Shown: one piece after another, positions 1-41,822 of the stretch
Layout: every line of letters starts with the position of its first letter
Position numbering within the stretch: the first letter of the stretch is position 1
Origin: a virus
DNA length: 41,822 bases
IMG/VR virus record: IMGVR_UViG_3300038682_000017
Direction: 5' to 3' (one strand)
The notes under the pieces: generated by a model
What the model saw: the letters and a program-made list of their open reading frames with translations, nothing else
Databases searched by the model: none
What the model was told of the DNA's origin: nothing
Translations under genes and position numbers: made by a program

Positions 1-90
1 AGGAGCAGCAGGAGCAGCAGGAGCAGCAGGAGCAGCAGGAGCAGCAGGAGCAGCAGGAGCAGCAGGAGCAGCAGGAGCAGCAGGAGCAGG
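1..90. repeat. 9-nt tandem repeat AGGAGCAGC x9 plus one variant unit. It is coding on the minus strand as (Ala-Ala-Pro)n. The same repeat closes the window at 41765-41822.
   Basis: Direct reading. Units are in phase from nt 1. nt 1-50 are identical to nt 41773-41822. Confidence 0.95.
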
Positions 91-189
91 ACTCACCGCT
101 TCGGCTACTTGTTCAGCGGTCACAGTCTTCTGTGCAACTAAGGCTTCAAGTGCATCAGCGATACGTTTAAGGTTGTTTTCAATCGACAT
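1..189 (-). CDS. N-terminal part of a hypothetical early protein with an (Ala-Ala-Pro)n linker. The ORF runs off the window start and appears to continue at 41596-41822.
   Basis: ATG at 189-187 (minus) lies 9 nt after GGAG. Translation [36 protein letters not shown](AAP)9 reaches nt 1 with no stop. It is not in the ORF track because it is split by the window edge. Confidence 0.6.
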
Positions 190-409
190 TGTAAAGTTCT
201 CCAAGTTGAGATTTTTGTTCTTCAGTTGGGACGATGCGTAAACGTCCGTCATTGAAGGCGGTTATCATTTCACGTAACAGTAGCTGGTACGGCTTACCTG
301 TCACACGTTTAGACTTCTTTTGAAAGATGTCGAGTTCAGACTGTGCTATACGCATTCGCAAGTCACCGTCTAAAACTTCTTTATCTTCCACTAATTCTTC
401 AGCAGACAT
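179..409 (-). CDS. Putative ribbon-helix-helix (Arc/CopG-like) transcriptional regulator; first gene of the leftward arm.
   Basis: 76-aa ORF with GAGGA 7 nt upstream of the ATG. The segment [36 protein letters not shown] fits a beta-strand / helix / G-x turn / helix RHH pattern (compare Arc). It sits directly downstream of a promoter carrying the recurrent operator-like motif. Confidence 0.45.
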
Positions 410-447
410 GTGAAGTTTCCTCGTAGTTCGTTATGTCACCGTGGATA

Positions 448-477
448 ATCATAGTGGAACAGTATGGAACGTGTCAA
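448..477 (-). promoter_or_regulatory. Leftward sigma70-like promoter: TTGACA, 18-nt spacer, TATGAT.
   Basis: On the minus strand, -35 TTGACA is at 477-472 and -10 TATGAT at 453-448. The spacer contains GTGGAAC..TGGAAC (plus strand 454-470). It lies about 40 nt upstream of the ATG at 409. Confidence 0.6.
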
Positions 478-486
478 CTAAAAAGT

Positions 487-515
487 TTGACAAAGTTACA
501 CAATGACTGTAAATT
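487..515 (+). promoter_or_regulatory. Rightward sigma70-like promoter: TTGACA, 17-nt spacer, TAAATT.
   Basis: -35 TTGACA is at 487-492, the 17-nt spacer is AAGTTACACAATGACTG, and -10 TAAATT is at 510-515. It is back-to-back with the leftward promoter, with 9 bp between the -35 boxes. Confidence 0.6.
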
Positions 516-642
516 GATTTCCAACAACATAAATGCTTAAATGTAAAAGCGGCTTATTCGTGACCGATCATCATGGAGACAGCCTACTCTGACCAGGTTG
601 CCGCAATCACAAAGGTCAGACATTAAATTAAGGTCAGAGCGA

Positions 643-3300
643 ATGACAGGACAATTACCCCTAAAAATCAGTAATAAAGAATTCATTGACGCTGTTTTCG
701 GTGAAGACGCACCGTGGTGTCACGTCACAGACTTCCCATACGATCCAGTTAATATTCCGAAAGACAAGCACTTAATCGCATGGAAAGGTGACTACTATTC
801 TCGTTACCAGTTACAACCTAACACTAACCAGTATTTCACCATCAGTCTCTTCTATGCTGACGATCAAGGTCAAGCACGTCGTCGTAAAGCACTGTTCAGA
901 AAGACACCGTGTATTGTACTCGATGACGTAAAAGAAAAACTGTCAATGGATGAGGTGAACAAGTTACCTCAACCTGCATGGATATTAGAATCATCAATCG
1001 GTTCTGAGCAATGGGGCTACATTCTTGATACACCGTGTGAAGATCGTGGTCGTGTTGAGAACCTGCTTGATGGTTTGGTGGCTAATGGTCTTGCACCTGA
1101 TGGTCGTGACCCTGGTATGAAGGGTGTAACCCGTTACCTGCGTTTACCTGAAGGTATCAATAATAAAGCAAACAAGCTGGTGAATGGTCAACCGTTCCAG
1201 TGTCGCATGTTGCACTGGCAACCGTTCAACCGTGTAACCTTAGAAGAATTAGCTGCACCGTTTGCAGTTGACCTTGATGCAGTGCGACGTGAGCAACGTG
1301 TTGATGGTGCTGCTGATGTCAGTGACCACCCGTTGATCAACATTCCTGAAATAATTCACATTAAGGAGATTCGCAGTGATGGACGATTCGATATTACCTG
1401 TCCGTGGGTACATGAACACACCAGTCAAGATGATTCAGGAAGCGCAGTCTTCACTAATGAAGACGGGACTATCGGTTTTAAATGTCACCACGGAGCATGT
1501 CAAGGTCGTACCGGTGCAGACCTTTTACGACACATCGAAAATCACTCAACAGGGTTCAGCTCGAAACTTAAAAACTGGCAAATTATGCGAGAGCTTGACA
1601 CAGTTGCACCTGAAATCTCTTTCATGTCCAGCGTACCTGCTGCACAACCAGCGACCAATGTTCAAGCAACAACCTCGGTGGGACATGCTGGAACTGCTAC
1701 AGCAAACCAAGGAGCAGATGAACCATGCTTCCTTTCAACACCTGTACCTCAACCAGCCAACACTGGATCAGTTGAAACCGTAACACCAGATGCAATTCAA
1801 CTTCTTTGTGACAACCTGCGTCGTCAGTTACCTGGTACAAGTGAGCAGCGTGAGCTTGCTGCTAAGGTGCTGAAGCACACTGATGACCTACCGAAGATGG
1901 AACAGAAGCACTGGCATGACGTGGTGGTTGACATCATGCGCTGGTCAAAAGCTGACTTCAAAGACATCATCAATGATCTGCGTAAGACATGGTATGGTGA
2001 GAAAGTCAGTGCTGCTGAATTCTATGACAACGTGGTATTTGTTAAAGAGTTAAACCAGTTCTATGACTGGGAGTCACGCATCTTCTTCAGCACTGAAGCA
2101 TTCCAAAACTCATTCAGTCACGAAGATGCTGAAGCACGTAAGATTGCACTGCAAGAAGGTCGTGTGCAAAAAGTTGACCGTCTGGACTACGCACCAAAAC
2201 AACCACGTATATTCATTGAAGATGGTTGTCGTTACGCTAACACGTGGAGTGATGCAACTCAGTCATTCGGTGCACCAGGTGATGCAAGTCGGTGGACTAT
2301 GCACTTCGACGCATTAGGGTGGGGTGAACACCGTGACCACATTGAAAAATGGATGGCATTCACACTGCGTCACCCTGACCGCAAGATAAACCACATGCTG
2401 CTACTCGGTAGCGGTGAAGGTTGTGGTAAAGACTTCCTATTGTACCCACTCATCAAAGCAATGGGTGAGAACCACACGGTGATCAGTGGTGAAGAATTAC
2501 TGGATGGGTTCAATGACTATGTACTGTCAACCAAGTATCTGCACATCAATGAAGCAGAGTTGGGTGACCGTCGTGAAGCACTTGCTGTCAGTAACAAACT
2601 CAAACCACTGGCTGCTGCACCACCAGAGCAGTTGAGCGTGAACCAGAAAGGTATCAAGCGCATTAAAGTACGCAACATTCTCAATGCTACTATGACCACG
2701 AACTCAGTTATGCCTTTACGCTTGAATGGTCCGTCACGTCGTTTCTATGCTATGTGGTCAGACCTGAACCCACGTGACAAGCAGGACAACATGAAACCTG
2801 AGTGGCTTCAATACTGGGAAGACAGATGGACGTGGATGAAAGCTGGTGGATGGAAAGCTGTTGTATACCATCTGATGCACACTGTTGACTTGTCTAACTT
2901 CAATCCTAATGAAGCACCACCTATGACTGAGTTCCTGCGTGAGATTAAAGAGTCATCGAAGTCACCAATGCAGCAGACACTTGAAGCATTCATTGACAAG
3001 AAACATGGTGCATTCCGTTGTGATGTTCTCACGACTAATGACATGGGTGAAACACTTCGAGCTGGTGCAATGACACCTGCTGATATGATGACCGATCCGA
3101 AGTTCTTCACCGATAAGAAGATCGGGATGCTGTTGAAAGAAATCGGTAGTTACCAGCAGGTGCGCTGTAGTAAAGCACGTCTGTGGGTTATCCGTAATGA
3201 AGAGAAGTACGCTGCTATGACTTCCCCTGACCTGTACCGTGAGTATGAGCGTCAGATGAAAGAAGCACGTGGTGAAGTTGGTTTACAAGTAGTTAATTAA
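643..3300 (+). CDS. Bifunctional DNA primase-polymerase (AEP-like) / SF3 (D5 or P4-alpha type) replicative helicase.
   Basis: The ORF extends at most from TTG 598. ATG 643 is preferred, with AAGG 9 nt upstream. It has an N-terminal acidic AEP-like motif PCIVLDDV and a central Cys/His cluster CPWVHEHT...FKCHHGAC. The C-terminal half has Walker A LLLGSGEGCGKDF and a Walker-B-like YLHINEAE. Confidence 0.8.
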   Translation: MTGQLPLKISNKEFIDAVFGEDAPWCHVTDFPYDPVNIPKDKHLIAWKGDYYSRYQLQPNTNQYFTISLFYADDQGQARRRKALFRKTPCIVLDDVKEKLSMDEVNKLPQPAWILESSIGSEQWGYILDTPCEDRGRVENLLDGLVANGLAPDGRDPGMKGVTRYLRLPEGINNKANKLVNGQPFQCRMLHWQPFNRVTLEELAAPFAVDLDAVRREQRVDGAADVSDHPLINIPEIIHIKEIRSDGRFDITCPWVHEHTSQDDSGSAVFTNEDGTIGFKCHHGACQGRTGADLLRHIENHSTGFSSKLKNWQIMRELDTVAPEISFMSSVPAAQPATNVQATTSVGHAGTATANQGADEPCFLSTPVPQPANTGSVETVTPDAIQLLCDNLRRQLPGTSEQRELAAKVLKHTDDLPKMEQKHWHDVVVDIMRWSKADFKDIINDLRKTWYGEKVSAAEFYDNVVFVKELNQFYDWESRIFFSTEAFQNSFSHEDAEARKIALQEGRVQKVDRLDYAPKQPRIFIEDGCRYANTWSDATQSFGAPGDASRWTMHFDALGWGEHRDHIEKWMAFTLRHPDRKINHMLLLGSGEGCGKDFLLYPLIKAMGENHTVISGEELLDGFNDYVLSTKYLHINEAELGDRREALAVSNKLKPLAAAPPEQLSVNQKGIKRIKVRNILNATMTTNSVMPLRLNGPSRRFYAMWSDLNPRDKQDNMKPEWLQYWEDRWTWMKAGGWKAVVYHLMHTVDLSNFNPNEAPPMTEFLREIKESSKSPMQQTLEAFIDKKHGAFRCDVLTTNDMGETLRAGAMTPADMMTDPKFFTDKKIGMLLKEIGSYQQVRCSKARLWVIRNEEKYAAMTSPDLYREYERQMKEARGEVGLQVVN

Positions 3301-3310
3301 GGTGACGACA

Positions 3311-3538
3311 ATGAGCGCATTAGATAAACAAGTGGACGGTGACCACTATAAGACACCGATTCAACCTATCCAGTACATTCACGCAAACGATATAGGTTTC
3401 TGTGAAGGTAACGTCATTAAGTATGTATCTCGGTGGCGTAAGAAGAATGGTCTGGCTGATCTTGAAAAAGCTAAACACTACATTGAGTTGTTGATCCAGC
3501 TTGAAACGGAGAAAGCCAATGAACCAGACAAAGATTGA
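3311..3538 (+). CDS. DUF3310-family small phage protein.
   Basis: The pattern QVDGDHYKTPIQPIQYIHANDIGFCEGNVIKYVSRWRKKNGLADLEKAKHYIELLI matches DUF3310 as I remember it (GG.HY..., GN.IKY..R...K). The ORF-track GTG 3302 lies inside the SD AAGGTGA, so ATG 3311 is preferred. Confidence 0.7.
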   Translation: MSALDKQVDGDHYKTPIQPIQYIHANDIGFCEGNVIKYVSRWRKKNGLADLEKAKHYIELLIQLETEKANEPDKD

Positions 3539-3779
3539 ATCAATGATTGAGGTGTTCTTCAACTATTTATCAGGGTTCTTGCTGGCGTGGGCTGTGTATG
3601 CCTGGGTCATTATCCCTTCTGAAGAGTTGAAGAATTCAGCTTTCACAGCAACATGTATTTTTACAACTGTTAGTGTCCTGCGTACCTACTTCTGGCGTAG
3701 ATTCTTCAACGCTGGTTTACATAGACTGGTGCACAGTGTACTAACTCAATTACTTAAAGGTGACAACAATGGAAAATAA
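3519..3779 (+). CDS. Small membrane protein (two predicted TM helices), function unknown.
   Basis: GGAG lies 7 nt upstream of ATG 3519; the ORF track starts at TTG 3501. Hydrophobic segments are FFNYLSGFLLAWAVYAWVII and FTATCIFTTVSVL. Confidence 0.5.
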   Translation: MNQTKIESMIEVFFNYLSGFLLAWAVYAWVIIPSEELKNSAFTATCIFTTVSVLRTYFWRRFFNAGLHRLVHSVLTQLLKGDNNGK

Positions 3780-4458
3780 AATTAACGTATTAGACCACGG
3801 CTTTGTACGCCTGGTTGACTCGATGGGTAATGACTTATCTATCGTGCGGAATGCTCGTGTGAGCTATGACGCTGAGTGGCGTGCTGGTGAGGACAAAGGT
3901 AGTGACGCACGTCTGATCAACTATCTTTACAACAACGGTCACAACACACCGTTTGAAGCTGTGACATTAACCTTCGATGTGAAAGCACCGATCTTCGTGT
4001 TCCGTCAGTGGCATCGTCACCGTACTCAGTCTTACAATGAACTGTCTGCACGTTACCGTGAGCTACCTGAAGAGTTCTACATTCCTGAACCTTCTCAGAT
4101 CACCACGCAGTCAACTGATAACAAGCAGATGCGTACTGATGAAGTGCATCCACAAGCTGAGAAGTTCCGTCAGAAGATGATGGACGTGAACTATGAAGCG
4201 TTTCGCACCTACAAGAAGATGATTGCTGACGGTTGTCCTCGTGAGCTGGCACGCTCAGTCTTACCGGTATCAACGTATTCACACATGTTTGCTACCATGA
4301 ACCTGCATAACCTGTTCCGATTCCTATCTGAACGCTTACACCCTCATGCTCAGTACGAGATTAAAGTCTACGCTGAAGCAATGTTGAAGCTGATTGAACC
4401 TGTTGCACCAGTCGCTGTTGCTGCATTCAAGAAGCGTTACGAAGAACAAGGGTGGTAA
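3769..4458 (+). CDS. thyX: Flavin-dependent thymidylate synthase ThyX.
   Basis: It carries the ThyX signature RHRTQSYNELSARY (RHRxxSxxxxSxR) and the typical N-terminus VLDHGFVRLVDSMG. GTG 3760 is inside the SD AAGGTGA, so ATG 3769 is preferred. Confidence 0.9.
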   Translation: MENKINVLDHGFVRLVDSMGNDLSIVRNARVSYDAEWRAGEDKGSDARLINYLYNNGHNTPFEAVTLTFDVKAPIFVFRQWHRHRTQSYNELSARYRELPEEFYIPEPSQITTQSTDNKQMRTDEVHPQAEKFRQKMMDVNYEAFRTYKKMIADGCPRELARSVLPVSTYSHMFATMNLHNLFRFLSERLHPHAQYEIKVYAEAMLKLIEPVAPVAVAAFKKRYEEQGW

Positions 4459-4459
4459 C

Positions 4460-4627
4460 ATGCAAACCAGTGACCTTTACCGCTTAATCAATGCTGTTGA
4501 AACAGATAACCCTGAGTTGTATCACGGTGATATACGTGAAGGGTTGCTGGACGCATTGAAGGAACTTGTAGAGTTGAAAGATACTGTGCAGGAAATTAAA
4601 AATTTAATCAAAGACCAAGAGAAATAA
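4460..4627 (+). CDS. Hypothetical small protein (55 aa).
   Basis: ATG 4460 follows GGGTGG and the thyX stop. The longer ORF-track start at 4394 would overlap thyX by 65 nt. No recognisable motif. Confidence 0.45.
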   Translation: MQTSDLYRLINAVETDNPELYHGDIREGLLDALKELVELKDTVQEIKNLIKDQEK

Positions 4628-4631
4628 CCTT

Positions 4632-6518
4632 ATGGATTTATATCAGCAATATATTCACATTTCCCGTTACTCACGCTGGCGTGATGACTTAGGTCGTCGG
4701 GAAACCTGGGAAGAGACAGTGCAGCGTTACATTGATTTCTTCGACACTAAGACCCTCGGTGCTCACCATGGTGTGCTAAACGGTAAGGTGAAAGAGTTCA
4801 TCACCGAACTGAAAGTCATGCCTTCTATGCGTGCACTGATGACAGCAGGTCCAGCGTTGCAGCGTGAGAACCTTGCAGGGTTCAACTGTTCATATCTGGC
4901 AGTCAACACTAAGCGTTCATTCGCTGAAGCACTGTACATTCTCATGTGTGGCACTGGTGTCGGGTTCTCATGTGAACGTCAAGAAGTCACACGTCTTCCT
5001 ACTATACCTGAAAAACTGGAAAAGACTGACAGCACCGTGGTAGTCGGTGACAGTAAGAAAGGTTGGGCTAAAGCCTATCACGCATTACTCAGTCATCTAT
5101 GGAACGGTGATATACCCGACATTGATTACAGTCGTGTACGTCCTGCTGGTCAGCGTCTGAAGGTGTTCGGTGGTCGTGCGTCTGGTCCTGAACCGTTGAG
5201 TCGTCTGTTCAACTTCACCATTGAAACCTTCAACAAAGCTCGTGGTCGTAAGCTCACCAGTATTGAAGTACATGACCTGATGTGCATGATCGGTGAGATT
5301 GTGGTTGTCGGTGGTGTCCGTCGCAGTGCACTCATTAGTCTCAGCAACCTGTCCGATCAGCGTATGCGTGACGCTAAAGCCGGTCAATGGTGGACTGATA
5401 ACCCTCAACGTGGTCTTGCTAACAACTCAGTTGCATACACTGAGAAACCATCTGCTGAAATCTTCATGGAAGAATGGTTGTCACTGGTTAAGTCGAAGTC
5501 AGGTGAACGTGGCATCTTCAACCGTGAAGCAGCAGGTAAGCAAGCAGCTAAATGGGGTCGTCGTCCTGAAGACCTGTCATACGGTTGTAACCCTTGCAGT
5601 GAAATCATCCTGCGTGACAAGCAACTGTGTAACCTGTCTGAAGTGATTATCCGTGAAGATGACACACTTGAAACCCTGCTTGATAAAGTTGAGATTGCAA
5701 CCATCCTGGGTACGCTACAAGCCACACTGACTGACTTCAATTTCGTATCTGAGTCATGGGAACAGAACACTGCTGAAGAAGCATTACTCGGTGTAAGTCT
5801 CACCGGTATCATGGACAATGAACTGATGTCCGGTGCTAAAGGTCAAGCTGAGTTGACAAAGATCCTGCACATGATGCGTGACCATGCTCGTGAGGTGAAT
5901 GCTAAATGGGCTGAAGCACTCGGTGTGAACCCGTCAACCGCTATCACCTGTGTCAAACCTTCAGGTACGGTATCGCAACTATGCAACACTGCTTCAGGTA
6001 TTCATGCACGTCATAACCATCATTACATTCGTACTGTGCGTGTCGATAAGAAAGACCCATTGTACGACTTCATGAAAGAACGTGGTTTCCATACTGAAGA
6101 TGACCAGATGCGACCTGACAGCACTGCTGTGGTTAGCTTTGCTATCAAAGCACCTGAGTCTGCTGTGACTCGCAGTGAAGTGTCTGCAATGGAAGCACTT
6201 GAACTGTGGCTGACGTATCAGCGTGAGTGGTGTGAGCATAAACCATCGGTGACCATTACTGTGCGTGATGAAGAATGGGTTGATGTGGGTGCATGGGTGT
6301 ACAAGCACTTTGATGAAGTGTCTGGTATTAGCTTCCTACCTCACACCGATCACACGTACATGCAAGCACCGTATCAAGACCTGACTGCTGATGAGTTCGA
6401 CGCATGGGTTGAAGCGAACCCTATGCCTAACGTGGACTGGACTGAGTTGAATGAAGTCGATGACAACACTGAAGCAATGCAGACGTTAGCATGTTCTGCT
6501 GGTTCATGTGAGATTTAA
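4632..6518 (+). CDS. nrdJ: Class II (adenosylcobalamin-dependent) ribonucleotide reductase.
   Basis: 628 aa. The N-terminus YIHISRYSRWRDDLGRRETWEETVQRY and the active-site Cys contexts CNPCSEI and LCNLSEV match phage and bacterial class II RNRs as I remember them. Confidence 0.85.
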   Translation: MDLYQQYIHISRYSRWRDDLGRRETWEETVQRYIDFFDTKTLGAHHGVLNGKVKEFITELKVMPSMRALMTAGPALQRENLAGFNCSYLAVNTKRSFAEALYILMCGTGVGFSCERQEVTRLPTIPEKLEKTDSTVVVGDSKKGWAKAYHALLSHLWNGDIPDIDYSRVRPAGQRLKVFGGRASGPEPLSRLFNFTIETFNKARGRKLTSIEVHDLMCMIGEIVVVGGVRRSALISLSNLSDQRMRDAKAGQWWTDNPQRGLANNSVAYTEKPSAEIFMEEWLSLVKSKSGERGIFNREAAGKQAAKWGRRPEDLSYGCNPCSEIILRDKQLCNLSEVIIREDDTLETLLDKVEIATILGTLQATLTDFNFVSESWEQNTAEEALLGVSLTGIMDNELMSGAKGQAELTKILHMMRDHAREVNAKWAEALGVNPSTAITCVKPSGTVSQLCNTASGIHARHNHHYIRTVRVDKKDPLYDFMKERGFHTEDDQMRPDSTAVVSFAIKAPESAVTRSEVSAMEALELWLTYQREWCEHKPSVTITVRDEEWVDVGAWVYKHFDEVSGISFLPHTDHTYMQAPYQDLTADEFDAWVEANPMPNVDWTELNEVDDNTEAMQTLACSAGSCEI

Positions 6519-6519
6519 C

Positions 6520-6547
6520 TTGCAGTGTAACATTGTTCCACTATAAT
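6520..6547 (+). promoter_or_regulatory. Sigma70-like promoter TTGCAG, 16-nt spacer, TATAAT, with the 17-mer GTGTAACATTGTTCCAC filling the spacer.
   Basis: -35 is at 6520-6525 and a perfect -10 TATAAT at 6542-6547. The 17-mer spans 6525-6541. A short hairpin (AGTCAG 6552-6557 / CTGACT 6570-6575) follows in the leader. Confidence 0.6.
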
Positions 6548-6594
6548 ATTGAGTCAGTGGTGAAAGCTGCTGACTTATTTAATTGAGGTGACGT

Positions 6595-6870
6595 ATGTCT
6601 GAAGAAAAGAAAGAAATCACACAGGAACTGGTCAATCAGACGTTCATTGAGATGTCAGAACTGTGGTTGGATAAATTTGAAGAAAGTGGTCATAAGCTGG
6701 TGGCTTCATTCATTGCTGAAAACAAAGATGGATGGGCGGTGCAGTTCTTGGCTGAATATCAAATGGCAAAAGAACACGTTGAAAGTCTAGGACTGGTTAT
6801 GCCAGTGCTGGTTGAAGGCGTGACAATTAAACTTAGTGAAGAAGGTGACGAAGATGAAACACAACATTAA
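6595..6870 (+). CDS. Hypothetical, strongly acidic small protein (91 aa).
   Basis: GAGGTGA lies 4 nt upstream of the ATG. The composition is rich in Glu/Asp and contains no Arg. It is the first gene behind its own promoter. Confidence 0.6.
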   Translation: MSEEKKEITQELVNQTFIEMSELWLDKFEESGHKLVASFIAENKDGWAVQFLAEYQMAKEHVESLGLVMPVLVEGVTIKLSEEGDEDETQH

Positions 6871-7213
6871 TCATAGTGACATGGTGGCGCAACTGGCTAA
6901 ACCTGGTGAAGTGATTGCTGCTGAGATGACAGGTGAAGATGCTCATCTGCTGCACATGTCGGTGGGTATCAGTGGTGAAGCTGGTGAACTGCTCGACGCT
7001 GTGAAGAAAGCAGTGATGTACCGTAAAGACATTGACCGTGAGAATGTCATTGAAGAACTCGGTGATCTGGAATTCTACATGGAAGGGTTGCGTCAGGGAC
7101 TCGGTATCACTCGTGAAGAAACCATTGAAGCGAACATCAGCAAACTGGGTAAACGCTACAAAGGTCACCAGTACAGTGACCAACAGGCACAGGATCGAGC
7201 TGATAAGCAGTAA
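6854..7213 (+). CDS. mazG: MazG-like nucleoside triphosphate pyrophosphohydrolase.
   Basis: It has the motif context GEAGELLDAVKK ... EELGDLEFY typical of the all-alpha MazG/NTP-PPase family. ATG 6854 follows AAGGTGA; the ORF-track GTG 6836 is less likely. Confidence 0.8.
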   Translation: MKHNINHSDMVAQLAKPGEVIAAEMTGEDAHLLHMSVGISGEAGELLDAVKKAVMYRKDIDRENVIEELGDLEFYMEGLRQGLGITREETIEANISKLGKRYKGHQYSDQQAQDRADKQ

Positions 7214-7234
7214 CCGATGAGCAGTGTAACTATG

Positions 7235-7260
7235 AAGCCGGTGTCACAACCGGCTTTTTT
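7235..7260 (+). terminator. Rho-independent terminator.
   Basis: An 8-bp stem AAGCCGGT / ACCGGCTT with loop GTCACA runs into a T6 tract, 20 nt after the mazG stop. Confidence 0.8.
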
Positions 7261-7271
7261 GTGTCTGATGC

Positions 7272-7300
7272 TTGACTGTGGAACAAAGTTACACTAAGAT
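7272..7300 (+). promoter_or_regulatory. Sigma70-like promoter TTGACT, 17-nt spacer, TAAGAT; the spacer is exactly the 17-mer GTGGAACAAAGTTACAC.
   Basis: -35 is at 7272-7277, the spacer at 7278-7294 and -10 at 7295-7300. The spacer is the reverse complement (one mismatch) of the 17-mer in the 6520 promoter. Confidence 0.6.
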
Positions 7301-7330
7301 TTAATCACTACTCATAAAGGTGAATAATCT

Positions 7331-8044
7331 ATGGCTAAAAAGAAACAAGAAGATTTATCTACATACGACGCAGTTAAGAAAGCATTCATTAAACGATGTG
7401 AAGACCTGTCACATGTTCGCAGCTTGCACGACGTGATCAGAGACTTTGCTGAACTGGGTCGTATCACTATCGTCAACCAACTCACACCGTTCTACTCGCA
7501 AGAATCAGAAGACACCTACCTGAAGACCATCAAGAAGTACAACAGTGATGAGCAGTCACATCTTGCTCAGATGCTTGCATTCGTGTCGATGGCTCACCAG
7601 ATGCAACACGGTGACTTCCTTGGTGAAGCACTGATGGAACTCAGTATGGGTCGTAAGGAGTTAGGTCAATTCTTCTCACCATACTCAGTCTGTCAGCTCA
7701 ATGCTCAGCTCAATGCTCAGATGTGTATCAGCGAATCATCGGTCAATGATAAAGGTTACATTACACTCAGTGAACCGGCTGCTGGTGGCGGTGGGATGGT
7801 CATTGCTGCACATCATCGTGCAACTGAGCTGAAGGTTGATCTGTATGCTCACTGTGTCGAACTTAGTCACATGACAGCAGACCTATGTTACATCAACCTG
7901 AGCGCAGCAGGAGTCGCAGCACACGTGACTCAAGGTAACACTTTATCAATGAAGATGGGTCGTAGCTTCCCAACACCTGCACTGTGTACTGAGCTATGGC
8001 ACAATCGATTTAAATCTAATCAAGAAACACCTTGCTGGTTATAA
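7331..8044 (+). CDS. N6-adenine-MTase-like SAM-binding-fold protein that ends before a catalytic (D/N/S)PP(Y/F) motif.
   Basis: GQFFSPYSV (about nt 7664) resembles motif X (GxFxTP) of gamma-class N6 MTases. LSEPAAGGGGMV (about nt 7772) resembles motif I. VELSHMTADLCYINLSAAG...GNTL resembles motifs II-III. The ORF stops about 30 aa later with no NPPY/NPPF. Confidence 0.5.
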   Translation: MAKKKQEDLSTYDAVKKAFIKRCEDLSHVRSLHDVIRDFAELGRITIVNQLTPFYSQESEDTYLKTIKKYNSDEQSHLAQMLAFVSMAHQMQHGDFLGEALMELSMGRKELGQFFSPYSVCQLNAQLNAQMCISESSVNDKGYITLSEPAAGGGGMVIAAHHRATELKVDLYAHCVELSHMTADLCYINLSAAGVAAHVTQGNTLSMKMGRSFPTPALCTELWHNRFKSNQETPCWL

Positions 8045-8054
8045 GGAGCAGACG

Positions 8055-8303
8055 ATGACTAAACGCAAGAAGATAACTCGTGCCTATAAAGTAGGTCAAA
8101 CCGATGGTCGAAACGGTGAGCACAAGAACCCGTACCCTGAAGGGTCACAGTGGGCGTTCGACTATGAACGTGGGTATGATGAAGGTCTACCTTCATTGAC
8201 GTGCTACCAATGCGACAAAACTACTGAATGGCTTGCACCGGATAGTCGTTGCGGTGATTGTACTCGTTTAACAGTGGATGAGATAAGAGGTGTCACATGT
8301 TAA
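8055..8303 (+). CDS. Hypothetical protein with a C-terminal CxxC...CxxC zinc ribbon.
   Basis: 82 aa with GGAG upstream. CYQCDK...CGDC forms a 4-Cys cluster. The N-terminal G-rich segment YKVGQTDGRNGEHKNPYPEG...YERGYDEG is loosely Rmf-like. Confidence 0.5.
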   Translation: MTKRKKITRAYKVGQTDGRNGEHKNPYPEGSQWAFDYERGYDEGLPSLTCYQCDKTTEWLAPDSRCGDCTRLTVDEIRGVTC

Positions 8304-8407
8304 TTGAATCAGTGAACCTGGGTGAAGCTCTGCGTGAGGCGTTCACCAAGTCGGTAACAGTGAAACGGTGTATATGGAATAAAGGGACGTGGAAAGTGTG
8401 GATATAA
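8297..8407 (+). CDS. Possible 36-aa ORF translationally coupled to the preceding gene.
   Basis: ATG 8297 lies 6 nt after AGAGGTG and overlaps the upstream stop (ATGTTAA). It is below the ORF-track size cutoff and has no recognisable motif. Confidence 0.3.
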   Translation: MLIESVNLGEALREAFTKSVTVKRCIWNKGTWKVWI

Positions 8408-8408
8408 C

Positions 8409-8843
8409 CCGTGAAACATTGTTGATTAAGTGACCGCCTTCGGGCGGTTTCTTTGTTTCTGTGGGACGCACTTTCTCAGCGACAGTTTAAAGCAATCTGT
8501 CACAAACGTGTCATAAATGAGAATGGTTCTCACAATGTTGCTGAAAATGGCGGTTTACAGTGCTTTCAGTAGAAATGGTGATTTGTAGCTACAGAATCCA
8601 TGACACATTGACGGTTTCATGACAGATTCAGGTAAAAACGTGTCATCGTCTGTAGCCCCCGTGGTTACTGGGTTTCTCTTCTTTTTTTTTACTTTTATGA
8701 CAGAATGACACATTTTTTAAGTAGTAGGAGTTATAAAATCGAAATGGTGTAAATCGGTAAGGAATGGATATTTAACGATGTGTCATACGTCAATGTGTCA
8801 TCGGTGAAATTGTAGTTCTCAGCGACAGTTTCCGTGAAACATT
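8409..8843. repeat. Iteron-like, repeat-dense non-coding region. It is a candidate replication origin, packaging/terminal-repeat region, or late control region.
   Basis: There are eight [G/C]TGTCAT heptamers in both orientations, the 9-mer GAAATGGTG twice, a T9 run with an AT-rich core, the palindrome TGTAGCTACA, and two flanking long direct repeats (12 and 16 nt). I saw no ORF with an SD. Confidence 0.7.
8433..8458 (+). terminator. Rho-independent terminator closing the early rightward genes.
   Basis: GC-rich stem ACCGCC / GGCGGT with tetraloop TTCG, followed by the T-rich tract TTCTTTGTTT. Confidence 0.8.
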
Positions 8844-8855
8844 AACCGGTGAACG

Positions 8856-9362
8856 ATGATTGGTGAATTGTCAAGGTTTGAGTTATTATGTGATCAATTA
8901 GGTATTGTGACGGATTCAAATATGAAGAGAATTACTATTGCAGACATCATCAAGCTACCACCGAAAGAAGCTAACTTCGTGGTGGAGTATGTGAAAGACT
9001 TTGCAGTGCGACGTGCAGCAGAAGCATCGGGGTATTATCCTGACCACGGCTACAAGCTACTTGAGAAGCAGGAAATCAGTGACGCTATTGAACACATCAT
9101 TCAACAACGTCTTGAAGTGAACATGATTGACGCTGACTGGTTGCTCAATGAGATGGTGGATAACCACATGATTGCACGTCAGCAGGGTAACATCACAGCA
9201 AGCAACACTGCACTCAGCATGGTGGGTAAGCATAAACGTGTCGATGCGTTTGCTGCTGACAAGATTAAAGTCAGCACCGATGCTGATGTAGTTGATAAGT
9301 TAGCTGCTGCACGTAGACGTGTTGCAGATCGTGATGAAGATGACGAACCATCATTCTTCTGA
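8856..9362 (+). CDS. terS: Terminase small subunit.
   Basis: The segment EANFVVEYVKDFAVRRAAEASGYYPDHGYKLLEKQEISDAIE matches the Terminase_2-type pattern (F..EY....N...AA..AGY). It lies immediately upstream of terL. An internal ATG at 8922 is an alternative start. Confidence 0.75.
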   Translation: MIGELSRFELLCDQLGIVTDSNMKRITIADIIKLPPKEANFVVEYVKDFAVRRAAEASGYYPDHGYKLLEKQEISDAIEHIIQQRLEVNMIDADWLLNEMVDNHMIARQQGNITASNTALSMVGKHKRVDAFAADKIKVSTDADVVDKLAAARRRVADRDEDDEPSFF

Positions 9363-9371
9363 TAGCATAAT

Positions 9372-9440
9372 AAAGCTCACCACTGATAACGTGCCAACAG
9401 CAGACCGTCACCCTGCTTCATTGCACCAGTGGTGAGCTTT
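9372..9440 (+). other. Long imperfect hairpin (possible RNA processing or regulatory element) between terS and terL.
   Basis: There is a perfect 14-bp inverted repeat, AAAGCTCACCACTG (9372-9385) / CAGTGGTGAGCTTT (9427-9440). Inner helices GTGC/GCAC and AGCAG/CTGCT enclose a 9-nt loop. Only 3 T follow the stem. Confidence 0.55.
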
Positions 9441-9468
9441 CCACTATCGGTGACGAAGGTGACGACCA

Positions 9469-10986
9469 ATGAGCCAGATTGATGTAGATTTAGCAGAAGA
9501 GATAAGTCAGTTTTATAGTGACCCACTTGGGTTCGTACTGTTTGCATTTCCGTGGGGTGAACCTGGTACACCGTTGCAAGGTTTCGATGACCCTGATGAA
9601 TGGCAACGAGAGTTATTAACAACACTCGGTGACGAAGTTGCAGAACGTGGATTCAACGGTGTTGATGCAGTTGACCCTATTCAAGTTGCAGTGTCATCAG
9701 GTCACGGTATCGGTAAATCAGCATTCACTGCAATGATTATCATGTGGATCATGTCTACCAGACCTAAATGTAAAGGTGTGGTCACAGCTAACACCGGAGA
9801 ACAGCTCAAGACTAAAACTATGTCAGAGTTAGCTAAATGGCATTCAATGTGTATCACTAGCCACTGGTTTGAAATGTCGTCGATGTCACTGGTGCATCGT
9901 GCTTACCCTAAGTCATGGCGGGTTGATGCACTGACATCACGTGAAGAAGCATCAGAAGGTTTCGCTGGTCTTCATGCTGCTGATTCAACACCTTTCTACA
10001 TATTCGATGAAGCATCTGCTATCCCTGAAAAGATATGGGAAGTTGCCAAAGGTGGTTTGACCGATGGTGAACCTATGCACATCTGTTTCGGTAACCCTAC
10101 ACGTAACAATGGTTCATTCTATGAGTGTTTCAGGAAGAACAGTCACCGATGGATCACCAGACAGATTGACAGTCGTAAAGCTAAGATGACGAACAAACGA
10201 TTGATCCAACAATGGGTTGATGACTTCGGTGAAGATAGTGACTTTGTGCGTGTCCGTGTACGGGGTATGTTCCCTAAAGGTGGTGATATGCAGTTCATAC
10301 CATCTGATGCAGTTTATGATGCAATGCGTCGTGGTTCAGGTGCGTACCTTGGTGATGACCCGTTGATCTGTGGTATTGACATGGCACGTGGTGGTGACGA
10401 TAACTGCATGATTCAGTTCAGACGTGGTAAAGATGCTAAGTCTGAGAAGGTTTATAAGATACCAGGTGAGAAGTCACGTGATTCAATGAAAGTCGTGTCA
10501 CTGCTTACCATGATACTTGATCGACATAAACCTGATGTTAGCTTCATGGATAAAGGGTCAATGGGTGGACCTGTTGCTGATAGGTTGCGTCAACTCGGTT
10601 ACCATGTCATTGATGTTGGTTTCGGTGACAATGCTGCTGACGTGAAGCACTTCAAGTCGCGCACTGCTGAGATGGGTTCACGTTGTCGTCAGTGGATATT
10701 AGATGGTGGTGCGATACCTAATGACCCACAGCTTGAAGTAGAACTGACAGCACGAGAGTTCGCACACAATGATAAAGACCAACTGGTGCTTGAACGTAAG
10801 AAGGACATGAAGAAGCGACTTGGTGTATCACCTGACTGGGCTGATGCGTTATATCTGACATTTGCTGAACCAGTACCAAAGCGTGAAGTACCACGTGGAC
10901 ATCTCGATCATAACCCGTATGTTCGCAATCAAGACCGACGTGATTACAATCCGTTAGGTGCAATGGACTCTGATGAGTACATATAG
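9469..10986 (+). CDS. terL: Terminase large subunit.
   Basis: 505 aa. Walker A is SSGHGIGKSAF and Walker B is FYIFDEAS. Size and position (after terS, before the portal) fit. AAGGTGA SD. Confidence 0.9.
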   Translation: MSQIDVDLAEEISQFYSDPLGFVLFAFPWGEPGTPLQGFDDPDEWQRELLTTLGDEVAERGFNGVDAVDPIQVAVSSGHGIGKSAFTAMIIMWIMSTRPKCKGVVTANTGEQLKTKTMSELAKWHSMCITSHWFEMSSMSLVHRAYPKSWRVDALTSREEASEGFAGLHAADSTPFYIFDEASAIPEKIWEVAKGGLTDGEPMHICFGNPTRNNGSFYECFRKNSHRWITRQIDSRKAKMTNKRLIQQWVDDFGEDSDFVRVRVRGMFPKGGDMQFIPSDAVYDAMRRGSGAYLGDDPLICGIDMARGGDDNCMIQFRRGKDAKSEKVYKIPGEKSRDSMKVVSLLTMILDRHKPDVSFMDKGSMGGPVADRLRQLGYHVIDVGFGDNAADVKHFKSRTAEMGSRCRQWILDGGAIPNDPQLEVELTAREFAHNDKDQLVLERKKDMKKRLGVSPDWADALYLTFAEPVPKREVPRGHLDHNPYVRNQDRRDYNPLGAMDSDEYI

Positions 10987-11045
10987 ACATTGATTCGTGT
11001 TATGCTATTATCTGATTAATTGTAAATGTCAATAGGAGAATGCTT

Positions 11046-11261
11046 ATGTGTGGCGGTTCACCATCAGCACCACCCCCACCACCTGCTGTACCTGAAGCAC
11101 CTCGTGCACCAGATGTGGGTTCGAGTGAAACAGCGCAAGACCGTGATCGTCGTCGTCGTGCAGCAGCCACTGGTACAGGTGGTCGAAGTACCATCCTCAC
11201 CGGTTCACGTGGTGTACAAGACGGTGCAGCGACTGCAACTAAGACATTGTTAGGACAGTAA
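11046..11261 (+). CDS. Small proline-rich protein starting MCGG (71 aa), function unknown, probably virion-associated.
   Basis: AGGAG lies 7 nt upstream of ATG 11046; the ORF track uses ATG 11040. Sequence: MCGGSPSAPPPPPAVPEAP...RSTILTGSRGV...KTLLGQ. There is no signal peptide ahead of the Cys, so it is not a canonical lipoprotein. Confidence 0.55.
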   Translation: MCGGSPSAPPPPPAVPEAPRAPDVGSSETAQDRDRRRRAAATGTGGRSTILTGSRGVQDGAATATKTLLGQ

Positions 11262-11264
11262 CCT

Positions 11265-12290
11265 ATGCCTACTAACCGTGTTAATCTTGATGTGACTCAG
11301 TATGTCAGGGTGACACCTGACCCGTTGATACCTGTTTCATTGTGGTTGCAGTCACATCGTGACACGGTTCGTCTTGCATTCAGTGACGTTCAACCTGCTA
11401 AGGGTAACACTGTATTTCATGAACTCGGTGGTGAGCATGAACCACTGAATATTGATGTCGTTGAAACACCGTTGTGGGCGTTAGCTACATCAGACAGATG
11501 TGCATTGAGTTACAGTGATGAACGAGTACCTGTTGAAATCAGTGACCGTGGTGATATTGGTGCTGCTGTATTCATTCAAGACCAGACAACACCGTTGCTT
11601 GATTTACTGTTCCTGAATAAGTTAGGAGAGTTTCAGCTTGCAGTTGATACAGACCCTACATCACGATTCTTCACTGCTGCACCTGGTCACGGTATCATTG
11701 TTGATAATATCGTTGAACTTGCTAACGCTGAGAATTTCACACAGTCAAAAGTCATCGGTGTTGTAGGTGACGTGATTGAGATTGATGATATTATCGGCGA
11801 TGTTTACACAACCGGTGTTAACTTCAATCGTTCATCTTCTGATATGCGTGTTGATGGTTCAACTACACCAGTTGTGTTCTCATTGAAGCCTGACCCTGGT
11901 CAATCTGGTGACATTAATGCAATTAAATTTGCTGTTCAGAGTACAAACGCAATGGACTTCTCAACATTTGGAAGCGCACCTGCTTTACGTGTTGGTTGTT
12001 TGTTACGTGTTAAACGTCCCAATGGTGCGTTTATAAATATATTCAATTTCAAGTCTAATGGTGCATTTGTTAACAGAGCATTTGAGCATTATTTTCAAAG
12101 TAAAATCGGTGGTGGTTTACATTCGTTTATTGCTAAGTCAGGATTTAACGGGCAAGAAAATAGTGGTGTAGTTGTTCGTTTAGATGGTGACTTAGGTGAA
12201 GAATTACAGATTGTTGTGCAGGATAATTTATCGATAATAAATCAAGCGTTGATAGTTGCATCTGCACAAGGTTCAGGAATACAGGGTTAG
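11265..12290 (+). CDS. Hypothetical 341-aa protein lying between terminase and portal.
   Basis: Clean ORF in the structural operon. It looks beta-rich and has no motif I recognise. Confidence 0.6.
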   Translation: MPTNRVNLDVTQYVRVTPDPLIPVSLWLQSHRDTVRLAFSDVQPAKGNTVFHELGGEHEPLNIDVVETPLWALATSDRCALSYSDERVPVEISDRGDIGAAVFIQDQTTPLLDLLFLNKLGEFQLAVDTDPTSRFFTAAPGHGIIVDNIVELANAENFTQSKVIGVVGDVIEIDDIIGDVYTTGVNFNRSSSDMRVDGSTTPVVFSLKPDPGQSGDINAIKFAVQSTNAMDFSTFGSAPALRVGCLLRVKRPNGAFINIFNFKSNGAFVNRAFEHYFQSKIGGGLHSFIAKSGFNGQENSGVVVRLDGDLGEELQIVVQDNLSIINQALIVASAQGSGIQG

Positions 12291-12293
12291 ATT

Positions 12294-13964
12294 ATGCCAA
12301 CTATTAGATCATACAATAAACGACTTGAAGCACTGAAATCAGAGCGTTCAACATTCATACCATTGTGGCGTGAACTATCTGATTACCATTTAGCACACCG
12401 TGGTCGCTTCTTAACGTCTGACCGTAACAAGGGTTACAAGCGTAACACGAAGCAGATTAACAACACGTCACGTATGTCAGCACGTACACTTGCGTCAGGT
12501 ATGATGTCAGGTATCACGTCACCGGCTCGACCTTGGTTCAGACTGTCAACAGGTGAACGTAACCTTGATGATATTCAATCAGTGAAGATGTGGTTGCATC
12601 AGGTACAAAGTATTATGTACAAAGTGTTCTCACACTCAAACGTCTACAACTCACTGCATCAACTATATGCTGAACTCGGTGTGTTCGGGACTGCTGCAAT
12701 GGGTGTGTTCCATGACTTTGAGAATGTCATCTGGTGTAAACCTTACACTGTCGGTAGTTACATGATTGGTCTGAACAGTCAGAACATCAGTGACACCTTC
12801 TACCGTGAATATGAAATCAGTGTTGCTCAGTGTGTGAAGCAGTTCGGACTTGAGAACTGTAGCACTTCAGTACAGCAACAATGGGAGAAAGGAAACAGTG
12901 AGTCATGGGTTCAGATCATTCATGCTGTTGAACCTAATGATGATCGTGACGGAAATAGCCCACTTGCTAAAGATAAACCGTGGCGCAGTGTTTACTATGA
13001 GAAATCTTCTGGTACGAAAGAAGGTACTGAAAAGTTCTTGCGTGAATCAGGGTTTGATGACTTCCCTATCCTGACACCACGTTGGGATGTGACTGCTGAA
13101 GATGTCTATGCGACTGATTGCCCTGGTATCACAACACTGGGTGACACTAAAGCACTTCAACTTGCTGAACGTCGCAAGTATCAAGCGATTGATAAGATGG
13201 TCAACCCACCACTACAAGGACCATCTTCATTAAAGAACAAAGTCAACGGTGGCACTGTTGGTCCTAATGACATTGTGTGGCATGAAGAAGTGGGTAATGG
13301 TCTACGCAGCATATATGACTTCAGACCTGATGTTAATGTTATCAAAGCGGAAATCATGGATGTTGAACAACGCATCAAACGTGGTTTCTATGAAGACTTA
13401 TTCTTGATGTTGGCTAATACTGACCGTCGTCAGATTACAGCTCGTGAAGTTGCTGAGAAACATGAAGAGAAGTTGCTGATGTTAGGTCCTGTACTTGAGC
13501 GTTTGCACACTGAACTACTTGATCCATTGATTGACCGTACCTTTAACATTCTTCAGCAGAACGGTGTTTTACCTGTACCACCACCAGAGTTGCAGAATAA
13601 AGACTTAAATGTTGAATATGTATCGGTGTTAGCACAAGCACAACGTCTTGTTGCTACTGGTGCAATTGACCGTCTTGTCGGATTCACAGGGCAACTTGCT
13701 GCTATATGGCCCGAAGCACGTCATAAGATTAATGCAATGCAGTCTGTCGATGATTATGCTGAATCACTTGGTGTTGATCCTGCAATCATTCGCAGTGATG
13801 ATGAAGTTGCAATCATGGTCGAACAAGAACAGATGCGTGCTGCTCAGGCACAAGCAATGGCAACTGCACAGCAAGGTGTGGATATGGCGAAGACTGCATC
13901 TGAAACTGAGCTTAATGAAAATAATGCACTCGGTGCAACAATGCGTAGAGCAGGACTAGCATAA
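12294..13964 (+). CDS. Portal protein.
   Basis: 556 aa, in the canonical position between terminase and scaffold/capsid. The size is close to T7 gp8-type portals. Confidence 0.8.
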   Translation: MPTIRSYNKRLEALKSERSTFIPLWRELSDYHLAHRGRFLTSDRNKGYKRNTKQINNTSRMSARTLASGMMSGITSPARPWFRLSTGERNLDDIQSVKMWLHQVQSIMYKVFSHSNVYNSLHQLYAELGVFGTAAMGVFHDFENVIWCKPYTVGSYMIGLNSQNISDTFYREYEISVAQCVKQFGLENCSTSVQQQWEKGNSESWVQIIHAVEPNDDRDGNSPLAKDKPWRSVYYEKSSGTKEGTEKFLRESGFDDFPILTPRWDVTAEDVYATDCPGITTLGDTKALQLAERRKYQAIDKMVNPPLQGPSSLKNKVNGGTVGPNDIVWHEEVGNGLRSIYDFRPDVNVIKAEIMDVEQRIKRGFYEDLFLMLANTDRRQITAREVAEKHEEKLLMLGPVLERLHTELLDPLIDRTFNILQQNGVLPVPPPELQNKDLNVEYVSVLAQAQRLVATGAIDRLVGFTGQLAAIWPEARHKINAMQSVDDYAESLGVDPAIIRSDDEVAIMVEQEQMRAAQAQAMATAQQGVDMAKTASETELNENNALGATMRRAGLA

Positions 13965-14242
13965 TGGATGATTTTCAAGATGAAAATGAAGGTGCTAAAA
14001 AGCAGCAGAAGTCACGTGAATTGGAATTACTCACCATTCGCAATATAATGAAAACTGAGAATGGTCGTGCGTTTATGTGGCGGTGTTTGCAAAACTGTTG
14101 TACTTTTGAGAATATATTCAGCAGAGACACCATGCAGCATTCATATAACTCAGGTTTAAGAAGTCATGGTTTATGGCTCGATGAAGAGTTAAGAGAAGCT
14201 GCAACGGATGATTATTACAAAATGTTAAAAGAGAACAGGTGA
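13964..14242 (+). CDS. Bbp19-like small head-module protein.
   Basis: The 92-aa segment IMKTENGRAFMWRCLQNCCTFENIF...NSGLRSHGLWLDEEL resembles the Bbp19 family of BPP-1-like phages as I remember it. It is coupled to the portal gene by a TAATG overlap. Confidence 0.5.
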   Translation: MDDFQDENEGAKKQQKSRELELLTIRNIMKTENGRAFMWRCLQNCCTFENIFSRDTMQHSYNSGLRSHGLWLDEELREAATDDYYKMLKENR

Positions 14243-14247
14243 CGACA

Positions 14248-14943
14248 ATGGTTATTAATAAAGATTGGTTATTCAACGTCTATCGAAATGAAGCTGGCGC
14301 AGATGGTTCTGATGCTGGCGGTGGCGCAGCTACCACAGGCGTACAAACTGAAACAGGAGCTGGTGACGAAACACCACCGGCTGCTGTAGAGAATTCTGAC
14401 GCAGGTAACACTGCTGATGATACTGGTGGTAGTGATACCACTGGACAAGAAACTGGTGAAGGTAGCCAGACAGCACCCGACACTTATGCCGACTTTGCTA
14501 TGCCTGAAGGGGTCACAGTTGATTCTGAACTGTTAGCTGAAGCAACACCGATTTTTAAAGAATTGGGATTGACTCAGGAACAAGCGCAGAAACTTGTAGA
14601 CTTCCAAGCAAAGCAAGTCCAGGCGAGTTCGCAGAGTCAAGTCGATGCTTTCAATCAGTTGATGAATGACTGGCAAGAACAGGCTAAAAATGACAAAGAG
14701 TTCGGTGGCGATAAGTTTGAAGAAAACATCGGTATCGCACGATCTGCCATTGATAAGTTTGGTACGCCAGAATTGAAGCAACTGCTGGAAGAACACGGTG
14801 TGGGTAACCACCCTGAAGTTATCCGGTTTATGGTCAAGGTAGGGAAGTTAACTGCTGAAGATGTACCTGGTGGCACGACTACACCAACATCAAAGGCGCA
14901 AGACCGTGTGTCACTTCTTTACCCGAATGACAAAACTGCCTAA
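14248..14943 (+). CDS. Scaffolding protein.
   Basis: It sits immediately before the major capsid gene. It has an acidic low-complexity N-terminus followed by a helical region (YADFAMPEGVTVDSELL...LTQEQAQKLVDFQ) typical of podophage scaffolds. ATG 14248 is preferred over the SD-embedded GTG 14239. Confidence 0.7.
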   Translation: MVINKDWLFNVYRNEAGADGSDAGGGAATTGVQTETGAGDETPPAAVENSDAGNTADDTGGSDTTGQETGEGSQTAPDTYADFAMPEGVTVDSELLAEATPIFKELGLTQEQAQKLVDFQAKQVQASSQSQVDAFNQLMNDWQEQAKNDKEFGGDKFEENIGIARSAIDKFGTPELKQLLEEHGVGNHPEVIRFMVKVGKLTAEDVPGGTTTPTSKAQDRVSLLYPNDKTA

Positions 14944-14962
14944 CTAACTCAAGAGGTGAAAT

Positions 14963-15961
14963 ATGGCTACTTTAGGAAATAAGTTTGTCGATCTAATCGA
15001 CATCTACAAACAGCAAGACGGTATGGGTAACTTTGTTCCTGTTATCGAAATGCTAATGGAAATGAACCCTATATTGGAAGATGCGATTGCGGTTGAGTGT
15101 AACAAGGGTACTACTCACCTGCACACTGTTCGCACTGGTCTTCCTTCAGTGACATGGGGTCGTTTGTATCAAGGCATTCCAAACAGTAAAGGTCGTATAG
15201 CGCAAGTTGAAGACACTACTGGTTTCGTTGAAGGTCTTAGCACCATTGACAAGCGTTTGCTTGATCTGTCAACTAACGAAGGTGCTGTGCGTTTATCTGA
15301 AGCACAAGCGTACCTTGAATCGATGTCACAGGAAGTAGCAACTAAAATGTTCTACGGTGACACAGCGTCTGATCCTGAAGAATTCATGGGTCTAGCACCA
15401 CGATTCAATGATTTATCTGCCGCCAACGGTGGTCAGATTATTGATGCTGGTGGTACTGGTTCTGACAACACTTCAGTGTGGTTCGTTACCTGGGGTGATA
15501 ACCAATGTCAGGCACTTTACCCGAAAGGTACTCAAGCTGGTGTTCAGCGTGAAGACATGGGTGAGCAACGTGTTACTGATGAAAACGGTAACGCTTACTA
15601 TGCCAAAGAAGAGAAGTTCACATGGCACATCGGTCTTGCTGTTAAAGACTGGCGTTATGTTTCTCGTATCGCAAACATTGACGTTAGCGACATGGCTGCT
15701 GGCTCAGTTGCACTTTACGACTTCATGCGTAAGGCATACTACAAGTTGCAGAATCGTCGTGTAGCAGGTGGTACTATCGCTATCTACTGTAACCGTGATG
15801 TTCTTGAAGCACTTGATGCTTTAGCAACTAACGCTGGTGCGTCTGACAACTTCGTGCGTCTGAAGCCGATGGAAATCGAAGGTAAGGAAGTAATGACTTA
15901 TCGTGGTATTCCGATCCGTGAGACTGATGCAATTCTTAACACTGAAGCTCGTGTGGTTTAA
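14963..15961 (+). CDS. Major capsid protein (HK97-fold expected).
   Basis: 332 aa with a strong SD (AGAGGTGA). It lies after the scaffold and before a terminator-bounded decoration gene. Size is typical for podophage MCPs. Confidence 0.85.
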   Translation: MATLGNKFVDLIDIYKQQDGMGNFVPVIEMLMEMNPILEDAIAVECNKGTTHLHTVRTGLPSVTWGRLYQGIPNSKGRIAQVEDTTGFVEGLSTIDKRLLDLSTNEGAVRLSEAQAYLESMSQEVATKMFYGDTASDPEEFMGLAPRFNDLSAANGGQIIDAGGTGSDNTSVWFVTWGDNQCQALYPKGTQAGVQREDMGEQRVTDENGNAYYAKEEKFTWHIGLAVKDWRYVSRIANIDVSDMAAGSVALYDFMRKAYYKLQNRRVAGGTIAIYCNRDVLEALDALATNAGASDNFVRLKPMEIEGKEVMTYRGIPIRETDAILNTEARVV

Positions 15962-15998
15962 TACCGCACGATCCTTTAACTAATTTAGGAGAATCATC

Positions 15999-16430
15999 AT
16001 GATCTTATCTAAACAACAATTGTTCTCGGATGACCAGGCGATTACAGCAACTGCTGTATCAACTAATGTCATTGACCTCGGTGAAGCTGGTACACCATAC
16101 GGTGCTGTAGCAGCGTTGAATCAGGACGTTGGTAAAGGTAACAAAGTTCCATTCTTGGCACAGGTTACTGAAGACTTTAACAATGCTACTTCTGTTGAAG
16201 TTGCCATCGAAACCGGTGCAACAACTTCACTGGGTACTGTCATCCTGAGTGAAACCATTCTGCTTGCTGACCTTGTGGCTGGTAAACAGACTGTGTTTGA
16301 AGTGCTACCTAATCAGTTGACTGAACGCTACCTTGGTGTTCGTTACACTGTGGTGGGTACTGCACCGACTACCGGTAAGTTTACTTCTGGTATCACTATG
16401 GGTAACCAGACTAATATCACTGGTGCTTAA
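15999..16430 (+). CDS. Capsid decoration/cement protein (Bbp16-like).
   Basis: 143 aa directly after the MCP. The pattern SDDQAITATAVSTNVIDLG...LTERYLGVRYTVVG...G resembles the BPP-1 Bbp16 cement-protein family as I remember it. Confidence 0.55.
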   Translation: MILSKQQLFSDDQAITATAVSTNVIDLGEAGTPYGAVAALNQDVGKGNKVPFLAQVTEDFNNATSVEVAIETGATTSLGTVILSETILLADLVAGKQTVFEVLPNQLTERYLGVRYTVVGTAPTTGKFTSGITMGNQTNITGA

Positions 16431-16437
16431 TTGAGTC

Positions 16438-16462
16438 GGGGACTTCGTGTCCCCAATTCTTT
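16438..16462 (+). terminator. Probable rho-independent terminator after the capsid/decoration genes.
   Basis: Stem GGGGAC / GTCCCC with a 5-nt loop, followed by AATTCTTT. The T tract is weak. Confidence 0.5.
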
Positions 16463-16482
16463 AGCTAACTTGGAGAATTGAC

Positions 16483-16788
16483 ATGCCTAGTTATAAAGTT
16501 ATTGAGAAAGGTTTTTACGGTGGTCGCATTTACGATCCTCATGGTAAGCGTCGTGTACTGCATACTGATAAACCGTTCCCTAAAAAGAACAACAAGGAAC
16601 AAGTACCGTCGTGGCTTGAACCTATCACTAATACTGAAACTGCTGCTGAAAAGAAGAAGCGTGAAGCTGCTGAGAAGAAAGCTGCTAAAGCTGCTGCTGA
16701 CAAAGCAGAGCAGGATCAGAAAGATATTGCTGATGCTTCATTCATGGGTGAAGGTGAAAAAGCATCAAGTGCAGTTGAAACACTGTAG
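16483..16788 (+). CDS. Hypothetical Lys/Ala/Glu-rich protein (101 aa).
   Basis: GGAG lies 7 nt upstream of ATG 16483. I chose it over the overlapping frame 16478-16816, which has an implausible composition. Confidence 0.6.
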   Translation: MPSYKVIEKGFYGGRIYDPHGKRRVLHTDKPFPKKNNKEQVPSWLEPITNTETAAEKKKREAAEKKAAKAAADKAEQDQKDIADASFMGEGEKASSAVETL

Positions 16789-16797
16789 AGGTGCACC

Positions 16798-17109
16798 ATG
16801 CCTGATGATCAAGTAAAGATTAAGAAACAATCACATGAATCTGATGGCATGGTTTGCTGTTCAGATGGTGAACACTATCCGTATGGTACAAGTCTCAGCT
16901 TTGACAAAGACATGATTGATCAGCTCGGTGCTGAAAACTTAGCCGTTGGTGACATTGTTGAAGTTCGTGGTTTTGCCTTTGTAGACCGTAAATCTGAACA
17001 CAGCAGCACTGAACACTCTGATAAAAATATTGGTATTCAATTCACCAGTATTAAACTGCAACGTGAAACAGGTGATCGAGCTGAACAGCTTTATGGTCCT
17101 AATTCATAA
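16798..17109 (+). CDS. Hypothetical small structural-module protein (103 aa).
   Basis: GAGGTG SD. The segment EHYPYGTSLSFDKDMIDQLG...AVGDIVEVRGFAFV recalls small head-associated proteins of podophages, but the recollection is weak. Confidence 0.55.
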   Translation: MPDDQVKIKKQSHESDGMVCCSDGEHYPYGTSLSFDKDMIDQLGAENLAVGDIVEVRGFAFVDRKSEHSSTEHSDKNIGIQFTSIKLQRETGDRAEQLYGPNS

Positions 17110-17121
17110 TGAGGTGACCAC

Positions 17122-17778
17122 ATGGCTTCTGAAGTTGAAATCTGTAACCTGGCACTGAGTAACATTCGTGCAGGTAGCATTAACTCATTAAATGAGAGTA
17201 GCTTACAGGCTCAGGTCTGTAAGCTGAAATACCCTATTCTTCGTGACCGTTGTCTGCGTGAAATACCGTGGCAATTCAACCGTAAAATTAGAGCATTAGC
17301 ATCTGTTACCACTGACATCTTTCAATGGTCTTATTCGTATTCATACCCTGTTGATTGTTTGAAGATACACCGTTTAGTTGGTGCTTATGAAGAACTACCT
17401 ATCGGTAGCAATGATGTGGTGTCACGGTTGTTAGATAGTCGTGTTCAATCACCAACTGATTTACGCAGACAGATACCGTATGAAGTGTTCAACTTCGATG
17501 ATAACAAGCTAATAGGCTCAAACCAGCCTGACCTGAGAATTGACTTTGCTGCTAAGGTTACTGATCCTAATTTGTTCAGTGACGACTTCATTATGGCATT
17601 GTCACACTTACTATCGTCTGAAGTTGCAATACCGATTGTCGGTGCTGAATTGGGTCGTGCATTGAGAAACGATTCACTGCAACTTTACCGTCAATATCTT
17701 GCATCAGCTATGTCTACTGACATGAATGACCAGTTCTTAAACCCTGGTGAAAGTGACTATGTGAACATTAGGAATTAA
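17122..17778 (+). CDS. Tail tubular protein A / adaptor-like (T7 gp11 position).
   Basis: 218 aa against 196 aa for T7 gp11. It sits immediately before a ~770-aa protein, as in T7. GAGGTGA SD. Confidence 0.5.
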   Translation: MASEVEICNLALSNIRAGSINSLNESSLQAQVCKLKYPILRDRCLREIPWQFNRKIRALASVTTDIFQWSYSYSYPVDCLKIHRLVGAYEELPIGSNDVVSRLLDSRVQSPTDLRRQIPYEVFNFDDNKLIGSNQPDLRIDFAAKVTDPNLFSDDFIMALSHLLSSEVAIPIVGAELGRALRNDSLQLYRQYLASAMSTDMNDQFLNPGESDYVNIRN

Positions 17779-17781
17779 ATT

Positions 17782-20103
17782 ATGCCACAAACTACACAAC
17801 GTAGCTTTACATCTGGTGAGATTGCGCCAGCGTTACAATCACGTGCTGATTTAATCAAATATGCTACAGGTCTGAATAAATGTGAAAACTTTTTTGTGCG
17901 TGCACAAGGCGGTGTTTACTCACGTCCTGGTTTCAAGTTCGTCGGTGAACTTGATGACTCAACTCGTAAAGGTCGTCTGATTCCTTTTAGTTTTAACACT
18001 GAACAAACTTACATTCTTGTATTCGAGCATCTGAAAGTTCGTGTGATCAAAAATGGCGGTTTCGTGTTAGCAGGTGGTGGTCCTGATATATTTGAACTTG
18101 CTACACCGTACACAGAAGAAGAGTTACCACGTTTAGGGTTCACACAGAACGCTGATGTGTTGACAATTGTTCACCCTGATCATGACCCACGTAACCTGAA
18201 TCGTTTAGCAGATGACAACTGGACATTAACTGTCATTGACTATACACCTACTGTACCTAGTCCGTCATTTAGTACAGGTTCAATCGATAAAACTATCACA
18301 GGTATCAGCAACGCAAACCCTGCTGTAGTCACTGCAACAGCTCATGGTTTTGTCACAGGTAACTTGATTTCAATCAGTGGTGTATCGGGTATGACTGAGG
18401 TCAACGGTAACTCGTATATCATCACAGTGCTGACACCTGATACATTTGAACTGAACGGTGTTGACTCAACCAGTTATGGTATTTACTCATCAGGTGGTAT
18501 AGCAAGTCGTCAGAACGGTGCTACAACTATCGGTGATGGTTTCGGTGACTTTGACAAAACGTATGCTTATGTAGTCACAGCGGTTGATGCTGCTGGTACT
18601 GAATCACTAGCGTCTGCTGAAACAAGTATCACAACTAAATCATTGTCACAGACTGGTGGTGTCCGTTTAACCTGGGACACTGTACCTGAAGCTGAGTATT
18701 ATCGTGTCTACAAAGACCCTTCACTGGGTACTGGTATTTATGGATGGATTGGTGACAGTAATAACAATTCATTTGATGATTATAACATTGCACCTATCAC
18801 CAGTGATGCACCACCACAGGATAGACAACCTTTTAATGGTGCTGACAATAAACCATCTGCTGTGACTTATTACCAACAGCGTCAAATGTTTGCTAACACG
18901 AACAATGAACCACAAGCAGTCTTCGGTACTCAAGTAAATAATTTCAATTCATTGAGAGTATCTAACCCTGCTCGTGATGATGACGCTGTGACATTTACTA
19001 TTGCAGCACGACAAGTTAACGAGATACGTCATCTATTACCACTTGATTCACTAATCATGCTGACATCTGGTGGTGAGTGGATTCTTACTGAAGGGCAGGA
19101 TCGAGTGTTGACACCTTCAACTATCGGTGTCCGTATTCAGTCATATAACGGTGCTTCAATCGTCCCACCGATAGTGATCAACAGTACAGCTTTATACCTT
19201 CAAGAAAAAGGTGCACGTCTTCGTGATTTAGGTTACGAGTTCAGTAGCGACAAATACACAGGAAGTGACTTGTCGCTGATGTCTGAACATCTTTTTGAAG
19301 GTAAACAGATCACAGCAATGGCTTATGCTGCTGAACCTTATAGTATCGTGTGGTGTGTTCGTGATGATGGTGTGTTACTGGGTTTAACTTATCAACGTGA
19401 ACACCAGGTATGGGGTTGGCATCAACATACTACTCAAGGTGAATTTGAAGATGTTGCAACTGTGACTGAAGGTGAGCGTGACGCTGTTTATGTAATTGTC
19501 AAACGCACAATCAATGGTTCAGATGTTCGATATGTTGAGCGACTTGAACCACGTGAATCAGTGAATGCTGAAGATTGTTTCTATGTTGATTCAGGTCTGA
19601 CTTACAACGGTGCACCTGCAACAGTAATCAGTGGTCTTGACCATCTTGAAGGTGAAACTGTGACTATCTTAACTGATGGTTACACTGTACCAGATCAAGT
19701 TGTATCAGGTGGTCAAATTACACTTGTGCGTGCTGCGTCAAAGGTTCATGTAGGTTTAAGTTACACACCACGTATTGAAACACTTGATATTGATACTGCT
19801 TCAGCAAGTCAGACTGTTAAAGCGCAATCTGTATCGGTGTCAAAGGTTACACTTGAGGTTGAAGGTTCTCGTGGCGGTTGGGTTGGTCCACGTAAAGATA
19901 ACAATGGTGAACCGGTAATGAGTGAAATTAAACCACGTTTCGACGATGATAATTACGATCCTATTGCACTGAAGACTTACAAAGCTGATTTATTTATTCA
20001 ACCTCAATGGTCAAAAGGTGGCGGTCTTCGTATTGAACAACGTGCACCGTTACCTATGGCTATACTTGCTGTAATACCTCAGATTGATGTAGGTGGTAAC
20101 TAA
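17782..20103 (+). CDS. Tail tubular protein B / nozzle-like (T7 gp12 position).
   Basis: 773 aa against 794 aa for T7 gp12; the call rests on synteny. The N-terminus RSFTSGEIAPALQSRADLIKY is a pattern I associate with podophage tail proteins. Confidence 0.55.
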   Translation: MPQTTQRSFTSGEIAPALQSRADLIKYATGLNKCENFFVRAQGGVYSRPGFKFVGELDDSTRKGRLIPFSFNTEQTYILVFEHLKVRVIKNGGFVLAGGGPDIFELATPYTEEELPRLGFTQNADVLTIVHPDHDPRNLNRLADDNWTLTVIDYTPTVPSPSFSTGSIDKTITGISNANPAVVTATAHGFVTGNLISISGVSGMTEVNGNSYIITVLTPDTFELNGVDSTSYGIYSSGGIASRQNGATTIGDGFGDFDKTYAYVVTAVDAAGTESLASAETSITTKSLSQTGGVRLTWDTVPEAEYYRVYKDPSLGTGIYGWIGDSNNNSFDDYNIAPITSDAPPQDRQPFNGADNKPSAVTYYQQRQMFANTNNEPQAVFGTQVNNFNSLRVSNPARDDDAVTFTIAARQVNEIRHLLPLDSLIMLTSGGEWILTEGQDRVLTPSTIGVRIQSYNGASIVPPIVINSTALYLQEKGARLRDLGYEFSSDKYTGSDLSLMSEHLFEGKQITAMAYAAEPYSIVWCVRDDGVLLGLTYQREHQVWGWHQHTTQGEFEDVATVTEGERDAVYVIVKRTINGSDVRYVERLEPRESVNAEDCFYVDSGLTYNGAPATVISGLDHLEGETVTILTDGYTVPDQVVSGGQITLVRAASKVHVGLSYTPRIETLDIDTASASQTVKAQSVSVSKVTLEVEGSRGGWVGPRKDNNGEPVMSEIKPRFDDDNYDPIALKTYKADLFIQPQWSKGGGLRIEQRAPLPMAILAVIPQIDVGGN

Positions 20104-20570
20104 TGATTGAGTTTGTAAGACCGACAGTTGAGATGGTTGAGTCCATTGCATCAGACATGCGTCAGGCTGACATTGATGAAGTGTGGGCCTCAAACCACCA
20201 CACACCTTTAGAGTCGATGATGAAAGGTTGGGAATTATCTGACTTTGCAACCGTGGCAATGTGCAACAATGAACCACTCGTGATGATTGGTCTTGTCAAA
20301 CGTGACGTGTTAACCGGTAGCGGTGTTGTGTGGATGCTTGGCGCTAATAGAGCAATGAAATACAAAAGAGAATTCTTCCGTCAAACTAAACCGGTGATCG
20401 ATGAGATGCTGACTATATGTCCACGTTTGTGTAACATGGTGCATAGTAAGAACAAGAACAGTATTGCGTGGCTTAAATGGTTAGGGTTCACAATTGAAGA
20501 ACCTATACCTCATGGTCCTGATGATGAACTGTTCCATCGATTTCATTTAGAGGGGTCAACTAATGTGTGA
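20103..20570 (+). CDS. Internal virion protein A-like (T7 gp13 position; GNAT-like fold suspected).
   Basis: 155 aa against 138 aa for T7 gp13. TAATG coupling. The C-terminal ...SIAWLKWLGFTIEE is GNAT-like. Confidence 0.45.
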   Translation: MIEFVRPTVEMVESIASDMRQADIDEVWASNHHTPLESMMKGWELSDFATVAMCNNEPLVMIGLVKRDVLTGSGVVWMLGANRAMKYKREFFRQTKPVIDEMLTICPRLCNMVHSKNKNSIAWLKWLGFTIEEPIPHGPDDELFHRFHLEGSTNV

Positions 20571-21108
20571 ACCGACTACGATAATGGCAGCAGTTGCAGT
20601 GGTATCGGCTGCATTTACTGCTGACCAACAAATTAAACAAGGTAAGTATCAGAAAAGTGTTGCTGAGTACAATGCTGCTGTTGCTGAGAATGAAGCTGAA
20701 GAAACACGTAACGCTGGTGTCGAGCAGGAGAACATTCACCGGCGAAAGGTTGCTGAACTGATGTCGAAACAGCGTGCACAACTGGGTGCAGCTAATATCG
20801 ATTTATCATCAGGTTCAGCGTTGGATTTACAACAACAAACTCAAGCAATGGGTGAAGCCGATGCACTGCGTATTCGTAGCAATTTTGAAAATCGAGCTGC
20901 ATCACTTGAAACTGGTGCTGAACTCACTCAGTCACAAGGGGAATTTGCTGAACAAGCAGGTCGTGGTGCAGCAACTGGTACATTGTTACAAGGTGCAAGC
21001 ACTGTGTTAGGTACAGGTGTGGCTGATAAATGGTTCACACCAGAAAGTGCTGCATTAGCTGGTACACCAACTAACGTGAATCAGCCTAGTGTTGGGAGTA
21101 TTGCATAA
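20563..21108 (+). CDS. Internal virion/ejection protein (T7 gp14 position).
   Basis: 181 aa against 196 aa for T7 gp14. It has an N-terminal hydrophobic helix TTIMAAVAVVSAAF followed by coiled-coil-like sequence. Confidence 0.5.
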   Translation: MCEPTTIMAAVAVVSAAFTADQQIKQGKYQKSVAEYNAAVAENEAEETRNAGVEQENIHRRKVAELMSKQRAQLGAANIDLSSGSALDLQQQTQAMGEADALRIRSNFENRAASLETGAELTQSQGEFAEQAGRGAATGTLLQGASTVLGTGVADKWFTPESAALAGTPTNVNQPSVGSIA

Positions 21109-22739
21109 TGCCTAAAGTCGCACAGTATGAAGGTAATCAGGTACTTACTCAGGTTGTTAGTCAACCACGTGCGGATGCGTCAGCAGGTAATGCTGTATTC
21201 CGTTCAAACATTCAAGCTGCTCAAGGTCTTGCTCAAGTAGCACAAGCTGGTGTTGAAGTTAAGCAGCGTATTGATACCACATCTGCTGAAGAAGCATTAG
21301 TGGCATTTGAGCGTGACAAAAACAATTTATTCTTTAATCCTGAAAACGGTTACTTCAATACACAGGGTAAGAATGCCTTTGATAACGCTACTGCTGCAAA
21401 TGATGCACTTGCAAAGCTAAAGCAGCAGTACGGTGATGGTCTGAATGAAAATGCTAAACGAATGTTTGATAAGTCAGCAGATGTTCATATTACACGTGGT
21501 CAAGCAGATATTGCGCGTCACTCAGCTAAAGGGTTGAAAGCGTGGGAAGTTGCCACTATTCGATCACAAGTAGAGAACACCGTTGAGAATGCTTCATTGT
21601 ATTGGAATCAACCTGATCAATTAGCGGTGCAAAATGCACTAGGTCGTCAAGCGGTGATTGATGCTGCTGAACTTGAAGGTATTGGTCCTGAAGCAACTGC
21701 TGAACGGTTGCAGACTTATGACTCATCTTTTGCTAAAGCAGCTATCACAGCAGCCACAGGTAATAGTGCTGCTGAAGGTCAACAGATGTTGGACAAACAT
21801 GGTGATAGATTAGAAGGACCTGATAAGCTGAAACTTGAAAAAGATATTGCAGCTAAACAAAAAGCAGAGAAAATTCAGGCTGATTCTCAACAAGCGATTC
21901 TCACCGGTACTAAACTGGTTGATACTTATGATGATCGTGAAGATATTCGTCAGGAAGTAAATAAAATTGAAGATCCTGAACTTCGTAAGAAAACAATGAC
22001 TGAAGCAATGCGTCAGTTTGAGTTGAAGAAGAAAGCTGAGAATGAAGCACAGACGGAAGCGTATGAAGCTGCTGAATCTCACATTATCAACGGTGGAAGT
22101 GCTGAAACTTATCAAGCTGAAGATCCTGAAGGTTGGGAACGTCTGACCGCTAAACAGAAACGCAGTATTGAAGAAGGTAAAGCAGTGATCACCGATTGGA
22201 ATGTTTATTCTGAATTGATGACATTACCTAAAGCTGAACTTGCTAAAGTTAACCCTAATGAACACTTCCACCAGCTTGCACCTGCTGAACGTAAATCTCT
22301 GGTGAGTGCTGTTAAAAGTGCAGGTGGTACAGGTTCATCTGCTGACAAGATTGATCATCAGATAGGTCGTACACGTAGTTCTCAGACTACTGCTGCTGTT
22401 GAACAGATACTTGGTAAGAAGAACAAGTGGAACGATGATAAGCGTAAACAAGCTGATGCTTTTTATGACCTGCTTGACGGTGAAGTTAAATTCCGTGAGC
22501 AGCAGAAAGGTGGACAGTTGAATTCCCAAGAATTTACTGATGTGTTGTCAGATTTAACAAGAGGGGTTACTATTGAGCGTAGTGCATTCGGTGTTGATTT
22601 CTTAGCACCAGATGTAGAACAAAATGTCACAGACATACCACCTGAGAACGTAAGAGTGTTGAGTAAATTCTTGCGTGATAATGGAATACCTGTAACTGCT
22701 GACAACTTGATTAAGGCTCAACGACAAGCGAGTGAATAA
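21108..22739 (+). CDS. Internal virion/core protein (T7 gp15 position).
   Basis: 543 aa, predicted mostly helical, with TAATG coupling on both sides. It lies between the gp14-like and gp16-like genes. Confidence 0.5.
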   Translation: MPKVAQYEGNQVLTQVVSQPRADASAGNAVFRSNIQAAQGLAQVAQAGVEVKQRIDTTSAEEALVAFERDKNNLFFNPENGYFNTQGKNAFDNATAANDALAKLKQQYGDGLNENAKRMFDKSADVHITRGQADIARHSAKGLKAWEVATIRSQVENTVENASLYWNQPDQLAVQNALGRQAVIDAAELEGIGPEATAERLQTYDSSFAKAAITAATGNSAAEGQQMLDKHGDRLEGPDKLKLEKDIAAKQKAEKIQADSQQAILTGTKLVDTYDDREDIRQEVNKIEDPELRKKTMTEAMRQFELKKKAENEAQTEAYEAAESHIINGGSAETYQAEDPEGWERLTAKQKRSIEEGKAVITDWNVYSELMTLPKAELAKVNPNEHFHQLAPAERKSLVSAVKSAGGTGSSADKIDHQIGRTRSSQTTAAVEQILGKKNKWNDDKRKQADAFYDLLDGEVKFREQQKGGQLNSQEFTDVLSDLTRGVTIERSAFGVDFLAPDVEQNVTDIPPENVRVLSKFLRDNGIPVTADNLIKAQRQASE

Positions 22740-25700
22740 TGCCAGATTTAGACCTTGAGAAGATTGACCTAGGTAGTTTCGGGTTAAATGAAGAAGATCA
22801 ACAACAGACACAGTTGAATGCTACTGTGTCTGAAGCGATTAAGGTTAACCCTGATCAATACATTCAAACAGTCAATCTTAGTAAGGAATCCGGTGTACCT
22901 GAATTCGCTGTACAATCTAACCCTGATCAAGTGCAACATAAACTGAAGTTGGACAAGATCAACCTCGAAGGTATGACTAAGCGTGCACCGAAGACTTCTA
23001 AATTCCTCACCGATAACCCGAACAATGCTGTCATTGCTCAAGAAGATGTTGTTGATAACCTGCTTGAAGGTATTGAAAAGACGTTTGATAACATCGGTGA
23101 AACCATCGGTATAGGTTTTGATATTCAAGGTCGTGGTCTGTTACTGGCTGGTAATGAAGCCACGACTAACCGTATTGATGATTTAATACCAGCAAGTGCT
23201 ATGCCTATCGGTATGGAATTTGAAGCGCAACGTCTATCACGTGAAATTGCTACTACCTTCGGGATTGAAACAGATGAGCAACTTGCTGAAGCTAAACAAG
23301 AATTCAGTGATAAATTAATCGGTGAAATTCAACAACTTCAGAAAGAACGTCAAGCATTAACACCTGAAGACATGAACATTGTGCAAGAAGGTGTGCGTGC
23401 AGGTGTTGAGTCACTTGCTAACATGTTACCTGGTGTTGCACTTACTGTTGCATCAGGTGGTCGTACAGCACCTTTACTATTCACCATTGGTGCACAGACA
23501 TTCTCAGGTTCATACGGTGAAGGTCGTGCTGAAGGTCTGACACCTGAAGAAGCTCGATGGTATGCTGGTATTGATGCAGCAATTGAAGTTGGTACTGAGT
23601 TGCTACCCACCGGTACACTTGAACGTATTCTCACCGGAAAAAGTACAGGTTTGAAAAAAGAAGCATTAAAGTTCATCGTACAGGAAATGGGTACTGAGCA
23701 ACTTGCTACATTAGGTCAGACACTTAACTCTTACGCTTTTGATTTAGATCAAGAACTTGCAAATGCTCAAACTGTTGAAGAGATGGTCAATATTCAGCTA
23801 CGTCGTCAAGCTGTCACTGCGATTGCAACAGTGGTAGCTGGTGGTACTCAGATAACTGCTGCAACTACTGTCAATAAAACTATTGAGAAACTTGCAGGTA
23901 CTGAGAATCAGATTGAAGCACAAGGTACTGTTGAGCAGCGTAACCTTGATAAGTTGAATGCTGATTCAGTTAACTCGAAACTACGTGAGCGTGATGTTGA
24001 GTCATTCAAGCAATTCGTGCGTGAAGCAGACGGTGAGAATGGTACAACAGTGTTCATTGACGGTGTTCAAACTGCTTTGTATTTGCAAAGTAAAACACGT
24101 GAGCAGATTGAGAATGACCCTGCACTGAAGACGCTTGATAACGCTGTGCGTGAGTCACGTCAGACGGGTGCAGATGTCGCTATACCTGTTGATGAGTTCA
24201 TGGGTGATGTTGCTGGTACTGAAGCATACACTGAGTTACGTGACCACATGACGATGAGTGCTGAGACAGTTTCACCATTCCGTCAAGAACAGCACAAGAT
24301 TGAGACTCAGGAGTATGTGAAGACTTTGCTTGATGAAGCAAATGAGAACGCATCTGAGTACGTTGAAGCGCAGGAGATTTACACACAGGTTCGTGACCAA
24401 CTGGTTGACACTGGTGTGGTGAACCCACAGAACGCTTCAACTATGGCACAGATTGTCCCTGCATGGGCTACTGCTCAGGCACGTCGTACAGGTCGCAGTG
24501 TTCAAGAAGTCTATGAGTCAGCAGGTCTGACTATTGAAGGACCACAGACCGGTGAGCTTGCACGTCTTGAAGGTGAGCAGGTGTTGACTCAGGACTTTGC
24601 TGACTATTTCAATGTTAAAAGTGAATCTCAAAGCATTGGAGCTGAGACAGGTAAATTCAATAAAGATGGTGTTTCTAAACTAGATGCTCAGTTTACACCT
24701 AATGAAAACTTTATCAGTCGTCGATATGTGAAAGCTAAAGACGGTGAGATAATTTCATTTGTTCAAGTCACCAGTACAGACGGTGGTAAAACTGCAACAA
24801 TAGCTAATGCTGCAACTAAAGATGAACACAAGCGTCAAGGTCATGCTAGTGAACTGTTAGCTGAAGCACGTAAGGATTTTGAATCCGTTGAACATTCTGA
24901 CGATTTGTCAGCAGAAGGTGCAGCATTTGCAGCAGCTACACCACAGGTATTCGAGCAATCGGTGATTGATGACCCACGTAACCTGTTCGTTGCTCACAAT
25001 ATCAGTGAAGCAGGTATCGCTGCTGCTGAAGACCTTGGTGGTCTGGCTGCACCGTCGATTGCTGTTGCTAACCTTGATGTAGGTGGTTTTGAATCTTTCG
25101 GTGAGATAACCCTACTTGCTGATCCTGAAGTCTTGAATGACCCTACCTTCAGAACATTCGACGCTGATATTTATAGTGCAAGACAACCACGTTCAGTTGA
25201 TAAGCTGGACCAGAAGAAAGTGCGTCAACTGAGTGACGATGTTGATCAAGCAAACCAGGGTACAGGGTTGCGTCCGTTCTATGAAGTTCAGGAAATAGCT
25301 GACCTTGATAAAGATAACGTATTTAACTACTGGCTCACCACGGTGGGTAAAGCACCTAAGCTGAAGAAGATTAAAGCAACACCGTTATCGAAAGCAGTTG
25401 AAGGTGTTGAGAATTTTGACTTAGCAGAAAGTGAACAACTGAAACAAGCTGTTGCTGACATCTATAAAAAGCAGATTGACACAATACTCGGTGATAACCC
25501 TACTGAAGCAGAAACTGAACTTGCAATGGATATTGCAGCAGATTGGTTCAATGTAAAAATACCTGAAGGTGTAGAACTACGCTGGTTACCAGATGAAGGT
25601 TCAAACGGTAGCTATGCTTATTTCAAAGGTGATGAACGTGTATCAGATGTTTATAGTCGTGGTAACCGTTTAATGTCTAAGCGTCTTGCTGAGAAGCGTT

Positions 25701-28700
25701 ATGCTGATGAGCTAGTTGAATCAGGTGAGTTTGAATTAGATTTCACTTCCCCTAAACCGAAGCTGATCACCGATGCGGTAAATGAAGTTCGTAAAATCCG
25801 TGAAGGTTTTGATCAACAGAAATTTGCTGAAGACTTGGCTAAGAAGAATCAGAACAAGAAACTACGTTCTGACTTTAAAGAGTGGATGAATGAAACCTAT
25901 GCTGACATGTTAGTTAAACGTCAGCTATTTAAAGGCTACACACCAGCAGGTGACCGTAAGTATGCTGAATACACTTTGAATAATGTTGTCCGTGAGATGA
26001 CAAGAACATTGCAAGGCGGTGAAGGTTTTAACTATGGTGTTGCGTCAGTTCGCTCACGTTACGCTAATGAACTGTCTACAAAAGAAAAGGTGCAAGCTGT
26101 ACGTGATAAAATTATCTCATCAGATGAAATGTCAAAGATTAAAGACGAAGCTGCTGAGAAATTTGAAAAAGCATTAGAAGAATTGAAACCTTATTACAAG
26201 TTCGATTCTGACAGTTGGGGCTATGGTAGTGATGTTGCTGAAGCAATCACACAAGGTCCATCTGGTGTACGTGAAGCATTCGGTAATAGTCCTGAAGCTA
26301 GAAAGATTATTGATGAACTCGGTAAATATTTAGCATCGTTACCAACTGAGTATTTTGAAGCTAAAGTACAACGTGCTATGGATTTTTCAGAGTTCAACAC
26401 CGCTATTGTTCCTAAAAGTGCATCAAAGAAAACTGTTGATACTTTGAAATCGAAAGGTTTAAAAATTCGCAGATACGATCCTAATGTTGAAGGTTCACGT
26501 GCTGAAGTAATTGCTAAACAAACACGTTTACTTTTCCAAGATCAACCTGACACCGGTAAAGCTCGTGGTTACTACGACCCTGAGAACAGTATCATCAGAC
26601 TGACTGAATCTGCTGACCTGTCAACATTCCTGCACGAATTCGCTCACTTCATGTATGAGATGGAAGTGCAGTCAGGTACTGAGTTGAATGACAGCATCAA
26701 CAACTGGTACAAGCGCAATGCTAAAGAAGTTGCTGCTGAAGCGACTAAGAACCTCAACGGTAACTTTGACCCACTGAAGCAGGGTGAACGTGTTACTGAT
26801 GAAAAACAGACGGTGAATGAAGCGAGTGTCATCAACTACCTTGACACCGGTACTTCAGGAAACCGTGACAAAGATGCTGCAATTCGTCGTGCTGTACATG
26901 AACAGTTTGCTCGTGGGTTCGAGACTTACCTGATGGAAGGTAAAGCACCAAGTATTGAACTGCGTAACGCATTCAGAACCTTTGCACGTTGGTTGTCTCA
27001 GATTTATCAAGCATTCCGTGGTAACTTGAACGTGACACTCGACAACGAGATGCGTCAAGTATTTGACCGTTTGCTTGCTACTGAAGAACAGATTGCTGCT
27101 GCTGAGTCACGTGCACGTGTTGAACCAATGTTCACCGATGCTGCAATGGCTGGTATGACTGCTGAAGAATTCGCTGACTATCAGAAGCGTCAGGGTAAAG
27201 TTAAGGACGTACAGTCTGAGACACTGCGTGACAAGATGATTGCTGCTATCACCCGTAAGACTGAACAGTGGTGGAAAGAAGAAAAAGCTGACCTAGTTGA
27301 TGAAGAGATGGGTCGTCTAGCCGGTGAAAAAGTTTACTCGACTGCTACACGTCTTCGTGATGGTGACATCAAACTTGACCATGCAACCGTGAAAGAGATG
27401 ATCGGTGAAGAACGTACTGACAAGCTGGGTCGCAAGTCTATACGCATTCCTGATCAACTTCGTGGTATGACGGCAAAAGGTCAGAAAGGTATACAACCTG
27501 ATGAAGCTGCTGCATTCTTCGGTTACAACTCAGGTGCTGAGATGTTGAACGACCTGACCACTGCACCATCGATGCGTGAGACTGCTGAAGCTAATGCTGA
27601 GTCACGTATGACTGAGCGACACGGTGACCCGTTCACTGATGGTACGATTGAACGACTTGCTGATGAAGCAGTGCAGAATGAAGAACGTGGTAAGCTGATC
27701 CTGCATGAATTGAAGATGCTTGCACGTGGTACTAATCAGCGCACCATTGACCGTCAAACAATGAAATCGGTTGCTGAAGAACGTATCGGTCAGTTGTCAT
27801 TCCGTGAGATTCACCCTGGTAAATATCGCAAGGCTGAGATTCGAGCTGCACAAGAAGCTGCACGTATGCTGGCTGAAGGTAACAAAGAAGGTGCTGCTCA
27901 AGCTAAAGCACGTCAAGCATTGAACTATTACCTCGGTATGGCTGCGACTGAAGCGAAGAATAACACGGTGAAAATCGTTGACCGTATGGGTCGCTACAGT
28001 AAGAAGAAAGTGCGTGAGGAAATTCAGAAAGCTGAAGGTGGGTACTGGGAACAGATCACCAAGATACTTGATCGCTTTGAATTCAGAAAAACTGCATCAC
28101 TTGCTCAGGTTGATCAACTTAATCAGGACATCAACACCTGGTCAAAAGAACGTATGGACGTACACGGTGACGGACTGGTGCTGCACAATGCAGTGTTGAA
28201 TGAGTCTTATGTTACCCATTGGAAGAATGTTGCTTATAGTGACCTTCAGGGTATCGATGACTCAGTGCGTAACATCGAACACGTTGCACGTTACTCGAAC
28301 AAACTCACTCGTATGGGTGAAGAGATTGAGTATAACAAACTTGTTGAAAAGCTGGTGGCAACTGCTGCTGAAACAGGTACTGGTCGATTCAAGAAGAGTG
28401 CAAGTACTGCTGATGACCTGAGCTGGATTGAACGTAAGGGTCGATGGGCTATGGCTCAGATGACTAAGATACCTTACATGATGTCATGGATGGACGGTGT
28501 TGAACGAGTAGGTACATGGTTCACCACGTTCTCACAACCGATGACGGATGCTTACAATGCTGAGTTAGAGTTGTTTGAAGAAGTGGGTAAACCTGTTATC
28601 GATATGATTCAGAACCGTAGCAAAGAAGACATGAAGCGTCACAACACTACATTCTTCATACCTGAAATCAAAGGTACAGCAAACGGTACTCACACCGGTA

Positions 28701-30430
28701 ACTTGAAAGGTCATGAGATTATTGCAGTCGCATTGAACACTGGTAACGAAGGTAACTTGAAAAAGATGCTACTCGGTGAAGGTTGGGCTAAAGAAGATGG
28801 TAACGACATCAACTTGCAGAACGCTCGACTACAAGCTGTGTTGAAGCACATGACTGAATCAGACTGGCAGATGGTTCAGAAGATTTGGGATCAGATTGAT
28901 ATTCTTTACCCGAAACTTGCTGAAGTGTATCGTCGCACCACTGGACTTGTACCACCTAAAGTTGAAGCTACACCGGTTGAAACACCATACGGTACATTCA
29001 AAGGTGGTTACTACCCTGTTAAGTATGACCCGACTCGTGACAATAAAGCTGCTGAGTTTGAAGAACGTAAAGATGCTGAAGTGGGGTCAATGTTTGCCAG
29101 TAACGCCAGCATTCAAGCATCGGTGAACACTGGTTCAACTAATGAACGTACAGGTTACTACGCACCGATTCACTTGACGTTGAACGTAGTTCCTAATCAT
29201 ATTCAGGAAACCATTCACTATATTACTCACCATGATGCAGTGCGTGAGGTGAACCGTTTACTGCGTGACCCACGGATCAAGGACGCTGTGACTGAGAAAC
29301 TAGGTCCTGAAGAATTCGCACAACTTAAACCGTGGTTGAACGATATTGCTAAAGATGGTCGTAACGCACCTAACAAGTCGATTGTTGATGCAATGTTCAA
29401 CAGACTGCGTTTAGGTACTACACTCGGTGTAATGGGTTTCAAAGCGTCTACCGGTATCATTCAGATTTCAGGTCTGTCTAACACCATTGCTGAAGTGGGT
29501 ATGAAGCCGGTGATGCAGTCAATGCGTACTATACTCGGTAGTGTTGACAGCATGAGAAGTGCCTGGGAGTTTGCCAATGAAAAGTCTAAAGTGCTGAAGC
29601 ATCGTACTAAGACAATGGATCGTGAATTGATGAATGCAATGCAACAGCTCGAAAGTAAGCGTGGTGTATTTGCAGCAATTCAAGAAGCGTCGATGAAACA
29701 TATTGCATTGATTCAGACTTACATGGTTGATTTACCATCATGGCACGCTGCGTACATTAAAGAACTCAGTGAATCTGGTGACGAAAAGAAAGCGTTCCAA
29801 TATGCTGACTGGGTGATTGAAAATGTTCAAGGTTCAGGTGTGACTAAAGACATGGCTGGTCTGATGCGTAACCAGACTAAGACGCACACCATCTTCACCA
29901 TGTTCATGACTTTCTTCAGTGCATTGTGGAACTTACAACGTGATCTGGTGAAAGGTGCTAAGACAGGTAAATACTCGACCACTACTGTTGCAGCTAAAGC
30001 AATGTTCTTGTTCACCATACCAGTATTGTTCGAGATGATGATGCGTGGTGAGTTTGCGAAAGATGACCAAGAACCTGAAGAGTTGTTACAAGAAACACTA
30101 ACTAAGGTCGCATTGTACCCGATTGCATCAATACCTTTTGTACGTGATGCTGCTAACGGTCTATTCAGTGGTTATCAGTACAACGCTTCACCGGTGACCT
30201 CTATCGTTGAGCAAGGTTTACAAGGTTTAAAAGGTGGTGGTAAAGCCGTTCTTACTGATGATGAATTGACAAAGAGTCAGGCTAAATCAATCAGTAAATT
30301 ACTAGGTGCAGGTTTAGGTGTACCAGGTACAGGTCAAGCGTGGGCTTCCGGTGAACATTTATATGATGTCATTGCTGAAGGTGAAGATTTCACCATGCAC
30401 CAGTTCTTATTTGGTCCTGAGCATAAGTAG
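22739..30430 (+). CDS. Giant (2563-aa) internal virion/ejection protein in the T7 gp16 position, with embedded HEXXH zincin-like and GNAT-like modules and a C-terminal multi-TM region.
   Basis: Uninterrupted 7.7-kb ORF coupled by TAATG. HEFAH lies at nt 26633-26647 (aa 1299-1303). HKRQGHASELL lies at about nt 24826-24860. Hydrophobic helices lie at about nt 29400-30150. The position call rests on synteny with T7 gp16. Confidence 0.7.
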   Translation: MPDLDLEKIDLGSFGLNEEDQQQTQLNATVSEAIKVNPDQYIQTVNLSKESGVPEFAVQSNPDQVQHKLKLDKINLEGMTKRAPKTSKFLTDNPNNAVIAQEDVVDNLLEGIEKTFDNIGETIGIGFDIQGRGLLLAGNEATTNRIDDLIPASAMPIGMEFEAQRLSREIATTFGIETDEQLAEAKQEFSDKLIGEIQQLQKERQALTPEDMNIVQEGVRAGVESLANMLPGVALTVASGGRTAPLLFTIGAQTFSGSYGEGRAEGLTPEEARWYAGIDAAIEVGTELLPTGTLERILTGKSTGLKKEALKFIVQEMGTEQLATLGQTLNSYAFDLDQELANAQTVEEMVNIQLRRQAVTAIATVVAGGTQITAATTVNKTIEKLAGTENQIEAQGTVEQRNLDKLNADSVNSKLRERDVESFKQFVREADGENGTTVFIDGVQTALYLQSKTREQIENDPALKTLDNAVRESRQTGADVAIPVDEFMGDVAGTEAYTELRDHMTMSAETVSPFRQEQHKIETQEYVKTLLDEANENASEYVEAQEIYTQVRDQLVDTGVVNPQNASTMAQIVPAWATAQARRTGRSVQEVYESAGLTIEGPQTGELARLEGEQVLTQDFADYFNVKSESQSIGAETGKFNKDGVSKLDAQFTPNENFISRRYVKAKDGEIISFVQVTSTDGGKTATIANAATKDEHKRQGHASELLAEARKDFESVEHSDDLSAEGAAFAAATPQVFEQSVIDDPRNLFVAHNISEAGIAAAEDLGGLAAPSIAVANLDVGGFESFGEITLLADPEVLNDPTFRTFDADIYSARQPRSVDKLDQKKVRQLSDDVDQANQGTGLRPFYEVQEIADLDKDNVFNYWLTTVGKAPKLKKIKATPLSKAVEGVENFDLAESEQLKQAVADIYKKQIDTILGDNPTEAETELAMDIAADWFNVKIPEGVELRWLPDEGSNGSYAYFKGDERVSDVYSRGNRLMSKRLAEKRYADELVESGEFELDFTSPKPKLITDAVNEVRKIREGFDQQKFAEDLAKKNQNKKLRSDFKEWMNETYADMLVKRQLFKGYTPAGDRKYAEYTLNNVVREMTRTLQGGEGFNYGVASVRSRYANELSTKEKVQAVRDKIISSDEMSKIKDEAAEKFEKALEELKPYYKFDSDSWGYGSDVAEAITQGPSGVREAFGNSPEARKIIDELGKYLASLPTEYFEAKVQRAMDFSEFNTAIVPKSASKKTVDTLKSKGLKIRRYDPNVEGSRAEVIAKQTRLLFQDQPDTGKARGYYDPENSIIRLTESADLSTFLHEFAHFMYEMEVQSGTELNDSINNWYKRNAKEVAAEATKNLNGNFDPLKQGERVTDEKQTVNEASVINYLDTGTSGNRDKDAAIRRAVHEQFARGFETYLMEGKAPSIELRNAFRTFARWLSQIYQAFRGNLNVTLDNEMRQVFDRLLATEEQIAAAESRARVEPMFTDAAMAGMTAEEFADYQKRQGKVKDVQSETLRDKMIAAITRKTEQWWKEEKADLVDEEMGRLAGEKVYSTATRLRDGDIKLDHATVKEMIGEERTDKLGRKSIRIPDQLRGMTAKGQKGIQPDEAAAFFGYNSGAEMLNDLTTAPSMRETAEANAESRMTERHGDPFTDGTIERLADEAVQNEERGKLILHELKMLARGTNQRTIDRQTMKSVAEERIGQLSFREIHPGKYRKAEIRAAQEAARMLAEGNKEGAAQAKARQALNYYLGMAATEAKNNTVKIVDRMGRYSKKKVREEIQKAEGGYWEQITKILDRFEFRKTASLAQVDQLNQDINTWSKERMDVHGDGLVLHNAVLNESYVTHWKNVAYSDLQGIDDSVRNIEHVARYSNKLTRMGEEIEYNKLVEKLVATAAETGTGRFKKSASTADDLSWIERKGRWAMAQMTKIPYMMSWMDGVERVGTWFTTFSQPMTDAYNAELELFEEVGKPVIDMIQNRSKEDMKRHNTTFFIPEIKGTANGTHTGNLKGHEIIAVALNTGNEGNLKKMLLGEGWAKEDGNDINLQNARLQAVLKHMTESDWQMVQKIWDQIDILYPKLAEVYRRTTGLVPPKVEATPVETPYGTFKGGYYPVKYDPTRDNKAAEFEERKDAEVGSMFASNASIQASVNTGSTNERTGYYAPIHLTLNVVPNHIQETIHYITHHDAVREVNRLLRDPRIKDAVTEKLGPEEFAQLKPWLNDIAKDGRNAPNKSIVDAMFNRLRLGTTLGVMGFKASTGIIQISGLSNTIAEVGMKPVMQSMRTILGSVDSMRSAWEFANEKSKVLKHRTKTMDRELMNAMQQLESKRGVFAAIQEASMKHIALIQTYMVDLPSWHAAYIKELSESGDEKKAFQYADWVIENVQGSGVTKDMAGLMRNQTKTHTIFTMFMTFFSALWNLQRDLVKGAKTGKYSTTTVAAKAMFLFTIPVLFEMMMRGEFAKDDQEPEELLQETLTKVALYPIASIPFVRDAANGLFSGYQYNASPVTSIVEQGLQGLKGGGKAVLTDDELTKSQAKSISKLLGAGLGVPGTGQAWASGEHLYDVIAEGEDFTMHQFLFGPEHK

Positions 30431-30466
30431 TGATAGACTTTAATCAATTGCAATTTGGAGTGTCAC

Positions 30467-31174
30467 ATGACAGTTAACAGTAAAAAAATTACATCAGGTC
30501 CTTATGATGGGAATGATATTGCTGACACCTTCAGTTATACATTTAAGATTTTTGACAAAAGTGAAGTCAGTGTATATGAAACTGATGACACTGGTGTTGA
30601 AACACTGTTGACTGTTGATAGTGATTACACAGTCACTGGTGTTGGTAATGATGCAGGTGGAACTATAACACGAACAGCAGGTGCTTTACCCACCGGTTAT
30701 CAATGGTTTATTCGATCAAATTTTGAAGAAACTCAGTTGACAGCATTCACGTCACAAGGACCATTCTTCCCCGATTTACATGAAAATGCAATGGATAAGC
30801 TGACATTATTGATTCAGCAGATCCTTGATAAACTTACTAGGACTTTTACTTTATCAGATTCATATACAGGTCCACTTCCGTTATCACTTGAAGATCCTGA
30901 CGCTGGTAAAGTTCTCAGATGGAATCAAGATGAATCAGGTATTGAGAATTTTGATACCGATGCTGCTTATGCGAACATCGACGGTGATACAATGACAGCA
31001 CCGTTAGCAGGTCCTTACAGTCAGAAGTCTGATGATTACATGCCGCAACTTCAGGTCACAGAAGTGATTGATAATCGGATGAGTTCAGCACCTGAGTTTG
31101 ATCCTGAAAGTTTTATAGATTACGGTTTAGTTACCAGCTCGGTGAACGACCAATTTGATTACGGGAGTATATAA
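30467..31174 (+). CDS. Tail fibre/spike adaptor protein.
   Basis: GGAG lies 6 nt upstream of ATG 30467; the ORF-track TTG 30455 is unlikely. The N-terminal pattern GPYDGNDIADTFSYTFKIFDKSEVSVYE...DYTVTG is typical of podophage fibre N-terminal domains. Confidence 0.5.
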   Translation: MTVNSKKITSGPYDGNDIADTFSYTFKIFDKSEVSVYETDDTGVETLLTVDSDYTVTGVGNDAGGTITRTAGALPTGYQWFIRSNFEETQLTAFTSQGPFFPDLHENAMDKLTLLIQQILDKLTRTFTLSDSYTGPLPLSLEDPDAGKVLRWNQDESGIENFDTDAAYANIDGDTMTAPLAGPYSQKSDDYMPQLQVTEVIDNRMSSAPEFDPESFIDYGLVTSSVNDQFDYGSI

Positions 31175-31175
31175 C

Positions 31176-33158
31176 ATGGCTACACAAGTAAAACACCGTC
31201 GTGGTACTAATGCTGAGATTTTAGCTGGTACACCAGCCATCGGTGAACTGTGGTTTAACACCACTGATAATAGCATTCACATGGGGGATGGTGTCACACC
31301 AGGTGGTGTTAAACATGCTCGATTGAAAGATGTGACTATCAAAGATTCTGATACTATTAGTGATGCTTTGAATCGTTCTGATATTGAAGAGGGTCACGTT
31401 GTTCTTGTAAGCGAGATAACAACAGGTAATGGTGGATTCAGTTACTTTGATGTTGTACTAACATCATCTGTTACACCAGACGGTATTGATATTCGTCAAA
31501 GTACAGCGATACCAACATTATCACTGAAGAAGCGTATTGTTAACCGTTTTGGTGGTGTATCACTTGTTTATGATGATGCTAACCAAACTGTAAAAGATGA
31601 CTTGATGCCTGTGTCTGTATCTGAAGATTTTAAAACAAGTTTGGCTATTTATCATTCAGGTATGGCTACAAGTTACGATTTTGTCACAATGCGAGAAGCA
31701 CTTGATTTTCGTAAAAATGTAAACGGTGAATTGTTAAGTCACTCAATGAACTCACTTGTCCTTAACAGTGCTGTTGATTTGACATACGGTGAAAACTTGT
31801 TGAAAACATCAGCAACTGAATTTAGTCAATTCGGTTTTTTACCACGTGGTTTCGTTGCACCAAGTTCAACACTTGATGCTAAATTCAGACCGCAACTTGA
31901 ACAGTCTTTTGATTTTGCTTTCATCCGTTCTGTCGGTGCAGGTGCTGGTATTACAGCAAATAATAACTTCGGTGATGACAGATACAATCTGACAAGGATT
32001 GCCCTTACTGATTCTTTCGGTACGGAAGTTATTACACTAAATGAGGCAAAAGCTTACGTTGATCAAGCAAGAGCTTATGAAGCGTATATTTGTTTTTATG
32101 CTCACACTTTACCTTCTTACATGACAGATTTGATGCAATACATCAAAGACACTTATGTTGTGATGAACCCGTCAGAATGGGTCGGCAATTACTGGGGTCT
32201 GAATAAAGATGTGAGTGTCAAACATCAAGAGAACCTGTTAGTTAATAGTGGTTTCAAACTGATCAATGCGGATGATACAGCACCGTACAAATGGTCTTAT
32301 AACCCTAACACGTTAGTGACACCGACATTAAATATTAATGATGATGAAGGTGGTGCAACTATTGATTTAATCAGTGGTGCAGGTGTCGGTGGTGAAACCG
32401 CTATTTTAAGTCAGAACTATGAATTCACTAAGTTGAATCAGCTAACACCTTTTTGTCTCAGCATATATGCCACTTCATTAGCATCAACCAACACTGATGT
32501 TAAACTGGCACTGTATGCTAAGGATGTATCTAATGTCACAATTGCATCAGTGTCTAAAACATTCACAGTCGCAGGTAATAGACAACGGCTAGAAATTTCT
32601 CAGGCTTTTGTTCCTGATGCTAATGTAGTTCGCATTCTCGCTGAGATAACAATCATTGCTAAAGGTGCTGGTGGTGTTCGTGCAATCATGGATAGTCCAC
32701 AGTTAGAGCGTTCAGGTTTTGCTACACCTTATCGTCTAACAAAGATGAATAAATACTACAGTGTATTAAGACGTACAACAGGGTTAACCGTTAGCCCTAA
32801 TACTGATACATTAATTAATTTTAACGCATCACTCGAAGGTTCTAATAGTATCTTTGATTTAGCAACTGGTAACGCTAAACCCAATGACGGTAGAAATTAT
32901 TTACTACAATGTAATTTCGGTTTACAAGGTATGGTAGCCGGTGATTCTATTGAATGTCACTTACTGATCAATGGTGCACCGTCTAGAAAAGCTATGTTTA
33001 CTGCTGTTGCAGGTACTAACATTTTGAATCCTTCATGGACACTCCGTGGCGATGGTAGAACTTACGCTATCGGTATTCGACACAACAGTGCAGCAGGTAG
33101 GTCAATAACTACTTTTGCTGATGCGACAATGACGGTTACATCAAGTGAGGATCAATAG
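31176..33158 (+). CDS. Tail fibre / receptor-binding protein with an Mtd_N-like N-terminus, a possible CE4 deacetylase-like middle domain and a CBM-like C-terminal domain.
   Basis: GGGAG lies 8 nt upstream of ATG 31176; the ORF-track TTG 31155 overlaps the previous gene. The N-terminus QVKHRRGTNAEILAGTPAIGELWFNTTDNSIHMGDGVTPGG is the common fibre motif shared with the BPP-1 Mtd N-terminal domain. Confidence 0.7.
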   Translation: MATQVKHRRGTNAEILAGTPAIGELWFNTTDNSIHMGDGVTPGGVKHARLKDVTIKDSDTISDALNRSDIEEGHVVLVSEITTGNGGFSYFDVVLTSSVTPDGIDIRQSTAIPTLSLKKRIVNRFGGVSLVYDDANQTVKDDLMPVSVSEDFKTSLAIYHSGMATSYDFVTMREALDFRKNVNGELLSHSMNSLVLNSAVDLTYGENLLKTSATEFSQFGFLPRGFVAPSSTLDAKFRPQLEQSFDFAFIRSVGAGAGITANNNFGDDRYNLTRIALTDSFGTEVITLNEAKAYVDQARAYEAYICFYAHTLPSYMTDLMQYIKDTYVVMNPSEWVGNYWGLNKDVSVKHQENLLVNSGFKLINADDTAPYKWSYNPNTLVTPTLNINDDEGGATIDLISGAGVGGETAILSQNYEFTKLNQLTPFCLSIYATSLASTNTDVKLALYAKDVSNVTIASVSKTFTVAGNRQRLEISQAFVPDANVVRILAEITIIAKGAGGVRAIMDSPQLERSGFATPYRLTKMNKYYSVLRRTTGLTVSPNTDTLINFNASLEGSNSIFDLATGNAKPNDGRNYLLQCNFGLQGMVAGDSIECHLLINGAPSRKAMFTAVAGTNILNPSWTLRGDGRTYAIGIRHNSAAGRSITTFADATMTVTSSEDQ

Positions 33159-33635
33159 ATGATTACAGCACTAATATCAACGATTACAGGTCTGGTATCA
33201 GGGGCAGTTCCTAACCTGTTAAAAGAATGGGGTGCATCTCGTGAACATAATCGTGAAGTTGAGATGCTTAAAATTCAGACGGAGCTACAACTGAAGATTG
33301 CTGAAAGGGAAGGTGAGACTCGTGTTGCTGAGATGGATCGTGAAGTTGACATTGCAGCATATAATTCACAGTCAAAGATTGCAGCAGCAAGTCTGAAGTC
33401 CACCGGTATTACCTGGGTTGACGCATGGAACGGTTCACTCAGACCATTTGCTGTGACTATCATCATCACGTTGTTTGCGGTCATGGCATCGTTTTACACT
33501 TATGCAGTGTTGAGTAGTGTCGAGTCATTACAGGACACGATGAAAGCTGTTGACCTGCTGTGGGGTTCACTCATCGGTGAAGCTATTCAAGCAGTGTTGG
33601 GTTTCTTATTCGGATATAGGTCTGCACGAAAATGA
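33159..33635 (+). CDS. Putative holin (3-TM, GTA-holin-like).
   Basis: It lies directly upstream of, and overlaps, the endolysin gene. It has three hydrophobic segments: ITALISTITGLVSGAV, FAVTIIITLFAVMASFYTYAVL and LLWGSLIGEAIQAVLGFLFG. Confidence 0.5.
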   Translation: MITALISTITGLVSGAVPNLLKEWGASREHNREVEMLKIQTELQLKIAEREGETRVAEMDREVDIAAYNSQSKIAAASLKSTGITWVDAWNGSLRPFAVTIIITLFAVMASFYTYAVLSSVESLQDTMKAVDLLWGSLIGEAIQAVLGFLFGYRSARK

Positions 33636-34114
33636 TCAAAGAAGGGGTCAATCTAGTCATCAGCTTTGAGGGATATTCATCTATCCCTTATCGCTGTTCT
33701 GCTGGCGTATGGACTATCGGGTACGGTACAACTCGTTACCCTGATGGTCGTCGTGTCACTGGTGATGACCCTGAATGCACTAAGGAACAAGCTGAAGCCT
33801 GGTTGCATCATGAACTTGAGAAAGCTGAACGTGCAGTGATTCGTTACACCAGTATTTATCTCAATGACTTGCAGCGTGCAGCATTGGCTAGTTTCGTTTA
33901 CAACCTGGGTAGCGGTGCATTCAGAGCTTCAACACTCAGACGACGTATTAACAGCAACAACTGGGAAGATGTACCGTATCAGTTATCACGGTGGAATAAA
34001 GCCGGTGGACGTGTGCTACGTGGTTTAGTTCGTCGTCGTGCTGCTGAAGCAGAGTTGTGGAATCAAGGTGTTGAGTGTTATGCTTTAACCATATTTAGTA
34101 GAGAAGAACAATGA
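33632..34114 (+). CDS. Endolysin, GH24 (T4/lambda-type) lysozyme.
   Basis: It has the catalytic pattern E-x8-C-x5-T (FEGYSSIPYRCSAGVWTIGYGTT) characteristic of GH24 phage lysozymes. Confidence 0.9.
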   Translation: MIKEGVNLVISFEGYSSIPYRCSAGVWTIGYGTTRYPDGRRVTGDDPECTKEQAEAWLHHELEKAERAVIRYTSIYLNDLQRAALASFVYNLGSGAFRASTLRRRINSNNWEDVPYQLSRWNKAGGRVLRGLVRRRAAEAELWNQGVECYALTIFSREEQ

Positions 34115-34446
34115 AGATGGATCGAAGAGTAACCGATACACAGGTGCTACTGTTGCAACAGAAACTTGATGACCACATTGAGGACTATAAGAAGCATTGT
34201 GAAGATGAAGAACGTAAATGGGATCATCTTATAGCTGCTCAAGAACGTAACACTGAATGTATCAAAGAACTCACACAATCCACTAAAGAACTCACCGACT
34301 CAACACGTGACATTATATCTGCATGGGACGCTGCAAATGGTACAGTTAAAGTTATGTCAGCAGTTGGTAAGTTCATTAAATGGCTCAGTGGTTTAACAGT
34401 GGTAGGTGTTGCAATTAACTGGGTGCTTGAACACCTACCTAAATGA
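34111..34446 (+). CDS. Lysis-cassette accessory protein: coiled coil with a single C-terminal TM helix.
   Basis: 111 aa with ATGA overlap to the endolysin gene. The C-terminal hydrophobic segment is LSGLTVVGVAINWVL. There is no lipobox. Confidence 0.4.
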   Translation: MKMDRRVTDTQVLLLQQKLDDHIEDYKKHCEDEERKWDHLIAAQERNTECIKELTQSTKELTDSTRDIISAWDAANGTVKVMSAVGKFIKWLSGLTVVGVAINWVLEHLPK

Positions 34447-35943
34447 TTAGAAGAAGTTAGTCTCAAGTTCATTCGTAGTCACACCATCACGGTAACGCTG
34501 CAACGCTGCTTTCAAACCTTCCTGATTATCCGTCTTACGTTCAATAGCATCAGCAACTGCAAGGTCAATAGTGTCATTGCAAAGTATTCTAATGATAGAC
34601 ACTGGTGCTTTCTGACCTTGACGATTAAGACGACCATTCATCTGCTCATACAATTCCAGTGACCAGTTCAAACCGAACCACACCAATATTGAACCTGAGT
34701 CCTGAAGACCATCAACACCGTGACCCATTGATGCAGGGTGACCGATCAACAGTTTAATCTTCCCACTGTTCCAGTCGTTGATGATGCGTTCAGTATCTGC
34801 TGACTTAGCTGTGGTGAGGTTTACAGGTTTATACTTCTTGAACCTCTTCATGATGCGTTCAGCATCTGACTTGAACGTGTAACTACATAGCACCGGTGCA
34901 CCACCTGCTTCTTCCAACACTTCTTCAAGTGCATCGAGTTTAGCATCATGCACTGATTCATAATCCGGTGAATCACTGTTCAGGTATGGTGAACCATTGC
35001 AGAACTGCAAACATTTATTTGACACTGATGAGCGACTGAACACTTCCACTTCTTGACCTGAGTCAAGCTGAGTAAACATGTTCTTCTCAACCTCATCGTA
35101 TGCCTTACGAGCTGATGCAGGTAGGTCAACCATCATGTTAGTCACTTTACAGTCAGGTAGGTCAAGGTAGTCAGCAGCATCCATCTTCTTTGTAATGTCG
35201 CTGATCTTGAACTCGATCCACTGTTTACCTAATTCAGTCGGTGAGTAGTTCCACCCTGAATAGTCACTGGTGAAGTAGCTGTCTTTGTAATGGGTGATGT
35301 ATTCACCAAGTCGTTCACCACCATCAACAGCTAAGAACTGACCATGCAGATCAAGGTAACCATTTGATGCAGGTGTACCAGTCAGACCTGTACGGTACTT
35401 GAAGTGGTTCAGGATCTTGCGCCAGCCTGTCACTTTAATCTTGACCGGTTCACCACGTCCGTCTTTACGGTCACGGTTGCCACCAGCCATACGCAGAGTA
35501 GTTGAGTTCTTCAGCTTTGACACTTCATCATAGACGACCATCTGAAACGGGAGTGGTTTACCCTGGGACAGATAATAATGGTCAAGGGTTTCAGCTAACC
35601 AGTTCATTGCTTCATAGTTAATGAGGTAGATGTCAGCATCAGCAAACAGTGCACGTGCACGTTTCTCTTTGTTACCGTGGATGACGCTGAAGCGTAGGTG
35701 CTGAGTGTGTGACCACTTGCGTGCTTCCCTAGCCCATACAGCCTGAATGACTCGCAGTGGTCCGAAGATGAGTGTCTTCTGTACCTGACCTGCACGCATA
35801 CGATCAACGATAGTGGTCAGAGTTATCGGTGTTTTACCGAGTCCCATCTGCAACCACAGCATTGAATCATCGTGCTGAAGCTGGTGCATCACGCATTCTC
35901 TTTGATAATCATGGAGCTGTTGAGGGTGTAAGAGTTGGTTCAT
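34447..35943 (-). CDS. SNF2-family (SF2) helicase/translocase.
   Basis: Motifs seen are DYQ, GLGKT (Walker A), DEVSKLKN (motif II) and the C-terminal QMNGRLNRQGQ (motif VI). Confidence 0.85.
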   Translation of the reverse strand: MNQLLHPQQLHDYQRECVMHQLQHDDSMLWLQMGLGKTPITLTTIVDRMRAGQVQKTLIFGPLRVIQAVWAREARKWSHTQHLRFSVIHGNKEKRARALFADADIYLINYEAMNWLAETLDHYYLSQGKPLPFQMVVYDEVSKLKNSTTLRMAGGNRDRKDGRGEPVKIKVTGWRKILNHFKYRTGLTGTPASNGYLDLHGQFLAVDGGERLGEYITHYKDSYFTSDYSGWNYSPTELGKQWIEFKISDITKKMDAADYLDLPDCKVTNMMVDLPASARKAYDEVEKNMFTQLDSGQEVEVFSRSSVSNKCLQFCNGSPYLNSDSPDYESVHDAKLDALEEVLEEAGGAPVLCSYTFKSDAERIMKRFKKYKPVNLTTAKSADTERIINDWNSGKIKLLIGHPASMGHGVDGLQDSGSILVWFGLNWSLELYEQMNGRLNRQGQKAPVSIIRILCNDTIDLAVADAIERKTDNQEGLKAALQRYRDGVTTNELETNFF

Positions 35944-37067
35944 TGTACTAATCCTGAATGTCTTAGAATGTGAGCAATAACTTCATCAGTCCAACCGTTA
36001 CCGGCTATCTTGTAAAGTTGCGTATTAGAAACACCTGAAGCGAGTATCTTGTCAATCAGATGCTCAGGTACGGTCTGAAGTCTGAAGCATTCACGTGGTG
36101 TTATATATCTAAAGAAGAATAATTCTTGTGGTATACGATCAGGTAAAGTGAAAGGTACAACAATATTGTCTTTACCGACTGTACTTAGACAATTACTTTT
36201 ACCATCATATCTGAACTCAACGTGTTGAACAGGTTTAATATCCATACGGTGATCAACACGTTTCATTGTTGCAGGGTCAATACGTCTACCACGTAAAGAT
36301 GCAACTGCTTCAGCGTCATCAGGTATATCACAGATACCGAAGAACCGTTGACTTGAATAATTTTTATGATGACTAGCTTCAATCATCTGCATTTTATCTG
36401 AGTCAGAGTGAACGGTTAGTGTTTTATTCTTTCTACGTGAATGATTGATTAACCAGTCAATACCCTTCTCAGTGTAATAGTATCGAGTTAAATCAACATT
36501 ATGCTCACGCACATCACCCCATGTAATCATTCGATCTTCAGGTTGTGATACTTCCCAATTACACCAGTAATAACGCTGACGATTTTGTGCTGACACCAGT
36601 GCTGAGTTAATGAATACAGGTTCAGCGTAAACTTTATCATTGATTACTTGCAGAAATTCCTGCTTCATCTTCACATTTTCAAGCATGAACTTGACTGGTG
36701 TTTTACCAGCTTTCATTCGTTCACTGTCAATGTGGTTTCTGATGTCGATGAACACGAAGAATAATGCTGAACGTGGATCGTCAAAAGCTAACTGTTTACC
36801 AGCAAAGCTGAAACCCTGACACGGTGAACCAGCAAGCAACAAGTCAATTGAAGCCCAGTCAATGTTCCACTCACGCCACTGAGTCACATCACCAAGTCTG
36901 ATGATATTAGGGTACAGTGTATTGCTGACAATGTTAGCGTACTTATCAATCTCAGCAGCGTAGTATTTATCCACACCGATACCTGATAAGTCGCACGCAG
37001 TTCTACCTGATGACTTACCATCAAACAGACTGAGAACATTGATACCTTTATTCAGAAACATCATCAC
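35940..37067 (-). CDS. DNA (cytosine-5)-methyltransferase.
   Basis: Motif I is VLSLFDGKSSG, motif IV is GSPCQGFSFAGK, motif VI is MLENVK, plus QNRQRYYW and the C-terminal GNGWT. Confidence 0.85.
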   Translation of the reverse strand: MMMFLNKGINVLSLFDGKSSGRTACDLSGIGVDKYYAAEIDKYANIVSNTLYPNIIRLGDVTQWREWNIDWASIDLLLAGSPCQGFSFAGKQLAFDDPRSALFFVFIDIRNHIDSERMKAGKTPVKFMLENVKMKQEFLQVINDKVYAEPVFINSALVSAQNRQRYYWCNWEVSQPEDRMITWGDVREHNVDLTRYYYTEKGIDWLINHSRRKNKTLTVHSDSDKMQMIEASHHKNYSSQRFFGICDIPDDAEAVASLRGRRIDPATMKRVDHRMDIKPVQHVEFRYDGKSNCLSTVGKDNIVVPFTLPDRIPQELFFFRYITPRECFRLQTVPEHLIDKILASGVSNTQLYKIAGNGWTDEVIAHILRHSGLVQ

Positions 37068-37206
37068 CTCGTTTTAATTTATCACGCATCTCAGCGATAT
37101 GTTCAGCAGGTGTTGACGGATGCGGATCGGCTTCATCGATGTCCCAACGACGACCACAGGTGCAGACATACTCATCACCTTCACGTGTTGTTCTGTGCTT
37201 TTCCAT
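37048..37206 (-). CDS. Possible 52-aa ORF between the VRR-NUC and C5-MTase genes.
   Basis: ATG 37206 gives MEKHRTTREGDEYVCTCGRRWDIDEADPH...; it fills an otherwise unannotated 113-nt gap and overlaps both neighbours. It is below the ORF-track cutoff. Confidence 0.3.
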   Translation of the reverse strand: MEKHRTTREGDEYVCTCGRRWDIDEADPHPSTPAEHIAEMRDKLKRGDDVSE

Positions 37207-37510
37207 AGAATTTCTCCACTGGTTGATTGAATAACTTCAGGTCTTTAATGAGCAGATCAACACCGGTGTTACCCCATACAGTACAGACAATCGCACCAAG
37301 GTTACGCAGTCGCTCATGTTCACGTGACTGTACACCACTGAGTCGTCCGTCCAATGTCTTGACCTCACAGAAGAATATAGGGTTGAAACCTAGCACAATC
37401 TGATCGGGTACACCGTCACGACCTGGTGAAACCCACTTACGTGAATCACCGTTGAGTTTCTTCAGCTCATCACGCAGATAGGTTTCAACTTTGTTCTCAC
37501 GAACACCCAT
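37181..37510 (-). CDS. VRR-NUC domain nuclease.
   Basis: It has the PD-(D/E)xK pattern GVPDQIV...FFCEVKT..G.LS..Q typical of VRR-NUC. Confidence 0.7.
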   Translation of the reverse strand: MGVRENKVETYLRDELKKLNGDSRKWVSPGRDGVPDQIVLGFNPIFFCEVKTLDGRLSGVQSREHERLRNLGAIVCTVWGNTGVDLLIKDLKLFNQPVEKFYGKAQNNT

Positions 37511-37511
37511 G

Positions 37512-37820
37512 TTAATTCGGTATGTTCAAGCAGAACGCACGACAGTGTGATTCCTGCATTACACGAATGATAGGGAAACCACGGTACTGATCACTAGCAT
37601 CAGTTAAGTCAGAAGCATAGGTGCACAAACTTCTCAGTGCAGCATACTCAAGGTCACCAATGTAAATGACAACACGTGGTTGATAGTTAGGATCAGCAGA
37701 CTTAGTTTTGTTCTTGCTGTAACATTTGTACAGCACCATGTCTATCAATCGAAGTGCTTCAGTCAGACGTTGAGACTCTTCATCTGGTGAATCATTTTTG
37801 AAGTTCATACTTTTAAGCAT
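37512..37820 (-). CDS. Hypothetical protein (102 aa).
   Basis: ATG 37820 lies 4 nt after AAGGTGAC; the ORF-track GTG 37829 is inside the SD. No motif recognised. Confidence 0.55.
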   Translation of the reverse strand: MLKSMNFKNDSPDEESQRLTEALRLIDMVLYKCYSKNKTKSADPNYQPRVVIYIGDLEYAALRSLCTYASDLTDASDQYRGFPIIRVMQESHCRAFCLNIPN

Positions 37821-37872
37821 AATAGTCACCTTGTTAATTTAGTTCACACTAACTGTTACACATTGTTCCACG

Positions 37873-39924
37873 TTAGTCAAGCAATGGTTTAACTAATTTC
37901 TCAGCTTCTTGCACATACCAGTCAATGTTGATGTCGTGTTCCCATGAACCACCATCAGGCGGTACAAGTAAATCGTCGAGATTGTTGCAAATAAAAACAT
38001 TCCAACCGGTGTTAATACCAGAGCGACGTTCTTCGTACACTGATTTATTCTTGGTGTGAATACGCTCATCCCATACACCCTGACCTATCTCTTCCATGAC
38101 ACTGTTGAAGAATGCGTCAGTCAGCTTGTTAGCACGTTTATACTCACCCAGTGGACCTGCTGCTGGCATAACCTTCTCAAGTGGTTTACCGGTGCGACTG
38201 ATGTAATAGCGCACAATGTTACTGACTTGCTCACCACCCCACTCAAGCGTGCTGCTACGTGGTACTTTCGTTCTGAGGAAGAAGTCAAACACGTCACCGT
38301 GGTTAGTAATGAACTCACGAATATCTTCACCACGGACCAGTGCAGCTTCAGCAGCCATAGCAACAACACGAGCTGACCAGTCTTTGTGATAAGGTAGCTC
38401 ACGTGTACCAGGGTTCTCTTCAGCGGTCTGGTGAGCATAAGCACCGATGCGCTTCAGACCACCGTCTTGCTTCTCAGCCATGTAGCTATTCACATCACGA
38501 ATGAACATGCGATTGTACAGTGCTTCTTCAAGCTCAAGGTGCGTCAGTTCTTCCCACCAGCGACACACTGCACGAGTATGGTCAAGGTACTCATGAGGGC
38601 AAAGGTAAGTAATACCATCAGTGTTCGCTTGGATCATGCGTAACCCTGGTACTTTCAACATCTGCTCAGTCAACATGCACAACAGTAACTGACCATTGAT
38701 GGTGATTGACATGGTGTAGAACGCATCAAGGAACGGTGAGTATTCATTGTTACTACCACCGTATGCACCGTTCAATGCTAGTTTAAATGCTTCATTCTCA
38801 GCAGTACCTTTCGGGTAAGTCTTACGAGTTTTATAAACATTCAAGTAAGCGTCACAGAACTCTTTACCAAGGTGAGCAGGAAACAGGTTATTTTTGATAG
38901 CAAGGTTCGGATAGAATGAAGCCACGTCCACGTCAACAATCTGATGTGTATCAGTGCTATGGATAACCTGTGACTCAACCGATGCGTGAATACCACCAGT
39001 CCCGAACTTATAATCAACACCATCAACGGTAGCAACAAGACCTTTAAACACACCTTTAGTCTCGGTGATAACACGTGCAGCAAGGTAGTTATAAATGTTC
39101 TGAAACTCGGTACGCTCAAAACTAACATAAGGGAAGATAACTTGATTCAGATCAATAGAGTCACGTTTAGTCTGACGCTTCTGCTTCTTGTTATCAACGT
39201 ACTCGAAACATTTGATACCTTGATTTTCCATCTCGGTGACCAGAATAGTTTCACCGATCTTCACGTCACTCATGTTCATCATGTTTTTGTCAAAGGTCTT
39301 AGATAACCCTTCACGCATAGCAATCTGTTTCACAGTACGCTGTGCAAACATATCGGTTGCATTGATGTCGTGCCACATGTACGAGATAAGCACGTCAACC
39401 TGCTCACTGGTCAGGTCAATACCCACATCAAAAGGTAGGTCTTCAATGTTCTGCATTCGCATGTTGAACTCAAGCACTTTCAGACTGGTAGCTTTTGCTT
39501 TGTTGTCGAAGTGATGAATTTTGTACAGGTCAATCTGTGGCACTATCCAGTCAGATTCCCACACCATGTGAGCAAAGCGTGCATTGTGGTGAGCGTTAAT
39601 GATTGACATTGCTTTGTTGTAGATGTCAGTCACCGTGATGCAAGCCATACGATTTTGATAGATGAAGTGAATAACAGGGTAGTCAAACCCTATGTTATTG
39701 AACCCCACCATGCGACAACCTTGACGGTCTAACTCTTCAAGGAATCGACAGAACATCTGCAAGTCGTTACGTCTGAAGCTGATTTCAAATAACCAACGTC
39801 GTTTAGTTACTCGGTGCATGAAGCCGATGGTGAAAGCATTGGGATATGTTTCACAGTCATAGGAGATGTCACCTGGTGTAATACCGAACAAGAAGTCAGG
39901 TTTTACTGTTTGTATAAAACTCAT
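37873..39924 (-). CDS. DNA polymerase, family-B-like, with an N-terminal DnaQ-type 3'-5' exonuclease.
   Basis: Exo I is YDCET, Exo II is GFNNIGFDYP and Exo III is YMWHDINATD. Pol motif A is DVASFYPN (DxxSLYPS-like), motif B is KLALNGAYGG (KxxxNSxYG-like), and motif C is IQANTDGI (DTDS-like with Asn in place of the first Asp). Confidence 0.8.
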   Translation of the reverse strand: MSFIQTVKPDFLFGITPGDISYDCETYPNAFTIGFMHRVTKRRWLFEISFRRNDLQMFCRFLEELDRQGCRMVGFNNIGFDYPVIHFIYQNRMACITVTDIYNKAMSIINAHHNARFAHMVWESDWIVPQIDLYKIHHFDNKAKATSLKVLEFNMRMQNIEDLPFDVGIDLTSEQVDVLISYMWHDINATDMFAQRTVKQIAMREGLSKTFDKNMMNMSDVKIGETILVTEMENQGIKCFEYVDNKKQKRQTKRDSIDLNQVIFPYVSFERTEFQNIYNYLAARVITETKGVFKGLVATVDGVDYKFGTGGIHASVESQVIHSTDTHQIVDVDVASFYPNLAIKNNLFPAHLGKEFCDAYLNVYKTRKTYPKGTAENEAFKLALNGAYGGSNNEYSPFLDAFYTMSITINGQLLLCMLTEQMLKVPGLRMIQANTDGITYLCPHEYLDHTRAVCRWWEELTHLELEEALYNRMFIRDVNSYMAEKQDGGLKRIGAYAHQTAEENPGTRELPYHKDWSARVVAMAAEAALVRGEDIREFITNHGDVFDFFLRTKVPRSSTLEWGGEQVSNIVRYYISRTGKPLEKVMPAAGPLGEYKRANKLTDAFFNSVMEEIGQGVWDERIHTKNKSVYEERRSGINTGWNVFICNNLDDLLVPPDGGSWEHDINIDWYVQEAEKLVKPLLD

Positions 39925-40688
39925 TTCATGTCACCTTTAGTATCGAAGGATTCAGTGTCTTTATCATCACGGAATCGAAGGAATGTCACAGCGTATCTGA
40001 AGTTACCTGATGGGAACAGTTCTTTATATTGCACTTCAATCAATCGCCCGATGTACTGATCAGGGTTGTCCCATAACTTCTTACGCATCTCATCAGTGAA
40101 CGCTGTCACCTTACCGTATGCAGTGTCGAACCCACCTAGCTGATCTTTAGGGTTCTTATGTTTATCAAGCTGCTCAAACCAACCAGTGATAAACACATCA
40201 GCAGTTGCTTTCGGTTTAACTCGATACCACCGTTCATCGTTTCTCAGCACCAATCCTTCATAACCTTTGTCGAGTGCTGATTGCAGGTACTCTTCAACCT
40301 GCTCAGGTGTTGGGTTGTCGATGGTTGCTATAATTAAACGTGGGTCAACTGAATGCTCATTGTCAGTTCTGAAGTCAATGTAATCCAGTGGGTACACCAT
40401 GTCGTCAGTGAGACAGTTAGCTTCAGGTTCATGCAACTGCATCGGTGAGTTACTTTCAACAAATGAACCTGCATATACTTCACAGTCACCGAACACTTCA
40501 ATCTTGCGTTTAGCCTGATCACTGAGTGCAATGTGAAGACCTGGTGGAGTGTGGTTGTTACGAGTTACAAAGATACCATCACGGTGCAGAATGCGAACAC
40601 CGTCAATCTTGTAGGATATTTCAACGCTACCTTTAATCTTTTGACCTGTGTAGGTAGTCGCTTTTCTAAAGTCAGTTCTACGTGCCAT
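39921..40688 (-). CDS. lig: ATP-dependent DNA ligase (minimal, 255 aa).
   Basis: Adenylation motif I is KIDGVR, motif IV is EGLVLR and motif V is YRVKPK. Confidence 0.85.
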   Translation of the reverse strand: MARRTDFRKATTYTGQKIKGSVEISYKIDGVRILHRDGIFVTRNNHTPPGLHIALSDQAKRKIEVFGDCEVYAGSFVESNSPMQLHEPEANCLTDDMVYPLDYIDFRTDNEHSVDPRLIIATIDNPTPEQVEEYLQSALDKGYEGLVLRNDERWYRVKPKATADVFITGWFEQLDKHKNPKDQLGGFDTAYGKVTAFTDEMRKKLWDNPDQYIGRLIEVQYKELFPSGNFRYAVTFLRFRDDKDTESFDTKGDMK

Positions 40689-40697
40689 GTCGTCACC

Positions 40698-41210
40698 TTA
40701 CATGAATGATACTGGTCGTGAAGGTTTAGCACATAGACCGTACTTACTGAACTCTTCACAGAATAAATCAGGGTTATCACCGGTGTAAGTTATCAACTGG
40801 TCACGGTCATTACTGTCTTCAGGTTTACCGGTGTCAGGGTTGATGAATGCAATACGGTGATTAGGTAGACAAATGGCTGAACAATGATCGGGAGTACCTG
40901 AACCATTCCACCACTTACTTGAGTAAACACTGTTGGTCAGGATGATTGCTTGCTTGACGTAACCGTTGTGATACATCACTGATAAATATTCAATGAAAGG
41001 TTTCGCTAAACCACGTCCGTAAGGCGGGTTCAACCACACGTTACCTTCCCATATTTTATCAAGACCGTTAGTCTCTTCAGTGTAATAAACACCAGCTTGC
41101 ACAACCTTCTGTGCTGCGTCATTGGATGCAGGGTCACAGTCAATTGAACCCATAACCTTACGAGCTGATTCAATGAAGTGTGTCGGTGTACCCCAGTTAT
41201 TGTTAGCCAT
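40698..41210 (-). CDS. Phage Dam-family DNA N6-adenine methyltransferase.
   Basis: WGTP...IDCDPASN followed by NVWLNPPYGR matches the small phage Dam MTase family (motif IV NPPY). Confidence 0.8.
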   Translation of the reverse strand: MANNNWGTPTHFIESARKVMGSIDCDPASNDAAQKVVQAGVYYTEETNGLDKIWEGNVWLNPPYGRGLAKPFIEYLSVMYHNGYVKQAIILTNSVYSSKWWNGSGTPDHCSAICLPNHRIAFINPDTGKPEDSNDRDQLITYTGDNPDLFCEEFSKYGLCAKPSRPVSFM

Positions 41211-41220
41211 TGTGAACCTT

Positions 41221-41251
41221 AAATAAAAGAACCCTGCTGTTACACAGGGTT
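41221..41251 (-). terminator. Rho-independent terminator on the minus strand, between the gp49-like ORF and the Dam MTase gene.
   Basis: On the minus strand the stem is AACCCTG / CAGGGTT with loop TGTAACAG, followed by CTTTTATTT. The loop contains the GTGTAAC half-site. Confidence 0.7.
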
Positions 41252-41264
41252 AATGCTCAGGGAG

Positions 41265-41510
41265 TTAAGCAGGATCTGTAAGTGAACCTTGATAAAGTTT
41301 CTCTTTTAACAGATAACCTTCAAGCATCCATATTTTATTACGTGCTTGTTCAAGTGCAATCTTCTCACCGATTGCTGCGTCAAAGTTTTCAGGACTTGCA
41401 CAAGCCGATTCACCAGTGACGGTGAACCCGTTGGTGAGTGTCATACAGCAGACCGTTAAACAACTATCAGGGAAAACATGAAAGTCAGTTCTTTCGATCT
41501 TAGAGTCAAT
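41265..41510 (-). CDS. N4 gp49 / Sf6 gp66-family-like small protein. The first ATG is at 41444, but the coding-like sequence extends upstream.
   Basis: The minus-frame translation ...IDSKIERTDFHVFPDSCLTVCCMTLTNGFTVTGESACASPENFDAAIGEKIALEQARNKIWMLEGYLLKEKLYQGSLTDPA matches my recollection of this family across the whole stretch. From the ATG it is only 59 aa, just under the track cutoff. Confidence 0.5.
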   Translation of the reverse strand: MDSKIERTDFHVFPDSCLTVCCMTLTNGFTVTGESACASPENFDAAIGEKIALEQARNKIWMLEGYLLKEKLYQGSLTDPA

Positions 41511-41595
41511 TAGTGCAGGATTCTCACCTGCTTACTGTTTCTGAGATTATTTATCGTGGTCATCGTCAACAGTTAAGTTCTACCCACGGACTGCA

Positions 41596-41822
41596 TTAAG
41601 CAAACGATGGACGAATTGCTAAACCTTGTTCAATCAACAACTCTTCAGTCCACCCTGGTGTTGCTAAGTATTGCTCAAGCGTCACACCGTTAGCTTTAGC
41701 TGTCATCTGCAATGCTGGCGGTGCAACTGGTGCTGCATTAGGCGCAGGTGGTACTGGCGGTGTTGGAGCAGCAGGAGCAGCAGGAGCAGCAGGAGCAGCA
41801 GGAGCAGCAGGAGCAGCAGGAG
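41596..41822 (-). CDS. C-terminal part of the (Ala-Ala-Pro)n protein whose start is at 189.
   Basis: The minus frame reads ...(AAP)n TPPVPPAPNAAPVAPPALQMTAKANGVTLEQYLATPGWTEELLIEQGLAIRPSFA with stop TAA at 41598-41596. It is open to the window end. Confidence 0.6.
   Translation of the reverse strand, partial: PAAPAAPAAPAAPAAPAAPTPPVPPAPNAAPVAPPALQMTAKANGVTLEQYLATPGWTEELLIEQGLAIRPSFA
41765..41822. repeat. 9-nt tandem repeat (GGAGCAGC, then 5 x AGGAGCAGC, then AGGAG), the same repeat as at 1-90.
   Basis: Direct reading. 41773-41822 equals 1-50. Confidence 0.95.

What the first reader, a model, noticed from the sequence alone, without database searches (positions are those of the whole stretch)
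8409..8843. Repeat-dense non-coding region upstream of terS: candidate origin, packaging/terminal-repeat region, or late control region
The gap between the early terminator (8433-8458) and terS is the longest non-coding stretch in the window, and it is heavily patterned. There are eight [G/C]TGTCAT heptamers. Four are in plus orientation, at 8508-8514, 8640-8646, 8780-8786 and 8795-8801. Four are in minus orientation (ATGACA[C/G]), at 8600-8606, 8619-8625, 8697-8703 and 8705-8711. The exact 9-mer GAAATGGTG occurs at 8572-8580 and 8741-8749, with shorter AATGG variants near 8522, 8546 and 8763. The palindrome TGTAGCTACA lies at 8584-8593. A T9 run (8682-8690) opens an AT-rich core that extends to about 8740. 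Two long direct repeats frame the region: CCGTGAAACATT at 8409-8420 and 8832-8843, and TTCTCAGCGACAGTTT at 8473-8488 and 8816-8831. Iterons flanking an AT-rich core are the classic origin layout, and the encoded primase-helicase is of the P4-alpha type, which binds repeated ori motifs. Alternatively, T7 carries arrays of short repeats next to its terminal repeats, and the position just before terS would suit a pac site or genome end. A third option is binding sites for a late-gene activator, since I found no good sigma70 promoter for the structural operon.
Basis: seen in the sequence. Interest (0 to 1): 0.7.

Follow-up and report, generated by a model that had tools for sequence, protein, structure and literature searches.

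The report
Conserved repeat array before phage terminase
The 450-500 bp gap between the early and late genes of this marine Vibrio-type podophage holds an array of short protein-binding repeats that its relatives also carry, and it most likely marks where genome packaging starts and the genome ends lie, although a replication origin or a late-gene switch is not ruled out.

Summary
Every coordinate checks out. The [G/C]TGTCAT heptamers are strongly clustered: 8 of the window's 30 copies lie in 300 bp, and 6 of 7 exact AAYSTGTCAT copies lie there. This is also the longest ORF-free stretch in the genome.

The array is conserved. About 30 related phages and viral contigs carry 6-16 copies of the same or a lineage-specific variant motif, in both orientations, in the same early/late gap. 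The surrounding DNA is otherwise unalignable.

The two "framing" repeats are themselves variant copies of the motif, not neutral duplications.

The closest cultured relatives are Vibrio phages 1.021.A/B/C and 1.185.O. Their depositors linearised them at a short read-coverage maximum, interpreted as terminal repeats. Those cut points fall within about 100 bp of the repeats nearest the late genes. The packaging/terminal-region reading therefore has the only empirical support (confidence about 0.45).

An iteron origin (about 0.2) and an operator array for a late switch remain open. A resemblance to host PhoB boxes is noted but weak. A positionally conserved sigma70-like late promoter does exist once terS is restarted at 8922. 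This is a new example of a known kind of cis-acting region, of moderate interest.

The parts
8409..8420 (-). B1: CCGTGAAACATT. On the minus strand it reads AATGTTTCACGG, a variant of the repeat motif. It lies just upstream of the early terminator.
   Evidence: A counterpart, CCGTGAAACA(T/C) or the near-copy CCCTGTGAAACAT, sits directly before the (different) terminators of L050, L106 and L109.
8432..8458 (+). Intrinsic terminator that closes the rightward early operon.
   Evidence: 7-pair stem with 5 G-C pairs, then a T tail. This is the only part of the gap that aligns by DNA to relatives, at 97%.
8473..8488 (-). A1: TTCTCAGCGACAGTTT. On the minus strand it reads AAACTGTCGCTGAGAA, a variant repeat.
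   Evidence: It matches the L081 repeat AAACTGTCGCAGAAAAT and TGTCGCTGAGAATG in L041 and L108.
8494..8514 (+). Tandem pair AATCTGTCAC / AACGTGTCAT with 11-bp spacing. The core 8497-8514 resembles a Pho box.
   Evidence: The same pair lies at the left edge of the array in L050 and L048.
8572..8580 (+). GAAATGGTG, copy 1 (copy 2 is at 8741-8749).
   Evidence: family D10. It has only two copies and was not followed up in relatives, so its significance is uncertain.
8584..8593 (.). Palindrome TGTAGCTACA.
   Evidence: Conservation was not examined.
8600..8628 (-). Two minus-orientation repeats (AATGTGTCAT at 8600-8609 and AATCTGTCAT at 8619-8628). The second Pho-box-like 18-mer lies at 8608-8625.
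   Evidence: 8600-8613 forms a perfect 14-bp inverted repeat with 8788-8801 (pair I3).
8637..8646 (+). Repeat AACGTGTCAT, preceded by an A-run (AAAAACGTGTCAT).
   Evidence: The AAAAACGTGTCAT form recurs in most relatives.
8675..8775 (.). AT-rich core, opened by the T9 run at 8682-8690. It holds the overlapping minus-orientation repeats at 8697-8706 and 8705-8714.
   Evidence: it contains the most AT-rich 80-bp window of the genome. The element ATGACAC(A/G)TTTTT followed by an AT-rich stretch is found at the same relative position in most relatives examined.
8741..8749 (+). GAAATGGTG, copy 2.
8777..8801 (+). Proximal composite GATGTGTCAT-ACGTCA-ATGTGTCAT: two plus-orientation repeats with a GTCA core between them.
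   Evidence: A similar composite, CGATGTGTCAYCGTCATGTGTCAT, lies before the late promoter in L046, L103, L106 and L109. The record cut (coverage maximum) of phage 1.021.A falls in its equivalent pair.
8816..8843 (-). A2 plus B2, contiguous 28 bp: two variant repeats side by side.
8809..8838 (-). Leftward sigma70-like site, TTCACG-18-TACAAT, lying over A2/B2. There is no leftward gene in this genome.
   Evidence: 9 of 12 matches, and the number of sites found in the region equals chance. Many relatives carry a leftward gene here.
8860..8889 (+). Candidate late promoter TTGGTG-18-TATTAT.
   Evidence: 8 of 12 matches, below the threshold of the scan tool. Its position is conserved relative to the first late gene in relatives.
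8922..9362 (+). terS (Terminase_2 family). The start is probably 8922 rather than 8856.
   Evidence: PF03592, E = 1e-12; homology begins at 8922; similar to a solved small terminase deposited with nine chains.

Best explanation
The gap is the cis-acting control region at the early/late boundary of the genome. Its repeat array is most likely the recognition platform for DNA packaging: the pac site, or the region of the genome ends or terminal repeat.

Proposed mechanism. About 13 copies of a 10-16 bp motif (consensus AAAAYGTGTCAT(G/C)GATT) lie on both strands. Nine are canonical and four are the variants A1, A2, B1 and B2. Preferred spacings are 11 bp for tandem copies and about 20 bp for divergent pairs. 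The copies flank an AT-rich, easily deformed core. A multimeric DNA-binding protein assembles on them and wraps or bends the DNA. The most economical candidate is the ring-shaped small terminase encoded immediately downstream. The large terminase then makes the first cut nearby, and packaging proceeds rightward into terS, terL and the structural genes.

The same region also carries the early terminator and a sigma70-type late promoter. This matches the SPP1 pac region, which spans the promoters and the start of its small-terminase gene.

What is shown and what is inferred:
- Shown: the array, its conservation, its spacing rules, its fixed place in the gene order, and the coincidence with coverage maxima in relatives.
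- Inferred: that termini lie here in this phage too, that TerS is the binding protein, and where the cut falls.
For: 1. The motif cluster is highly non-random and unique in the genome.

2. The cluster is conserved in the same gap in cultured relatives and in IMG/VR and metagenome contigs, while the spacer DNA is unalignable. This is the signature of selected protein-binding sites.

3. Some lineages carry their own variant: GCGTCATGG in L045 and L037, CCGTCACGG in L051, AGAGTCA in L078, and CTGTCGCAG in L081. This points to a phage-encoded reader rather than a host one.

4. Same-strand neighbouring copies are most often 11 bp apart, and divergent pairs 19-23 bp apart. Copies therefore tend to sit on one face of the helix.

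5. Read-coverage data for the nearest cultured relatives show a short internal peak or a coverage shift. The depositors inferred 'Terminal Repeats' and cut the records at the maximum (PMC6029569, Supplementary Table 2).
   - For 1.021.A/B/C the cut falls between two proximal repeats, AAACTGTCATG|GACGTGTCACC, 114 nt before the first late ORF.
   - For 1.185.O it falls about 60 nt to the right of the proximal repeat.

6. The array lies directly upstream of terS, which belongs to the Terminase_2 family, the family of the SPP1/SF6 small terminase. [quoted passage not shown]

7. No second repeat cluster exists elsewhere in the genome that could serve as pac.
Against: 1. No read data exist for this phage, so its termini are unmapped. 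The depositors of the relatives say their aim was standardisation, not proof of topology.

2. Epsilon15 and Pseudomonas phage AF have the same TerS/TerL family but different replication genes. They have only about 75-90 nt upstream of terS and no array. The array therefore travels with this phage lineage, including its replication module, and not with the terminase family.

3. The putative recognition helix of TerS is identical (DHGYK) in genomes with GTGTCAT, GCGTCAT and CCGTCAC repeats. TerS therefore does not track the variable positions of the motif.

4. For the SF6/SPP1 small terminase, the box repeats were shown not to be bound specifically (PMC4737164). Repeats next to terS need not be TerS sites.

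5. The nearest TerL relative analysed with PhageTerm (UFJF_PfDIW6, 47% identity) showed no terminal repeats. The type of genome end in this clade is unsettled.
Confidence: 0.45

Rival explanations
1. Iteron-type origin of replication. A phage initiator binds the repeats and melts the adjacent AT-rich core at 8675-8775, where the replisome loads. The initiator could be the 900-aa primase plus SF3 helicase, or a small early protein.
For: - The layout is the classic one: multiple repeats in both orientations flank the most AT-rich 80 bp of the genome, with a T9 run.
- The unit ATGACAC(A/G)TTTTT followed by an AT-rich stretch keeps its position in most relatives examined.
- The array is unique in the genome. 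No other candidate origin was found in the divergent early promoter region or inside the primase gene.
- The array co-occurs with this replication module and is absent from epsilon15 and AF, which share only the terminase family.
- Lineage-specific repeat variants are typical of initiator/iteron pairs.
Against: - No origin-binding domain was found. The best solved match of the primase is an SF3-type helicase domain (6K9C/6K9E), and only about 36 residues follow the helicase region, so nothing like the P4-alpha C-terminal domain appears by sequence.
- Primase residues do not track the GTGTCAT to GCGTCAT change: 8 scattered differences.
- There are no DnaA boxes or IHF sites in the gap.
- GC skew keeps the same sign across the region.
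- A replication origin does not explain a coverage peak in virion DNA of relatives.
Confidence: 0.2
2. Operator or enhancer array for the early-to-late switch. A phage DNA-binding protein occupies the repeats to activate or repress the late promoter in front of terS and, in relatives, the leftward promoter in the same gap. One candidate is the conserved 76-aa product of ORF 179-409 (minus strand), which the first reader called an RHH protein.
For: - A positionally conserved sigma70-like -10 element with a weak -35 lies 30-65 nt before the first late gene. Repeats, or the A-like element TGTCGCTGAGAATG, lie immediately upstream of it.
- Many relatives have divergent transcription out of this gap.
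- A motif-like sequence, TGTGTCACCGTGG, is conserved in most relatives examined, at about the predicted start point (my inference from the promoter positions) of the leftward early transcript that begins with the 76-aa ORF. One protein could therefore act at both places.
- The 76-aa protein is present in every relative examined.
Against: - Nine to 16 sites spread over 300-450 bp, many of them 200-400 bp from the promoter and on both strands, is far more than known late-promoter operators need.
- The RHH fold was not verified: there is no Pfam or PHROG hit, and the single-sequence AlphaFold model has pLDDT 64 and is all-helical.
- The residues I would predict to contact bases are the same in genomes with different repeat variants.
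- This reading does not explain the coverage maxima in relatives.
Confidence: 0.15
3. Binding sites for the host phosphate-starvation regulator PhoB (Pho boxes), coupling late functions of a marine phage to phosphate supply.
For: - The heptamer is the Pho-box half-site. The E. coli consensus is CTGTCAT-A(AT)A(TA)-CTGT(CA)A(CT) (PMC3465305).
- 8497-8514 (CTGTCACAAACGTGTCAT) and 8608-8625 on the minus strand match the 18-mer with 3 mismatches. They are the only two such matches in 41.8 kb.
- L050 and L048 have 2-mismatch versions at the same position.
- The commonest tandem spacing is 11 bp, and copies are preceded by an A-run, as in Pho boxes.
Against: - Only about one full 18-bp box occurs per relative, and half of the relatives have none. 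Most copies are single or spaced 7-8 or 13-20 bp apart.
- None of the boxes sits about 10 bp upstream of a -10 element in place of a -35 (my reading).
- Several lineages have replaced the TGTCA core by CGTCA, AGTCA or TGTCG, which a conserved host protein would not be expected to follow.
- The host of this phage is not known from the window.
Confidence: 0.06

Closest known systems
pac region of Bacillus phage SPP1 (and SF6)
   Same: - The small terminase belongs to the same Pfam family, Terminase_2.
- Both are non-coding regions with several sets of short repeats that span the late promoter(s) and the start of the small-terminase gene (PMC4737164).
- Both contain bendable, A/T-run-rich DNA.
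   Different: - SPP1 has three pairs or sets of direct repeats. Here one motif family is present in about 13 copies on both strands over about 430 bp.
- In SPP1/SF6 the repeats proved dispensable for binding by the TerS DNA-binding domain.
- Cleavage and termini are unmapped here.
- The TerL here is closest to the epsilon15/AF clade, not to SPP1.
P1 pac site (from memory: seven TGATCA/G hexamers, four on one side and three on the other of the cleavage site)
   Same: Many copies of a 6-7 bp motif are arranged on both sides of a central segment next to the packaging genes.
   Different: - The P1 hexamers are Dam methylation sites. The motif here contains no GATC, and only one GATC lies in the gap.
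- The P1 site is about 160 bp long and lies inside pacA.
- This comparison rests on my memory, not on a test.
T7 concatemer junction (terminal repeat flanked by arrays of short repeats)
   Same: - The phage is a podovirus with a T7-type portal (PF12236, E = 1e-157).
- The depositors inferred terminal repeats for its relatives.
- There is an array of heptamer-scale repeats in the terminal region.
   Different: - TerL and TerS are not T7-like. The Nahant authors found no reference terminase match ('None').
- No phage RNA polymerase was found among the proteins scanned.
- The repeats are on both strands and appear to overlap the coverage peak rather than sit beside it.
- The function of the T7 arrays is itself unknown (from memory).
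Iteron origins (lambda ori, P4 ori/crr, iteron plasmids)
   Same: Multiple copies of a lineage-specific motif lie next to an AT-rich stretch, and the genome encodes a primase/SF3-helicase protein of the broad P4/D5 kind (DUF5906).
   Different: - No origin-binding domain was identified.
- The repeats are 7-10 bp cores with irregular spacing, not 17-22 bp units in regular tandem.
- The position beside terS, together with coverage peaks in virion DNA of relatives, points to packaging.
Lambda cosB (R1-R3 sites for gpNu1 plus an IHF site, directly upstream of Nu1)
   Same: Repeated binding sites for the small terminase, in both orientations, lie immediately upstream of its gene (from memory).
   Different: - Lambda has three 16-bp sites plus IHF. 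No IHF-like site is present here.
- There is no evidence for cohesive ends.
- The HNH gene present in relatives is absent here, so it is not an obligatory cos-cleavage partner.

Membership tests
pac/terminal region recognised by terminase | Lies at or next to the small-terminase gene | tested here: met
   The array ends 79 nt (B2 ends at 8843) before the revised terS start at 8922. Its position in the gene order is the same in about 30 relatives.
pac/terminal region recognised by terminase | Physical genome ends, or the packaging-series start, map to the region | tested here: inconclusive
   No reads are available for this phage. In relatives 1.021.A/B/C and 1.185.O the depositors' coverage maximum, used as the record start, falls within about 100 bp of the proximal repeats. 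This is indirect and was judged by hand.
pac/terminal region recognised by terminase | Small terminase binds the region specifically | not testable with these tools
   The covariation surrogate was uninformative: the putative TerS recognition helix is identical across repeat variants.
pac/terminal region recognised by terminase | The feature accompanies the terminase family in other phages | tested here: not met
   Epsilon15 and Pseudomonas AF (TerL 41-47% identical) have about 75-90 nt and no array upstream of terS.
T7-type direct terminal repeat system | T7-like large terminase | tested here: not met
   The nearest TerL relatives are epsilon15, phiV10, AF, Ab31 and Liberibacter phages. There is no Pfam hit at E <= 0.01 and no PDB sequence match.
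T7-type direct terminal repeat system | Exact terminal duplication of a few hundred bp in virion DNA | not testable with these tools
   An assembly collapses such a repeat. The window ends lie in an unrelated 9-bp coding tandem repeat.
Iteron-type replication origin | Three or more repeated initiator sites next to an AT-rich unwinding element | tested here: met
Iteron-type replication origin | A cognate initiator with an origin-binding domain (for the P4-alpha type, a C-terminal winged helix) | tested here: inconclusive
   Primase and DUF5906/SF3-helicase regions were found. No match to the P4-alpha origin-binding domain was found by sequence. Structure was not predicted.
Iteron-type replication origin | Host initiation or architectural sites (DnaA boxes, IHF) | tested here: not met
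   None lie within 8409-8921. The nearest DnaA-like 9-mer, with 1 mismatch, is at 8397 in coding DNA.
Iteron-type replication origin | Supports phage-dependent replication; copy-number peak in infected cells | not testable with these tools
   This needs an experiment.
Pho box (PhoB regulon promoter) | Two 7-bp direct repeats separated by 4 A/T-rich bp (11-bp period) | tested here: met
   Two sites match with 3 mismatches, at 8497-8514 and at 8608-8625 on the minus strand. They are the only ones in the window.
Pho box (PhoB regulon promoter) | The box replaces the -35 element, about 10 bp upstream of a -10 element | tested here: not met
   No -10-like hexamer lies at the required distance from either box (read). 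The candidate late promoter is about 250-350 bp away.
Pho box (PhoB regulon promoter) | The TGTCA core is kept wherever the feature is conserved | tested here: not met
   Variants with CGTCA, AGTCA and TGTCG cores occupy the same region in L045, L037, L051, L078 and L081. Full boxes are absent from half of the relatives.

The most novel reading that the evidence does not exclude
The array is a single shared hub: one phage-encoded protein, not TerS, coats about 13 sites to coordinate shut-off of early transcription, firing of the late promoter, origin melting and terminase entry.

Alternatively, the Pho-box-like copies let the host's phosphate-starvation regulator PhoB gate the late functions or packaging of a lytic marine phage. 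That would be a direct cis-acting link between nutrient status and virion production.
Probability: 0.08. Interest if true: 0.75.

Novelty: new member of a known kind. Interest (0 to 1): 0.42.

Why it matters
This group of marine Vibrio podophages has a T7-like portal, an epsilon15-like terminase, a primase plus SF3 helicase protein, and no RNA polymerase among the proteins scanned. It has no experimentally defined origin, pac site, genome ends or late promoter.

The work here pins down one 430-510 bp segment that carries the only conserved cis-acting array in the genome. It gives the motif consensus, its variants, its spacing rules and the candidate promoter. It also ties the segment to coverage peaks in cultured relatives.

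That makes the obvious experiments cheap: terminus mapping, binding assays with TerS, the primase and the 76-aa protein, and plasmid packaging or replication assays. It also gives annotators a principled place to start the genome coordinates.

The lineage-specific motif variants offer a natural system for studying how a DNA-binding protein and its sites co-evolve.

Tried and rejected
1. Framing repeats as boundaries of a 343- or 423-bp terminal repeat, or as a recombination scar. Rejected as stated. A and B are motif variants with counterparts in relatives. The coverage cut of 1.021.A falls on the proximal repeats, not at an A-like boundary. No relative has the same A/B pair.

2. Covariation to identify the binding protein. 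The TerS helix-turn-helix, the primase and the beta-strand region of the 76-aa protein were compared across genomes with GTGTCAT, GCGTCAT and CCGTCAC repeats. None tracks the variants beyond general divergence. The test is uninformative, not negative.

3. Mosaic test: phages sharing the primase but not the terminase. No intermediate relatives exist among 50,697 phage records. Identity drops from 74% to below 27%.

4. Contig ends as markers of physical termini.
   - Many contigs end 400-700 nt upstream of the primase, but that is the 9-bp tandem repeat breaking assemblies.
   - Several contigs start in the array, and three or four start exactly at a repeat (L039, L093, L091, L099).
   - They do not share a homologous position, so assembly breakage cannot be excluded.

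5. The repeats as sigma70 promoters. The motif is -35-like (TTGACAC in PS25B.1), but no -10 element follows at 16-18 bp.

6. Both are absent from this genome.

7. Structured RNA. There is no Rfam match at E <= 1.

8. Fold of the 76-aa protein.

9. Literature on genome ends in the epsilon15/AF terminase clade. Ends could not be localised for Ab31, no repeats were found for UFJF_PfDIW6, and the epsilon15 paper is not held.
Full report
WHAT THE WINDOW IS

The 41,822-bp window is a complete phage genome whose two ends both lie inside one 9-bp tandem coding repeat, (AGGAGCAGC)n. It is therefore a circularly closed assembly, and its ends say nothing about physical termini.

Gene content:
- a leftward replication block: helicase, methyltransferases, DNA polymerase and ligase;
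- a rightward early block: a 900-aa primase plus SF3 helicase, thymidylate synthase, ribonucleotide reductase, MazG and an N6-methyltransferase;
- terS, terL, a T7-type portal (PF12236, E = 1e-157) and the structural genes.

The nearest cultured relatives are Vibrio phages PS25B.1, 1.185.O, 1.021.A/B/C and MZH0603.

THE OBSERVATION

Every coordinate in the finding is correct.

The heptamer [G/C]TGTCAT is not enriched genome-wide: 30 copies against 26 +/- 5 in shuffles. But 8 of the 30 lie within 8508-8801, where about 0.2 are expected. By my arithmetic the Poisson P is about 1e-10. The longer form AAYSTGTCAT has 7 exact copies in the window, 6 of them here, plus a one-mismatch copy at 8494.

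The segment is the most repeat-dense non-coding stretch of the genome. It contains the most AT-rich 80 bp and is the longest stretch free of + strand ORFs. Two other public assemblies reproduce it exactly.

One correction is needed. All relatives' terS homology starts at 8922, so the gap probably runs from 8409 to 8921. The upstream in-frame ATG at 8856 is preceded by GGTGA, so it cannot be dismissed.

CONSERVATION

At the DNA level only the terminator aligns to relatives. Even so, the same motif is clustered in the same place in the gene order in:
- the GenBank relatives;
- 18 IMG/VR contigs found through TerS;
- further metagenome contigs.

There are 6-16 copies per genome on both strands. 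The pooled consensus is about AAAAYGTGTCAT(G/C)GATT.

Some lineages use a variant:
- GCGTCATGGATT in L045, L037 and L052;
- CCGTCACGGAT in L051;
- AGAGTCA in L078;
- CTGTCGCAGAAAAT in L081.

Individual elements keep their position:
- a tandem pair just after the terminator (W, L050, L048);
- ATGACAC(A/G)TTTTT opening an AT-rich stretch;
- a composite GATGTGTCAY-CGTCA-TGTGTCAT before the late genes.

Same-strand neighbours are most often 11 bp apart (9 cases), then 8 and 7 bp. Divergent pairs cluster at 19-23 bp.

Conserved sites in unconserved spacer, with helical phasing and lineage-specific variants, mean selected binding sites for a protein that evolves with the phage.

THE FRAMING REPEATS

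At the right side, A (16 bp) and B (12 bp) are contiguous. At the left side they are in the order B, terminator, A.

Read on the minus strand, A is AAACTGTCGCTGAGAA and B is AATGTTTCACGG. Both are variants of the motif.
- A matches the L081 repeat and the TGTCGCTGAGAATG element next to the late promoter in L041 and L108.
- A B-like CCGTGAAACA(T/C), or the near-copy CCCTGTGAAACAT, precedes the different terminators of L050, L106 and L109.

They are therefore outlying members of the array, which then spans 8409-8843. They are not neutral duplications or recombination scars.

WHAT THE GAP CONTAINS IN RELATIVES

Many relatives have extra genes here:
- a leftward ORF of 137-293 aa with no family;
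- an HNH endonuclease (phrog_99) overlapping the terS start.

Neither has a homologue in this genome.

EVIDENCE BEARING ON FUNCTION

The only empirical data come from Kauffman et al. 2018 (PMC6029569). For 1.021.B and 1.021.C the coverage pattern was 'short_internal_peak'. For 1.021.A and 1.185.O it was 'shifts_in_coverage'. All were classed 'Terminal Repeats' and 'Rearrange at internal maximum', meaning the circularised contig was cut in the middle of a short high-coverage region.
- The 1.021.A record starts between two proximal repeats (...AAACTGTCATG | GACGTGTCACC...), 114 nt before the HNH ORF.
- The 1.185.O record starts 18 nt inside HNH, about 60 nt to the right of its proximal repeat.

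In window coordinates this corresponds roughly to 8780-8860. Whether the underlying structure is a short terminal repeat or the start of a headful series, virion-DNA coverage peaks mark the packaging and terminal region.

This agrees with two further points. The position is directly before a Terminase_2-family terS. [quoted passage not shown]

COUNTER-EVIDENCE AND RIVALS

1. Epsilon15 and Pseudomonas phage AF share the terminase family but not the replication genes. They have only about 75-90 nt before terS and no array. The array is therefore a trait of this lineage, not of the terminase.

2. The putative TerS recognition helix does not change with the repeat variant. In SF6/SPP1 the boxes were not bound specifically.

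3. The anatomy is exactly that of an iteron origin: repeats, a T9 run and an AT-rich core. No other origin candidate exists in the genome. However:
   - no origin-binding domain was detected in the primase;
   - no DnaA or IHF sites are present;
   - GC skew does not change sign;
   - an origin would not produce a coverage peak in virion DNA.

4. A late-control role is plausible for the proximal elements. A sigma70-like -10 element (TATTAT, TATCAT or TATAGT, often with TGn) lies 30-65 nt before the first late gene in nearly all relatives. Its -35 is weak, and repeats lie immediately upstream. In this window the site is TTGGTG-18-TATTAT at 8860-8889.

   A conserved 76-aa early protein (ORF 179-409, minus strand) is a candidate. 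Its RHH fold could not be verified.

   The divergent early promoter region has two back-to-back promoters whose -35 hexamers form TGTCAA-N8-TTGACA. It also has a conserved TGTGTCACCGTGG near the predicted start of the leftward transcript. The motif core is thus also -35-like. However, the repeats in the gap lack -10 partners.

5. The heptamer equals the Pho-box half-site (consensus in PMC3465305). Two 18-mers match with three mismatches. But full boxes are rare in relatives, are not at promoter positions, and the core mutates in some lineages.

VERDICT

The packaging/terminal option is favoured (about 0.45). The origin (about 0.2) and a late-control array (about 0.15) are not excluded, and PhoB is unlikely (about 0.06).
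- The functions may overlap in one region, as they do in SPP1.
- This is a new, well-delimited example of a known kind of cis-acting region in a phage group where none has been defined. It is of moderate interest and easily testable.

Noticed in passing
window 1-90 and 41765-41822: Both window ends lie in one 9-bp tandem repeat, (AGGAGCAGC)n. It encodes a PAAPAAP-type linker of a minus-strand protein that runs across the window junction. Many IMG/VR contigs of relatives break 400-700 nt upstream of the primase, at this repeat. It is an assembly breakpoint, not a genome end, and the true copy number of the repeat is uncertain.
   Followed up: partly
window 8856-8921: The terS ORF as listed (168 aa from 8856) has a 22-aa N-terminal extension with no counterpart in any relative. 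Homology starts at the ATG at 8922. The 8856 ATG does have a GGTGA upstream, so the true start is unresolved.
   Followed up: partly
window 410-597: The divergent early control region has two back-to-back sigma70 promoters: rightward TTGACA-17-TAAATT, and leftward TTGACA-18-TATGAT. Their -35 hexamers form the palindrome TGTCAA-N8-TTGACA. A further element, TTATGTCACCGTGG, lies near the predicted start of the leftward transcript. Most relatives examined share the layout.
   Followed up: partly
L005 2495-3962; L003/L004; L037-L057: In relatives the same gap is a hotspot for gene gain and loss. It can hold a leftward ORF of 137-293 aa with no family, a 37-aa ORF, an 85-aa ORF, or an HNH endonuclease (phrog_99) overlapping terS. 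All are absent from this window.
   Followed up: partly
L039 start, L093 start, L091 start, L099 start: Four independent metagenome or virome contigs begin exactly at or inside a repeat copy: ATGACAGATTTTT..., GTGTCATTTT..., TGCGTCATGG... and CAGATTTT.... This could reflect physical ends cut at repeats, or assembly breaks. They do not share one homologous position.
   Followed up: partly
L049 1-90: This contig starts with a 19-nt fold-back: TAAATTTGGCTATTTAAGG is the reverse complement of a sequence about 70 nt downstream. It lies just upstream of the B-like element and the terminator, and it looks like an end artefact.
   Followed up: no
window 8802-8868: A second short motif, (C/T)(C/G)GTGAA, occurs four times between the last repeat and terS: CGGTGAAA, CCGTGAAA, CGGTGAAC and TGGTGAAT. 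CCGGTGA also flanks a proximal repeat in 1.021.A. In some relatives the same letters are simply the ribosome-binding site.
   Followed up: no
window 22739-30430: A 2,563-aa protein (phrog_9880, unknown function, E = 5e-301) sits in the structural module of a 42-kb podophage. It is presumably an internal virion or ejection protein.
   Followed up: no
window 1750-2250: There are imperfect direct and inverted repeats of GCTGAAGCAC inside the primase gene. I took this to be coding repetition rather than a second cis-acting site.
   Followed up: partly
window 7331-8044, 35940-37067, 40698-41210: The genome carries three separate DNA methyltransferase genes. The N6-methyltransferase next to the gap is present in only some relatives.
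   Followed up: no

Follow-up and report, generated by a model that had tools for sequence, protein, structure and literature searches.

Which protein stands in this viral genome at the position of T7 gp16, and why is it so large? The window (the whole stretch of 41,822 nucleotides that was analysed) contains an open reading frame of 2563 aa, for which a preliminary description had proposed a polyvalent ejection protein with HEXXH and GNAT-like modules. When the positions were recomputed, the ORF and every motif quoted for it were located as claimed, and no competing long ORF was found across 22739-30430. The protein is 1.94-fold larger than T7 gp16 (2563 vs 1318 aa), in line with the doubling in size reported before. 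We propose that, among the internal core (ejection) proteins of a BPP-1/epsilon15-like Vibrio podophage, it is the largest and is built as a cargo carrier, a reading to which we assign a probability of roughly 70%. The genes relevant for its position are:

12294-13964, portal
14239-14943, protease/scaffold
14963-15961, capsid
15999-16430, Bbp16-like cement protein, absent from T7
17122-17778, gp11-like
17782-20103, gp12-like
20103-20570, gp13-like (weak assignment)
20563..21108, + strand, gp14-like internal virion protein (Pfam PF24072 T7_gp14, E 1e-10; PHROG 418)
21108..22739, + strand, internal protein in the gp15 slot, homologue of BPP-1 Bbp11
22739..30430, + strand, giant ORF, 2563 aa, ATG start (PHROG 9880, E 5e-301)
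30455..31174, + strand, fibre N-terminal adaptor gene, directly 3' of the giant ORF (tail-fibre PHROGs, E down to 7e-28)
33632-34114, lysozyme gene, separate from the giant ORF

The T7 order of the structural genes that had been described holds from portal to fibre, but the Bbp16-like cement gene is additional and the phage itself is not T7-like. A T7-like (Autographiviridae) identity was rejected, since a phage RNA polymerase is absent from this genome and the cement and fibre domains, including an Mtd_N domain in the fibre, resemble those of BPP-1. The first ORF (900 aa) encodes a primase-type protein. The phage is a BPP-1/epsilon15-like marine Vibrio podophage. Its synteny agrees with the series bbp14-bbp13-bbp12-bbp11-bbp10-bbp9 of BPP-1 and also with the gene order of Cp2, AF, Caulobacter BL94 and Cobetia Carin1, and the giant ORF occupies the gp16 slot, after the gp14/gp15-type genes and before the fibre. 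In BPP-1 the product of the gp15-slot gene, Bbp11, includes a transglycosylase part, which is missing from the protein encoded at 21108..22739. The giant protein, too, gave no match to a lytic transglycosylase anywhere in its 2563 aa (Pfam, NCBIfam), as had been noticed before.

Compared with its homologues the protein is a three-part mosaic, in which a conserved N-module and a conserved C-module enclose a variable cassette:

22739..24592, + strand, conserved N-module, aa 1-618, present in 107-122 of 126 homologues
22832..23104, + strand, LPD22 domain, aa 32-122 (Pfam PF18834, E 6.9e-13, 49.1 bits vs a cut-off of 28.6)
23399..23866, + strand, N-module region with two hydrophobic Gly/Ala-rich stretches, aa 221-250 and 358-376
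24593..26536, + strand, variable cargo cassette, aa 619-1266, present in no more than 22-42 of 126 homologues
24716..24880, + strand, minimal GNAT-like module (Pfam match aa 660-714; predicted beta-sheet and helix aa ~645-716)
24962..25273, + strand, PBECR5 (BECR-fold RNase), aa 742-845 (Pfam PF18814, E 8.1e-11, 42.7 bits vs a cut-off of 25)
25274..26518, + strand, folded block travelling with PBECR5, aa 846-1260, one unit in ~30 homologues
26537..30430, + strand, conserved C-module, aa 1267-2563, common to BPP-1 Bbp10, Cp2 ORF24 and Pseudomonas phage AF gp16 (tblastn matches)
26537..27088, + strand, conserved HEXXH domain at the start of the C-module, aa 1267-1450
26633..26647, + strand, HEFAH motif, aa 1299-1303 (H1299, E1300, H1303), in 276-277 of 277 aligned domains
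26897..26953, + strand, HEQFARGFETYLMEGKAPS helix, aa 1387-1405, with E1388 or E1395 as candidate third zinc ligand
29411..30163, + strand, C-terminal hydrophobic helix cluster, aa 2225-2475 (Kyte-Doolittle peaks 0.73-1.69)

Over most of its length the C-module is covered by 124-126 of the 126 homologues, and by 107-119 in the last ~110 aa. The HEXXH domain forms its beginning and hydrophobic helices its end. Its AF2 model (pLDDT 77.6) is nearly all-helical and found 65 BFVD matches at E <= 0.001; the viral proteins among them carry annotations such as LPD, ART-PolyVal, MuF_C, NAT and nuclease. At least four C-terminal hydrophobic helices had been described earlier. We found five to seven helices of moderate hydrophobicity in the last ~340 aa, visible in the AF2 model and kept in the family consensus, but only that at aa 2417-2435 (Kyte-Doolittle 1.69) exceeds the classical transmembrane threshold of 1.6. 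The two stretches of the N-module show moderate peaks (1.13-1.29) and are kept in the family consensus as well.

The cassette region is a recombination slot between the two modules of the frame. Tara Oceans scaffold L012 is 89% identical to our sequence at DNA level on one flank of the cassette and 93% on the other, with no DNA match inside it (24592-26541), so that the breakpoints fall at 24591/24592 and 26541/26542. The N-module of the homologue P0007 is 92% identical to that of the query and its C-module 97.6%, and its cassette is an unrelated one composed of GNAT and ART-PolyVal. The frame is kept at 89-98% identity, and a slot of 0.6 kb to 4 kb is swapped among otherwise collinear marine Vibrio phages. 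Among relatives the slot measures 3-1346 aa and is filled, according to Pfam, with ART-PolyVal, GNAT, GGDEF, kinase, Zeta toxin, RadC or a second metallopeptidase.

In our phage the cassette contains the minimal GNAT-like module and the PBECR5 block. The latter is the best-supported putative enzyme of the protein, with a match covering only positions 9-114 of the 239 of the PF18814 profile. Across 20 cassette-bearing sequences, neither H753/N754 nor the DLGGLAAPS and FDADIYSxRQPR blocks vary. [quoted passage not shown] The "conserved-looking block" at aa ~740-790 of the preliminary description is the predicted catalytic start of an RNase that had gone unrecognised. The following block (aa 846-1260) is modelled with a pLDDT of mostly 80-95 and gave no Pfam or PDB match; PHROG 22978 spans both (aa 740-1260).

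Within the conserved frame, nothing but the HEXXH module looks enzymatic. From the composition of a protein of this size 0.042 HEXXH motifs are expected by chance; the motif was present in all 120 homologues of the first search and in six phage proteins. The catalytic Glu was found in each of 277 aligned domains, E1388 in 270 of 276 and E1395 in 270 of 272; together with H1299 and H1303 these residues are nearly invariant across 264 homologous proteins. HEFAH is located inside a predicted helix (aa 1294-1312), and HEQFARGFETYLMEGKAPS starts 88 aa downstream of it, E1388 and E1395 being placed on a predicted helix at aa 1376-1400. The predicted topology is a beta-hairpin, the HEXXH helix, a variable linker and the Glu helix, a layout given also for the metallopeptidases of polyvalent proteins (Iyer 2017, PMC5512222). 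The domain profile finds 11,139 protein clusters (50% identity). It aligns with a second, uncharacterised and LPD23-linked HEXXH module (hhalign probability 91%, E 9e-7, trimmed target alignment), which itself weakly matches DUF6782, a putative metallopeptidase family.

Known families gave little. Pfam provided no usable peptidase-family match for the whole protein, the isolated domain or 14 members, apart from weak signals of Peptidase_M78 (E 0.004) and DUF6782 (E 0.09), each in one of the 14 members; the MPTase-PolyVal model matched none of these queries at E up to 10. There was no match to the domain in NCBIfam, PDB sequences or Foldseek either, and a profile search of the PDB yielded only a non-significant match to the HEXXH helix of neurolysin (E 1). 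Of the zincin-like arrangement proposed earlier, the motif and the downstream Glu are thus borne out by the homologues, but a significant match to a zincin fold or family was not obtained. Based on motif invariance and predicted topology, we regard the domain as a probable zincin-type metallopeptidase, and only as probable, because no Pfam, PDB or Foldseek match proves the fold.

The assignment to the polyvalent proteins is supported, because LPD22 and PBECR5, both defined from such proteins, exceed their Pfam cut-offs. Several unrelated domains (LPD22, GNAT-like, PBECR5, HEXXH) are predicted in one polypeptide, and the architecture is mosaic among orthologues, which retain the frame but exchange the enzymatic centre. 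The multi-domain architecture proposed in the preliminary description is thereby corroborated. In Iyer 2017 (PMC5512222) the class is characterised likewise by many enzymatic domains per polypeptide, encoded among virion genes, by LPD22 and PBECR domains, by a zincin-like HEXXH hub and by mosaic architecture across orthologues; a GNAT family described there from gammaproteobacterial phages neighbours ART domains. Our protein differs from this class in that its conserved HEXXH domain is unmatched by MPTase-PolyVal or any other Pfam model. A fixed frame with a slot and breakpoints at nucleotide level, as documented here, was not found in the available portion of that source (PMC5512222).

A true homologue is Bbp10 of BPP-1 (NP_958679), with 26% identity in the N-module (E 1e-27) and 30% in the C-module (E 6e-131). 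It is composed of LPD22 (E 3.5e-25), PBECR1, HEXXH and the C-module, so that a BECR-type RNase precedes the HEXXH domain there, too. Cp2 ORF24/PhiXacm4-11 gp35, Pseudomonas AF gp16 and Caulobacter BL94 gp37 are homologues encoded at the same gene position and have the N-terminal LPD22 and the conserved HEXXH in common with it. Their cargo differs from that of our phage: Bbp10 carries PBECR1, AF and Cp2 a second HEXXH module.

From gene position, the homology to Bbp10 and Cp2 ORF24 and published proposals we infer that the protein is ejected. Bbp10 is listed as a homologue of IVP-D (gp16) on the basis of joined HMMs, internal virion proteins are noted to host domains bound for the cytoplasm, and an N-terminal lytic transglycosylase is not universal in the extended gp16/IVP-D family (Hardies 2016, PMC4819975). 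In the PhiXacm4-11 preprint gp35 (= Cp2 ORF24) is proposed as the gp16 analogue; in its available text gp35 is not named among the detected virion proteins. The papers on Ab31 and on the Antarctic phage contain no proteomics for homologues of the giant protein. With T7 gp16 our protein shares the slot after gp14/gp15 and before the fibre, the highly helical character with hydrophobic helices and, considering the C-module alone (1297 aa), approximately the size (1318 aa); it differs by ~1270 extra residues (N-module and cargo), by the lack of a lytic transglycosylase and by the absence of any detected sequence, profile or fold similarity. The hhalign comparison of the family profile with T7 gp16 reached a probability of 0.3% and did not reproduce the joined-HMM link of Hardies 2016.

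Homology of the C-module to proteins of the solved ejectosomes was rejected. The hhalign probability was 0.5-1.1% for epsilon15 gp17 (single sequence and 13-sequence profile) and at most 1.1% each for epsilon15 gp16, A4 gp26/gp27 and N4 gp50. A Foldseek search of the PDB with a 1200-aa model of the C-module gave nothing below E 0.48 and no gp16 entry, and sequence and profile searches of the PDB with the protein were empty. Parallels to two of these proteins are found at the level of organisation. The virion RNA polymerase gp50 of N4 is likewise a giant ejected protein bringing an enzyme for the cytoplasm. It has been classified as an IVP-D homologue with embedded cargo (Hardies 2016, PMC4819975) and counted among the polyvalent proteins that contain a metallopeptidase domain (Iyer 2017, PMC5512222). 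It was the top PDB match in Foldseek, at a non-significant level (9pnr, E 0.48); its cargo, however, is the RNA polymerase, and no similarity was seen by hhalign. Cyanophage A4 gp27 (PDB 9K2V/9K3A), with 1717 aa the largest ejection protein of that phage, has its gene between that of a transglycosylase-bearing ejection protein and those of the fibre, and is present in five copies on the portal (PMC12002296). No homology to it was detected (hhalign probability 0.1%, no PDB match), and no polyvalent cargo is described for gp27.

Annotations of homologues as "lysis protein", "lysin containing a beta/gamma crystallin motif" or "tail protein" would point to a lysis protein or an external tail component instead of an ejected internal protein. 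The source of these annotations is a motif label on Bbp10 that carries no information. Pfam and NCBIfam revealed no lytic domain, the phage has its separate lysozyme gene at 33632-34114, and the gene lies between those of the gp14/gp15-type internal proteins and the fibre, all of which makes such a function very improbable. Within the cassette, it is the GNAT-like piece that calls for caution. It is real but minimal, forms part of the variable cargo and is confined to the nearest relatives. The string quoted earlier was recomputed at aa 672-714. In the whole protein PF00583 scores 18.7 bits, below the cut-off of 20.7; scored alone, the segment reaches 24.2 bits (E 4e-5) and those of two orthologues 22.0 and 27.5 bits. 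The match spans only profile positions 33-88 of 116, no motif B (beta5-alpha4-beta6) was detected beyond its end at position 88, and the ~30 residues that follow are predicted to be disordered before PBECR5 begins. GNATs (1y9w, GCN5, AAC(6')) head the Foldseek list with a probability of 0.9-1.0 and an rmsd of 1.7-3.4 A over 50-65 residues, at E >= 0.07 and with the query region modelled at a pLDDT of only 46-58. The GNAT resemblance proposed earlier is thus sustained at the level of the isolated segment but not by a complete or significant fold, and conservation across homologues does not extend beyond the query, P0002 and P0004, with a marginal case in P0001. The segment might be a decayed remnant or linker of an earlier cassette exchange without acetyltransferase activity, leaving the RNase as the only working enzyme of the cassette. 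The short match, the narrow distribution, the low pLDDT and the motif A loop of the query, K-R-Q-G-H-A (K-x-x-G-x-A, a variant of the canonical Q/R-x-x-G-x-G/A), fit such a remnant. However, all three orthologues exceed the cut-off when scored alone, P0004 has the canonical loop Q-K-E-G-I-G, and minimal GNATs of ~80-100 aa exist (Acetyltransf_CG type), a family which related cassettes do match. We consider decay a serious possibility, albeit somewhat the weaker one.

For the HEXXH domain different roles have to be weighed. It might be a periplasmic peptidase acting on peptidoglycan or lipoprotein, which breaches the envelope in place of the lytic transglycosylase of T7 gp16 and does not release any cargo. 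The transglycosylase is undetected in both the gp15-slot and the gp16-slot protein of this phage, the domain is N-terminal in the conserved frame, as the lytic domain is in T7 gp16, and other podophage ejection proteins, such as A4 gp28, combine a transglycosylase with a metallopeptidase (PMC12002296). Yet the domain is equally invariant where the neighbouring gene does have a transglycosylase (BPP-1 Bbp11, Cp2/PhiXacm4-11 gp34), and similarity to cell-wall peptidase families such as M23 and M15 was absent; we judge an envelope-breaching role unlikely. To a similar degree we doubt that HEXXH is a conserved metal-binding or structural site without catalysis, in a protein that serves mainly as scaffold or conduit with the cassette domains as its only enzymes. 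In its favour one can name the lack of significant matches among peptidase families and structures, the sheet of two predicted strands before the HEXXH helix (aa 1277-1280 and 1285-1288) instead of three in the canonical zincin core, and the inserts of ~130-160 residues tolerated between the two motif helices in some homologues. On the other hand, not only the two His but also the catalytic Glu is kept in all 277 domains, and variable inserts at this place are typical of the metallopeptidases of polyvalent proteins (PMC5512222).

Taking the protein as an ejected cargo carrier, we envisage that the virion contains a few copies of it, packed on the portal alongside the gp14-like and gp15-slot proteins, and that these copies would leave through the tail at infection. 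The C-terminal hydrophobic helices, perhaps with the stretches of the N-module, may enter the inner membrane and there form part of a DNA conduit, a role that would correspond to that of T7 gp16. The cassette would arrive in the cytoplasm before gene expression, and RNase and acetyltransferase may act there on host RNA or protein, blunting defence or translation. The HEXXH domain sits exactly at the junction of cargo and frame and would most likely be a zinc metallopeptidase cutting the polypeptide in cis or in trans, thereby freeing or otherwise processing the cargo. Cargo-releasing self-cleavage is purely inferred and the least certain step of this mechanism. More speculatively still, the domain could represent a new, unannotated clade of zinc peptidases whose cut after ejection releases the enzyme of the slot, which would make the family an injection platform; this extension we put forward only tentatively.

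Polyvalent and cargo-carrying proteins of this kind have already been published (Iyer 2017; Hardies 2016), and the locus adds a well-resolved example to them rather than a new system. Its value lies in the resolved anatomy and in a test system, not in a new principle. The podophage proteins injected ahead of the DNA, and their roles in the first seconds, are known for very few phages, and the locus offers a clean natural experiment with a conserved frame and exchanged cargo in marine Vibrio phages with cultured hosts. Furthermore, the HEXXH domain, with ~11,000 clusters, is a very common domain that is unnamed in current domain libraries. If the tentative platform reading were true, podophages would possess in the Bbp10-type family (~11,000 clusters at 50% identity) a natural modular platform for protein injection, and near-isogenic Vibrio phages differing only in their cargo would be a ready system for measuring injected enzymes against host defences.

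The giant ORF at 22739-30430 (+) is a genuine gene, starting with ATG, encoding 2563 aa and overlapped only by short antisense ORFs. The preliminary description had put it at about twice the size of T7 gp16, which is correct since the latter comprises 1318 aa, and had seen no transglycosylase domain; none is detectable with Pfam or NCBIfam. The motif strings quoted there were recomputed at the same positions or at positions differing by a few residues:

aa 672-714: GNAT-like string
aa 748-779: NLFVAHNIS...VANL
aa 1299-1303 (nt 26633-26647): HEFAH
aa 1387-1405: HEQFARGFETYLMEGKAPS

The proposed order of the structural genes, too, is upheld by PHROG and Pfam matches (portal, protease/scaffold, capsid, gp11-like, gp12-like, a weak gp13-like, gp14 matching PF24072 in Pfam, gp15-slot gene, giant ORF, fibre).

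The giant ORF combines a conserved frame and a slot for exchangeable cargo: its flanks are conserved and its middle is swapped among relatives. BLASTP coverage by 126 homologues splits it into three parts: an N-module (aa 1 to ~618) covered by 107-122 of them, a middle (aa ~619-1266) covered by only 22-42, and a C-module (aa ~1267-2563) covered by 124-126 over most of its length and by 107-119 in the last ~110 residues. Many relatives share the same breakpoint residues (1-618, 1267-2563), and slot length varies from 3 to 1346 aa among homologues. The clearest swap is that between the window and a Tara Oceans scaffold (L012). Positions 16739-24591 align with the scaffold gaplessly at 89.1% DNA identity and positions 26542-30649 at 93.2%, and the 1950 nt between these aligned flanks have no counterpart there; the scaffold contains 1350 unrelated nt instead. 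Its protein P0007 shares 92% identity with the N-module of the giant ORF and 97.6% with the C-module, and the P0007 cassette consists of a GNAT and an ART-PolyVal ADP-ribosyltransferase. Further slot contents recognized by Pfam in relatives are GGDEF, Kinase-PolyVal, Zeta toxin, a RadC-like JAB domain, and LPD23 accompanied by a second HEXXH module. The BPP-1 homologue Bbp10 shows the order LPD22, PBECR1, HEXXH, C-module. Modular build and recombination breakpoints are thus directly established.

In the phage studied here, the family of the cargo is directly established as well: aa 742-845 form a PBECR5 domain (PF18814, E 8e-11, exceeding the Pfam cut-off). Iyer et al. (PMC5512222) give PBECR5 as one of the BECR-fold RNase families defined from polyvalent proteins. 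A conserved-looking stretch at aa ~740-790 had been noticed before, and this observation stands; its identity, the start of the PBECR5 domain, is added here. Across 20 cassette-bearing sequences, neither His753 nor the blocks next to it vary. PBECR5 moves as a unit with ~415 further residues (aa 846-1260) in ~30 homologues, and PHROG 22978 spans aa 740-1260. The block at aa 846-1260 has a high-confidence predicted fold and matched nothing known in Pfam, Foldseek and PDB searches. When only the cassette (24596-26518) served as query, a word-indexed homology search returned just the homologues P0121 and P0122, a sensitivity artefact of the tool; the ~30 cassette-bearing relatives missed in this way were found with the full-length query.

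The GNAT-like piece reached 18.7 bits in the whole-protein Pfam search, below the cut-off of 20.7. Scored alone, the segment reached 24.2 bits, and two orthologues alone exceed the cut-off, too. GNATs were the top Foldseek matches of the cassette model (probability ~1, 50-65 residues at 2-3 A, with E >= 0.07 and a pLDDT below 60 in this region). The match covers only the beta-sheet and the motif A helix; the motif B region was not found. The piece is present only in the query and the homologues P0002 and P0004. We take it for a minimal GNAT whose activity is uncertain.

The sole enzyme-like element within the conserved frame is the HEXXH domain. Its motif occurs in all 120 homologues of the first search (0.042 motifs are expected from composition alone) and also in Bbp10, AF gp16, Cp2 ORF24, BL94 gp37, Carin1 gp32 and Mel-JY33. 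An alignment of 277 domains (264 proteins) shows H1299 in 276, E1300 in 277 and H1303 in 276; of the two downstream glutamates, E1388 is present in 270/276 and E1395 in 270/272, so that the invariance of the HEXXH and Glu motifs is a direct observation. In the AF2 model of aa 1255-2454 (mean pLDDT 77.6, pTM 0.63) the domain comprises a beta-hairpin, the HEXXH helix, a variable, partly disordered linker and a helix with the two glutamates. An exhaustive profile search with the domain yielded 11,139 clusters at E <= 0.001, of which 9,410 pass the stricter limit of E <= 1e-10. No library holds a name for it; Pfam, NCBIfam and PDB sequence searches were empty, as was Foldseek of the large AF2 model. 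Among the best links, all of them weak, is an hhalign match (91%, E 9e-7) with the second HEXXH module that some relatives possess, and single weak matches to Peptidase_M78 and DUF6782 occurred among 14 members. Because library and fold matches are missing and the best links are weak, we regard the domain as a probable zincin only.

In four homologues (P0068, P0099, P0101, P0112), ~130-160 extra residues separate the HEXXH helix from the Glu helix, in the linker equivalent to aa ~1345-1385 (nt ~26771-26893) of the window. In some homologues the linker inserts are whole extra domains; one is GNAT-like (Acetyltransf_10, E 1e-4), and another contains a ParB-like 'EGRHRALAA' string unrecognized by Pfam. 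The linker is a further site of cargo insertion, within the HEXXH domain itself and unoccupied in the window's protein. Some cassettes, namely those of Pseudomonas AF gp16 (L003), Xanthomonas Cp2 ORF24 (L004), P0042, P0098, P0100 and seven others, harbour a second HEXXH module distinct from the first (LSTLLHEVQH...GEIEAR). It is preceded by an LPD23 domain in P0042 and weakly matches the putative metallopeptidase family DUF6782.

The C-module is almost wholly helical in the AF2 model and ends in a hydrophobic helix cluster, in which one stretch alone, aa 2417-2435, exceeds the transmembrane threshold; another four to six helices are moderately hydrophobic. At E <= 0.001, 65 BFVD entries share the fold of the C-module, the named ones labelled e.g. 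LPD, ART-PolyVal, MuF_C, N-acetyltransferase or nuclease. No relationship to solved ejectosome proteins was detected, neither in the PDB by sequence and by fold nor in comparisons with T7 gp16, epsilon15 gp16/gp17 (including the family profile), A4 gp26/gp27 and N4 gp50. As no such tie is detectable, we infer the ejection role from gene position, family and literature. In Hardies et al. 2016 (PMC4819975), Bbp10 appears among the IVP-D homologues linked via joined HMMs, and internal virion proteins are described as hosts of cytoplasm-destined domains. For gp35 (= Cp2 ORF24), the PhiXacm4-11 preprint puts forward a role as gp16 analogue and likewise reports no PDB similarity.

The phage is not T7-like, because it has no phage RNA polymerase gene, possesses a PF21190 cement protein and carries Mtd_N on its second fibre gene. 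The features outside the giant ORF are:

598-3300: primase-type 900-aa ORF, left end of the window
4632-6518: ribonucleotide reductase, left end of the window
15999-16430 (+): Bbp16-type capsid cement protein directly after the major capsid gene (PF21190, E 3.8e-23)
21108-22739 (+): gp15-slot protein, 543 aa, aligning with BPP-1 Bbp11 at aa 1-247 and aa 289-409
31155-33158 (+): second fibre gene, N-terminal Mtd_N (PF18454, E 1.8e-8)
33632-34114: lysozyme, the only one of the phage, encoded by a separate gene
34447-35943 (-): SNF2-type helicase, replication block
35940-37067 (-): DNA methyltransferase, replication block
37873-39924 (-): DNA polymerase, replication block

By its cement protein, the head belongs to the BPP-1/epsilon15 group rather than to that of T7. 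Closest relatives are the Vibrio phages 1.185.O, 1.021.A-C, PS25B.1 and MZH0603; BPP-1, Caulobacter Rauchvirus phages, Xanthomonas Cp2-like phages, Pseudomonas phage AF and some cyanophages are remoter. Like the second fibre gene, the BPP-1 tropism determinant starts with Mtd_N. The ORFs scanned downstream of this gene encode an unknown protein and the lysozyme; since neither reverse transcriptase nor Avd was seen among them, a diversity-generating retroelement seems to be absent. The right end of the window (34447-41210, -) is a leftward replication block, and the GC skew changes its sign at ~34.4 kb.

The transglycosylase part of Bbp11 (~aa 280-455) has no counterpart in the gp15-slot protein, and a Pfam scan of the latter gave no match; both large ejection-protein genes thus appear to be devoid of a detectable cell-wall hydrolase. 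This gives some appeal to the main rival explanation, in which the HEXXH domain is an envelope-breaching peptidase, as the phage has a transglycosylase in neither the gp15 nor the gp16 slot. This rival is weakened by the equal conservation of the domain in phages possessing a transglycosylase.

The polyvalent protein class, its LPD22 and PBECR domains and the gp16-type carriage of cytoplasmic enzymes are already published. New here are the resolution of the cargo slot to nucleotide level, the second insertion site within the HEXXH domain, the size of this unnamed domain family and the negative comparisons with all solved ejectosome proteins. As a conserved frame with exchangeable cargo, the giant protein would be packed on the portal along with the gp14-like and gp15-slot proteins and leave the virion by ejection at infection, its hydrophobic helices going into the membrane. 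The HEXXH domain may process the polypeptide at the cargo/frame junction, which is the weakest step. The cargo would be exposed in the cytoplasm ahead of any phage gene expression, where RNase and acetyltransferase may target host RNA or protein.
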